Shown: piece by piece, positions 1-21,316 of the stretch
How the letters are laid out: every line of letters begins with the position of its first letter
How positions within the stretch are numbered: position 1 is the stretch's first letter
IMG/VR virus record: IMGVR_UViG_3300045988_115137
Length of the DNA stretch: 21,316 nt
Reading direction: 5' to 3' (one strand)
Source of the DNA: a virus
Taxonomy: Duplodnaviria; Heunggongvirae; Uroviricota; Caudoviricetes
Notes under the pieces: model-generated
Told to the model about the DNA's origin: nothing
The model's input: the letters and a program-made list of their open reading frames with translations, nothing else
Databases searched by the model: none
Program-made: the position numbers and the translations under genes

Positions 1-96
1 ACTGACTTGGTAGCCCCCGCCGCAGCGGTATTTTCTGTTGTATTACAATTAGTTAAATTACTCATATCGCTTCAATTGGCTCTAGTTAACTCTGGT

Positions 97-1092
97 TTAT
101 GGACGCATTATGGACATTCCTGACACCGGGTTAAGAGTCACAGCATCTTGTAAGAAATCCGGTGCAAAGTGTGCGTAGGTCATAGTTTGCTGAATGTTAG
201 AATGACCCAGGATGCGCTGCAATGTGATTATGTTACCTCCATTCATTATAAAATGTGTGGCAAATGTATGCCTCAAAACATGCACTGCCTGTCCGTCAGG
301 TAAATCGGGTTTTACTTCCCTGAGAGCGTTGCGCACTTTGTAGTAACTGGCATTAAAAAGCCTGCCAGAATTTTTGGTTTTGATCCGTTTAATCAAGTCC
401 TGCGAAACGGGAATTGTCCTGCGCTTTCCGTTTTTAGTTTTCATAAACGTAACCATCTGGTTAATGATGTGTTCAGCTTTTAAATTAGACACTTCACTCC
501 AGCGTCCACCAGTAGAAAGGCAGACTAGAGTTGCATTTAATTCATCACCATCGAGCATGGATAACAGCCGCGTAATCTCTTCACTGGACAAAAAAGCCAT
601 TTCCGTAACAGCTTCACGTAACCGCTTAACCTCACGGAACGGGTTATGAGAGTGGTATTCACCGGCGTCAATTAATTTGGTGAACATTCCACTCATTATT
701 GCCAGATGCCGATTTACGCTGGCTGGTTTTAGGCCATCGTTCATCATTACAACGCGATAATCAGTTATCGTTTTCTTTGTTAGCTGGTCAGCTCTGGACA
801 CTCCCATTTCTGCAAATTTGGCGATTATTGTCGTTAAACGCCCCCGTTCAATATCCCCCCGCTCATGCGATTTTCCGTGATATATCCACCATCGGCCTAA
901 CAACTCGGTAAGAGTTCGGCGATCGGCTGGTTTCTCTATCCACTCTTTGTTGTGGTAGTTAACCAAGACATGACGCTCGAATGCCTGAGCTTCACCTTTA
1001 GTTTTAAATTTCCGCCTGATACGTTTCCCATCTGCACCCTGCGGCCTGACGTCCACTTCATAACGACCATCATCGAGCTTTTTAATAGACAT
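97..1092 (-). CDS. int: Tyrosine recombinase / phage integrase (P2 Int-like)
   Basis: 331-aa ORF (coordinates include stop). The C-terminal translation shows tyrosine-recombinase catalytic signatures (HVLRHTFATHF and GHSNIQQTMTYAHF). The minus-strand ATG at 1090-1092 is preceded by a GGAGGG Shine-Dalgarno. It sits at the prophage edge, divergent from the early operon, as in P2. Confidence 0.9.
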   Translation of the reverse strand: MSIKKLDDGRYEVDVRPQGADGKRIRRKFKTKGEAQAFERHVLVNYHNKEWIEKPADRRTLTELLGRWWIYHGKSHERGDIERGRLTTIIAKFAEMGVSRADQLTKKTITDYRVVMMNDGLKPASVNRHLAIMSGMFTKLIDAGEYHSHNPFREVKRLREAVTEMAFLSSEEITRLLSMLDGDELNATLVCLSTGGRWSEVSNLKAEHIINQMVTFMKTKNGKRRTIPVSQDLIKRIKTKNSGRLFNASYYKVRNALREVKPDLPDGQAVHVLRHTFATHFIMNGGNIITLQRILGHSNIQQTMTYAHFAPDFLQDAVTLNPVSGMSIMRP

Positions 1093-1185
1093 AAAGCCCT
1101 CCGATGATGCTGCTTACCTCTACTGCTTGAAAATTAATGCAATTTTCTTTCGCACATTTACTACACACATAAGCTGAATAAATCG

Positions 1186-1485
1186 TCAGCCAATCTTTTG
1201 ATCTGAGTGGTGCAAGGTTGTTGAGTCTTGCCCAATGTGTGCGAGAGCTGGGGCTATTTGACCAGCTGCGGGATCAGTTTCATCAAACATGAACCAGTCA
1301 CGGTATTTACGGAATCTTGGATGTTTTAGAAGCCGCACCACTGCATCATGTGAAATAGATGATTTCCCATTTTCGTACCCTACATACGTAACGTAATTAA
1401 TACCTGTCATTTCAGCTACTTCCTTCTTCTTGAGCCGTTCAGACTCACGGATAAGTTTTAGCTTTTCACGAATCTCAATTGACAT
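1186..1485 (-). CDS. C: Immunity repressor (P2 C-like)
   Basis: 99-aa ORF, the length I recall for P2 repressor C. The C-terminal segment (GQIAPALAH...HSDQK) resembles my recollection of P2 C. It lies between int and the divergent early operon. Confidence 0.75.
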   Translation of the reverse strand: MSIEIREKLKLIRESERLKKKEVAEMTGINYVTYVGYENGKSSISHDAVVRLLKHPRFRKYRDWFMFDETDPAAGQIAPALAHIGQDSTTLHHSDQKIG

Positions 1486-1589
1486 AATGAATCAGATCTC
1501 TTATTTTTAATCCGTTGTGATATTCCACATCTAACTCTAGTCAACTCCAACTAGCTTTAGTTAGTGGGGCCAATTAGGAGAATAGCAAA
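1486..1589. promoter_or_regulatory. Divergent lysogenic/lytic switch region (putative Pc/Pe promoters and operators)
   Basis: 104-bp AT-rich interval between the divergent starts of C (1485, minus) and the cox-like gene (1590, plus). It contains reiterated AACTC / CTAG elements at about one helical turn spacing (1533-1560) and an AGGAG SD at 1576-1580. Exact -35/-10 and operator positions were not resolved. Confidence 0.4.
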
Positions 1590-1946
1590 ATGAATGTCGG
1601 ATCTGAAATTTCTGACGAGACAAGACAAGAACTCTCCGTTCTCACAAAAGCAAAGCGTGATTCCGTTAAATTGGCGGCGGCACCATCAGATTTGCTGTCG
1701 AAAGAAGGTTTTGCACTGTACATCGGCAAGACACCACGAGCGGTGGCTGAAATGGCGAAAGCAGGAAAGCTGCCAGCCTTTTACATGACAGACCCATTAA
1801 AGCCGGGAGGTCATGCTGAGTTATGGATTAATCGTCGTGAGTGGGACAAGTATGCAGCACAGCTAGTCGATGAAGCTCCATCAGAATGGCACGACTGGAA
1901 AAATCGCATTAGTTATAGCAAATCAAGACATGGCCGTGCGGCTTAA
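1590..1946 (+). CDS. Cox/Apl-like excisionase-transcriptional regulator (putative)
   Basis: 118-aa ORF, first gene of the rightward early operon directly opposite C, with AGGAG 10 nt upstream of the ATG. The position matches P2 cox, but the protein is longer than the 91 aa I recall for P2 Cox, so the assignment is by synteny only. Confidence 0.55.
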   Translation: MNVGSEISDETRQELSVLTKAKRDSVKLAAAPSDLLSKEGFALYIGKTPRAVAEMAKAGKLPAFYMTDPLKPGGHAELWINRREWDKYAAQLVDEAPSEWHDWKNRISYSKSRHGRAA

Positions 1947-1956
1947 GGTGGAAAGG

Positions 1957-2127
1957 ATGAAGGAGCCGCGTTGTATTGCTCAGTTATTGCGTAACGAAAG
2001 CCCCAGGGCGATTGACTTCACCATCACCCACGGTAAGGGGCGTAAGGGAATCATTATCCGTACCAAAAAACAGAGTCCGTTAAAAAAGGCTCTGACCTTT
2101 CTGAAAAGCCGGAGGGTCTGGAAATGA
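1957..2127 (+). CDS. Small basic hypothetical protein (orf78-position early gene)
   Basis: 56-codon ORF from ATG 1957 (track lists a longer 1870 start inside cox). It is preceded by AAGGTGGAAAGG, and its TGA overlaps the ATG of the next gene (ATGA at 2124-2127), suggesting translational coupling. Confidence 0.4.
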   Translation: MKEPRCIAQLLRNESPRAIDFTITHGKGRKGIIIRTKKQSPLKKALTFLKSRRVWK

Positions 2128-2624
2128 CAGTGATGACACTTAATCTCGTCGAAAAACAGCCAGCAGCTATGCGCCGGATAATTGGTAAGCATCTGGCCGT
2201 CCCTCGCTGGCAGGAGACATGTGATTATTATAATCAGATGATGGAACGTGAACGGCTAACGGTTTGCTTCCATGCGCAGTTAAAACAACGTCACGCAACG
2301 ATGCGTTTCGAAGAAATGAACGATGTCGAACGTGAACGGCTGGTTTGTGCAATTGATGAATTGCGTGGGGCATTCTCAAAACGCCGTCAGGTCGGTGCAA
2401 GTGAGTATGCATATATTAGTTTTTTAACAGTCAGTCAGCGGCGTACTTTATTTATGCATGCCGGATTGACAGAAAAAGAATTCAACCAGCCATACTGGCG
2501 AATTAATGAAGAATCATGTTACTGGCGTGATGCTTTATTCCGTGCATTACGTGAATTATTCAGTCTGTTTGAGTATGCACCGACAATTCTGACGTCGGTA
2601 AAACCAGAGCAATATCTGCATTAA
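2124..2624 (+). CDS. B: P2 B-like replication protein (putative helicase-loader)
   Basis: 166-aa ORF, the length I recall for P2 B, at the syntenic position between cox and A. GGAGGG SD upstream. Assigned by synteny and size only. Confidence 0.5.
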   Translation: MTVMTLNLVEKQPAAMRRIIGKHLAVPRWQETCDYYNQMMERERLTVCFHAQLKQRHATMRFEEMNDVERERLVCAIDELRGAFSKRRQVGASEYAYISFLTVSQRRTLFMHAGLTEKEFNQPYWRINEESCYWRDALFRALRELFSLFEYAPTILTSVKPEQYLH

Positions 2625-2687
2625 GTAATTAACCAGAGTTTTTAACGCACTTAATCGTGCGGGGCTTCTTTTTGCCTGGAGAAAGTT

Positions 2688-2912
2688 ATGCATACAGTTT
2701 CTGAAAATCAGTGCGGTAAATACGCATTACTGCTGCAACAGGCCAGAACCGAAGCACAGGCCGACGCTGCGACGCGCTTTTCTTCTCATCTTGATGCCAT
2801 GATTCGCCACATCACAAAGGCGGAGTTATCCCGCGTGGAGATAGTCGAGCTGCTCAGTCAGGAGTCGGAAAAATTTCACAATATCGGATTGTCTCGCGGG
2901 GAGGTGCTTTGA
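2688..2912 (+). CDS. Hypothetical early protein (orf80 position)
   Basis: 74-aa ORF with GGAGAAAG SD 4 nt before ATG 2688; its stop overlaps the next start (TGATG). Confidence 0.5.
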
Positions 2913-3214
2913 TGTCCTGTTCTCGTTCAGTTGTATTACTGAATAACGCCTTAAAAATCGCCGTTATGAAAAATGGCGATTTGTCTCTTATTCAACTTGG
3001 TCTTGATAAAGAAAAACGCGAAATAACTGAGTCTGTTATCGCGATTTATCAGAACGAATTAAACCTCCTGTCTGATGTGGTCAATTTACTTGTTAAACGC
3101 GCTGTGTTTCACAAGCAAATTTCCTCCGTGGATGAACTGACGAAATTAACGACAGAAATCGCCAGCTATTGCGCTGATGAATTTAAAAAACTGAACGACA
3201 AAAGGAACTGGTAA
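2912..3214 (+). CDS. Hypothetical early protein (orf81 position)
   Basis: 100 aa from ATG 2912 (track start 2909 is a TTG). GGGAGG SD upstream; stop/start overlap (TAATG) with the next gene. Confidence 0.5.
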   Translation: MSCSRSVVLLNNALKIAVMKNGDLSLIQLGLDKEKREITESVIAIYQNELNLLSDVVNLLVKRAVFHKQISSVDELTKLTTEIASYCADEFKKLNDKRNW

Positions 3215-3438
3215 TGCCGGACAACGTAGATTTTATTCAGGAACAACAGGCTGAATTACTGGAGCGCCAGATTAACGCGGCAAGGGTAAAACATTGCGGT
3301 GCTTCTGCGCTGGTTTGCGAAGAGTGTGACGCGCCAATACCTGCTGCCCGTCGTGCGGCTTACCCGTCAGCCACGCGTTGTGTTTCCTGTCAGTCAGTCT
3401 TTGAAGCAAAAAACAAACATTACCGGAGAACGGCATGA
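3214..3438 (+). CDS. TraR/DksA-family C4 zinc-finger protein
   Basis: 74-aa ORF with two CxxC pairs (VCEEC ... RCVSC) in the arrangement typical of phage TraR/DksA-like zinc-binding proteins. Syntenic with P2 orf82. Coupled to neighbours by overlapping stop/start codons. Confidence 0.7.
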   Translation: MPDNVDFIQEQQAELLERQINAARVKHCGASALVCEECDAPIPAARRAAYPSATRCVSCQSVFEAKNKHYRRTA

Positions 3439-3710
3439 GTATTCGTATTGAAATTGGCGAACGTTATGTCGTTACCAGTGACAGCTTTCAGTTTATTCTC
3501 CACGAGAAAAAGAGAGCGGAAAGCGGTAAAAACGCCGGTCAGGAATGGCTGGCGGTGGTTGGTTATTACCCGAAATTAAGCCAGCTCGTTTCCGGCCTGA
3601 TGCATCACGATATTCTGACCGGAAGCGCAAAGTCTTTTGCTGATTTAAACGCGCAGGTTGAGCAACTCAGCAAGCGTTGTTCAGAGGCTTTTGGCTCATA
3701 TGGCCGTTAA
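3435..3710 (+). CDS. Hypothetical early protein (orf83 position)
   Basis: 91-aa ORF; ATG 3435 overlaps the upstream stop (ATGA); its 3' end overlaps the start of A by 11 nt. Confidence 0.5.
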   Translation: MSIRIEIGERYVVTSDSFQFILHEKKRAESGKNAGQEWLAVVGYYPKLSQLVSGLMHHDILTGSAKSFADLNAQVEQLSKRCSEAFGSYGR

Positions 3711-5979
3711 AGCCTCCGGGCGTTTTGTCCCTCCGTCAGCATTTGCCGCAGGCACCGGTGAGACGTTTACCGGTGCTTATGCATGGAACGCGCCACGCGA
3801 GGCCGTCGGGCGCGAAAGACCCCTTACACGTGACGAGATGCGTCAGGTGCAAGGTGTTTTATCCACGATTAATCGCCTGCCTTACTTTTTGCGCTCGCTG
3901 TTTACTTCACGCTATGACTACATCCGGCGCAATAAAAGCCCGGTGCACGGGTTTTATTTCCTCACATCCACTTTTCAGCGTCGTTTATGGCCGCGCATTG
4001 AGCGCGTTAATCAGCGCCATGAAATGAACACCGACGCGTCGTTGCTGTTTCTGTCAGAGCGTGACCACTATGCGCGCCTGCCTGGAATGAATGACAAGGA
4101 GCTGAAAAAGTTTGCCGCCCGTATCTCATCGCAGCTTTTCATAATGTATGAGGAACTCTGCGATGCCTGGGTGGATGCGCATGGCGAGAAAGAATCGCTG
4201 TTTACGGATGAGGCGCAGGCTCACCTGTATGGTCATGTTGCTGGCGCTGCACGTGCTTTCAATATTTCCCCGCTCTACTGGAAAAAATACCGTAAAGGGC
4301 AGATGACCACGAGGCAGGCATATTCTGCCATTGCCCGTCTGTTTAACGATGAATGGTGGACTCATCAGCTTAAAGGCCAGCGTATGCGCTGGCATGAGGC
4401 GTTACTGATTGCTGTCGGGGAGGTCAATAAAGACCGTTCTCCTTATGCCAGTAAACATGCCATTCGTGATGTGCGTGCGCGCCGCCAGGCAAATCTGGAA
4501 TTTCTTAAATCGTGTGACCTTGAAAACAGGGAAACCGGCGAGCGCATCGACCTTATCAGTAAGGTGATGGGCAGTATTTCTAATCCAGAAATTCGCCGGA
4601 TGGAGCTGATGAACACCATCGCCGGTATTGAGCGTTACGCCGCCGCAGAGGGTGATGTGGGGATGTTTATCACGCTGACCGCGCCGTCAAAGTATCACCC
4701 GACACGTCAGGTCGGAAAAGGCGAAAGTAAAACCGTGCAGCTTAATCACGGCTGGAACGATGAGGCATTTAATCCAAAGGATGCGCAGCGTTATCTCTGC
4801 CGTATCTGGAGCCTGATGCGCACGGCATTCAAGGATAATGATTTACAGGTCTACGGTTTGCGTGTCGTCGAGCCACACCACGACGGAACGCCGCACTGGC
4901 ATATGATGCTTTTTTGTAATTCACGCCAGCGTAACCAGATTATCGAAATCATGCGTCGCTATGCGCTCAAAGAGGATGGCGACGAAAGAGGAGCCGCGCG
5001 AAACCGTTTTCAGGCAAAACACCTTAACCGGGGCGGTGCTGCGGGATATATCGCGAAATACATTTCAAAAAACATCGACGGCTATGCACTGGATGGTCAG
5101 CTCGATAACGACACCGGCAGGCCGCTGAAAGACACTGCAGCGGCTGTTACCGCATGGGCGTCAACGTGGCGCATCCCGCAATTTAAAACGGTTGGCCTGC
5201 CGACAATGGGGGCTTACCGTGAACTACGCAAATTGCCGCGCGGCGTCAGCATTGCTGATGAGTTTGACGAGCGCGTCGAGGCTGCACGCGCCGCCGCAGA
5301 CAGTGGTGATTTTGCGTTGTATATCAGCGCGCAGGGTGGGGCAAATGTCCCGCGCGATTGTCAGACTGTCAGAGTCGCCCGTAGCCCGTCGGATGAAGTT
5401 AACGAGTACGAGGAAGAAGTCGAGAGAGTGGTCGGCATTTACGCGCCGCATCTCGGCGCGCGTCATATTCATATCACCAGAACGACGGACTGGCGCATTG
5501 TGCCGAAAGTTCCGGTCGTTGAGCCTTTGACTTTAAAAAGCGGCATCGCCGCGCCTCGGAGTCCTGTCAATAACTGTGGAAAGCTCACCGGTGGTGATAC
5601 TTCGTTACCGGCTCCCACACCTTCTGAGCACGCCGCAGCAGTGCTTAATCTGGTAGATGACGGTGTTATCGAATGGAATGACCCGGAGGTCGTGAGGGCG
5701 CTCAGAGGTGCATTAAAACACGGCCTGAGAAGACCAAACCGTCAGCAAAGAAACGGAAGCCCGTTAAAACCGCATGAAATAGCGCCATCGGCCAGACTGA
5801 CCCGGTCTGAACGATTGCAAATCACCCGTATCCGCGTTGACCTTGCTCAGAACGGTATCAGGCCGCAGCGATGGGAGCTTGAGGCGCTGGCGCGTGGCGC
5901 GACCGTAAATTATGACGGGAAAAAATTCACGTATCCGGTCGCTGATGAGTGGTCGGGATTCTGGCATCAATTTGAGTAA
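3700..5979 (+). CDS. A: Rolling-circle replication initiator endonuclease (P2 gpA-like)
   Basis: 759 aa from ATG 3700 (MAVKASGRF...); the track start at 3658 is a TTG codon. An HUH-type motif (PHWHMMLF) and a paired-tyrosine motif (GYIAKYISK, Y-x3-Y) are visible. Size is close to the ~761 aa I recall for P2 A. Confidence 0.9.
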   Translation: MAVKASGRFVPPSAFAAGTGETFTGAYAWNAPREAVGRERPLTRDEMRQVQGVLSTINRLPYFLRSLFTSRYDYIRRNKSPVHGFYFLTSTFQRRLWPRIERVNQRHEMNTDASLLFLSERDHYARLPGMNDKELKKFAARISSQLFIMYEELCDAWVDAHGEKESLFTDEAQAHLYGHVAGAARAFNISPLYWKKYRKGQMTTRQAYSAIARLFNDEWWTHQLKGQRMRWHEALLIAVGEVNKDRSPYASKHAIRDVRARRQANLEFLKSCDLENRETGERIDLISKVMGSISNPEIRRMELMNTIAGIERYAAAEGDVGMFITLTAPSKYHPTRQVGKGESKTVQLNHGWNDEAFNPKDAQRYLCRIWSLMRTAFKDNDLQVYGLRVVEPHHDGTPHWHMMLFCNSRQRNQIIEIMRRYALKEDGDERGAARNRFQAKHLNRGGAAGYIAKYISKNIDGYALDGQLDNDTGRPLKDTAAAVTAWASTWRIPQFKTVGLPTMGAYRELRKLPRGVSIADEFDERVEAARAAADSGDFALYISAQGGANVPRDCQTVRVARSPSDEVNEYEEEVERVVGIYAPHLGARHIHITRTTDWRIVPKVPVVEPLTLKSGIAAPRSPVNNCGKLTGGDTSLPAPTPSEHAAAVLNLVDDGVIEWNDPEVVRALRGALKHGLRRPNRQQRNGSPLKPHEIAPSARLTRSERLQITRIRVDLAQNGIRPQRWELEALARGATVNYDGKKFTYPVADEWSGFWHQFE

Positions 5980-6068
5980 GGATCTCATCTATACAGTATA
6001 AGTAGTTTTGACTGTAATTGATTGTTTTTTATATGGTTGCATGCATTAAATCTACGTCAATATCATTA

Positions 6069-6077
6069 TGTTATAAT
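6069..6077 (+). promoter_or_regulatory. Extended -10 promoter element (TGtTATAAT) for the plus-strand cargo operon
   Basis: Exact TGnTATAAT match at 6069-6077, about 29 nt upstream of the first cargo ATG (6106), in an AT-rich leader. The -35 is weak. The palindrome TTGCATGCA (6037-6045) lies where a -35 or operator would be. Confidence 0.4.
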
Positions 6078-6105
6078 GCATTACTTAAAAATGTTGGAGA
6101 TAAAA

Positions 6106-6297
6106 ATGTTAAAGCCTGCAGATGTTAATTGTTTGAAAAGCGGTGGATTTAAAATGACTGTATCTGACTCTACTGAAACTCATGCTAAATGTATTTGGCA
6201 TGATAAAGAAGGAGTTTTGCACGAGGAGTCATTCTCCATTGATTTACTGGAAATAGCAGAGAGTAAAAGTGGTATGCTTTGTCGTCCACGTAAGTGA
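6106..6297 (+). CDS. Small hypothetical protein, first gene of the cargo operon
   Basis: ~63 codons from ATG 6106, with GGAG at 6096-6099. The track's 91-aa version starts at a TTG at 6022. Alternative in-frame ATGs exist at 6091 and 6154, so the start is uncertain. AT-rich; ends 27 nt before the 226-aa gene. Confidence 0.35.
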   Translation: MLKPADVNCLKSGGFKMTVSDSTETHAKCIWHDKEGVLHEESFSIDLLEIAESKSGMLCRPRK

Positions 6298-6324
6298 ATC
6301 ATAATAAAATTCACGGGGGAAAGT

Positions 6325-7005
6325 ATGAAACAATACAGCGAATTAGAAAACAATGTTAAGAGATTCATTGTTGAGCATGAAAAAGGGATTTCTATTGATG
6401 ATATTCATCATAAGTTCCGGATGAAGGATGGTCAGAATCGCAAGATGGCAGATTATCTTATTGATAATAAAAAGATAATTTTGGAGATGAAAAGTCTTTT
6501 TTCTGACAGGGTCAAGAATGTCAATGATAAACTGAATGAGTTGGTTAAAACTGATAGTTGGCTTGCAAAAAACTGGCATGGTGCTATTCATTTAGAAGAG
6601 TTGATAAAAAGACACCCAGACTCAAAGCGATTTAGAAATGATATAATGAACTTTGCTTATGAAAATATTAAAACAAAGATAGTTAAGGAAGCTAATAAGC
6701 AAATAAATGCAACAAAGGATGTTTTGGATTTAAATGACTCGATTGGCGGGTTGATTTTGTTAAATGATAATGTCTTTTCACATGAGTCTAATTATTTGTC
6801 AGATGAAATATTATATTTGCTAGGCACAAAGAGATATTCGAGTGTTGAGTTTGTGGTTTATATTGCAAAATTGATTGATAAACAGGTTGATGTTTGTGTG
6901 CTACTTGACAGTCAATCTAAAAATAAAAATTATATTGAATGGTATATGAATAATGTTTTTTTATTGAACTGGGCGTCTTTTAATAAATATGCAATAAAGA
7001 TGTAG
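6325..7005 (+). CDS. Hypothetical protein, candidate anti-phage defense component (226 aa, no recognisable domain)
   Basis: Clean ORF with a strong SD (GGGGGAAAG) 6 nt before ATG 6325. Lys/Asn/Ile-rich composition; about 30% GC by hand count of 6301-6360. Sits at the A-cos variable locus in the tin-like position and orientation. No Walker A, HNH, reverse-transcriptase or zinc-finger motif seen. Confidence 0.6.
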   Translation: MKQYSELENNVKRFIVEHEKGISIDDIHHKFRMKDGQNRKMADYLIDNKKIILEMKSLFSDRVKNVNDKLNELVKTDSWLAKNWHGAIHLEELIKRHPDSKRFRNDIMNFAYENIKTKIVKEANKQINATKDVLDLNDSIGGLILLNDNVFSHESNYLSDEILYLLGTKRYSSVEFVVYIAKLIDKQVDVCVLLDSQSKNKNYIEWYMNNVFLLNWASFNKYAIKM

Positions 7006-7324
7006 TGGTGTGGATGGATATGAAATGAGTCAACCAAGATGCACCTTGGTCAGTAATCTCATGTGAGATACCACATATAACACCAAAAGTGTCAGGTTGA
7101 TGGCCATTGTTCACCGTTTACAGCAGATTATGGTCAACGAAAATCTGACGCCTGACGAGCTGGTCGGGTGTGCCGAAATAGTCTGGGATAATTACGGGCG
7201 GTTTAACTATATCGGTCAGTCCAGAGTTGCGCCACCACCACGCAGACGATAGAGAACGCCGCCAGTCGTGAAACTTGTTTTCAGGCTGGCGGGGTTGAAC
7301 AACGAGCGAAGTGAGGCGTTAGCA

Positions 7325-8266
7325 TTAAGTTAATTTTAATGAATGGTACTCTATCGAGCTGATTGTAGATGCGATATATTTACGATCATTTACAGAGAGT
7401 ATTGCCGCTAGTAGACGACATACCAGAGCCTGCATTTGTAGCAATATATCGCTACCATATTGACAATCATTGATACTAGAGAAACCAAGCGGTTGCCCAT
7501 TAAAAATGGCTTCATGAAAATTATCATTGCGTATAACTGAAACATTACATTCATCTGTTGCCCATGACGGGATTTTTACACCGTAATTTTCGCACATCCA
7601 ATATACTCTATTTTGATGAGATGGTTTTTTCTCTTTAATGACTTTATCCCTTTCATCCCATGCTATAGCAAAACAGCAATCAAGAGCCATATAAAGATAC
7701 TGGAATTTCTCAAAGGAAAGGTATAGTGGGTTATGTGACAGGAATAGGGAGTGTATCACCGCAGCTATTCTTTTAATGGAGCGATCATCTTTTTGTTTGT
7801 CTTTTATATAGTTAAGTGCTAGCTCTATTACTTCTTTTTCAGAGCATCCAACGAGAATAAAGTCGGTTAACTTAGTGGGCTTGATAGTGGTTGCATCAAG
7901 AAAACCAGCGTCAGTGGTTGTCAATCTTATACCCTTGAAAAAAGAGAGGCACCACACAACAAAGTTGAGAGTTTCTAACGAGGATGTGTTTTTTAATTTT
8001 AGTGTGTGCGTTTTGGGCATGCCGAATACTCGGTAACTATAAGGCATTGTGCATGTGTCACCATTAAGGTTATATACCTTTCGATTCCCAGGGTATATCC
8101 AACCATTAACAACGTTTTTATCATTGTTAATACGTTCCACGTTCTCAATAAGACCGGGTAAAGTACGCAAAGAAAATTGTTCAGTCTCAATGTTAACTTC
8201 TACTGGATAGTATCCAAACTCCGAAATAATCTCATTTGGTTGCTGTTCGTCAACTTCACCTTGCAT
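7325..8266 (-). CDS. Hypothetical protein, candidate anti-phage defense/abortive-infection component (313 aa, no recognisable domain)
   Basis: ORF with ATG at 8264-8266 (minus) preceded by GGAGAAAG at 6-nt spacing. AT-rich. Transcribed leftward from the cos-proximal side, like old in P2, but it lacks the Walker A/ATPase signature expected of Old. Confidence 0.6.
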   Translation of the reverse strand: MQGEVDEQQPNEIISEFGYYPVEVNIETEQFSLRTLPGLIENVERINNDKNVVNGWIYPGNRKVYNLNGDTCTMPYSYRVFGMPKTHTLKLKNTSSLETLNFVVWCLSFFKGIRLTTTDAGFLDATTIKPTKLTDFILVGCSEKEVIELALNYIKDKQKDDRSIKRIAAVIHSLFLSHNPLYLSFEKFQYLYMALDCCFAIAWDERDKVIKEKKPSHQNRVYWMCENYGVKIPSWATDECNVSVIRNDNFHEAIFNGQPLGFSSINDCQYGSDILLQMQALVCRLLAAILSVNDRKYIASTISSIEYHSLKLT

Positions 8267-8504
8267 AACTTTCTCCGTTCAAAAACAGGCACGATAATTC
8301 TCGTAAGCCTATCATGTTCGCAAAGTATCCATACCTGTGGATTTTGTAAATTTAAGTTGATTTGTCATTAAATAAGCCGTTGCATGCAACAAGTGAATGT
8401 TTTTGCATGCGTCGGGGATGTCCGTTCAGGCTGCGTGCGGTCAGGACTGGTGCGGATCCATAGTATCTATGCAACTGCATTAAAACCGCCCCATGAAGCG
8501 GGCG

Positions 8505-8523
8505 GGCGAGGCGGGGAAAGCAC
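8505..8523. other. cos site (19-nt cohesive end sequence, P2-type)
   Basis: The sequence GGCGAGGCGGGGAAAGCAC at 8505-8523 matches the P2 cohesive-end sequence as I recall it. It lies between the variable locus and portal gene Q, as in P2. Confidence 0.6.
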
Positions 8524-8555
8524 TGCGCGCTGACGGTGGTGCTGATTGTATTTTT

Positions 8556-9725
8556 TCAGCGTCTCAGCGCGTCGTGACGGCGCTTAGTCTGCCCGTTGAG
8601 GCGTTGTGTGTCTGCGGGGTGTTTTGTGCGGTGGTGAGCGTGTGAGGGGGGATGACGGGGTGTAAAAAAGCCGCCCGAAGGCGGGGAGGTTATGCGCTGG
8701 TCAGTGTCCAGTGAGTAGTTTTTAAAGCGGATGACCTCCTGACCGAGCCAGCCGTTTATTTCCCGAATTCTGTCCTGTAACGGGATAAGCTCATTGCGGA
8801 CAAAGACCTTTGCCACTTTCTCAATATCTCCCAGTGACCCGACGTTCTCCGGCTTGCCGCCCATCAACTGAAAGGGGATACGGTGCGCGTCCAGCAGGTC
8901 AGCGGCGCTGGCTTTTTTGATATTAAAAAAATCGTCCTTCGTTGCCACTTCACTGAGCGGGATAATTTTAATGCCGTCGGCTTTCCCCTGCGGGGCATAG
9001 AGAAACAGGTTTTTAAAGTTGTTGCGGCCTTTCGACTTCACCATGTTTTCGCGAAGCGTTTCGATATCGTTGCGATCCTGCACGGCATCGGTGACGTACA
9101 TGATGTATCCGGCATGTGCGCCGTTTTCGTAATACTTGCGGCGGAACAGCGTGGCCGACTCATTCAGCCAGGCAGAATTAAGGGCGCTGAGATATTCCGG
9201 CAGGCCGTACAGCTCCTGATTAATATCCGGCTCCAGCAGGTGAAACACGGAGCCGGGCGCGAAGGCTGTCGGCTCGTTGAAGGACGGCACCCACCAGTAA
9301 ACATCCTCCTCCACGCCACGACGGGTATATTTGGCCGGTGAGGTTTCCAGTCTGATGACCTTACCGGTGGTGCTGTAACGCTTTTCCAGAAACGCATTAC
9401 CGAACACCAGAAAATCCAGCACAAAGCGGCTGAAATCCTGTTGCGAAAGCCACGGATGCGGGATAAATGTCGAGGCCAGAATATTGCGTTTAACGTAAAT
9501 CGGTGAGCTGTGATGCACGGCAGCACGCAGGCTTTTTGCCAGACCGGTAAAGCTGACCGGCGGCTCATACCATCTGCCGTTACTGATGCACTCGACGTAA
9601 TCCAGAATGTCACGGCGGTCGAGTACCGGCACCGGCTCACCAAAGGTGAATGCCTCCATTTTCGGGGCGCTGGCGGTCATTGTTTTTGCCGCAGGTTGCG
9701 GTGTTTTCCCTTTTTTCTTGCTCAT
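8556..9725 (-). CDS. Q: Portal protein (P2 gpQ-like); ORF as found carries a probable C-terminal read-through extension
   Basis: 389-aa ORF starting MSKKKGKTPQ..., with its ATG overlapping the stop of P (TGATG). I recall P2 Q as 344 aa. The last ~45 codons are Pro/Arg/His-rich and cross the terminator hairpin, so the true product probably ends near plus-coordinate 8691. Confidence 0.85.
   Translation of the reverse strand: MSKKKGKTPQPAAKTMTASAPKMEAFTFGEPVPVLDRRDILDYVECISNGRWYEPPVSFTGLAKSLRAAVHHSSPIYVKRNILASTFIPHPWLSQQDFSRFVLDFLVFGNAFLEKRYSTTGKVIRLETSPAKYTRRGVEEDVYWWVPSFNEPTAFAPGSVFHLLEPDINQELYGLPEYLSALNSAWLNESATLFRRKYYENGAHAGYIMYVTDAVQDRNDIETLRENMVKSKGRNNFKNLFLYAPQGKADGIKIIPLSEVATKDDFFNIKKASAADLLDAHRIPFQLMGGKPENVGSLGDIEKVAKVFVRNELIPLQDRIREINGWLGQEVIRFKNYSLDTDQRITSPPSGGFFTPRHPPSHAHHRTKHPADTQRLNGQTKRRHDALRR
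8664..8685 (-). terminator. Putative intrinsic terminator at the end of the leftward P-Q late operon
   Basis: On the minus strand a GC stem CCGCC / GGCGG with a 4-nt loop is followed directly by TTTTTT (plus strand: AAAAAA 8664-8669, then CCGCC-CGAA-GGCGG 8671-8684). Confidence 0.45.
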
Positions 9726-11497
9726 CAGTAAAACTCCAGAATGGTGGATGTCAGCGGGGTGCTGATACCGGCGGTGAGTGGCTCATTTAACAGGGCGTGC
9801 ATGGTCGCCCAGGCGAGGTCGGCGTGGCTGGCTTCCTCGCTGCGGCTGGCCTCATAGGTGGCGCTGCGTCCGCTGCTGGTCATGGTCTTGCGGATAGCCA
9901 TAAACGAGCTGGTGATGTCGGTGGCGCTGACGTCATATTCCAGACAGCCACGGCGGATAACGTCTTTTGCCTTGAGCACCATTGCGGTTTTCATTTCCGG
10001 CGTGTAGCGGATATCGCGCGCGGCGGGATAGAACGAGCGCACGAGCTGGAACACGCCGACACCGAGGCCGGTGGCATCAATTCCGATGTATTCGACGTTG
10101 TATTTTTCGGTGAGTTTGCGGATGGATTCAGCCTGAGTGGCAAAGTCCATGCCTTTCCACTGGTGACGCTCAAGTATTCTGAATTTGCCACCGGCCACCA
10201 CCGGCGGTGCCAGTACCACGCATCCGGCGCTGTCGCCACGGTGTGACGGGTCGTAACCAATCCATACCGGTCGGGAGCCGAACGGATTTGCGGCAAACGG
10301 CGCATAGTCTTCCCATTCTTCCAGCGTGTCGACCATGCAGCGTTGCAGCTCCTCGAACGGGAATACCGACGCCTTGTCGTCAACAAATTCACACATGAAC
10401 AGGTTTTTAAAATCGTCGGCGCTGTTTTCGCGTTTAAGCTGCTCAATGTCGAACAATGTGCAGCCACCTTTCAGGGCGTCCTCAATGGTGACAATCTGCC
10501 GCCACTGGCCGTCCGCACAGAGAAGACCTCCGGCAAGGGCGTTATGACTGACGTCGATTTCCACGCGTTCGGCGGCGCTGGCGCGTCCCCGGTTAAACAG
10601 TTCACCGGACCAGAACGGATAGGCGTCGTGCGCCAGCGTGGACGGGGTGGAGAAATAGGTCGAGCGCAGGTGACTCTGTGAGGCCATACCTGATGCCACC
10701 TTACGCAGTACCTGAAAATTCGGGATCCAGAAAATCTCGTCGACGTACAGGTCGCCGTTATGGCTCTGTGCGGTGTTGGAGTTGGTGCCGAGAAAAATCA
10801 GTTTTGCGCCGTTATTGCCCAGGACAATCGGGTCACCGGTCAGGTCAACGTCAACCAGCCGGGCAAAGGCGATGATGTATTCACGGAACACATACGCCTG
10901 CGTTTTACTGGCCGACAGAAAAATCTGGTTATGACCGGTTTTCAGGGCGCGCAGCAGTGCCTCGCGGGAAAAATAAAACGTCGCGCCAATCTGGCGGGAT
11001 TTCAGGATATCGCGGATGCGGTGCTCAAGCCCGGCGCGATACCAGTGCAACTGATAGTCGAAAGACTGCTCAAAGAAAATCTGCTCCAGCTTTTCGATGG
11101 CCTCGTCACTGAAAAAATTTTTTTTCGGTTTGCGCCGCCCGCCTTTGTTGCGGTTAGCGACGTTCGGATTAAGGTCTGCCTCGTTGCCGGTCTGGCTGTA
11201 ACGATTTACCCGTGCCAGTCGTTCAATCTGGCGTCCCAGCAGGTCAATTTCCTTGAAGTCACCGCCGGTTTTCTGCGGTTTGATGATGAGCTGGGTCAGC
11301 CGCGCTTCCAGGCTCATTTCGACACGGCTGATGGGGGCAACGCTGTCCCAGCCGTCGCGCTGTTTCCAGCTCTGCACCGTCGGGCGTTTCATCTGCAACA
11401 TGGCGGCAATCTGCGGCACGGAAAACCCCTGCCAGTACAGCAGCGCCGCCTGACGACGCGGGTCGTGTAAAAGAGTGGTGTCTGTGGTGATGGTCAT
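9725..11497 (-). CDS. P: Terminase large (ATPase) subunit (P2 gpP-like)
   Basis: 590 aa from ATG 11495-11497 (MTITTDTT...); the track start at 11527 is a TTG. The length matches my recollection of P2 P. Its stop overlaps the Q start. Confidence 0.9.
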   Translation of the reverse strand: MTITTDTTLLHDPRRQAALLYWQGFSVPQIAAMLQMKRPTVQSWKQRDGWDSVAPISRVEMSLEARLTQLIIKPQKTGGDFKEIDLLGRQIERLARVNRYSQTGNEADLNPNVANRNKGGRRKPKKNFFSDEAIEKLEQIFFEQSFDYQLHWYRAGLEHRIRDILKSRQIGATFYFSREALLRALKTGHNQIFLSASKTQAYVFREYIIAFARLVDVDLTGDPIVLGNNGAKLIFLGTNSNTAQSHNGDLYVDEIFWIPNFQVLRKVASGMASQSHLRSTYFSTPSTLAHDAYPFWSGELFNRGRASAAERVEIDVSHNALAGGLLCADGQWRQIVTIEDALKGGCTLFDIEQLKRENSADDFKNLFMCEFVDDKASVFPFEELQRCMVDTLEEWEDYAPFAANPFGSRPVWIGYDPSHRGDSAGCVVLAPPVVAGGKFRILERHQWKGMDFATQAESIRKLTEKYNVEYIGIDATGLGVGVFQLVRSFYPAARDIRYTPEMKTAMVLKAKDVIRRGCLEYDVSATDITSSFMAIRKTMTSSGRSATYEASRSEEASHADLAWATMHALLNEPLTAGISTPLTSTILEFY

Positions 11498-11670
11498 GAA
11501 TACCTCGCCGTGATGAATACACGGCAAGGCTACTGAGTCGCGCCCCGCGATTCGCTAAGGTGCTGTTGTGTCAGTGATAAGCCATCCGGGACTGATGGCG
11601 GAGGATGCGCATCGTCGGGAAACTGATGCCGACATGTGACTCCTCTAATCACTATTCAGGACTCCTGACA
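11498..11670. promoter_or_regulatory. Divergent late promoter region between P and O (putative)
   Basis: 173-bp interval between the divergent P (minus) and O (plus) starts, where P2 places two activator-dependent late promoters. I found no exact TGT-N12-ACA dyad by eye, so this is positional inference only. Confidence 0.3.
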
Positions 11671-12525
11671 ATGGCAAAAAAAGTCTCAAAATTCTTTCGT
11701 ATCGGCGTTGAGGGTGACACCTGTGACGGGCGTGTCATCAGTGCGCAGGATATTCAGGAAATGGCCGAAACCTTTGACCCGCGTGTCTATGGTTGCCGCA
11801 TTAACCTGGAACATCTGCGCGGCATCCTGCCTGACGGTATTTTTAAGCGTTATGGCGATGTGGCCGAACTGAAGGCCGAAAAGATTGACGATGATTCGGC
11901 GCTGAAAGGCAAATGGGCGCTGTTTGCGAAAATCACCCCGACCGATGACCTTATCGCGATGAACAAGGCTGCGCAGAAGGTCTACACCTCAATGGAAATT
12001 CAGCCGAACTTTGCCAACACCGGCAAATGTTATCTGGTGGGTCTGGCCGTCACCGATGACCCGGCAAGCCTCGGCACGGAATACCTGGAATTCTGCCGCA
12101 CGGCAAAACACAACCCTCTGAACCGCTTCAAATTAAGCCCTGAAAACCTGATTTCAGTGGCAACGCCTGTTGAGCTGGAATTTGAAGACCTGCCTGAAAC
12201 CGTGTTCACCGCCCTGACCGAAAAGGTGAAATCCATTTTTGGCCGCAAACAGGCCAGCGATGACGCCCGTCTGAATGACGTGCATGAAGCGGTGACCGCT
12301 GTTGCTGAACATGTGCAGGAAAAACTGAGCACCACTGAGCAGCGCCTCGCTGAGATGGAAAACGCCTTTTCCGCACTTAAGCAGGATGTGACTGACAGGG
12401 CGGATGAAACCAGCCAGGCATTCACCCGCCTGAAAAACAGTCTCGACCACACCGAAAGTCTGACCCAGCAGCGCCGCAGCAAGGCCACCGGCGGTGGCGG
12501 TGACGCCCTGATGACGAACTGCTGA
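11671..12525 (+). CDS. O: Capsid scaffolding protein (P2 gpO-like)
   Basis: 284 aa from ATG 11671 (MAKKVSKFF...); the track start at 11605 is upstream and in frame. The length matches P2 O as recalled. It is directly upstream of the major capsid gene. Confidence 0.85.
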   Translation: MAKKVSKFFRIGVEGDTCDGRVISAQDIQEMAETFDPRVYGCRINLEHLRGILPDGIFKRYGDVAELKAEKIDDDSALKGKWALFAKITPTDDLIAMNKAAQKVYTSMEIQPNFANTGKCYLVGLAVTDDPASLGTEYLEFCRTAKHNPLNRFKLSPENLISVATPVELEFEDLPETVFTALTEKVKSIFGRKQASDDARLNDVHEAVTAVAEHVQEKLSTTEQRLAEMENAFSALKQDVTDRADETSQAFTRLKNSLDHTESLTQQRRSKATGGGGDALMTNC

Positions 12526-12583
12526 CCGGCGTCAGTCAGTCCGGGAAAACCTTCACGATTAACCCTTAATTTCAGGAAAAACT

Positions 12584-13657
12584 ATGCGCCAGGAAACCCG
12601 CTTTAAATTTAATGCCTACCTGTCCCGTGTTGCCGAACTGAACGGCATCGACGCCGGTGATGTGTCGAAAAAATTCACCGTTGAACCGTCGGTCACCCAG
12701 ACCCTGATGAACACCATGCAGGAGTCCTCTGACTTTCTGACCCGCATCAACATTGTGCCGGTCAGCGAAATGAAAGGGGAAAAAATTGGTATTGGTGTCA
12801 CCGGCTCCATTGCCAGCACCACCGACACCGCCGGTGGCACCGAGCGTCAGCCGAAGGACTTCTCGAAGCTGGCGTCAAACAAGTACGAATGCGACCAGAT
12901 TAATTTCGATTTTTATATCCGCTACAAAACGCTGGACCTGTGGGCGCGTTATCAGGATTTCCAGCTCCGTGTCCGTAACGCCATTATCAAACGCCAGTCC
13001 CTTGATTTCATCATGGCCGGTTTTAACGGCGTGAGGCGTGCCGAAACCTCTGACCGCAGCAGCAATCCGATGCTGCAGGATGTGGCGGTCGGCTGGCTGC
13101 AGAAATACCGCAATGAAGCCCCGGCGCGCGTGATGAGCAAGGTCACTGACGAGGAAGGTCACACGACCTCTGAGGTCATCCGCGTGGGTAAGGGCGGTGA
13201 TTATGCCAGCCTCGATGCACTGGTGATGGATGCGACCAACAACCTGATTGAGCCGTGGTATCAGGAAGACCCTGACCTTGTGGTGATTGTGGGGCGTCAG
13301 CTACTGGCGGACAAGTATTTCCCCATCGTTAACAAGGAGCAGGACAACAGCGAGATGCTGGCCGCTGACGTCATCATCAGCCAGAAACGCATCGGCAACC
13401 TGCCGGCGGTACGCGTCCCGTACTTCCCGGCGGATGCGATGCTCATCACGAAGCTGGAAAACCTGTCCATCTACTACATGGATGACAGCCATCGCCGCGT
13501 GATTGAGGAAAACCCGAAACTCGACCGCGTGGAGAACTACGAGTCAATGAATATTGATTACGTGGTGGAAGACTACGCCGCCGGTTGTCTGGTGGAAAAA
13601 ATTAAGGTCGGTGATTTCTCCACACTGGCTAAAGCGACCGCAGAGCCGGGAGCGTAA
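12584..13657 (+). CDS. N: Major capsid protein (P2 gpN-like)
   Basis: 357-aa ORF with ATG at 12584 and an AGGA-type SD; length and position match P2 N. Confidence 0.9.
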   Translation: MRQETRFKFNAYLSRVAELNGIDAGDVSKKFTVEPSVTQTLMNTMQESSDFLTRINIVPVSEMKGEKIGIGVTGSIASTTDTAGGTERQPKDFSKLASNKYECDQINFDFYIRYKTLDLWARYQDFQLRVRNAIIKRQSLDFIMAGFNGVRRAETSDRSSNPMLQDVAVGWLQKYRNEAPARVMSKVTDEEGHTTSEVIRVGKGGDYASLDALVMDATNNLIEPWYQEDPDLVVIVGRQLLADKYFPIVNKEQDNSEMLAADVIISQKRIGNLPAVRVPYFPADAMLITKLENLSIYYMDDSHRRVIEENPKLDRVENYESMNIDYVVEDYAAGCLVEKIKVGDFSTLAKATAEPGA

Positions 13658-13660
13658 CCG

Positions 13661-14404
13661 ATGACGAGTCCCGCACAGCGCCACATGATGCGGGTCTCGG
13701 CAGCGATGACCGCGCAGCGGGAAGCCGCCCCGCTGCGACATGCAACTGTCTATGAGCAGATGCTGGTTAAGCTCGCCGCAGACCAGCGCACACTGAAAGC
13801 GATTTATTCAAAAGAGCTGAAGGCCGCGAAAAAACGCGAACTGCTGCCGTTCTGGTTGCCGTGGGTGAACGGCGTGCTGGAGCAGGGCAAAGGTGCACAG
13901 GATGACATTCTGATGACAGTCATGCTGTGGCGTCTGGATACCGGCGATATTGCCGGTGCGCTGGAGATTGCCCGTTATGCCCTGAAGTACGGTCTGACCA
14001 TGCCGGGTAAACACCGCCGCACCCCGCCGTACATGTTCACCGAGGAGGTGGCGCTCGCGGCCATGCGCGCTCACGCTGCCGGTGAGTCTGTGGATCCCCG
14101 CCTGCTGACGGACACCCTTGAACTGACCGCCACGGCTGACATGCCTGATGAAGTGCGCGCAAAGCTGCACAAAATCACCGGTCTGTTTCTGCGTGACGCT
14201 GGTGATGCCGCAGGGGCGCTGGCACACCTGCAACGTGCGACACAGCTCGACTGTCAGGCAGGCGTCAAAAAAGAGATTGAACGACTGGAGCGGGAGCTGA
14301 AACCGAAGCCGGAGCCACAACTCAAAGCGGCCACCCGCGCCCCGCGTAAGACCCGGAGCGTGACACCGGCAAAACGTGGACGCCCGAAAAAGAAAGCCAG
14401 TTAA
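13661..14404 (+). CDS. M: Terminase small/endonuclease subunit (P2 gpM-like)
   Basis: 247-aa ORF with a basic Lys/Arg-rich C-terminus, directly after N; length matches P2 M as recalled. Confidence 0.85.
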   Translation: MTSPAQRHMMRVSAAMTAQREAAPLRHATVYEQMLVKLAADQRTLKAIYSKELKAAKKRELLPFWLPWVNGVLEQGKGAQDDILMTVMLWRLDTGDIAGALEIARYALKYGLTMPGKHRRTPPYMFTEEVALAAMRAHAAGESVDPRLLTDTLELTATADMPDEVRAKLHKITGLFLRDAGDAAGALAHLQRATQLDCQAGVKKEIERLERELKPKPEPQLKAATRAPRKTRSVTPAKRGRPKKKAS

Positions 14405-14503
14405 CAACCGAATGCGCCCCGCGCCAGGGCGGCACGCCGGTCAGTGTGGGTGAATCACCTGACACTGCACCGGCGTCCACCGCCCTACTTTTCAGAGGTA
14501 GTC

Positions 14504-15013
14504 ATGATGACGCTGATTATTCCGCGAAAGGAGGCTCCCGTGTCCGGTGAGGGTACGGTGGTCATCCCGCAACCGGCAGGCGACGAGCCGGTGATTAAAA
14601 ACACGTTCTTTTTTCCCGATATCGACCCGAAGCGCGTCCGGGAACGTATGCGCCTTGAGCAGACCGTCGCCCCCGCCCGTCTGCGTGAGGCCATCAAGTC
14701 AGGCATGGCGGAGACGAATGCGGAGCTGTACGAGTACCGCGAACAGAAAATTGCCGCCGGTTTTACGCGTCTGGCGGACGTCCCGGCGGACGACATCGAC
14801 GGTGAAAGCATCAGGGTTTTTTACTACGAGCGCGCCGTGTGTGCGATGGCGACCGCATCGCTTTATGAGCGTTATCGCGGCGTGGATGCCAGTGCGAAAG
14901 GCGACAAGAAGGCCGACAGCATTGACAGCACCATTGATGAGCTGTGGCGGGATATGCGCTGGGCGGTGGCGCGTATCCAGGACAAGCCGCGCTGCATCGT
15001 GAGTCAAATCTGA
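14504..15013 (+). CDS. L: Head completion/stabilisation protein (P2 gpL-like)
   Basis: 169 aa from ATG 14504 (MMTLIIPRK...); the track start at 14444 is upstream and in frame. Length matches P2 L; its stop overlaps the X start (TGATG). Confidence 0.8.
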   Translation: MMTLIIPRKEAPVSGEGTVVIPQPAGDEPVIKNTFFFPDIDPKRVRERMRLEQTVAPARLREAIKSGMAETNAELYEYREQKIAAGFTRLADVPADDIDGESIRVFYYERAVCAMATASLYERYRGVDASAKGDKKADSIDSTIDELWRDMRWAVARIQDKPRCIVSQI

Positions 15014-15216
15014 TGAAGACCTTTGCGCTACAGGGCGACACGCTCGACGCCATTTGTGTCCGGTATTACGGGCGCACTGAGGGCGTGGTTGAGACCGTGC
15101 TCGCCGCAAATCCGGGACTGGCTGAACTGGGCGCGGTGCTGCCACACGGCACCGCCGTCGAACTGCCCGACGTTCAGACCGCGCCCGTGGCTGAAACTGT
15201 CAATCTGTGGGAGTAA
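15013..15216 (+). CDS. X: Tail protein X (P2 gpX-like)
   Basis: 67 aa from ATG 15013 (MKTFALQGD...); the track start at 14944 is upstream. Length matches P2 X. Confidence 0.75.
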   Translation: MKTFALQGDTLDAICVRYYGRTEGVVETVLAANPGLAELGAVLPHGTAVELPDVQTAPVAETVNLWE

Positions 15217-15219
15217 CGC

Positions 15220-15501
15220 ATGACAGCAGAAGAAAAAAGCGTCCTGTCGCTTTTCATGATTGGGGTGCTGATTGTTGTCGGCAAGGTGCTTGCCGGTGGT
15301 GAACCCATCACCCCGCGTCTGTTTATCGGGCGCATGTTGCTCGGTGGTTTTGTCTCGATGGTTGCCGGTGTTGTTCTGGTGCAGTTTCCTGACCTGTCAC
15401 TGCCTGCAGTGTGCGGCATCGGCTCCATGCTGGGTATCGCCGGTTATCAGGTGATTGAGATTGCCATTCAGCGCCGCTTTAAGGGCAGGGGGAAACCGTA
15501 A
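15220..15501 (+). CDS. Y: Holin (P2 gpY-like)
   Basis: 93-aa ORF with hydrophobic transmembrane-like segments and a charged C-terminus, directly upstream of the endolysin; length matches P2 Y. Confidence 0.75.
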   Translation: MTAEEKSVLSLFMIGVLIVVGKVLAGGEPITPRLFIGRMLLGGFVSMVAGVVLVQFPDLSLPAVCGIGSMLGIAGYQVIEIAIQRRFKGRGKP

Positions 15502-15998
15502 TGCCGGTAATTAACACGCATCAGAATATCGCCGCCTTTCTCGACATGCTGGCGGTATCCGAAGGGACGGCGAATCATCCGCTGACGAAAAACCGTGGCT
15601 ATGACGTGATAGTCACCGGACTGGACGGGAAGCCGGAAATTTTCACCGACTACAGTGACCACCCGTTCGCGCATGGCCGACCGGCGAAGGTGTTTAACCG
15701 TCGCGGTGAAAAATCCACGGCCTCCGGTCGCTATCAGCAGCTTTACCTGTTCTGGCCGCATTACCGCAAACAGCTTGCCCTGCCGGATTTCAGTCCGTTG
15801 TCACAGGACAGACTCGCCATTCAGTTGATCCGCGAACGCGGTGCGCTGGATGACATCCGGGCGGGACGCATTGAGCGCGCCATTTCACGCTGTCGCAATA
15901 TCTGGGCGTCCCTGCCGGGTGCCGGTTACGGTCAGCGTGAGCATTCACTGGAAAAACTGGTCACCGTCTGGCGTACCGCTGGCGGCGTACCGGCTTAA
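15501..15998 (+). CDS. K: Endolysin (P2 gpK-like)
   Basis: 165-aa ORF directly after the holin; ATG 15501 overlaps the Y stop. Length matches P2 K. Confidence 0.8.
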   Translation: MPVINTHQNIAAFLDMLAVSEGTANHPLTKNRGYDVIVTGLDGKPEIFTDYSDHPFAHGRPAKVFNRRGEKSTASGRYQQLYLFWPHYRKQLALPDFSPLSQDRLAIQLIRERGALDDIRAGRIERAISRCRNIWASLPGAGYGQREHSLEKLVTVWRTAGGVPA

Positions 15999-16012
15999 AC
16001 GGAGTAAACACC

Positions 16013-16438
16013 ATGAAGAAATTATCCCTTTCACTGATGCTGAACGTGTCGCTGGCGCTGATGCTGGCACTGTCCCTGATTTACCCGCAGAGCGTGGCCG
16101 TCAATTTTGTCGCCGCCTGGGCGATTCTGGCGATGGTTATCTGTGTGGTTGCCGGTGGTGTCGGCGTGTATGCCACTGAGTATGTGCTGGAACGCTACGG
16201 GCGGGAGCTGCCGCCGGAATCGCTGGCCGTGAAGATTGTCCCGTCGCTGTTTTTGCAGCCGGTGCCGTGGCGCAGACGGGCGGCGGCTCTGGTTGTGATG
16301 GTGGCGACATTTATCTCGCTGGTCGCTGCCGGGTGGATTTTTACCGCGCTGATTTATCTCGTAGCGTCGCTGTTTTTCCGGCTGATACGCACGGCCTGCC
16401 GTCAGCGTCTTGAGGGGCGGGAATTATGTCAAAGCTGA
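16013..16438 (+). CDS. lysA: Lysis-timing membrane protein LysA
   Basis: 141-aa ORF, strongly hydrophobic with several predicted transmembrane segments; GGAG SD at 16001-16004; P2 lysA position and length. Confidence 0.65.
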   Translation: MKKLSLSLMLNVSLALMLALSLIYPQSVAVNFVAAWAILAMVICVVAGGVGVYATEYVLERYGRELPPESLAVKIVPSLFLQPVPWRRRAAALVVMVATFISLVAAGWIFTALIYLVASLFFRLIRTACRQRLEGRELCQS

Positions 16439-16851
16439 TGATTGTGCTGGTCGTGTTGTTATCGCTGGCGGTGGCGGGTCTGTTTCTGGCGAAGCATAAA
16501 AACGCCAGCCTGCGCACCTTACTGGACAGGGCAAACAACGTAGCCAGCGAGCAGCAGACGACCATCACCATGCTGAAAAAGCAGCTTCATGTTGCCCTCA
16601 CCAGGGCAGACAAAAACGAGCTGGCGCAGGTGGCACTGCGTCAGGAGCTGGAGAACGCTGCGAAGCGTGAAGCACAGCGCGAGAAAACCATCACGAGGTT
16701 ACTTAATGAAAACGAGGATTTTCGCCGCTGGTACGGTGCTGACCTGCCTGATGCTGTGCGCCGGTTGCACCAGCGCCCCGCCTGCACCGACGCCAGTGAT
16801 TGTCCACAACGACTGCCCGAAAGTGAGTCTTTGCCCGATGCCGGGCAGTGA
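16426..16851 (+). CDS. lysB: Inner-membrane spanin LysB (Rz-like)
   Basis: 141-aa ORF with an N-terminal transmembrane segment and a charged, coiled-coil-like periplasmic region; it contains the out-of-frame nested lysC gene. Confidence 0.7.
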   Translation: MSKLMIVLVVLLSLAVAGLFLAKHKNASLRTLLDRANNVASEQQTTITMLKKQLHVALTRADKNELAQVALRQELENAAKREAQREKTITRLLNENEDFRRWYGADLPDAVRRLHQRPACTDASDCPQRLPESESLPDAGQ

Positions 16852-16996
16852 CCCGGAGACGAACGGCGATTTAAGTGCCGATATCCGGCAGCTTGAGAAC
16901 GCGCTGGCACGCTGTGCCAGCCAGGTAAAAATGATTAAACACTGTCAGGACGAAAACGATGCTCAAACCCGACAGCCTGCGCAGGGCGCTGACTGA
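16706..16996 (+). CDS. lysC: Outer-membrane lipoprotein spanin LysC (Rz1-like), nested in the lysB +1 frame
   Basis: 96 aa from ATG 16706 (MKTRIFAAGTVLTCLMLCAGCTS...). It has a lipoprotein signal peptide with lipobox LCAGC followed by a Pro-rich segment. Length matches P2 LysC as recalled. Confidence 0.65.
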   Translation: MKTRIFAAGTVLTCLMLCAGCTSAPPAPTPVIVHNDCPKVSLCPMPGSDPETNGDLSADIRQLENALARCASQVKMIKHCQDENDAQTRQPAQGAD

Positions 16997-17426
16997 TGCC
17001 GTCACGGTGCTGAAAACCAGTCCCGAGATGCTGCGGATATTTGTGGATAGCGGGAGTATTGCCTCCACGCTGGCGACGTCGCTGTCATTCGAAAAGCGTT
17101 ACACGCTCAATGTGATTGTGACCGACTTTACCGGTGATTTTAACCTGCTCATCGTGCCGGTGCTGGCGTGGCTGCGGGAAAATCAGCCCGACATCATGAC
17201 CACCGACGAAGGCCTGAAAAAGGGCTTCACGTTTTATGCAGACATCAACAATGACAGCAGCTTTGATATCAGCATCAGCCTGATGCTGACCGAGCGCACG
17301 CTGGTCAGTGAGGTGGACGGCGCGCTGCATGTGAAGAATATCCCGGAACCCACGCCGCCGGAGCCGGTCACCCGCCCGATGGAGCTTTATATCAATGGCG
17401 AACTGGTGAGTAAGTGGGATGAATGA
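16959..17426 (+). CDS. R: Tail completion protein R
   Basis: 155-aa ORF; P2 R length and position. Confidence 0.75.
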   Translation: MLKPDSLRRALTDAVTVLKTSPEMLRIFVDSGSIASTLATSLSFEKRYTLNVIVTDFTGDFNLLIVPVLAWLRENQPDIMTTDEGLKKGFTFYADINNDSSFDISISLMLTERTLVSEVDGALHVKNIPEPTPPEPVTRPMELYINGELVSKWDE

Positions 17427-17871
17427 GTTTAAGCGTTTTGAAGACCGGCTGACCGGACTGATTGAATCGCTGTCACCGTCAGGGCGTCGGCGACTGAGCG
17501 CCGAACTGGCGAAACGTCTGCGGCAGAGTCAGCAGCGTCGGGTGATGGCACAGAAAGCCCCGGACGGCACACCCTACGCGCCACGCCAGCAGCAGAGCGC
17601 CAGAAAAAAGACTGGTCGTGTTAAGCGAAAAATGTTTGCGAAACTTATCACCAGTCGTTTTTTGCATATCCGCGCCAGCCCGGAACAGGCATCAATGGAG
17701 TTTTACGGCGGGAAGTCACCGAAAATCGCCAGTGTGCATCAGTTCGGTCTGTCGGAAGAAAACCGGAAAGACGGTAAGAAAATTGATTATCCGGCGCGTC
17801 CCCTGCTCGGCTTTACCGGTGAGGATGTGCAGATGATTGAAGAGATTATTCTGGCGCACCTCGACCGTTAG
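17419..17871 (+). CDS. S: Tail completion protein S
   Basis: 150-aa ORF; P2 S length and position; its start overlaps the R stop. Confidence 0.75.
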   Translation: MNEFKRFEDRLTGLIESLSPSGRRRLSAELAKRLRQSQQRRVMAQKAPDGTPYAPRQQQSARKKTGRVKRKMFAKLITSRFLHIRASPEQASMEFYGGKSPKIASVHQFGLSEENRKDGKKIDYPARPLLGFTGEDVQMIEEIILAHLDR

Positions 17872-17903
17872 TTGTGCCATTCCCGACACCTCATCGTCAC
17901 ATT

Positions 17904-17925
17904 GCCGCCGGTATGACCCGGCGGC
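17904..17925 (+). promoter_or_regulatory. Perfect 8-bp GC stem-loop in the S-V intergenic region (putative late-promoter/operon-boundary element)
   Basis: GCCGCCGG-TATGAC-CCGGCGGC at 17904-17925, ending 12 nt before the V ATG. A TGT-N10-ACA partial dyad lies at 17873-17888. P2 has a late promoter in front of V. Confidence 0.3.
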
Positions 17926-17937
17926 ATCCTTCCCGTT

Positions 17938-18573
17938 ATGAACACTCTCGCAAATATTCAGGAACTCGCGCGCGCACTGCGCAACATGATCCGCACCGGC
18001 ATTATCGTCGAAACCGACCTTAACGCCGGTCGCTGCCGTGTGCAGACCGGCGGCATGTGCACCGACTGGCTTCAGTGGCTGACCCATCGCGCCGGTCGTT
18101 CGCGCACATGGTGGGCACCTTCCGTGGGGGAACAGGTGCTGATTCTGGCCGTGGGCGGTGAACTCGACACGGCATTCGTTCTGCCGGGGATTTATTCCGA
18201 CGATAACCCCGCGCCGTCTGCGTCGGCGGATGCCCTGCATATCCGTTTCCCTGACGGGGCGGTGATTGAGTATGAACCCGAAACCAGTGCACTTACGGTA
18301 AGCGGAATTAAAACGGCCAGCGTGACGGCTTCTGATTCTGTTACTGCCACGGTGCCGGTGGTCATGGTGAAAGCATCAACCCGCGTCACCCTGGACACAC
18401 CGGAGGTGGTCTGCACCAACAGGCTGATTACCGGCACGCTGGAAGTGCAGAAGGGCGGGACGATGCGCGGCAACATTGAACACACCGGCGGTGAACTCTC
18501 ATCAAACGGTAAGGTACTGCATACCCATAAACACCCCGGCGACAGTGGCGGCACAACCGGGAGTCCTCTATGA
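17938..18573 (+). CDS. V: Baseplate spike/hub protein (P2 gpV-like)
   Basis: 211-aa ORF; P2 V length and position, first gene of the baseplate/tail-fibre operon. Confidence 0.85.
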   Translation: MNTLANIQELARALRNMIRTGIIVETDLNAGRCRVQTGGMCTDWLQWLTHRAGRSRTWWAPSVGEQVLILAVGGELDTAFVLPGIYSDDNPAPSASADALHIRFPDGAVIEYEPETSALTVSGIKTASVTASDSVTATVPVVMVKASTRVTLDTPEVVCTNRLITGTLEVQKGGTMRGNIEHTGGELSSNGKVLHTHKHPGDSGGTTGSPL

Positions 18574-18917
18574 CAGCGCGTTATCTTGGAATGAATCGCA
18601 GTGATGGCCTGACTGTCACTGACCTTGAGCATATCAGCCAGAGTATCGGCGATATCCTGCGCACGCCGGTCGGCTCACGGGTGATGCGTCGTGATTACGG
18701 CTCGTTGCTGGCGTCAATGATTGACCAGCCGCAGACTCCGGCGCTTGAGTTGCAGATTAAGGTCGCCTGTTACATGGCGGTGCTGAAATGGGAACCCCGC
18801 GTCACCCTGTCATCCGTCACCACTGAGCGCAGTTTTGACGGGCGAATGACTGTCACTTTGACCGGCCAGCACAACGACACCGGCCAGCCACTTTCGTTAA
18901 CCATCCCTGTGAGTTGA
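18570..18917 (+). CDS. W: Baseplate wedge protein (P2 gpW-like)
   Basis: 115-aa ORF; its ATG overlaps the V stop; P2 W length. Confidence 0.8.
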   Translation: MTARYLGMNRSDGLTVTDLEHISQSIGDILRTPVGSRVMRRDYGSLLASMIDQPQTPALELQIKVACYMAVLKWEPRVTLSSVTTERSFDGRMTVTLTGQHNDTGQPLSLTIPVS

Positions 18918-18921
18918 AACC

Positions 18922-19830
18922 ATGCCGATTATCGACCTGAACCAGCTACCCGCACCGGATGTGGTCGAGGAGCTGGACTTTGAAACCATTCTTGCCGAAC
19001 GCAAGGCGACACTGATTTCCCTTTACCCGGAAGACCAGCAGGAGGCGGTTGCCCGTACCCTGACGCTGGAATCCGAGCCTCTCGTCAAACTGCTGGAGGA
19101 AAATGCTTATCGTGAGCTTATCTGGCGTCAGCGTGTGAATGAGGCCGCACGGGCGGTGATGCTGGCCTGTGCCGCCGGTAATGACCTTGATGTGATTGGT
19201 GCCAATTACAACACCACGCGCCTGACTATCACCCCGGCAGATGATTCGACTATCCCGCCGACACCGGCAGTGATGGAGTCTGACACCGATTATCGTCTGC
19301 GTATTCAGCAGGCGTTTGAGGGCTTAAGCGTCGCCGGGTCGGTGGGAGCCTATCAGTATCATGGTCGCAGTGCCGACGGGCGTGTCGCGGATATCTCGGT
19401 CACCAGTCCGTCTCCGGCCTGCGTCACCATCTCTGTGCTGTCACGTGAAAATAACGGTGTGGCATCCGAAGACCTGCTGGCCGTGGTGCGTAACGCCCTT
19501 AATGGCGAGGACGTCAGGCCGGTGGCCGACCGCGTGACCGTGCAGTCTGCCACCATTGTTGAATACCAGATAAACGCCACGCTTTACCTTTACCCTGGTC
19601 CCGAAAGCGAACCCATCCGCGCTGCTGCCGTGAAAAAACTGGAAGCGTACATCACGGCGCAGCACCGGCTGGGGCGCGACATCCGTCTGTCTGCCATTTA
19701 TGCCGCTTTGCATGTGGAAGGCGTGCAGCGTGTCGAGCTGGCCGCACCACTGGCCGACATTGTGCTCAACAGTACGCAGGCGTCTTTCTGTACCGAATAC
19801 CGCGTCGTGACCGGAGGCTCGGATGAGTGA
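18922..19830 (+). CDS. J: Baseplate assembly protein (P2 gpJ-like)
   Basis: 302-aa ORF; P2 J length and position. Confidence 0.85.
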   Translation: MPIIDLNQLPAPDVVEELDFETILAERKATLISLYPEDQQEAVARTLTLESEPLVKLLEENAYRELIWRQRVNEAARAVMLACAAGNDLDVIGANYNTTRLTITPADDSTIPPTPAVMESDTDYRLRIQQAFEGLSVAGSVGAYQYHGRSADGRVADISVTSPSPACVTISVLSRENNGVASEDLLAVVRNALNGEDVRPVADRVTVQSATIVEYQINATLYLYPGPESEPIRAAAVKKLEAYITAQHRLGRDIRLSAIYAALHVEGVQRVELAAPLADIVLNSTQASFCTEYRVVTGGSDE

Positions 19831-20353
19831 TTCGCGCCTGCTGCCGACCGGCTCATCGCCGCTTGAAATTGCTGCCGCAAAAGCCTGTGCGGAAATTGAA
19901 AAAACGCCGGTCAGTATTCGTGAGCTGTGGAACCCGGATGCCTGTCCGGCAAATCTGCTGCCGTGGCTGGCGTGGGCGTTTTCGGTCGACAGGTGGGATG
20001 AAAAGTGGCCGGAAGCAACAAAACGCGCCGTTATCCGCGATGCGTATTTCATTCACTGCCATAAGGGCACTATAGGCGCAATCCGGCGTGTGGTGGAGCC
20101 GCTCGGCTATCTCATCAACGTGACGGAGTGGTGGGAAAACAGTGACCCGCCCGGCACCTTCCGGCTTGATATTGGTGTACTGGAAAGTGGCATCACAGAG
20201 GCAATGTATCAGGAAATGGAACGGCTTATTGCTGATGCCAAACCTGCAAGTCGTCATCTTATTGGCCTGAACATTACCCGGGACATTCCCGGCTACCTGT
20301 TCGCCGGTGGTGTGGCTTACGACGGCGATGTAATTACGGTTTACCCCGGATAA
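19823..20353 (+). CDS. I: Baseplate protein (P2 gpI-like)
   Basis: 176-aa ORF; its start overlaps the J stop; P2 I length. Confidence 0.8.
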   Translation: MSDSRLLPTGSSPLEIAAAKACAEIEKTPVSIRELWNPDACPANLLPWLAWAFSVDRWDEKWPEATKRAVIRDAYFIHCHKGTIGAIRRVVEPLGYLINVTEWWENSDPPGTFRLDIGVLESGITEAMYQEMERLIADAKPASRHLIGLNITRDIPGYLFAGGVAYDGDVITVYPG

Positions 20354-20363
20354 GTGAGGAATA

Positions 20364-21316
20364 ATGAGCACAAAATTCAAAACCGTTATCACCACTGCCG
20401 GTGCAGCAAAGCTGGCAGCGGCAACCGCACCGGGAGGGCGGAAGGTCAACATTACCACGATGGCCGTCGGGGATGGCGGTGGTAAATTGCCTGTCCCGGA
20501 TGCCGGACAGACCGGGCTTATCCACGAAGTCTGGCGGCATGCGCTGAACAAAATCAGCCAGGACAAACGAAACAGTAATTATATTATCGCAGAGCTGGTT
20601 ATTCCGCCGGAGGTGGGCGGTTTCTGGATGCGTGAGCTTGGCCTGTACGATGATGCTGGAACGTTAATTGCCGTGGCGAACATGGCCGAAAGTTATAAGC
20701 CAGCTCTTGCCGAAGGCTCAGGGCGTTCGCAGACCTGCCGCATGGTCATCATCGTCAGCAGTGTGGCCTCAGTGGCGCTGACCATTGACACCACAACGGT
20801 GATGGCGACGCAGGATTACGTTGATGACAAAATTGCAGAGCACGAACAGTCACGACGTCACCCGGACGCCTCGCTGACCGCAAAAGGTTTTACTCAGTTA
20901 AGCAGTGCGACCAACAGCACGTCTGAAACACTGGCCGCAACGCCGAAAGCGGTAAAGGCTGCTTATGATCTTGCTAACGGGAAATATACCGCGCAGGATG
21001 CCACCACAGCGCGAAAAGGCCTTGTCCAGCTCAGTAGCGCCACCAACAGCACGTCTGAAACGCTCGCCGCAACGCCGAAAGCGGTAAAGGCAGCATATGA
21101 CCTTGCTAACGGGAAATACACTGCACAGGACGCCACCACAGCGCGAAAAGGTCTTGTCCAGCTCAGTAGTGCGACTAACAGCACTTCCGAGTCACTGGCG
21201 GCAACACCAAAAGCCGTTAAGGCCGCGTATGACCTGGCTAACGGGAAATACACCGCACAGGATGCAACGACAGCACAGAAAGGGATAATCCAGCTAAGCA
21301 GCGCGACCAACAGCAC
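20364..21316 (+). CDS. H: Tail fibre protein (P2 gpH-like), 5' partial; open reading frame runs off the window end
   Basis: ATG at 20364 preceded by GTGAGGA, 10 nt after the I stop. The frame stays open to 21316 (MSTKFKTVITTAG...). It is absent from the ORF track because no stop lies in the window. It contains tandem repeats. Confidence 0.8.
   Translation, partial: MSTKFKTVITTAGAAKLAAATAPGGRKVNITTMAVGDGGGKLPVPDAGQTGLIHEVWRHALNKISQDKRNSNYIIAELVIPPEVGGFWMRELGLYDDAGTLIAVANMAESYKPALAEGSGRSQTCRMVIIVSSVASVALTIDTTTVMATQDYVDDKIAEHEQSRRHPDASLTAKGFTQLSSATNSTSETLAATPKAVKAAYDLANGKYTAQDATTARKGLVQLSSATNSTSETLAATPKAVKAAYDLANGKYTAQDATTARKGLVQLSSATNSTSESLAATPKAVKAAYDLANGKYTAQDATTAQKGIIQLSSATNS
20889..21316 (+). 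repeat. In-frame 132-bp (44-aa) tandem repeat array inside the tail-fibre gene (at least 3.2 copies, continues beyond window)
   Basis: Unit (F/L)(T/V)QLSSATNSTSE(T/S)LAATPKAVKAAYDLANGKYTAQDATTA(R/Q)KG recurs at about 20889, 21021, 21153 and 21285 with only a few nucleotide differences. The same repeat creates the spurious minus-strand ORF at 20963-21316. Confidence 0.8.

Follow-up and report, generated by a model that had tools for sequence, protein, structure and literature searches.

The gpA-gpQ locus of P2-like phages is a defence hotspot (Rousset et al. 2022). Besides old and tin of P2, this slot holds the validated systems Rst_DUF4238, Rst_3HP, DprA+PRTase and 2TM-1TM-TIR, and DUF4238 is a validated defence gene of the P2 hotspot (Rousset et al. 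2022). Solo HEPN proteins, which act without antitoxins, are established defences as well. Phage cues switch on the solo HEPN anticodon nucleases HepS, ApeA and DARNA. HepS (Sargen et al., Nature 2026, PMC13043305), which is encoded by the Gifsy-1 prophage of Salmonella and acts by abortive infection, responds to the tail tip, ApeA (HEPN_Apea; Gao et al. 2020; Juozapaitis et al., bioRxiv 2026.01.26.701840) to deoxydinucleotides, and DARNA, also known as PD-T7-3 (Puteikiene et al., bioRxiv 2026.02.22.705581), to SSB-bound ssDNA. Here, we analysed the cargo island of a P2-like prophage in a stretch of 21,316 nucleotides (the window; IMG/VR record IMGVR_UViG_3300045988_115137). At a probability of about 0.6, we read this island as composite, with two cargo modules that are independent of each other in the gpA-gpQ defence hotspot, one coding for a putative PD-(D/E)xK nuclease and the other for a putative solo HEPN RNase. 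The features to which we refer are the following:

5980-8504, no strand assigned: AT-rich cargo island (37% GC) of a P2-like prophage, located in its gpA-cos-gpQ hotspot
5980-6105, plus strand: upstream region of the plus-strand unit (consensus matches only)
6106-6297, plus strand: DUF2158 (YodC-family) small protein of 63 aa, first gene of the plus-strand unit (Pfam PF09926, RefSeq WP_001547483)
6325-7005, plus strand: ORF226, predicted PD-(D/E)xK nuclease with restriction-endonuclease fold (protein 1 of system #63 of Rousset et al. 2022; PHROG 20483)
6451-6492, plus strand: putative catalytic hairpin of ORF226, D43-YLIDNKKIIL-E54-M-K56 (from conservation and model)
6700-6702, plus strand: invariant Q126 of ORF226, in A-N-K-Q-I-x-x-T-K of helix 113-134 (from the alignment)
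7065-7322, no strand assigned: semi-conserved, GC-richer hotspot linker between both cargo modules (found in 374 complete E. coli genomes at about 91% identity)
7325-8266, minus strand: ORF313, predicted solo HEPN-type RNase (family of system #11 of Rousset et al. 2022; PHROG 5937)
7511-7531, minus strand: HEPN-type Rx4H motif of ORF313, R246-N-D-N-F-H251-E252 (from 39 diverse homologues)
8267-8504, minus strand: upstream region of ORF313 (consensus matches only)
8505-8523, plus strand: right border of the island, a single exact match to the P2 cos cohesive-end sequence

The island is located between replication gene A (3658-5979) and cos, 3' of which portal gene Q starts near 8693, and hence at the old/tin exchange hotspot of P2-like phages, where an earlier, sequence-only reading had placed it. 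The 19-nt sequence GGCGAGGCGGGGAAAGCAC, which we take to be the P2 cohesive end, was found in one exact copy at 8505-8523 (chance expectation 0). The same 19-mer is present in P2 hotspot clones (Table S2 of Rousset et al. 2022). The island has 0.370 GC compared to 0.483 on its left and 0.569 on its right, and when all segments of 2525 bp along the whole sequence were compared, the lowest value (0.366) was obtained for the one starting at 5901. The drop is uneven, with 0.30 for ORF226, 0.37 for ORF313, 0.38 for DUF2158 and 0.49 for the spacer 7006-7324. The sharp change in base composition after gene A, for which the sequence-only reading had relied on hand counts, was reproduced exactly (0.300 at 6301-6360 and 0.717 at 13681-13740); its island limits (gene A stop at 5979, cos from 8505) and its two convergent units (63 aa and 226 aa on the plus strand, 313 aa on the minus strand) are likewise correct.

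Each of the two modules has its own promoter-like sites, all of them consensus matches only. Upstream of the plus-strand unit, these comprise a sigma-70-like site (TTGACT-18-TATGGT, 6008-6037), a TATAAT at 6072-6077 and a putative ribosome-binding site GGAG at 6096-6099 in front of the 63-aa ORF. The upstream region of ORF313 holds a promoter-like ATGACA-16-CAAAAT (8368-8341) and palindromes of the form TTGCATGC(A) (8380-8389, 8403-8410); its terminator-like hairpin (8505-8486) would shield ORF313 from late (Q) transcription. Own promoters and a low-GC cargo character are shared with the validated P2-hotspot systems (Rousset et al. 2022).

The same reading had expected that a comparison across P2-like prophages would reveal a swappable cassette, and indeed the content of the locus is exchanged among otherwise near-identical prophages. 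Other cargo between equivalent flanks was found in SMS-3-5, SF-468, SCPM-O-B-12142, Citrobacter and Yersinia phage vB_YpM_46, and alternative cargo in related prophages consists of DUF3850 with RM-like genes, DinI with hypothetical proteins, or an ImmA peptidase with a hypothetical protein. The complete island occurs at 99-100% identity in 27 complete E. coli genomes. Based on a comparison of its context in SMS-3-5 and vB_YpM_46, the linker at 7065-7322 is what remains of a small gene located after the DUF3850/orf91-like gene in other P2-like phages. A dubious 51-aa ORF annotated in RefSeq (7097-7252) lies inside the linker and is probably a remnant, too.

Is this cassette new, as the sequence-only reading had suggested by calling it an undescribed anti-phage module? 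It is not: the cassette was deposited as GenBank AM157369 ('P2-EC67 proviral ORF226 and ORF313') and catalogued by Rousset et al. 2022, with the exact cassette in Table S5A and the protein sequences in Table S5B. These tables list DUF2158 + ORF226 as system #63 (67 loci) and the ORF313 family as system #11 (218 P2 loci), while neither system is among the cloned and tested ones of Table S2A/B (Rousset et al. 2022). A literature search under the WP accessions of the proteins yielded nothing. The candidate anti-phage role is supported in part: the PADLOC check proposed with it gave no model match, scans of the three proteins with PADLOC, Pfam, NCBIfam and PHROGs returned nothing beyond DUF2158 and two PHROGs without an assigned function, and relatives of both large proteins adjoin Gabija or DUF4238. 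When compared by BLASTP with Tin, orf91, DUF4238 and the three Rst_3HP proteins (Old was outside this set), the island proteins resembled none of them in sequence. BLASTP thereby ruled out that they are identical with Tin, orf91, DUF4238 or pFR103's 'putative HEPN', and identity with Rst_3HP was rejected since no match to the three pFR109 proteins was significant (E at least 0.65). As a separate observation, the pFR104 clone (Peptidase + TM) of Rousset et al. 2022 might have contained an ORF313 homologue, as its primers would span one in an L018-type locus; however, identity between the proteins of TA280 and L018 amounts to only 88% and 55%, and the pFR104 clone is listed as two genes.

The assertion that no island protein is attributable to any known family does not hold for the 63-aa ORF, which scores above the Pfam threshold of DUF2158 (PF09926; E = 7e-6, 26.1 bits, cutoff 22.3 bits). 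Recognisable signatures, also said to be missing, are present in both large proteins. The AF2 model of ORF226 (pLDDT 88.8) shows a restriction-endonuclease-like alpha/beta core fold, in which a beta-hairpin made up of strands 44-46 and 51-58 bears D43, E54 and K56, i.e. a predicted D...(D/E)xK signature on adjacent beta-strands. An exhaustive HMM search yielded 348 relatives; the three residues are invariant in sets of 56 and of 80 sequences, down to approximately 20% identity, and Q126 is also invariant in the 80 sequences. ORF226 is thus predicted to be a PD-(D/E)xK nuclease with D43, E54 and K56 as candidate active site. Curated PD-(D/E)xK models in Pfam, NCBIfam and PADLOC did not match ORF226. 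We withdrew the Pfam matches of distant relatives to Mrr_cat as support for a nuclease because they fall into a separate N-terminal domain of fused relatives of 560-740 aa, and an hhalign comparison of this domain with the ORF226-like domain was negative. Weak DpnII-MboI matches also occur among distant relatives (best E 0.0011). Restriction-endonuclease-fold effectors, namely BsmI/N.BspD6I-type nuclease domains, NucC of CBASS, CdiA-CT toxins and XisH, are among the closest known proteins. ORF226 differs from them in that it resembles none of them by sequence or HMM, comes without a methyltransferase, cyclase or immunity partner, and has its catalytic hairpin separated from the following core strand by a long helical insertion (aa 63-134).

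In its AF2 model, ORF313 is divided into a beta-rich domain at the N-terminus (aa 1-140) and a helical one at the C-terminus (aa 143-300). R246, N247, H251 and E252 are invariant in 39 homologues that are 44-79% identical to the window protein, which corresponds to the HEPN-type Rx4-6H motif with a polar residue after the arginine and was missed by the sequence-only reading. The family is broad, with homologues from at least 260 sequence clusters across Gammaproteobacteria, one of which is named 'Apea-like HEPN domain-containing protein' in one public source. ORF313 is most likely a solo HEPN abortive-infection RNase. HepS (PMC13043305) is among the closest known systems. Like ApeA, ORF313 would be a single-protein HEPN defence with a C-terminal catalytic domain, and HEPN_Apea genes also reside in P2 and P4 hotspots, as ORF313 does in P2. 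However, ApeA is an all-alpha protein of about 580 aa with N, Mid and split-HEPN domains that assembles into decamers or dodecamers (bioRxiv 2026.01.26.701840), whereas ORF313 has 313 aa and, in the model, a beta-rich N-domain. We therefore rejected membership in ApeA, given this difference in architecture and the absence of Pfam HEPN_Apea or PADLOC matches in 39 family members. DARNA is an E. coli solo HEPN protein that acts by abortive infection and senses through a domain of its own, as proposed for ORF313, but its domain order is the opposite, with an N-terminal HEPN (R117-H122) followed by a large helical ssDNA-sensing domain (bioRxiv 2026.02.22.705581). The PADLOC model of DARNA/PD-T7-3 did not match ORF313. 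A relationship to ribonucleotide reductase R2, the sole match when PDB sequences were searched with a profile of the ORF313 alignment, was dismissed as chance-level, with E of about 0.02 over 41 residues.

The island had been treated as one module, and in the strongest form of this idea DUF2158, ORF226 and ORF313 would act jointly as a three-gene defence system, for example with nuclease and RNase effectors under a common sensor. We regard this as very improbable. It is true that ORF313 is present in all 27 of the 5426 complete E. coli genomes that carry DUF2158 + ORF226, and that the four copies of TTGCATGC in the window are confined to the island's two upstream regions, as might result from shared regulation; but the count is not significant, as four copies in the whole window were reached in 18 of 100 shuffles. 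The ORF313 family was found in 99 of the 5426 genomes, 72 of them without ORF226, and it also lacks ORF226 across Aeromonas, Pseudomonas, Acinetobacter and Stenotrophomonas as well as in vB_YpM_46, where ORF313 (99.7% identity) is accompanied by DUF3850 and a small hypothetical protein. Conversely, ORF226 homologues exist without ORF313: in a P2-like prophage of Citrobacter, one is accompanied by another third gene, and Pantoea IncFII plasmids carry one alone. Moreover, ORF226 modules that are 98.6-99.8% identical stand beside ORF313 alleles 15% apart, and both were curated as separate systems (#63 and #11; Rousset et al. 2022). Hence, either transcription unit can occur without the other, and the island is made up of two independent cargo modules joined at the linker 7065-7322.

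A different objection is that one or both modules are not anti-phage at all and serve addiction or toxin-antitoxin-like maintenance, benefit the phage (by anti-defence, or as nucleases for recombination or host takeover) or are neutral hitch-hiking cargo. The P2 hotspot does hold non-defence cargo such as partition systems and a cytolethal distending toxin (Rousset et al. 2022), which counts against the defence reading, as do the blank PADLOC result and Aeromonas homologues of ORF313 that sit among housekeeping genes beside an AlkZ-like gene. The small protein upstream of a nuclease also gives DUF2158 + ORF226 a toxin-antitoxin-like layout. P2-like prophages of E. coli and Citrobacter retain both genes, but no DUF2158 ORF was found beside the ORF226 homologues of the Pantoea plasmids, of prophage P0147 and of P0153. 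Since it is missing on the Pantoea plasmids and beside P0147, DUF2158 is not an obligate antitoxin, and a type II toxin-antitoxin pair was rejected for want of obligate co-occurrence. For ORF313, no neighbour gene is conserved across taxa, and an AbiF-like type III system with an RNA antitoxin was discarded: positions 5900-8700 contain only two short two-copy repeats, hence no tandem repeat array, and there was no significant Rfam match. Solo HEPN proteins without antitoxins are moreover precedented as defences. Both families recur in variable islands adjoining known defence genes, with ORF226 relatives beside DUF4238 or sharing islands with genes for GIY-YIG, Mrr and SLATT proteins, and a P. 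aeruginosa ORF313 homologue beside Gabija in an island. Finally, six of eight randomly picked unannotated P4-satellite hotspot loci were protective in a 2026 study. Taken together, we consider a role other than defence unlikely. Only slightly less doubtful is the view that ORF313 is not a HEPN RNase, its Rx4H motif and likeness to a helical bundle being coincidental and its activity another one, possibly centred on the N-terminal domain with its strongly conserved motifs FGYYP, KTH, WCLSFF and GFLDAT. The AF2 model has a pTM of 0.83, but pLDDT falls below 50 at residues 247-271, i.e. in most of the motif from N247 on, which counts against our preferred reading; the missing matches of Pfam, NCBIfam and PADLOC HMMs to ORF313 and 39 family members speak against a HEPN RNase as well, and Foldseek of the model against PDB returned nothing significant. 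The invariance of the motif across the homologues points to a HEPN-type protein.

We thus favour two putative nuclease modules, most likely with an anti-phage role and of kinds that are already familiar. Our analysis shows their location, composition, modularity and distribution together with conserved motifs and predicted folds, and we infer enzymatic activity, trigger and anti-phage phenotype. ORF226 might cut the nucleic acid of an incoming phage or, after triggering, that of the host, with DUF2158 as a dispensable accessory or regulator of its module. ORF313 may act like HepS, ApeA and DARNA: constitutively made in the lysogen and held as an inactive oligomer, it would sense an infection cue through its non-catalytic domain and then cleave tRNA or other RNA, by which the infection would be aborted.

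A bolder proposal, which we put forward only tentatively, is that ORF313 represents a new and widespread solo HEPN immune family whose N-domain is a new infection sensor with a trigger unlike those of HepS, ApeA and DARNA, and that ORF226 founds a new family of stand-alone PD-(D/E)xK defence nucleases. The ORF313 family is the 11th commonest cargo of the E. coli P2 hotspot, and its beta-rich N-terminal domain matched no solved fold and no HMM. Current thinking is not overturned by our analysis, as both the locus and the kinds of effectors are already expected by specialists. As a composite with a recurring linker, the island is a concrete case of P2 hotspots mixing cassettes. If either module is confirmed, it would be a named and mechanistically tractable addition to the E. 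coli defence catalogue that PADLOC v2 misses. ORF313 is the more useful of the two, being a common single gene that is broadly distributed in Gammaproteobacteria and has a conserved putative sensor domain, which could therefore reveal another route by which solo HEPN nucleases are switched on.

The cargo island between the end of gene A and cos (5980-8504) has a GC content of 37.0%, compared to 48.3% on its left and 56.9% on its right side, and the 2.5-kb stretch with the lowest GC of the entire sequence falls here. The hand counts of an initial sequence-only reading matched the values computed on the window exactly (30.0% for 6301-6360, 71.7% for 13681-13740), and its island borders and ORF layout were likewise confirmed. 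Low GC is not confined to the island, because the left end of the window (1-3657; by position integrase, repressor and early genes), with 45%, likewise falls well short of the late region (57%). The window is an Escherichia coli P2-like prophage; 27 complete E. coli genomes carry the island and its flanks at 99-100% identity. The cargo island is real, correctly delimited and located in a known hotspot.

Features of the island and its right border
ends at 5979; gene A, 773-aa ORF, RefSeq 'replication endonuclease'
6106-6297, plus strand; 63-aa ORF (DUF2158)
6325-7005, plus strand; ORF226, 226 aa, 27 nt downstream of the 63-aa ORF, with its own purine-rich ribosome-binding site
7097-7252; RefSeq ORF 'meiotically up-regulated 80 protein', within the spacer between the units
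7325-8266, minus strand; ORF313, 313 aa, convergent with the plus-strand unit
7511-7531, minus strand; RNDNFHE motif of ORF313 (R246, N247, H251, E252)
8426-8455; 15-nt tandem repeat, two copies (TCAGGCTGCGTGCGG), between the ORF313 promoter region and cos
8486-8505, minus strand; GC-rich terminator-like hairpin overlapping the left edge of cos
8505-8523; cos, 19 nt (GGCGAGGCGGGGAAAGCAC), single occurrence in the window
8671-8684, minus strand; GC-rich terminator-like hairpin just after portal gene Q

A word-indexed search yielded 260 homologues of ORF313, all unnamed except for one UniRef entry, 'Apea-like HEPN domain-containing protein'. An alignment of 39 family sequences, which share 44-79% identity with the window protein, has 52 invariant columns, R246, N247, H251 and E252 among them. 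The canonical HEPN motif is Rx4-6H with a polar residue following the arginine, and RNDNFHE is of this form. The AF2 model (pLDDT 82, pTM 0.83) has two domains, one beta-rich and N-terminal (~aa 1-140), the other helical and C-terminal (143-300); the motif, from N247 on, lies mostly inside a low-confidence stretch (247-271). Foldseek returned no significant match for ORF313, and none of the Pfam, NCBIfam and PADLOC models matched any family member. Taken together, we regard ORF313 as a probable, divergent HEPN protein, a reading to which we assign a probability of roughly three in four. Membership in two known solo HEPN anti-phage families was considered and rejected: ApeA is, unlike ORF313, all-alpha and ~580 aa in size, whereas DARNA/PD-T7-3 has the opposite domain order. 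The N-terminal domain of ORF313, which matches nothing, is conserved at least as strongly as the HEPN part (FGYYP, KTH, WCLSFFxGxRLT, GFLDAT).

For ORF226, only 26 close relatives, in Enterobacterales, were found by word-indexed search, and 348 relatives by exhaustive profile search. D43, E54, K56 and Q126 are invariant across 80 family sequences down to ~20% identity. In the AF2 model (pLDDT 88.8), D43 is placed just before strand 44-46 and E54-x-K56 on strand 51-58, a predicted layout that is that of the PD-(D/E)xK catalytic hairpin. Mrr_cat matches among distant relatives were dropped as evidence for the fold, since in these fused proteins they map to an N-terminal domain distinct from the ORF226-like one, and a profile-profile comparison of the ORF226-like with the Mrr_cat-matching domain was negative. 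In these fusions, the context of the ORF226-like domain is restriction-enzyme-like. In four metagenomic relatives of 560-740 aa (P0162, P0166, P0182 and P0249) it forms the C-terminal part (~aa 346-510); three of the four (P0166, P0182, P0249) have the N-terminal Mrr_cat match, P0182 has a SEC-C zinc motif at its C-terminal end, and the type looks like a two-nuclease-domain architecture. DUF2158 belongs to the YodC family without known function and adjoins ORF226 in P2-like prophages only.

No HMM library recognises ORF226. The initial reading could assign none of the proteins to a known family; conserved motifs and models now allow us to assign ORF226 and ORF313, with moderate confidence, to the PD-(D/E)xK and HEPN superfamilies, respectively.

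The cassette itself had been regarded as undescribed, but is already on record. GenBank AM157369.1 ('Bacteriophage P2-EC67 proviral ORF226 and ORF313') contains the same trio of ORFs (ORF73/ORF226/ORF313), with 99.1% identity for ORF226 and 81.2% for ORF313. Judged by title and host, the record most likely stems from the survey of P2-like prophages in the ECOR collection by Odegrip et al. 2006. That survey is cited for the P2 variable locus by Rousset et al. 2022 (PMC9122126), whose P2 hotspot loci include the exact protein set WP_032179103 + WP_072164333 + WP_023136039 + WP_001547483 (Table S5A). Their system #63 'DUF2158' (67 occurrences; Table S5B) comprises the 63-aa protein and an ORF226 99.1% identical to the window copy, while system #11 (218 occurrences; Table S5B) is a single 312-aa protein without Pfam match, 68.6% identical to ORF313. 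Both are absent from the cloned set (Table S2A/B). The validated 'hp+hp+hp' system Rst_3HP was ruled out as a relative, as its proteins are unrelated by sequence comparison. In a 2026 follow-up (PMC13586616), tests of unannotated loci were confined to the P4 satellite, and a literature search by WP accessions gave no match. The primers of pFR104 ('Peptidase + TM'), a non-protective Rousset clone, would, in prophages with the layout of locus L018 (1003-4782), enclose an ORF313 homologue; if the clone's source strain TA280 carries one, an ORF313 allele of the 74%-DNA-identity group has already been tested, with negative outcome against eight phages.

The genomic distribution also speaks against the single module originally claimed, as the two units occur without each other and with varied neighbours. 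Of 5426 complete E. coli genomes, 99 have a member of the ORF313 family, in three allele groups (DNA identity ≥99%, ~84% and ~74%), and 27 have DUF2158+ORF226. ORF313 accompanies DUF2158+ORF226 in the window, a module also seen with an 85% ORF313 allele; in other settings its neighbours are a hypothetical protein, DinI and a second hypothetical protein, or an ImmA/IrrE peptidase and a hypothetical protein. The free Yersinia phage vB_YpM_46 carries ORF313 (99.7% identity) with a DUF3850 (P2 orf91-like) gene and a small gene. Beyond P2-like phages, ORF313 is solitary without conserved neighbour: homologues occupy variable regions in Acinetobacter and Stenotrophomonas, and in Aeromonas they adjoin an AlkZ-like gene. 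In Pseudomonas aeruginosa (loci L002-L006, ~6001-12960), the homologue lies in an island that also holds DUF932 and ParB_N genes, and a Gabija-like pair (GajA/GajB; OLD-like TOPRIM ATPase and UvrD helicase) follows ~3 kb downstream of the homologue. Conversely, a P2-like prophage of Citrobacter has an ORF226 homologue with DUF2158 and a different 250-aa third gene but no ORF313, and on Pantoea IncFII-type plasmids an ORF226 homologue stands alone, also lacking the upstream DUF2158 ORF. Another relative of ORF226 shares its island with GIY-YIG, Mrr_cat and SLATT genes. At locus L020 (5001-6539), a CI-like repressor (HTH_3 + Peptidase_S24) immediately precedes a 41%-identical homologue. A DUF4238 gene and a serine recombinase of the same prophage stand back-to-back with the homologue, and a BamHI-type RM system is found within a few kb; this region is a prophage-end defence cluster. 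DUF4238 was validated as a defence gene by Rousset et al. 2022 (PMC9122126).

The spacer between the units (7065-7322) has 49-51% GC and ~91% identical copies in 374 complete E. coli genomes, where its counterpart is a small gene after a DUF3850/orf91-like gene and before other cargo. Because of this match, the ORF at 7097-7252 is most likely a remnant of that gene, and its RefSeq name is almost certainly spurious. We infer that the spacer may serve as homologous recombination anchor for cassette exchange.

Each unit has promoter-like sites of its own, and the two hairpins (8671-8684 and 8486-8505) would together shield ORF313 from read-through of the late (Q) operon; as judged from sequence, this arrangement agrees with expression in the lysogen. 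TTGCATGC occurs four times in the 21-kb window, each time within the island's two upstream regions (6037-6044, 8380-8389, 8403-8410), and one copy forms the palindrome TTGCATGCAA. The total is not significant window-wide (18 of 100 shuffles reach 4); by its placement, the element could be a candidate shared operator. The TCAGGCTGCGTGCGG repeat may be part of an extended cos or terminase-binding region. Repeat-array and Rfam searches gave no sign of an RNA antitoxin near the modules.

By analogy, ORF313 would most likely act like HepS, ApeA and DARNA, namely as a pre-made, auto-inhibited HEPN oligomer. An infection cue would switch it on via the non-catalytic domain, and cleavage of tRNA or other RNA, with abortion of the infection, would follow. 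ORF226 most likely would cut nucleic acid, either in a type IV restriction-like fashion on modified phage DNA or, like NucC, as a suicide nuclease upon activation.

From the superfamily assignment it follows that ORF313 and ORF226 are predicted to be new and as yet unnamed representatives of well-known anti-phage effector types. The main value of the island is that of a well-specified experimental target, with ORF313 as the better choice because it is common, a single gene and equipped with an unassigned conserved domain.

Follow-up and report, generated by a model that had tools for sequence, protein, structure and literature searches.

A short open reading frame (ORF) precedes the gene for a 226-amino-acid (226-aa) protein in the DNA analyzed here, which raises the question of whether its product serves that protein as a partner, a regulator, or an antitoxin-like component, as the initial annotation had suggested, or is a separate gene that merely shares a transcript with it. 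The window, i.e., the whole stretch of 21,316 nt, represents an enterobacterial prophage of the P2-like (Peduovirus) type, an identity supported by matches to the P2 family and by annotation. The features discussed below are listed in Table 1.

The small ORF lies in a cargo hotspot of a P2-like prophage

Using a composition profile, it was found that the interval between genes A and Q has a G+C content of 30 to 38%, compared with approximately 52% in the rest of the window. The small ORF, at positions 6106 to 6297, is the first ORF of the low-G+C island that extends between gpA and a segment of P2 backbone starting near position 7065. Both Pfam matches and annotated relatives place it between the genes for replication (A) and the portal (Q), identifying it as cargo of the gpA-gpQ hotspot. 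In P2-like phages the A-Q interval is a cos-proximal hotspot that holds old and tin in P2 itself, and many anti-phage systems occupy it in relatives of P2 (Rousset et al. 2022, PMC9122126).

Outside the cassette, phage matches were confined to positions 7065 to 7320, a backbone segment that is 85 to 95% conserved in P2, Wphi, and many P2-like phages and is also present in about 350 further Escherichia coli genomes. This segment splits the hotspot into two cargo slots. RefSeq calls the 51-aa ORF at positions 7097 to 7252 "meiotically up-regulated 80 protein," apparently a spuriously transferred name. ORF313 represents another, independent cargo gene for which no family was found in Pfam, PADLOC, or NCBIfam, and Citrobacter relatives that keep the small gene and the 226-aa gene have other genes in its place. 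The four hotspot ORFs could not be assigned to any family of PADLOC or NCBIfam, and no RNA family from Rfam was identified across the whole window.

Table 1. Positions of the features of the window that are referred to in the text
Feature	Position (nt)	Strand	Remarks
Integrase and C repressor	left end of window		
Replication gene A (gpA)	3658-5979		Pfam Phage_GPA
Cargo island with both genes	5980-7050		G+C content 30-36% (composition profile)
Extended -10, TGT-TATAAT (TGTTATAAT)	6069-6077	+	putative promoter; TGT at 6069-6071, TATAAT at 6072-6077
Shine-Dalgarno sequence GGAG	6096-6099	+	6 nt before ATG 6106
Small ORF	6106-6297	+	63 codons, then TGA (6295-6297)
Codon 8, AAT (Asn)	6127-6129	+	GTT (Val) in every other copy examined
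Intercistronic spacer	6298-6324	+	27 nt; holds the ribosome-binding site (RBS) of the 226-aa gene, GGGGGAAAG, at 6315-6323
226-aa gene	6325-7005	+	own RBS upstream; starts at ATG 6325
ORF313	7325-8266	-	phrog_5937
Portal gene Q	8556-9725	-	Pfam Phage_portal; terminase and capsid genes beyond

The small ORF is a genuine gene that starts at position 6106

The initial annotation had described an ORF of about 63 codons with a correctly spaced GGAG, lying downstream of an extended -10 promoter and ending 27 nt before the 226-aa gene, and all of these elements were recovered. The GGAG is present in five of six aligned cassettes and reduced to GGA in the sixth (L014). The TATAAT of the putative promoter is likewise retained in five of the six, with TATACT in L012, and the TG in five of six; a generic promoter scan did not report this extended -10, as it has no good -35 sequence.

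Three ATG codons (6091, 6106, and 6154) had made the start of the ORF ambiguous, a matter that the alignment of the six cassettes and the RefSeq annotation resolve in favor of 6106. ATG 6106 is invariant in all six cassettes. The ATG at 6091 is replaced by ACG or CCG in three of the four more distant cassettes, and the upstream frame is broken by an indel of 1 to 2 nt between 6091 and 6106. A further ATG at 6076, which is the start of "ORF73" in AM157369, falls within the -10 hexamer, and ATG 6154 is the codon for Met17, a residue that is invariant across the protein family. The 63-aa form is also the one annotated by NCBI PGAP/RefSeq (WP_001547483.1). On this comparison, the true start of the small ORF is ATG 6106, the sole conserved candidate.

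The stop-free frame of the small ORF spans 91 codons in DNA of approximately 32% G+C, for which a simple base-composition estimate gives a P value of about 2e-4. Compared with Citrobacter-type copies, the ORF has a dN/dS of 0.20 to 0.25 at a dS of about 0.7. The length of the frame, matches to Pfam and phrog families (see below), and this low dN/dS mean that the ORF is not a product of chance; it is a genuine protein-coding gene. Conservation of the reading frame in related cassettes, which had been named as a check, holds for the start codon (six of six) and for the pattern of substitution, and fails in L014, where three in-frame stops were found.

The small ORF and the 226-aa gene are very probably cotranscribed, as had been proposed, given that they share a strand, are separated by a gap of 27 nt, and have no terminator-like site between them in a scan of the spacer. 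Translational coupling is not indicated because the genes lie 27 to 43 nt apart across cassettes and each has its own RBS. A TTCAC...GAGG block of the spacer is common to the cassettes, even those without the small ORF.

Synonymous divergence of the small ORF is approximately half that of the nuclease-like 226-aa gene in the same pairs of cassettes. Between the window and the Citrobacter-type copies, dS is 0.69 to 0.73 for the small ORF versus 1.2 to 1.5 for its neighbor, and among the Citrobacter-type copies the corresponding values are 0.15 to 0.34 and 0.46 to 0.88. Recombination between the genes, an extra constraint at the 5' end, or noise (the ORF offers about 39 synonymous sites) could each account for this difference.

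Two further candidate features of the promoter region were set aside. In the region from 6038 to 6083, the -10 element is overlapped by a 10-bp palindrome (TAATGCATTA), and a repeat of ATGCATTA occurs 35 nt upstream; the arrangement looks like an operator but was rejected, as it is not conserved in the Citrobacter cassettes. A promoter shared by cassettes with and without the small ORF was also dropped, as local alignment of the regions scored no better than shuffled sequence and the MAFFT alignment of these promoters was misleading.

The small protein is a DUF2158/YodC member with a predicted KOW-like fold

The small protein matched DUF2158/YodC (PF09926, COG5475) with 27.4 bits against a gathering cutoff of 22.3 (E value, 2.7e-6), with residues 6 to 46 aligned to positions 4 to 48 of the 50-position profile, and it also matched phrog_3261 (E value, 2.5e-17). 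Three of its homologs (P0027, P0029, and P0030) carry a precomputed PF09926 label. A profile search identified 1,701 DUF2158 relatives, nearly all of 50 to 80 residues. In an alignment of 64 sequences, the residues characteristic of the family (D6, L10, K11, S12, G13, M17, T18, C29, W31, F43, and L48) are all present in the window protein, which shows the family motif xDVxxLKSGGxxMTV ... CxW[FH] and shares with DUF2158/YodC proteins their usual size of 55 to 75 aa and a predicted small beta-barrel. It departs from the family at V8 (Asn), G5 (Ala), and F32 (His), the last of these placing a His instead of a Phe after the conserved Trp. Unlike the family at large, the window clade has its own basic C-terminal tail, and its gene is linked to a nuclease-like gene.

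Using AlphaFold2 with the same 64-sequence alignment, a five-stranded barrel was predicted for residues 7 to 50, with a core pLDDT of 84 to 91, followed by a low-confidence, apparently disordered basic tail at residues 51 to 63 (AESKSGMLCRPRK). The cassette clade alone conserves the tail motif ESG[MI]L-x-R-x-R. The model corresponds to a KOW/Tudor-like SH3 beta-barrel, structurally similar to the KOW domains of NusG, RfaH, and Spt5 and to Tudor-like SH3 barrels; the window protein differs from these in that it would stand alone, without an NGN domain. No KOW family was found among the Pfam matches of the small protein at E values up to 0.1, so the resemblance is one of fold and not of family membership. 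Searches by sequence of solved structures, using single sequences and profiles, returned no match for either the small protein or the 226-aa protein, and no PADLOC model matched either of them.

The window copy differs at codon 8 from every other copy examined. GTT is present at this codon in all 27 complete E. coli genomes that carry the cassette, in phage records, and in viral and metagenome copies. Val8 is a nearly invariant residue of the strand 1 core of DUF2158, and two adjacent base changes give Asn here; across a 65-nt stretch, the window differs from all 27 of these genomes at exactly two bases. The substitution may destabilize the small protein in the window's own prophage.

The unusual residue at a core position, the shortness of the ORF, and the pseudogene in L014 are what can be said for a nonfunctional sequence, that is, an ORF arisen by chance or a leader in which the act of translation, not the product, counts. 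Such a reading is hardly credible against a Pfam match above threshold, a dN/dS of 0.2 to 0.25, a conserved start and RBS, a confidently modeled barrel, and a family of 1,701 members found by profile.

The 226-aa protein probably belongs to a nuclease-like family

No family was found for the 226-aa protein in Pfam, PADLOC, or NCBIfam; an exhaustive profile search identified 348 remote homologs. Five residues (D43, E54, K56, Q126, and N147) are invariant in 16 homologs ranging from close to remote and in 68 longer remote ones. In the structural model, D43 and E54-x-K56 lie on strands 44 to 46 and 51 to 57, which are adjacent beta-strands, and this D...ExK arrangement constitutes the signature of PD-(D/E)xK enzymes. 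Matches to restriction endonuclease-like folds were obtained for the 226-aa family, and a comparison of the model with the PDB using Foldseek gave nothing significant. Two remote homologs have weak matches to DpnII-MboI restriction enzymes, several more possess a Mrr_cat or SEC-C domain as an extra, and PADLOC returned weak PDC-S12 matches for 4 of the 68 longer remote homologs. A scan of GTDB representative genomes with the 226-aa family found no relative. The 226-aa protein is probably a nuclease-like effector of an undescribed PD-(D/E)xK-like family, to which the conserved residues and the model would ascribe nuclease activity.

The pair is stably linked within one clade, and the nuclease persists without the small gene

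Every cassette encoding a nuclease at least 75% identical to that of the window has a DUF2158 ORF 27 to 43 nt upstream. These linked cassettes were found in P2-like prophages of E. coli, Salmonella, and Citrobacter, in metagenome contigs, and in one other phage context. In the divergent members the small protein is 71 to 74% identical and the nuclease 75 to 83% identical, and the pair is retained even though the third gene of the hotspot varies, being ORF313, a gene for a 250-aa protein, or a gene for a DUF2188 protein. In L014 the pair lies beside a Phage_tail_S-domain gene, located downstream, which represents a different phage context. No cassette was found to carry the small gene without the nuclease. 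A viral scan for cassette diversity returned only near-identical copies, and a metagenome scan yielded no cassette type beyond those already found. One small protein with a replaced C terminus (P0031) was considered as a natural disruption and discarded as uninformative because its contig ends 74 nt past the gene.

The nuclease also occurs without the small gene. In a clade of 240-aa nucleases (64 to 66% identity), no DUF2158 gene is present upstream; these were identified on IncFII plasmids of Pantoea ananatis, in a chromosomal island near a gene for the type VI secretion protein Hcp, and on two metagenome contigs. A homolog with 40% identity from another prophage (P0033) lacks the DUF2158 gene as well. 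In L014, a contig of the Logan collection (SRR31800417), the small ORF (positions 540 to 728) is a pseudogene with three in-frame stops and a dN/dS of 0.76 relative to its closest relative, compared with 0.22 for the nuclease in the same comparison; that nuclease is of full length (229 aa) and retains the D, E, and K residues. These values indicate that selection has preserved the nuclease since the small protein was lost. The small gene is thus dispensable in nature.

The 40%-identical homolog, in the locus L060 (positions 3327 to 5539), lies 33 nt after a gene for a CI-type repressor (HTH_3 and Peptidase_S24) and is convergent with a DUF4238 gene, a defense-like neighborhood without any DUF2158 gene. 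A single DUF4238-domain protein has been found to protect against T7 (Rousset et al. 2022, PMC9122126).

Beyond the cassette, 45 other DUF2158 loci were compared; no Pfam family was common to the downstream genes and no partner recurred, and the 24 viral loci among them had no neighbor of the 226-aa family. Solitary DUF2158 genes were found in early-gene clusters of lytic phages, on plasmids, and in housekeeping neighborhoods, and one 48%-identical relative sits in such a context, between a lipocalin gene and a histidine kinase gene. The lack of a recurrent partner in the 45 loci, together with this housekeeping relative, indicates that DUF2158 proteins do not generally act as partners of a nuclease. 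Genes for YodC-domain proteins have been described in colocation with the UG2/DRT2 defense reverse transcriptases (Mestre et al., bioRxiv 10.1101/2021.12.02.470933), and this association is the sole published hint of a link between YodC and defense. It resembles the present pair in that a YodC/DUF2158 domain is encoded beside a defense effector, but there the domain is N terminal in larger proteins, one class of which has a WYL-like C-terminal domain, and the partner is a reverse transcriptase rather than a nuclease.

The main rival explanation is that the small ORF is an independent cargo gene, encoding, for example, a KOW-like binder directed at the host or a phage or a stress-related protein like chromosomal YodC, that is merely cotranscribed with the nuclease gene. 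It is in keeping with the solitary occurrence of DUF2158 genes in very diverse settings with no recurrent neighbor, the existence of the nuclease family without DUF2158, the decay in L014 of the small ORF and not of the nuclease, and the separate RBS of each gene. We nevertheless consider it somewhat less likely than a functional link, as the two genes have stayed together across approximately 25% protein divergence, the exchange of the third gene, and a second phage context, as the conserved basic tail is specific to this clade and not seen in other DUF2158 proteins, and as no cassette was found with the small gene alone. A relation between the two proteins that is functional but dispensable is favored by the stability of their linkage in the clade and by the tail peculiar to it.

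The arrangement only partly resembles a toxin-antitoxin module

Of the roles initially proposed for the small ORF, that of a partner or regulator accords with the linkage of the pair wherever the nuclease is at least 75% identical and with its curation as a pair in an earlier catalog (see below), while that of an antitoxin or obligate partner is at odds with the nucleases that lack DUF2158, the stops in L014, the barrel fold, and the absence of a recurrent downstream partner in the 45 other DUF2158 loci. Were the small protein an antitoxin or immunity protein, it would neutralize a toxic 226-aa nuclease, with the disordered tail as the neutralizing element. The layout invites this comparison: as in type II toxin-antitoxin modules, the small gene comes first, closely spaced and behind what is probably a shared promoter; its neighbor is nuclease-like; and the barrel is mildly acidic (pI 5.1), compared with the basic nuclease of the window (pI 8.7). 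Many type II antitoxins consist of a folded N-terminal domain and a disordered tail, a layout that the model of the small protein shares. However, co-occurrence of the window pair is not obligate. Intact, constrained homologs of the nuclease with 64 to 66% and 40% identity keep the D, E, and K residues with no such gene upstream, and L014 tolerates the natural loss of its small gene, for there the nuclease remained intact with a dN/dS of 0.22 beside an ORF interrupted by three stops. The fold conflicts too: the predicted SH3/KOW-like barrel is not RHH, HTH, AbrB/SpoVT, or Phd/YefM, and we know of no KOW/Tudor-like SH3 barrel that serves as the DNA-binding fold of an antitoxin. Moreover, the Citrobacter cassettes retain neither the promoter palindrome nor the direct repeat. 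Measured against the features that define type II antitoxins, an upstream small gene was found and its cotranscription is probable, while obligate co-occurrence and a DNA-binding fold or operator were not found. The natural knockouts and the conflict of fold make an antitoxin function quite improbable.

A proposed role for the small protein

We tentatively favor, with somewhat less than even confidence, the reading that the small protein serves the nuclease as a dispensable accessory or modulator, restraining, targeting, or triggering it. The extended -10 just downstream of gpA would drive transcription of a two-gene cargo operon, in which the first cistron would supply a DUF2158 barrel with a basic tail (SG[MI]L-R-x-R) and the second the nuclease-like protein. 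The barrel or the tail may then bind the nuclease itself, or a nucleic acid or protein ligand, and this binding would tune the effector by restraint, by targeting, or by setting its trigger; the cell would tolerate the nuclease in the absence of the small protein. The interaction between the two proteins may be physical or functional, and the locus suggests that the pair may act against phages.

A more specific proposal, which we regard as unlikely, is that the two genes form a new two-component anti-phage system in which a KOW-like mini-protein is the sensor or gatekeeper for a new PD-(D/E)xK family. As a sensor, the small protein might recognize a phage protein or nucleic acid, or it might mimic the C-terminal domain of NusG.

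Prior record of the cassette and implications

The cassette is not new to the databases. It was deposited as P2-EC67 ORF73/ORF226/ORF313 (AM157369.1), is present in phage vB_EcoM-720R8, and was found in 27 of 5,426 complete E. coli genomes. Among the 18,150 P2 hotspot loci cataloged by Rousset et al. (2022, PMC9122126, Table S5B), "system #63 (DUF2158)," with 67 occurrences, is a curated two-protein system of 226-aa and 63-aa proteins; its sequences are not in the table of tested systems of that study (Table S2). System #63 and the P2-EC67 genes represent the same cassette as that of the window with nothing material different, as the small protein differs at one residue, the 226-aa protein is approximately 99% identical, and the gpA-gpQ position is the same; ORF73 merely uses a nonconserved upstream ATG. 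No literature on P2-EC67 or on the RefSeq protein accessions was found, and DUF2158 was mentioned in just two papers of the literature searched, each time in passing. The gene is already annotated, the cassette is already cataloged, and the family is a known domain of unknown function; hence, no new element is added here. A small ORF ahead of a hotspot effector will not surprise a specialist, and the new points concern the analysis, namely the start codon of the small ORF, the KOW-like fold of its product, the catalytic signature of the partner and the breadth of its family, and the evidence that the small gene is dispensable.

Many cargo genes of this locus have turned out to be anti-phage systems; the cassette is a reasonable defense candidate there, and the analysis provides handles for testing it. 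For the small protein these are ATG 6106 and a KOW-like fold that would apply to a family of more than 1,700 relatives, and for the nuclease they are a probable catalytic triad (D43, E54, and K56) and hundreds of remote relatives. From the natural knockouts it can be predicted that work with the nuclease will not require the small gene. Were an interaction between the two proteins shown, it would be the first role assigned to DUF2158/YodC. Should the small protein prove to be a sensor, DUF2158/YodC would gain its first function and the association of YodC domains with DRT2 would be explained.

Follow-up and report, generated by a model that had tools for sequence, protein, structure and literature searches.

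ORF226, a candidate PD-(D/E)xK nuclease effector in the gpA–gpQ hotspot of a P2-like prophage

ORF226, a protein of 226 aa encoded in a P2-like prophage, is assigned here to the PD-(D/E)xK (restriction-endonuclease-like) superfamily through a predicted fold that is well supported. The function favored for it, with a probability of about 0.5, is that of a candidate mobile nuclease effector directed against phages or mobile elements and carried in a P2 cassette together with a gene for a DUF2158 protein. It is proposed that the prophage would provide its host with ORF226 as a metal-dependent DNA nuclease, which would cleave foreign DNA as it enters or replicates. The DNA of the host would be spared by the substrate specificity of the protein itself, or by its autoinhibition, and not through an antitoxin; relatives with an intact motif persist without a partner, which makes intrinsic sparing of the host more likely than sparing supplied by an antitoxin. 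On this view, the DUF2158 protein would be a P2-specific modulator, i.e., a sensor, an adaptor, or an inhibitor. We infer both the nuclease activity and the role in defence, and regard ORF226 as a plausible candidate phage-defence gene.

ORF226 and its protein family

The gene extends from ATG to TAG at positions 6325..7005 (+) of the DNA analysed, a stretch of 21,316 nucleotides (IMG/VR record IMGVR_UViG_3300045988_115137) called below the window. A candidate Shine–Dalgarno sequence, GGGGGA (6315-6320), precedes the ATG by 5 nt, and the start MK(Q/K) is common to 13/13 orthologues. The computed properties of the product are those of a soluble, single-domain protein of 26.7 kDa with pI 8.7, rich in Lys (11.9%), Asn (10.2%), and Ile (8.8%). 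The GC content of the gene is 30%, compared to about 55% in the backbone, and the dN/dS of 0.08-0.13 against orthologues of 64-77% identity indicates purifying selection. ORF226 is a genuine, strongly conserved gene. An earlier reading of the window, made from the sequence only, had described it as well formed (ribosome-binding site, ATG, stop), Lys/Asn/Ile-rich, and with no motif that could be placed; this description stands, and scans of the protein against Pfam, NCBIfam, and PADLOC were empty.

The name “orphan”, given to the protein in the same reading, has to be abandoned. ORF226 belongs to phrog_20483, a family of unknown function in PHROGs. A word-indexed search retrieved 26 close relatives, exclusively from Enterobacterales, and a profile search among 1.84 billion cluster representatives retrieved 348 at E<=1e-3 and 76 at E<=1e-10, with hosts including Serratia, Vibrio, Shewanella, Nitrospirota, and Rifleibacterium. 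The source names that were looked up all read “hypothetical protein”. Family members fall into two main length classes, of ~225-275 aa and ~325-350 aa, with a few larger fusions. In all 79 members scanned, the ORF226 domain is left uncovered by Pfam, NCBIfam, and PADLOC models, and the relatives that match PADLOC do so only via SEC-C-like tails. At E<=1, PADLOC-DB 2.0.0, which includes the Rousset and Vassallo systems, returned nothing for ORF226, the DUF2158 protein, or the products of two neighboring ORFs, of 51 aa and ORF313, described below. The family is thus widespread and unnamed, and has no model in Pfam, NCBIfam, or PADLOC.

Predicted fold and putative active site

The pattern of conservation was taken from 136 relatives that are mutually <50% identical. 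D43 is conserved in 134/134 aligned relatives, E54 and K56 in 135/135 each, and Q126 in 136/136. Conservation is nearly as high for T130 (131/136) and A123 (130/136), and N147 and D25 are found in 131 and 127 of the 136, respectively, with an acidic residue at position 148 in 115 of them. In the gene, the codons of D43 (6451-6453), E54 (6484-6486), and K56 (6490-6492) lie within 6451..6492 (+) and form a D...ExK pattern on consecutive beta strands. The codons of A123-N-K-Q126-I-N-A-T130 (6691..6714, +) encode a conserved helix motif, A-x-x-Q-I-x-x-T-K, in helix 113-133.

AlphaFold2 models of identical topology were obtained from alignments of 13 sequences (pLDDT 81.5, pTM 0.79) and 60 sequences (pLDDT 93.5, pTM 0.88). 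In the model, two N-terminal helices are followed by a beta hairpin, 44-46 / 51-58, with D43 just before its first strand and E54 and K56 within the second. A helical insertion comes next, with Q126 and T130 on its last helix (113-133), and then a strand, 140-148, which ends in N147-D148 and leads into an alpha-beta-beta-alpha arrangement. The predicted model has the restriction-endonuclease-like alpha/beta core, and D and (D/E)-x-K are placed on adjacent beta strands, as is characteristic of the PD-(D/E)xK superfamily. The predicted active site would consist of D43, E54-x-K56, and Q126, with D25 and N147-D148 close by.

Profile searches of the PDB with the 13- and 60-sequence alignments gave noise only (designed repeat proteins, cytochrome b5, asparaginase), and linked the sequence to no characterised nuclease. 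The comparison of predicted structures suggested in the sequence-only reading was made by Foldseek with a model that preceded the one of pLDDT 93.5, and no significant match was obtained in the PDB or BFVD (best E 0.18 and 0.013, respectively). Membership in Mrr_cat (PF04471) and type IV restriction was considered and rejected, as ORF226 has no Pfam match and hhalign against the N-terminal domains of fused relatives gave a probability of 0.3%.

The gpA–gpQ hotspot of the prophage

The list of open reading frames and the annotation of an E. coli locus of 99.7% identity identify the window as a P2-like prophage. The genes of the integrase (97-1092) and the C repressor (1186-1485) are on the minus strand. 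The left border of the hotspot is gpA (3658..5979, +; the RefSeq start corresponds to window 3694), named “replication endonuclease” in the 99.7%-identical locus and 75-99% identical to gpA of other P2-like loci (tblastn). The cohesive-end sequence of P2, GGCGAGGCGGGGAAAGCAC, has an exact match at 8505..8523 (+), with 0.01 matches expected by chance, and marks cos. The right border is the gene of the gpQ portal (8556..9725, -); gpQ and the gpP terminase together occupy 8556-11527 on the minus strand, and capsid, lysis, and tail genes follow. The interval between gpA and gpQ has a GC content of 30-36%, compared to 52-58% in the backbone, and the island in which ORF226 lies has 30-32%. In P2, this hotspot carries tin and old, and it was shown experimentally that it houses many anti-phage systems (Rousset et al., 2022, PMC9122126; Vassallo et al., 2022, PMC9519451).

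Two features of the backbone may be noted. With 389 aa, gpQ of the window is longer than its counterparts of P2 and several relatives (344-346 aa); the surplus C-terminal residues point toward cos, and the long form is also present in some IMG/VR copies. In a close prophage of E. coli strain 4/0, a frameshifted gene of the PAPS-reductase family lies directly 5' of gpA (L001:1-798), which suggests a further variable spot in the early operon.

The position of ORF226 was earlier compared to that of P2 tin. In P2 (AF063097), A (28034-30319, +) is followed by orf91 (+), tin (30684-31445, -), and old (-); tin and old are cos-proximal and co-transcribed, with transcript starts near cos, on the strand opposite to A. 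ORF226 does lie 3' of gpA and on the strand of gpA, as was stated. However, the analogy of orientation fails because tin is on the minus strand, and tin occupies a cos-proximal slot; in P2, it is orf91 that comes directly 3' of A and shares its strand. ORF226 fills the A-proximal orf91/DUF3850 slot, and the slot resembling that of tin/old, close to cos, is filled by ORF313 (7325..8266, -), on the strand used by tin and old in P2.

ORF313 is an independent cargo. Of the complete E. coli genomes, 93 contain it, and ORF226 is missing from many of these; the most divergent alleles share about 78% DNA identity. In Citrobacter another gene stands in its place, and in one metagenomic P2-like locus it is missing. 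No Pfam, NCBIfam, or PADLOC match was found for it, only phrog_5937. Since its distribution differs from that of ORF226 (93 vs 27 genomes, replaced or absent at other ORF226 loci), ORF313 was rejected as an obligate partner. A spacer of normal GC content (7065..7322, +), containing a 51-aa ORF (7097-7252; phrog_11386), separates the two genes and forms the right boundary of the ORF226 cassette. The RefSeq name of the 51-aa ORF, “meiotically up-regulated 80 protein”, seems to be an artefact of annotation. The spacer is present in 374 E. coli genomes, compared to 27 for ORF226, and elsewhere it usually comes after gpA and a DUF3850 gene, with variable cargo to its right. This context in 374 genomes shows that two or more slots exist in the P2 hotspot, which are divided by the spacer and swap independently.

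The DUF2158–ORF226 cassette

Directly after gpA, a cassette of about 1.05 kb and 30-38% GC comprises ORF226 and, before it, a gene for a 63-aa DUF2158 (YodC-like) protein (6106..6297, +; Shine–Dalgarno sequence GGAG at 6096-6099), whose end is 27 nt from the ORF226 start. The assignment of the small gene is based on Pfam PF09926 (27.4 bits vs a gathering cutoff of 22.3, E 2.7e-6), with which the RefSeq annotation agrees, and on phrog_3261 (E 2.5e-17). Its dN/dS is 0.20-0.33. Both genes are present in exactly the same 27/5426 complete E. coli genomes (0.5%) and in the same 2 phage records. They also occur together in Citrobacter and in three metagenomic P2-like loci, where ORF226 is 75-77% and the DUF2158 protein 71-74% identical, and where the rest of the hotspot contains another gene or is empty. 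The pair thus travels and diverges together in five P2-like lineages. The earlier proposal that ORF226 acts with the small upstream ORF is consistent with this strict co-location and co-divergence in P2-like phages, and the DUF2158 protein is presumed to be its partner.

Also proposed from the sequence was a role of ORF226 as the effector or sensor of a cargo module. The cargo part agrees with its placement as accessory cargo in the gpA–gpQ hotspot, and of the two roles, effector is likelier than sensor because of the nuclease fold and the invariant catalytic motif. The interpretation is partly supported: its cargo element held, and its effector and partner-ORF elements agree with the data; the analogy to tin in orientation and slot and the orphan status did not hold, and of the original observation the gene itself is confirmed.

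The gene pair had been deposited and catalogued previously. ORF226 is contained in the variable-region record AM157369 of P2-EC67 (the locus of Odegrip et al., 2006) and in phage vB_EcoM-720R8. In Table S5B of Rousset et al. (2022), “system #63”, labeled “DUF2158”, is ORF226 plus the DUF2158 gene, found at 67/18,150 P2 hotspot loci. It corresponds to ORF73+ORF226 of P2-EC67; two substitutions, I119V and S172P, distinguish protein1 from the protein of the window, and the 63-aa DUF2158 product is listed as protein2. Neither the sequence nor the accession of ORF226 is present in the table of tested systems (Table S2) of that study (PMC9122126), and no functional study was found in the literature on DUF2158, YodC, P2-EC67, and ORF226.

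Relatives outside the P2 cassette

Related loci were also sought more widely. None was found in a one-genome-per-species set, the IMG/VR search gave only copies of at least 99% identity, and PLSDB plasmids gave no ORF226 match by tblastn, although Pantoea IncFII contigs hold a relative of 64% identity. On these Pantoea IncFII plasmids the relative stands alone. It is also present in a P2-like remnant (L016:3037-6046), after a DUF559/MTES_1575 gene, with a cos-like site on one side and a truncated gpQ on the other; the remnant and plasmid copies share 81% DNA identity over 866 bp. The placement in the remnant represents a third insertion place, and a second, divergent relative likewise lies directly 3' of a DUF559/MTES_1575 endonuclease-like gene (L021:4268-5961).

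A relative of 41% identity is located on a Serratia fonticola-type contig (L002:5327-7539), 33 bp 3' of a CI-like repressor gene (HTH_3 plus Peptidase_S24) and on the same strand. It is situated where an integrated prophage element ends, next to a serine recombinase and a defence gene of the DUF4238 type (PADLOC E 5e-18). The layout of this locus resembles lambda cI-rexAB. A 340-aa relative is found beside a type I RM system in a chromosomal island, another is flanked by a prophage lysis cassette and a repressor, and a Vibrio relative lies among GIY-YIG, DUF4145, Mrr-like, and SLATT genes. Nearby DUF2158 genes are missing at the loci of the Pantoea plasmids, the P2-like remnant, Serratia, Vibrio, and Rifleibacterium, where the motif is intact.

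Larger architectures are also present in the family. Relatives of ~560-740 aa (P0046, P0047, P0062, P0129, P0042, P0055, and P0111) combine an N-terminal Mrr_cat-like domain with the ORF226-family domain at ~350-510. In the Mrr-like domain of these fusions the (D/E/Q)xK position is unconserved, D..ExK..Q is intact in the family domain, and some of the fusions bear a C-terminal SEC-C motif. A 346-aa relative (P0044) is encoded in an operon with diadenylate-cyclase-domain and LmuA-like proteins on the metagenome contig SRR12816581_206457 (L010:2223-5947). Its gene overlaps the stop of a gene encoding 497 aa, whose product has DACND, DACNH, and DAC (diadenylate cyclase) domains; ahead of the latter gene lies that of a 312-aa protein whose N-terminus is LmuA-like, and a 72-aa ORF follows it. 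This locus may be a cyclase-signalling conflict system with the ORF226-family nuclease as its effector. Judged by gene neighborhoods in a small sample of about a dozen loci, the distribution of the relatives is that expected of a mobile defence-type effector.

Alternative explanations

The location of the cassette is relevant to a different function, in which ORF226 would be an early gene of benefit to the phage, i.e., an accessory nuclease expressed in lytic growth by read-through from the P2 early operon, with no protection of the lysogen. Such a nuclease would, for example, degrade host or competitor DNA, process replication or recombination intermediates, or counter host defence. ORF226 immediately follows gpA, shares its strand, and takes the place held by orf91 in P2 and by DUF3850 in many relatives, and a consensus scan found no terminator-like site between A and the cassette. 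This slot allows read-through from the early operon, which would suit a benefit to the phage as well as defence. However, some relatives are not carried by phages but lie on IncFII plasmids, by type I RM in chromosomal islands, and next to DUF4238, which is at odds with a purely phage-serving role. The relative placed just 3' of a prophage CI-like repressor gene, on the same strand, is expected to be expressed during lysogeny. The cassette itself may have its own promoter: a candidate, TGTTATAAT (6069..6077, +), matches in sequence a perfect extended -10 element, 29 nt 5' of the DUF2158 ATG, and was omitted by the consensus scanner because no -35 hexamer fits. With this element, the cassette would probably be transcribed independently of the repressed early operon. 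Finally, the cassette is present in just 0.5% of the E. coli genomes searched, and is therefore dispensable for P2 biology. A gene serving only the phage is, on this evidence, unlikely.

The arrangement of the pair is also reminiscent of a toxin–antitoxin or addiction module, with ORF226 as a nuclease toxin and the DUF2158 protein as its antitoxin, which would stabilise the prophage and possibly also cause abortive infection. A small gene 5' of a larger, nuclease-fold gene on one strand, with the short gap given above, and the strict co-occurrence and co-divergence in P2-like phages agree with such a module. It is nevertheless improbable, as motif-intact relatives of 64%, 41%, and lower identity have no DUF2158 gene nearby, DUF2158 (YodC) also occurs as stand-alone chromosomal genes (PMC5437024), and no match to a PADLOC or TA-type family was found. 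Assignment to the type II systems, where the toxin is always beside its cognate antitoxin, was rejected for the same absence of DUF2158 next to relatives.

PD-(D/E)xK folds are now and then reused as binding modules, and a catalytically inert ORF226 would be a DNA-binding regulator, a sensor, or a structural partner, with the true effector encoded elsewhere, e.g., by ORF313, which is adjacent in the window. The invariance of the acidic-acidic-lysine triad and Q126 across 136 divergent relatives makes this very unlikely, and ORF313 is unlinked to ORF226, as described above.

A Tin homologue or analogue, i.e., a T-even exclusion protein, was suggested by the similar length (226 vs 252 aa), the AT-rich composition, and the shared A–Q region, yet direct alignment with Tin (AAD03308) gave a BLASTP E of 0.94, the 60-sequence family profile gave an hhalign probability of 0.2%, and nothing in Tin aligns with the nuclease-type motif; tin also lies on the opposite strand and in a different slot, so that homology is refuted at the sequence level and a Tin-like function is hardly credible.

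The preferred reading of ORF226 as a nuclease effector can be extended, more tentatively. ORF226 could be the founding member of a broad, stand-alone PD-(D/E)xK anti-phage family, with methyltransferase-free discrimination between foreign and host DNA and, in P2-like phages, control by DUF2158. This joint proposal, which is possible and falls short of an even chance, would also take in the variants of ~335 aa, those fused to Mrr-like domains, and those linked to a cyclase.

Significance

If confirmed as defence, the cassette would add a compact nuclease system of ~1 kb to the catalogue of the P2 hotspot, where a candidate nuclease is what specialists would expect. A family without a Pfam model is defined, with about 350 sequence clusters distributed over prophages, plasmids, and defence islands, and the map of the locus is corrected, with ORF226 in the orf91/DUF3850 slot and not in that of tin/old. 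A tractable question is also raised, namely how a PD-(D/E)xK nuclease with no partner spares the DNA of its host. The strict pairing with DUF2158 in P2-like phages could be the first indication of what the YodC family does; if DUF2158 controls ORF226, then a first functional handle on this stress-induced family of small proteins would be available.

Comparison with known systems

Among known nucleases, a parallel in the motif is found in the RecB/Cas4/YqaJ group (QxxxY helix), where, as in ORF226, the helix that follows the ExK strand bears an invariant Q, and the weak, non-significant Foldseek matches of ORF226 included Cas4 SSO0001 and YqaJ-like proteins. Unlike this group, ORF226 has T at the position of Y in its A-x-x-Q-I-x-x-T-K motif, no Fe-S cysteine cluster, and no Pfam match. 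NucC of CBASS and the type II endonuclease domains of BsmI, PspGI, NgoMIV, and BstYI are 6-12% identical to ORF226, with no match at the profile level. ORF226 differs from them by a long helical insertion (58-134) between strands 3 and 4, and the window contains no cyclase, methyltransferase, or other such partner. A CBASS-type, NucC-like nuclease activated by a signal was therefore rejected for ORF226; the hotspot has no cyclase, and only the distant 346-aa P0044 follows a DAC-domain gene.

Within the hotspot itself, P2 tin resembles ORF226 in being accessory, in its place between gpA and gpQ, in its length, and in its low GC content, and differs in sequence, profile, strand, and slot. Its product, which is not a nuclease, stops T-even phages by way of the ssDNA-binding protein of these phages. 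P2 Old is a nuclease-based exclusion gene of the same hotspot, but its product of 586 aa combines an ATPase with TOPRIM, has another fold, and is encoded on the opposite strand. The nearest known system is system #63 (Rousset et al., 2022), which is the same gene pair, catalogued there without fold, family, or function. ORF226 was thus catalogued earlier and never characterised, and is placed here in an unnamed PD-(D/E)xK family.

Follow-up and report, generated by a model that had tools for sequence, protein, structure and literature searches.

Organisation of the locus

The DNA analysed here, referred to as the window, is a stretch of 21,316 nt that belongs to a P2-like (Peduovirus) prophage. 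The integrase gene is found at 97-1092 on the minus strand and the replication gene A at 3658-5979 on the plus strand, and the portal gene Q and the terminase gene P occupy 8556-11527 on the minus strand, with the late genes beyond. Between A and Q the GC content drops from 52-58% to 30-41%. Two low-GC cargo units lie in this interval: a minus-strand gene encoding a protein of 313 amino acids (ORF313, 7325-8266), and a DUF2158 ORF with ORF226 on the plus strand (6106-7005).

ORF313 starts with an ATG and was read from the ORF list and its translation; the same CDS is annotated in both RefSeq and GenBank, and the leftward 313-aa frame described in an earlier note on this DNA is thus the right one. 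Its Shine-Dalgarno sequence, GGAGAAAG, is found at 8269-8276 on the minus strand, with its GGAG core ending 6 nt before the ATG, as the same note had read it, and the P2-EC67 record annotates a ribosome-binding site at the equivalent place. The low GC content that had been remarked upon amounts to 37.2%, against 56.9% in the structural region (8556-21316). Five pairwise comparisons between the window gene and other alleles gave dN/dS values of 0.15-0.28, which show that ORF313 is a selected coding gene and no chance ORF.

The 19-nt cohesive-end sequence cos, at 8505-8523 on the plus strand, is an exact match to cosR of P2 (NC_001895, 33575-33593) and marks the border of the cargo hotspot. A distance of 239 nt separates cos from the ATG of ORF313, which reads toward A. 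In P2 itself, old (31620-33380, complement strand) is likewise directed toward A and lies some 195 nt inside cosR (NC_001895). The similar distance to cos and the same orientation make the positional analogy between the two genes correct, and the assignment of ORF313 to the slot of old, proposed on reading the sequence, stands. Both are the first gene inside cosR, and both are low-GC cargo. The likeness ends there, since P2 Old combines an OLD-family ABC ATPase with a TOPRIM nuclease, to which ORF313 is unrelated in sequence and fold. ORF313 has no Walker A motif (neither G....GK[ST] nor [AG]....GK[ST] is retrieved by regular expression) and no AAA or TOPRIM match in Pfam; it is also about half as long (313 versus 586 aa). 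The lack of an ATPase signature and the halved size had both been pointed out before, and rightly so. A candidate promoter-like site (ATGACA, 16 nt, CAAAAT; 9 of 12 consensus matches) was picked up by a consensus scan at 8341-8368 on the minus strand, in a region between cos and ORF313 that, as a whole, is not enriched in such matches over shuffled sequences. The analogy for this candidate comes from P2, where old-tin is served by a separate promoter located between cos and old.

Two local peculiarities of the interval are worth recording. The canonical stop codon of the portal gene is absent from the 3' end of Q (8556-8710, minus strand): the ORF reads 45 codons further, to 8556, and would encode 389 instead of 344 amino acids, running across the terminator hairpin and stopping some 30 nt away from cos. 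Compared with other P2-like phages, the sequence is altered over a patch of 17 nt (around 8690-8706), which was not retrieved at >96% identity from any of the complete E. coli genomes. The change may be a genuine variant, a scar left by recombination or a sequencing error. In the space that separates the two cargo units, a 51-aa plus-strand ORF (7097-7252) carries in RefSeq the PGAP label 'meiotically up-regulated 80 protein', which is odd for a prophage ORF; no family match was found for it.

A widespread family of hypothetical proteins

Although it had been described as an orphan, ORF313 belongs to a large family. It matches PHROG 5937, of unknown function, from end to end (E 5e-199) and is the ORF313 deposited with P2-EC67, from ECOR67. 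RefSeq and the phage genomes label it as a hypothetical protein (WP_032179103-like). A total of 260 matches were obtained in a 90%-cluster database, and in an exhaustive profile search the family amounted to 653 clusters at 50% identity, of which 191 scored below E 1e-30. With few exceptions, the full-length members comprise 290-325 amino acids. No Pfam, NCBIfam or PADLOC model matches ORF313, and the same holds for the 64 relatives scanned.

Among 5426 complete E. coli genomes, 99 (about 2%) carry ORF313, including ST131 lineages, and three allele groups can be distinguished there by their nucleotide identity (about 100%, 84% and 74%). In species-representative genomes, 77 loci of the family were found, in Gamma-, Beta- and Alphaproteobacteria and, in addition, in single genomes of Latescibacterota, Planctomycetota, Acidobacteria, Longimicrobiales and Thermomicrobiales.

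Genomic companions and mobility

The genes that accompany ORF313 differ from one element to the next. In Yersinia phage vB_YpM_46, a 98.7% identical copy is found with Orf91 and a small ORF only, DUF2158 and ORF226 being absent. A relative in a 186-like prophage of Salmonella diarizonae is accompanied only by DinI and a 60-aa ORF. The allele of ST131-type P2 prophages lies with ImmA/IrrE and a hypothetical protein, and a third P2 arrangement combines ORF313 with DinI and another hypothetical protein. In E. coli SC476, the gene is located at the edge of a different prophage. Outside these settings, a relative in a P22-like Acinetobacter prophage is an opposite-strand moron between the portal and capsid genes, another, in an integrative element of P. 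aeruginosa, is separated by about 3 kb from an OLD/UvrD pair resembling Gabija, and in Aeromonas the relative is found amid ordinary chromosomal genes. The ORFs of at least 70 aa within 5 kb of the gene were clustered for 73 loci, representing 58 genera, and none of the neighbours recurred in more than 8 of these genera. ORF313 moves as an independent single-gene module.

In Sphingopyxis and related integrative elements (loci L054-L076), the ORF313 relative is followed, at a distance of about 300 nt downstream, by a same-strand gene for a protein of about 298 aa with an RNKSIAH motif, and these elements appear, from the motifs, to hold two HEPN-like genes in tandem. The tandem lies near genes for an ImuB/DnaE2-type polymerase and for conjugation. 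The second gene was considered as a conserved partner and set aside, being lineage-specific.

A candidate for a partner in the window itself is the plus-strand unit, and the earlier note had envisaged ORF313 as a second component acting with it. ORF313 would then be half of a two-part system with DUF2158 and ORF226, the two units being mutually dependent. Their association in E. coli is indeed complete in one direction: DUF2158 and ORF226 occur together in 27 of the 5426 complete genomes, each time adjoining an ORF313 allele, and in ten of these cases ORF226 is about 99% identical while ORF313 is only about 85% identical. The trio was also already present in P2-EC67. In the other direction the association breaks down, since 72 of the 99 ORF313-bearing E. 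coli genomes and about 95 other ORF313 loci, the nearly identical copy of vB_YpM_46 among them, are devoid of ORF226. Relatives of ORF226 are likewise found without ORF313 in a P2-like prophage of Citrobacter and on Pantoea IncFII plasmids, where they stand alone. The two units are, moreover, convergent and separately transcribed. ORF226 matches no known domain and belongs to a narrow family of 26 clusters within the Enterobacterales. A mutually dependent pair is thus very improbable, each of the two proteins occurring without the other; the units are independent modules, linked by chance in one E. coli lineage.

Conserved residues and predicted fold

Only seven columns are invariant when 54 relatives, sharing 24-50% identity, are aligned, namely H87, G112, E186, R246, H251, G261 and R284, with N247 and E252 conserved at 90% or more. 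The segment R246-N247-x3-H251 has the RNxxxH form of the HEPN Rx4-6H signature, which is also invariant in a set of 30 sequences. The corresponding codons, R246-N247-D-N-F-H251, lie at 7514-7531 on the minus strand; they specify the motif expected of a HEPN active site, which falls at the start of a predicted helix (242-255). The equivalent motif form is carried by validated ApeA proteins (RNLIVH, RNKITH).

Structure prediction, proposed earlier as a follow-up, produced an AF2 model (pLDDT 83.8, pTM 0.84, built on 30 sequences). Two regions can be delineated from it. The N-terminal region (residues 1-138; 7853-8266, minus strand) has a predicted alpha/beta secondary structure, with pLDDT mostly above 90, and is a putative sensor. 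Its first 80 residues are the most variable stretch of the protein, and its conserved motifs are PKTH (which includes the invariant H87), G112 with R114, and D135. The C-terminal region (residues 139-313; 7328-7852, minus strand) is predicted to be helical (helices 143-156, 161-176, 184-205, 217-228, 242-255 and 274-289) and is a putative HEPN-like domain. Outside RNxxxH, the best-conserved blocks are residues 81-90 (with PKTH), 101-135 and 171-199, none of which matched a known family. The loop that follows H251 (residues 251-268, HEAxFxxxPLGF) belongs to the best-conserved parts of the protein although its pLDDT is below 50; it may need an oligomer or a ligand to become ordered.

The comparison of this model with other structures was of modest help to the HEPN reading. 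Foldseek searches against the PDB and the BFVD viral models returned nothing significant. Weak matches to HepT were obtained, with 6m6u, 5yep and 7ae2 among the weak structural hits. Profile comparisons gave a similar picture: when the ApeA HEPN profile was aligned with hhalign, the motifs fell in register, but at E 0.13 and a probability of 0.4%, with a profile that is thin because the search behind it gave five sequences. The comparison of the family alignment (A2) with Ec2ApeA, which also brought the motifs into register, was not significant (probability 8%), nor was that with Ec1ApeA. The sole link to ApeA by name is the UniRef cluster of the relative P0098, called 'Apea-like HEPN'. The test with curated HEPN models is itself of low power, because the same copy of Pfam misses the validated Ec1 and Ec2 ApeA. 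The statement that ORF313 has no recognisable domain therefore holds for the Pfam, NCBIfam and PADLOC libraries, and it fails in so far as the invariant RNxxxH and the predicted fold suggest a HEPN protein. On the motif and the model, the HEPN assignment is likely, at about three chances in four.

Other leads were considered and abandoned. Cysteines that the closer relatives share had suggested a zinc site, which was dropped because the wider family does not keep them. In profile searches of PDB sequences, residues 1-60 gave matches to bacterial RyR chains (PF02026; E 0.12-0.34) and to a two-repeat chimera (E 0.0026), which are probably due to chance; no family member matches the Pfam RyR model even at E 10, and the hhalign comparison with a phage RyR-domain protein was empty. 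From the same kind of search, a weak, unconfirmed match of residues 242-281 to the N-terminus of NrdB, the R2 subunit of E. coli ribonucleotide reductase (E about 0.01), is probably fortuitous as well.

Comparison with known HEPN proteins

ApeA (Gao_Ape; Ec1ApeA WP_000706972, Ec2ApeA WP_032180471) provides a close parallel. It is encoded, like ORF313, by one gene with no partner, and combines a C-terminal RNxxxH HEPN motif, as found in ORF313, with N-terminal sensor regions, which in ORF313 are putative. ApeA cuts tRNA anticodon loops and causes abortive infection. It is also cargo of P2-like prophages, Ec2ApeA being found between the V and S genes. The two proteins differ in their architecture: ApeA comprises 583-601 residues in three domains, against 313 residues for ORF313, which has no counterpart of the ApeA N-terminal and Mid domains. 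ORF313 is not matched by the PADLOC ApeA model, and the hhalign E-value cited above is not significant; it is not a member of ApeA. The trigger of ApeA, 5'-phosphorylated deoxydinucleotides, cannot simply be assumed for ORF313. The P2-like prophage of E. coli JNQH497 illustrates this other insertion point, with Ec2ApeA (locus L020, 2605-4356) occupying a different P2 moron site, between baseplate gene V and the genes for tail completion; there too, RefSeq labels the gene as a hypothetical protein only, and no Pfam match is obtained.

DARNA (PD-T7-3) is another single HEPN protein that is activated by infection and cleaves tRNA anticodon loops, and ORF313 may be likened to it by analogy. Its order of domains is the reverse: in DARNA, which exceeds 400 aa, an N-terminal HEPN domain (R117, H122) precedes a large C-terminal ssDNA-binding domain, whereas the motif of ORF313 lies at residues 246-251 of 313. 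The PADLOC model for DARNA / PD-T7-3 did not match ORF313. HepS of the Gifsy-1 prophage and Tha of S. aureus prophages are, like ORF313, encoded by prophages and devoid of a conserved partner, and act as stand-alone HEPN abortive-infection proteins. HepS differs from ORF313 in being a minimal HEPN protein of less than 250 aa, with H105 as its catalytic residue, which senses a siphovirus tail-tip peptide and, once active, cuts tRNA anticodon loops as ApeA and DARNA do; no sequence relationship between HepS and ORF313 was detected. The helical core of ORF313 is also weakly similar to that of the HEPN toxins of HepT-MntA toxin-antitoxin pairs, from which ORF313 is set apart by an extra conserved N-terminal half and by the lack of an adjacent MNT antitoxin over the 73 loci from 58 genera. 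ORF313 represents a family of its own, with a putative sensor half that has not been described before, and would, as far as can be told, work like these systems.

Indications of a role in defence

The interval between A and Q of P2-like phages is a documented hotspot, where old and tin are found as well as several validated systems (PMC9122126). The arrangement with ORF313 appears in Table S5 of Rousset 2022 and is absent from the systems cloned in that study (PMC9122126); the validated 'hp+hp+hp' system of the same work was examined as a possible ORF313 locus and discarded, the sequences being different. In a later P2/P4 study, only P4 loci were put to the test. In the tables of DefensePredictor, the allele of ST131 (WP_001161722.1, 68% identical in amino acids) is entered as a 'putative novel defense gene' with a mean log-odds of 9.68, the strict cut-off being a log-odds of 4. 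The motifs of the family are absent from all the transcription units cloned for DefensePredictor, and a 311-aa entry of that study, WP_097419291, first taken for a possible relative, is an unrelated membrane protein. No phenotype of ORF313 is on record in the Rousset 2022 or DefensePredictor screens.

The neighbourhood of the family provides further indirect evidence. When the two closest genes on either side were inspected over 31 loci from different genera, PADLOC identified HmaB, Drt1a, PDC-S49, HEC-05, PDC-M06B, DpdC and mad2 among them, and Pfam recognised genes for conjugation, for integrases and for the capsid and portal of phages. The family is found on prophages, on integrative elements and in chromosomal islets beside defence genes, and not in strictly lytic phages.

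Proposed mechanism and alternative readings

We favour, with a little better than an even chance, the reading of ORF313 as a self-contained single-gene conflict module of the HEPN RNase type, seated in the cos-proximal hotspot of P2-like phages. This reading draws on the motif, the predicted fold, the stand-alone behaviour, the defence context and the analogy with characterised proteins. The HMM, Foldseek and hhalign comparisons without significant outcome, the poorly modelled loop after H251 and several neighbourhoods made up of ordinary chromosomal genes, such as that in Aeromonas, weigh against it. By the same analogy, ORF313 would most likely act as a stand-alone abortive-infection defence. 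Of the two roles suggested in the earlier note, this is the one favoured by the recurrence of the gene as an independent module, its unconserved neighbours, the defence and mobile-element genes among the nearest of them, the HEPN-type motif and the predictor score, the defensive role itself being deduced from these features.

Beyond the HEPN-like motif and the single-gene mobility, we infer by analogy every step of the following mechanism. The prophage would express ORF313 from a promoter of its own. The C-terminal helical half would be a HEPN-type RNase with an active site composed of R246, N247 and H251; like that of other HEPN enzymes, this site would probably assemble where the two subunits of a homodimer meet. 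The N-terminal and middle region, with H87 of the PKTH motif, R114, D135 and E186, would keep the enzyme off until a cue from the infecting phage is sensed. Once activated, the RNase would cut host RNA, with tRNA anticodon loops as the likeliest target judging from the validated stand-alone HEPN defences; translation would then halt and the infection would abort. A more specific version of this scheme would have the N-terminal and middle region act as a new type of sensor, which would bind a small molecule or a piece of nucleic acid produced in the course of infection and switch on the HEPN RNase allosterically. This version is tentative and, in our estimate, rather doubtful. If true, ORF313 would be a compact (about 300 aa) and broadly distributed sensor-effector immune protein, parallel to ApeA in its mechanism and separate from it in evolution.

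The HEPN assignment itself may be questioned, as the sequence-profile tests for HEPN all failed and the structural similarity is weak. There are also as many invariant residues outside RNxxxH as within it, and the motif could thus be a coincidence in some other enzyme, or in a binding protein, built around H87, R114, D135, E186, H217, R220 and R284. We hold this to be unlikely. Were the HEPN fold correct, ORF313 could still be a toxin that keeps the prophage stable as part of an addiction or toxin-antitoxin pair, with an unrecognised antitoxin, either a small protein or an RNA, encoded nearby. Many minimal HEPN proteins are indeed toxins paired with MNT antitoxins, the structural matches 6m6u, 5yep and 7ae2 bring such proteins to mind, and about 240 nt upstream and 70 nt downstream of ORF313 are unaccounted for. 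This arrangement is nevertheless quite improbable, given that no neighbouring ORF of at least 70 aa is conserved across genera, that no MNT-like gene is adjacent, and that the roughly 140 extra conserved N-terminal residues suit a protein which regulates itself.

A HEPN enzyme could also serve a purpose other than defence, either in counter-defence, for example by degrading cyclic-oligonucleotide signals, or in processing the RNA of the element. Some HEPN enzymes do deplete cyclic oligoadenylate signals (10.64898/2026.02.22.705581), and the P2 hotspot houses non-defensive cargo as well, such as partition systems and toxins (PMC9122126). The high score given by the defence predictor and the distribution of the family, which favours prophages, integrative elements and islets beside defence genes over strictly lytic phages, speak against such a role and leave it with a low probability, comparable to that of the addiction module.

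Significance

ORF313 is no surprise in kind, as defensive cargo in the P2 hotspot is what specialists would expect and the family had already been flagged by a predictor. Small, probably acting alone and endowed with clear putative catalytic residues, it offers a tractable protein for studying how a HEPN enzyme is silenced and then released by a phage cue. If the favoured reading is true, a function would be given to a gene that has been called 'hypothetical' since the P2-EC67 record, and a further position in the cos-proximal hotspot of P2 would be accounted for. A compact and very widespread family, found from Enterobacteria to Acidobacteria and Planctomycetota, would then join the stand-alone HEPN abortive-infection proteins.

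Follow-up and report, generated by a model that had tools for sequence, protein, structure and literature searches.

The window, i.e. the whole stretch of 21,316 nt that was analysed, is a P2-like (Peduovirus) prophage that adjoins pflA in its relatives. Its genes and sites follow the order int, C, cox, B, A, cargo region, cos, Q, P and late genes (Table 1). The portal gene Q lies directly downstream of the terminase gene P and upstream of cos, a position that fits the P2 gpQ type. The Pfam family Phage_portal (PF04860) matched residues 89-327 of the Q product with 53.1 bits against a curated cut-off of 39.1, and residues 1-342 showed 99-100% identity to common alleles of E. coli and IMG/VR. 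A PDB sequence search with Q returned no match. The P-Q-tQ-cos order, the cos 19-mer and the spacer length are shared with P2 (gpQ: NP_046757.1, 344 aa; genome: NC_001895), and the Q 3′ region shares about 92-96% DNA identity with records of P2-type phages.

Table 1. Coordinates of the features in and around the portal gene and the cargo region of the window.
Feature	Position	Strand	Remark
int	97-1092	-	first in the gene order
Cargo: DUF2158 small protein	6022-6297		
Cargo: 226-aa ORF	6325-7005	+	
Cargo: 313-aa ORF	7325-8266	-	AT-rich, uncharacterised
Second GC-rich hairpin	8486-8505	-	CCGCCC...GGGCGG and short T run; pattern match only, just past cos
cos cohesive-end 19-mer	8505-8523	+	GGCGAGGCGGGGAAAGCAC; identical to P2 cosL
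Extended portal (Q) ORF	8556-9725	-	389 codons and TGA (8558-8556)
45-codon read-on	8556-8693	-	ITSPPSGGFFTPRHPPSHAHHRTKHPADTQRLNGQTKRRHDALRR and TGA 8558-8556; translated terminator and spacer DNA, pI ~12
tQ intrinsic terminator	8664-8684	-	hairpin CCGCC-TTCG-GGCGG 8684-8671, T6 run 8669-8664
Private substitution patch	8678, 8685, 8688, 8692, 8693, 8696, 8697, 8699		8 changes in 22 nt (8678-8699)
Out-of-frame TAA	8690-8692	-	one base off the Q frame, by-product of the substitutions
Codon 345 of Q	8691-8693	-	ATA here, TGA stop in every relative
Canonical portal coding part	8694-9725	-	codons 1-344
Large terminase gene P	9725-11497	-	

The length and C-terminus of the Q product depart from the P2 gpQ type, which has 336-348 aa and ends in ...YSLDTDN(G/D) followed by the stop; the ORF of the window has 389 aa. 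The initial annotation had set this length against 344 aa for P2, and this figure was right: Q of P2 (NC_001895) has 1035 nt, corresponding to 344 aa and a stop, and the Q genes of Wphi and phage 10W are equally long. It had also correctly placed codon 345 (8693-8691, which reads ATA) and a TAA shifted by one base from the frame (8692-8690), and had seen that Q reads through the terminator hairpin directly after codon 345 and nearly to cos, from which the end of the ORF is separated by 32 nt. The end of Q is ...LDTDND-TGA in P2 and ...LDTDQR-ATA in the window, where the frame runs on for 45 codons.

On the Q-sense strand, relatives read GAC AAC GGC TGA ACATC GCCGCC TGCG GGCGGC, and the window reads GAC CAG CGC ATA ACCTC CCCGCC TTCG GGCGGC. 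As written in the window, the stretch is CCAGCGCATAACCTCCCCGCCTT (also given as GACCAGCGCATAACCTCCCCGCCTTCGG), and its canonical counterpart is ...GACAACGGCTGAACATCGCCGCCTG... (also given as GACAACGGCTGAACATCGCCGCCTGCGG). Across the end of Q, the window aligns to P2, Wphi, 10W and four E. coli prophages with no gap, and in 261 nt compared with E. coli YZ22PE244 it shows no difference other than the eight substitutions of the patch. In Q, these substitutions change the last two residues from N-G/D to Q-R and TGA to ATA; beyond Q, they alter the spacer, remove the outermost stem pair of tQ and change the tQ loop. All eight are transversions, compared with 8 of 51 among the other substitutions against strain LR-24 in the region, and the chance of such a set under this background is about 4e-7 by hand arithmetic. 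Read along the plus strand, six of the eight patch bases repeat the base that comes next in the canonical sequence (binomial p of about 0.02, calculated by hand and post hoc). Followed in the direction of this strand, the changes start in the loop of the GC hairpin, after the A6 run, and end 15 nt past the hairpin. A shuffle and an inversion of the ancestral 22 nt were also considered as origins of the patch, and both were ruled out by hand on composition and reverse complement.

The predicted tQ of the window has a stem cut from six to five G-C pairs, one pair shorter than that of P2, and a UUCG loop in place of the UGCG loop of P2, with the T6 run kept. Its predicted hairpin energy is -9.4 kcal/mol, compared with -14.4 kcal/mol in P2. 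By pattern, the GC-rich stem-loop and the T run after the end of Q match a rho-independent terminator. The second hairpin, just past cos, is a candidate terminator that could act on transcripts escaping tQ on circular or prophage templates.

The initial annotation had taken the extension for translated non-coding DNA, and the comparison with relatives bore this out: no relative is extended and the frame of the spacer is not conserved. In all 119 close relatives, Q ends in ...TDN[G/D/S] with TGA at codon 345. Among about 160 relatives located by tblastn in IMG/VR and in 80 bacterial species, Q measures 336-348 aa, with a single tally of 356 aa that represents an HSP crossing a stop codon. Past its own TGA, the P2 frame likewise runs for 44 codons before it meets a stop, at the TGA that also ends the ORF of the window, and it gives a near-identical peptide, TSPPAGGFFTPRHPPSHAHHRTKHPADTQRLNGQTKCRHDALRR. 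Since this strand is C-rich, the open frame beyond the stop is attributable to chance; 44 open codons are expected in about 40% of shuffles at this composition. The in-frame continuations after the TGA of the 119 close relatives are 70, 42, 35, 44 or 45 codons long, or have other lengths, and they vary between relatives and run in differing frames because of 1-nt indels in the spacer. Relatives sharing a conserved extended C-terminus, which could have overturned the non-coding reading, were looked for and not found. When the full 389-aa product was searched against 5.8 billion proteins, no cluster covered more than 88% of the query and none covered the tail, in searches that return representatives of 90%-identity clusters, behind which an extended member could be hidden. 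A protein search with the tail alone yielded no extended homologue, its matches being short ORF fragments derived from frameshifts in other assemblies, and the exact 389-aa product is not on record. Judged from these sequence comparisons, the tail is not a coding feature.

Spurious read-ons recur at this site. Five ORF fragments from ENA and Logan (P0001-P0004 and P0018) are frameshifted Q 3′ ends, with the shift for example in the A5 run of ...TTTAAAAACTAC..., and read through the same spacer; three of the five end in ...DALRR. These read-ons stem from upstream frameshifts, whereas the window has no shift of frame and loses the stop codon itself by substitution. The tQ-cos spacer also has a 50-aa ORF on its other strand (8493-8645, plus strand), which is recorded as a 'hypothetical protein' in E. 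coli YZ22PE244 and has similar rows in several phage records. As the spacer carries indels, this ORF is probably an annotation artefact.

The bases of the patch are absent from all 146 homologous loci that cover the region. A 49-nt query centred on the patch matched 1,551 records of complete E. coli genomes, at 1,755 places in all and with a best identity of 41/49; therefore, none of these places carries even one of the patch changes. A 33-nt query restricted to the patch had no match in complete E. coli genomes at E<=10, and its matches among phages and plasmids were chance ones of 17-24 nt, to unrelated phages and one plasmid. The patch 20-mer was absent from IMG/VR and from GTDB representatives (one genome per species), and it had one match in JGI metagenomes, to unrelated DNA; a sub-pattern had one match in IMG/VR, which was also unrelated. 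No patch 12-mers or longer words were present in 80 species-level relatives, 80 IMG/VR loci and about 70 further contigs. In the remainder of the 21.3-kb window, compared with 236 loci, private positions were confined to a singleton at 16241 and a block in the tail-fibre gene.

Gene conversion and template switching are the usual natural sources of such clusters. A search for a strand-switch template gave nothing beyond chance 7-mers in the 500 nt to each side and a scatter of 9-10-mers in other parts of the window. The new sequence equals no nearby stretch on either strand, which is not the pattern of a quasi-palindromic template switch. No ectopic template for the patch was found inside the window. 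With neither a donor nor a template found, gene conversion and template switching therefore have no source here.

The closest known sequences carry the canonical stop. The Logan contig DRR042364_974 (13,993 nt) equals positions 1314-15306 of the window at every base except the eight patch positions, and its portal has 344 aa and the canonical sequence. It is an independent assembly, possibly from a strain other than that of the window. The gpA allele of the window is rare, being found in about 20 contigs, all of which except DRR042364_974 differ from it at 85 positions or more; its gpJ allele is common. The genome GCA_049197765.1 shows no difference from the window over positions 8700-16103. 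The E. coli portal allele WP_047603079.1 (strains YZ22PE244, Ecol_542 and ETEC6) has the TGA stop and a 344-aa product. YZ22PE244 and ETEC6 have 13-14 mismatches to the window in 1,532 nt, eight of which lie in the patch, and Ecol_542 has 15 in 1,650 nt. The patch is thus all that sets the window apart from a near-identical prophage, and it stems either from one event in the very recent past or from an error in this record. The case indicates that one near-identical sister sequence can resolve such questions fast.

Taking these sequence comparisons together, we consider that the patch is probably a consensus or base-calling error in this record, made beside a GC hairpin and a homopolymer run. 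In the record, the TGA of Q is overwritten by eight substitutions with no base inserted, and reading continues through tQ and the cos-proximal spacer to the TGA 32 nt short of cos; if the patch is such an error, the prophage itself would encode an ordinary 344-aa portal and an ordinary tQ. The ungapped alignments and flanks that are 100% identical to known alleles speak for an error, and a mixed-phase or compressed signal beside the hairpin looks like a better fit to the patch than ordinary divergence does. Against an error stands the otherwise clean window, which has neither frameshifts nor a second dense cluster of private bases in conserved genes; the assembly is therefore not generally poor. 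It is also unusual for an error to consist of eight miscalls without any indel. The neighbour-copy signature is modest and could also come from dislocation-type polymerase errors in vivo. The initial annotation had traced the extension to a lesion at the stop codon, either an error or a real mutation, and this much held, the lesion being private and no relative being extended. The locus represents no new class of portal and no new biological feature. The practical risk lies in annotation, as a pipeline would call the 389-aa ORF a "phage portal protein" and pass on its spurious C-terminal tail.

A real, very recent, one-off complex mutation in this prophage, by which the stop was lost and the portal gained a 45-residue basic tail, is a rather unlikely explanation of the patch. 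The change is present in the sequence as given, the remaining window bears no sign of poor quality, and the predicted terminator still has a GC stem of 5 bp, a loop of UUCG and its T6 run. However, no other difference from DRR042364_974 occurs over 13,993 nt, and a single event must therefore change 8 of 22 bases. The same mutation would have to consist wholly of transversions, six of them copying an adjacent base. Moreover, no donor or template for the known mechanisms of clustered change was found, nor was a second isolate with the patch among complete E. coli genomes and homologous loci.

The portals of HK97 and Rcc01684 have folded, conserved C-terminal crown or barrel domains, with the extra residues on the capsid-interior side, and the portal of P22 also has a C-terminal crown/barrel domain. 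Compared with these domains, the tail of the window is of low complexity, basic and conserved nowhere. A model of the P2 virion contains only residues 27-340 of gpQ, which lacks a crown domain (bioRxiv 10.64898/2026.09.14.750843), so the space above the portal could hold a flexible tail. The gpQ protein is trimmed at its N-terminus and not at its C-terminus (bioRxiv 10.64898/2026.09.14.750843; PMC7552001); therefore, a tail would persist and would face the capsid interior. If the mutation were real, ribosomes crossing tQ could make transcripts terminate less well before they reach cos and the cargo gene downstream, and the hairpin at 8486-8505 might serve as a back-up terminator. It would amount to a single stop-loss lesion in one prophage, which might affect the assembly of the head and the termination ahead of cos.

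In a further scenario, short-patch recombination or gene conversion brought in sequence of a divergent P2-like phage, or of another terminator, which replaced the end of Q together with the 5′ half of tQ. P2-like prophages are mosaic, and the Q 3′ end has matches at up to three places per genome. In some Enterobacter-type lineages (L096 and L113), Q ends in TAA, after which come C-rich sequence and a CCGCC-TTCG-GGCGG hairpin. Nevertheless, this origin is very unlikely: no donor was found in the fetched loci, IMG/VR, GTDB representatives, JGI metagenomes, complete E. coli genomes, phages or plasmids, and the all-transversion pattern is unlike homologous divergence. Less probable still is a functional portal that sends twelve 45-residue basic tails into the capsid, combined with translation through tQ that suppresses termination. 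Late transcription would in that case be coupled across cos to the 313-aa cargo gene, which lies on the same strand.

The initial annotation had favoured a single-nucleotide insertion at the stop codon, which would have pushed a TAA out of frame. The TAA is indeed one base off the frame, and deleting the A at 8693 would yield a product of 344 aa ending in QR*. The alignments with P2 and P2-like Q genes, however, are ungapped with eight substitutions, and a 1-nt insertion is therefore not the cause; TGA became ATA by substitution. The distance from codon 345 to cos is 170 nt, against 170-173 nt in most relatives. The precursor expected under an insertion, ...CAGCGCTAACC... (CAGCGC-TAACC), was in no fetched locus and its sole IMG/VR match was unrelated. 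Under this model, relatives would be expected to end Q with ...GACCAGCGCTAACCTCC..., whereas the complete E. coli genomes show no match closer than eight mismatches. Seven further substitutions would still be needed, and an insertion is even harder to credit than recombination. Least credible of all is an evolved extended portal or programmed read-through variant, which has the open frame in its favour and nothing beyond it, whereas no relative examined carries it, indels break the downstream frame among relatives, and an open frame of this length has the chance expectation given above.

The cargo region between gpA and cos (6022-8266) occupies the position of P2 tin/old, which has been described as a hotspot of anti-phage genes (Rousset et al. 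2022, PMC9122126). Neither the 226-aa nor the 313-aa cargo protein had a Pfam or PADLOC match, and at least 49 complete E. coli genomes carry this cargo too. The region may be an undescribed defence module. RefSeq relatives name a 51-aa ORF of the cargo region (about 7101-7256, plus strand, equivalent to 8301-8456 of locus L171) 'meiotically up-regulated 80 protein', which is implausible as a name for an E. coli prophage ORF.

Two further sites in the window hold private bases. Position 16241, the sole other isolated one, is an A>C transversion that changes Thr77 to Pro in LysA; the new C equals both neighbouring bases, and no record has exactly this LysA product. Either another small error or a private mutation may account for it. 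The stretch 21170-21305, which lies in the tail-fibre gene at the end of the window, has 26 private positions, with transitions and transversions mixed, and this block looks like a natural divergent allele of a hypervariable gene.

Follow-up and report, generated by a model that had tools for sequence, protein, structure and literature searches.

How did a phage tail-fibre gene come to carry a run of tandem 132-nt repeats, and is the run a recent change in the fibre or an old part of it? The gene lies at the 3′ end of a 21,316-nt stretch of viral DNA (IMG/VR record IMGVR_UViG_3300045988_115137), which we call the window. An earlier note on this DNA had described the units as differing at only a few nucleotides and had attributed them to recent expansion by slipped or unequal recombination. 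Comparison of the array with related genes leads us to another answer, which we consider likely: the array is a conserved 44-residue PF03406 shaft module of a P2 gpH-type fibre, built of old duplicates and recombinant with the gene for a lambdoid side tail fibre (Stf).

A tail-fibre gene of the P2 gpH type at the end of the window

The gene, its N-terminal domain and its upstream neighbours lie as follows.

18922-19830, + strand: gpJ, an open reading frame; baseplate gene upstream of H
19823-20353, + strand: gpI, an open reading frame directly 5′ of H, with a match to PF09684 (Tail_P2_I)
20364-21316, + strand: P2 gpH-type tail-fibre gene, 5′ part of 953 nt (317 codons); ATG-started open frame, cut by the window end
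20364-20816, + strand: N-terminal baseplate-attachment domain, aa 1-151, by Pfam match to PF12571 ('Phage tail-collar fibre protein, N-terminal')

The frame that starts at the ATG at 20364 remains open at the last base of the window. Its 317-residue product matched PF12571 with 199 bits (E 5.1e-59), residues 1-151 aligning with profile positions 1-150 of 150. The same fragment matched PF03406 ('Phage tail fibre repeat', Phage_fiber_2) with 218.1 bits (E 6.7e-66), well over the gathering score of 22 bits, in four stretches, the best of which aligned residues 170-210 with profile positions 1-41 of 42. The earlier note had called this a tail-fibre gene and had proposed a search for Pfam tail-fibre repeat families; the two domain matches, together with the location after gpJ and gpI of a P2-like prophage, bear out that assignment.

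At the DNA level, identity of the gene fragment to gene H was 93-95% for P2 and other Peduovirus phages, and it rose to as much as 98.8% for the P2-like prophages found in 917 complete E. coli genomes; all close relatives have the gene annotated as a tail fibre. With gpJ and gpI upstream (18922-20353), the gene occupies the P2 'H' position. Gene order is P2-like across the whole window (int ... A ... Q P O N ... V W J I H), which encodes integrase, replication gene A, portal, terminase, capsid and lysis genes besides V, W, J and I. An exact-protein look-up placed the identical gpI between Baseplate_J and a tail fibre in ten P2-like prophages. The window gene thus has both the PF12571 domain and the location 3′ of J and I that mark a P2 gpH-type gene; the cognate assembly chaperone gene that would follow such a gene (gpG, PF02413) would lie past the window end. 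It is not itself a lambdoid Stf gene, as PF12571 is present and PF08400, the N-terminal domain of Stf, is absent; 21159-21316 alone is of Stf origin. An AlphaFold monomer model of the 317-aa fragment reached good confidence for residues 1-133 only, in the N-terminal domain, while the repeat region had a pLDDT of 30-50 and was uninformative.

P2 gpH itself (NC_001895, gene H, 669 aa) resembles the window gene in its position after V-W-J-I, in its PF12571 domain and in a 44-aa repeat that begins at residue 176, and the DNA of the shared part is 93-94% identical. It differs in repeat number, with one full unit and a terminal, half-degenerate one (two cores), compared with three full units and the start of a fourth in the window. 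As the repeat is present both in P2 gpH and in the closest E. coli relatives, it is a textbook feature of the gpH family.

Elsewhere in this P2-like prophage, a variable cargo site (6022-8266) separates replication gene A from the portal gene and holds two open reading frames.

6325-7005, + strand: cargo open reading frame, 226 aa
7325-8266, - strand: cargo open reading frame, 313 aa

Neither gave any Pfam or PADLOC match. At the equivalent site between A and portal, a close relative carries retron reverse transcriptases and an Ec48-type effector, and the two frames may be uncharacterised defence cargo.

Repeat units that agree in protein and differ in DNA

Tandem Repeats Finder reported one strong array in the window, at 20907-21316, with period 132, 3.1 copies, 84% matches and a score of 568, and a separate repeat search returned three copies at 132-nt spacing. 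Self-identity of the array was 0.83 at an offset of 132, compared with 0.24-0.32 at neighbouring in-frame offsets, which places the array far above chance. The units are as follows.

20889-21020, + strand: repeat unit 1 (FTQLSSATNSTSETLAATPKAVKAAYDLANGKYTAQDATTARKG); identity 100% with unit 1 of the P2-like prophage L001, 95.5% with that of P2 gpH
21021-21152, + strand: repeat unit 2 (LVQLSS...ARKG); identity 100% with unit 2 of L001, 85.6% with window unit 1
21153-21284, + strand: repeat unit 3 (LVQLSSATNSTSESL...AQKG); lambdoid Stf type from 21159
21285-21316, + strand: repeat unit 4 (IIQLSSATNS...), truncated after 32 nt at the window end

Each full unit is 132 nt, or 44 codons, in frame with the ATG at 20364, and the L-S-S-A-T-N-S cores fall at residues 179, 223, 267 and 311, at 44-aa spacing. 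The count of at least three full in-frame units at 20889-21316 given in the earlier note is therefore right, with 32 nt of a fourth unit in addition.

The degree of likeness between the units is another matter. Units 1 and 2 differ at 19 of 132 nt (85.6% identity), units 2 and 3 at 25 (81.1%) and units 1 and 3 at 29 (78.0%), so that the near-identity claimed for them holds at the protein level only. Any two units differ by 2-4 amino acids, and nearly all of the DNA changes are synonymous. Nei-Gojobori estimates between the window units gave dS values of 0.69, 1.85 and 1.94 and dN values of 0.042, 0.021 and 0.063. This pattern marks the window units as old duplicates under strong purifying selection on the protein. 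Units 1 and 2 equal their orthologues in other prophages, and between unit 1 and that of P2 the identity is 95.5%, which makes the duplication older than these phages.

The divergence also bears on the quality of the sequence. Two units have at most 26 nt in common as an exact run, and every k-mer of 30 nt or longer is unique within the array. Collapse of the array during assembly, against which the earlier note had warned, is for this reason unlikely. Because the window end falls within the array, the total copy number cannot be read from the window directly.

Repeat number follows the distal domain of the fibre

We examined 80 viral contigs in which the N-terminal domain of H was at least 98% identical to that of the window and counted repeat units in the 78 complete H genes among them. 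The count used an HMM built on the 27-residue core, as a simple regular expression for the cores missed variant units. The distribution was as follows.

2 units: 15 of 78 complete H genes
3 units: 1 of 78
4 units: 50 of 78
5 units: 12 of 78

Unit spacing in these genes was 44 residues without exception, and the best 120 database proteins had 3 to 6 units. Copy number thus varies among relatives, as had been anticipated, and it follows the type of distal domain. Three of the 78 genes depart from this rule, two of them by exactly one 44-aa unit. In L012, exactly unit 3 is missing from an otherwise identical gene (720 compared with 764 aa), and L063 exceeds by one unit the genes that share its distal part; the third outlier encodes 657 aa.

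Adjacent full units within one gene had a median identity of 88%. The DNA of units 2 and 3 was 100% identical in L084 and 99.2% identical in L138, which marks recent duplication or gene conversion in those phages. In the 50 four-unit genes, units at the same position had a median identity of 93-95% across genomes, compared with 82-89% for different units within a gene. Unequal exchange, which the earlier note had invoked, is hence real in this family (L012, L084) but infrequent, and it is not the origin of the window array.

We further noticed that at L013 8542-13424, in a P2-like prophage that is otherwise identical, gene H is split just past the first of its repeat units by an IS21-family element with an rve transposase and IstB.

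A junction between P2-type and Stf-type sequence in the third unit

Alignment of the window gene with six P2-like prophages (L001, L002, L008, L011, L012 and L014) revealed 0 mismatches over gene nt 1-806, that is up to 21169, followed by 32 mismatches in the last 147 nt (21170-21316). In five of the six (L001, L002, L008, L011 and L014), the fibre protein is WP_047603056.1 (764 aa), whose gene equals that of the window through nt 806, including 17 nt of unit 3. These loci have upstream baseplate genes essentially identical to those of the window, and their fibre has three full units, one terminal unit and a P2-type C-terminus. Unit 3 of the window was 82.6% identical to unit 3 of L001.

The last part of the window matched another gene family. 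A 74-mer from unit 3 was present in 45 IMG/VR contigs, and in 45 of 45 exact identity began at 21159. It extended to the window end at 21316 in 35 of the 45, and upstream of 21159 the sequence of these Stf-type contigs was unrelated to the window. The two parental types therefore overlap in one short interval.

21159-21169, + strand: crossover interval (CAGCTCAGTAG), the sole stretch where the window agrees with both parental types

This interval sits at the V-Q-L-S-S start of unit 3. With units 1 and 2 equal to those of P2-like prophages and the sequence from 21159 onward equal to that of Stf genes, the array reads as a recombination junction and not as the product of recent slippage.

Repeat number in the complete gene can be estimated from the Stf side. 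In Stf-type genes, the second repeat unit is the terminal, half-degenerate one and begins IIQLSSATNS, and the cut unit 4 of the window is the start of that same unit. Judged by this match, the window gene most likely has four units (four cores) in all, as does its P2-type parent.

The junction itself was found in the window sequence only, and no second copy of the chimera turned up in any collection searched. Neither a 90-nt nor a 70-nt exact pattern across the joint had a match in IMG/VR viral contigs or JGI metagenome contigs. In 5426 complete E. coli genomes, the best identity to 21021-21316 was 94.3% and the junction was absent, as it was from the best 120 protein clusters in a protein search of 5.8 billion clusters and from the ten prophages with an identical gpI.

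A scan of genome contigs with a 57-mer from the unit 3/4 boundary gave a single match, to a lambdoid-type contig (L004, JAEWTL010000011.1). This contig is labelled 'MAG: Bacillota bacterium' and carries an enterobacterial-type lambdoid tail module with a 1526-aa J-like protein and a side fibre that has the same junction between repeat units at 95% identity over 161 nt. Its content suggests a mis-binned or contaminant contig in a Bacillota MAG.

The Stf-type parent

The genes that match the window from 21159 onward are without the P2 N-terminus. They typically encode about 1020-1040 aa, with some variant or truncated, and two repeat units at about residues 484 and 528 make up the whole array. 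In the contig L025, the gene (9305-12385, 1026 aa) follows genes for a lambda J-type tip protein and Lom and precedes that for a Tfa chaperone, and its product carries PF08400 ('Prophage tail fibre N-terminal'), two PF03406 units and a Collar domain. This setting between J/Lom and Tfa, together with the set of domains, identifies the donor-type gene as a lambdoid side tail fibre Stf.

In 35 contigs, the two PF03406 units of the lambdoid Stf equal window positions 21159-21316 base for base. The rest of the gene is unlike that of the window, with a PF08400 N-terminus, a long Ala/Ser/Glu-rich stretch before the repeats and a siphovirus tail module around it. Past the array, L001-type H and Stf remain homologous for about 650 nt (H nt 764-1411) at 76% identity, with a common linker peptide (AEKRLQKDQNGADIPGKDTFTKNIGACRA...). 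Beyond this stretch, H and Stf are unrelated, and so are their chaperone genes; the Stf-type C-terminus is ...NIAFNYIVRLA with a Collar domain, while the P2-type C-terminus is ...YINGTWYNVAQV.

Directly 3′ of stf-tfa, L025 carries a serine resolvase/invertase gene (13058-13648, - strand; PF00239 and HTH_7), a placement that resembles the e14 Pin or Mu Gin fibre switches.

Fibre arrays in draft assemblies

Tail-fibre genes of this type are often incomplete in the databases. Most of the best 120 protein matches are annotated as 'partial' and are 300-550 aa long, from which it follows that P2-type fibre genes in draft E. coli assemblies very often run off the end of a contig. The partial fibres among these matches usually end 90-260 residues past the last repeat and not within the repeats. 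In one related E. coli assembly (L010; GCA_049197825.1, JBMIPP010000001.1), the whole array is replaced by 453 N at 9080-9532 with the gene length kept. Either the consensus or the assembly failed at precisely this array, or the data provider masked it.

Alternative explanations

That the three units arose recently within the window gene, by slippage or unequal crossing-over, and that the locus is a fast copy-number switch, now appears extremely improbable. The family does offer examples of such events, in the unit lost from L012, the unit gained by L063 and the 100% and 99.2% identical adjacent units of L084 and L138. The window units, however, differ at 19-29 of 132 nt with dS of 0.7-1.9, units 1 and 2 equal their positional counterparts in other prophages (95.5% between unit 1 and that of P2), unit 3 is an exact match to another gene family, and copy number tracks the distal-domain type with 3 exceptions in 78. 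An error of assembly or polishing, in which a co-resident lambdoid prophage with identical Stf units gave rise to a false junction between P2-type and Stf-type sequence, is in our judgement unlikely. The chimera is a singleton in every collection searched, and the window end falls inside the shared tract, as would be expected of a contig break at a repeat. Stf-type donors are moreover common in E. coli (about 205 records with at least 99% identity to part of the query), and related assemblies show both the run of 453 N over the array and the truncation of most best protein matches. Against an artefact speaks the joint itself, where the parental types share 11 identical nt, far below the usual assembly k-mer or read overlap, so that a false join in a graph-based assembly would require reads that truly span the joint. 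The 32 flanking differences in 147 nt also allow unambiguous read mapping, and the joint has neither N nor a disruption of the frame.

If the exchange is real, its extent can be read in two ways, as the window stops 158 nt past the junction and is still Stf type at its last base. A short conversion patch and a complete swap of the receptor-binding end are both possible, and either fits the window. In the former case, the Stf tract would be a short gene-conversion patch in an L001-type H gene, and the receptor-binding end and host range would be unchanged. We regard this as quite possible, if somewhat less than probable. The roughly 650 nt of H/Stf homology past the array (76%) and the common linker leave room for a second crossover, and frequent exchanges of about 100 bp within phage genes have been described (PMC3945230). 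On the other side, the tract has not returned to P2 type by the last base, and the window carries no bearing on this reading. A patch is in any case a variant of recombination within the array and does not contradict it.

Discussion

The explanation we favour, an old shaft module that has recombined with a lambdoid Stf gene, can be set out in molecular terms. The PF03406 units, which follow the baseplate-binding domain and precede the variable distal part, and which a myovirus and a siphovirus fibre gene share base for base, would form the proximal shaft of a trimeric fibre, and each unit would add a fixed length to the shaft. The distal part would be the receptor-binding one. The units would be ancient duplicates, in which purifying selection holds the protein nearly constant while the codons drift apart. 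The N-terminal domain and units 1 and 2 would derive from a common E. coli P2-like lineage and, from the first codons of unit 3 onward, with a crossover within 21159-21169, the DNA would come from a lambdoid Stf gene. Conserved units of this kind may provide the homology by which distal fibre modules or patches move. The occurrence of the same repeat in the otherwise unrelated P2 H, lambdoid Stf and Mu S points to such a role in the exchange of distal parts.

Published work gives this scheme some background. That fibre segments pass horizontally between P2, Mu, P1, lambda and T-even phages is long established (references 71-74 of PMC3945230; Haggard-Ljungquist et al. 1992 and Sandmeier 1994 as cited there), and sequences 12-17% diverged are still recombined by phage Rad52-like recombinases (PMC3945230). 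The exchange in the window would have taken place in vivo, by homologous or homeologous recombination. The 11 nt of identity between the sampled parents are fewer than the minimal pairing lengths reported for RecA and Red-beta, so the true parents may differ from those sampled here.

Other known systems help to delimit what the array may do. The tail fibre S of phage Mu (gp49; PDB 5yvq, 8ju3, 9ki1) carries the repeat motif (KGLVQLTSATDSPSETLAATAKAVKIAMDNAN) once, in its proximal part. It is a trimer that docks on the baseplate wedge by its N-terminus and binds LPS by its C-terminus (PMC11915804). Mu S differs from the window gene in having a single unit, and its distal part is switched by the Gin invertase. 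We considered an invertase-switched fibre for the window as well. No match to a gix/hix-like crossover-site pattern was found in the window, and no inverted repeats were found in 20300-21316; the distal part of the fibre gene and the genes 3′ of it lie beyond the window. Slipped-strand contingency repeats are another point of comparison, as they too are in-frame tandem repeats of strain-variable number in a host-interaction gene. Those repeats are short and identical and change at high frequency, whereas the window units are 132 nt long, 14-22% diverged and mostly fixed per fibre type. The near-identical unit DNA that characterizes a contingency switch is not seen here, with 78-86% identity between units and a longest shared run of 26 nt. 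The P2 pseudotyping paper (PMC9594776) contains nothing on repeats.

None of the underlying elements is new: the repeat family, the occurrence of the repeat in P2 gpH and the modular exchange of fibre parts among unrelated phages were described decades ago. The noteworthy point is a cleanly mapped crossover between P2-type and Stf-type sequence inside the array. A bolder idea, to which we give little credence, is that the synonymous divergence is itself selected, since it would suppress recombination within the array and stabilise fibre length, and that the array is a register-specific adaptor for swaps of receptor-binding modules between myoviruses (P2-like) and siphoviruses (lambdoid). If this were true, the window would hold a cross-family exchange caught in the act, and each positional unit would be kept conserved between phages.

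Tail fibres determine which bacteria a phage or a phage-derived tailocin can attack. The locus is a reminder that contigs often break in tail-fibre genes. On the explanation we favour, the window would be a base-resolved case of a P2-like prophage that gained lambda-like fibre sequence by way of a 44-residue repeat, and it may serve as a natural guide to fusion points for the engineering of P2 or pyocin fibres.
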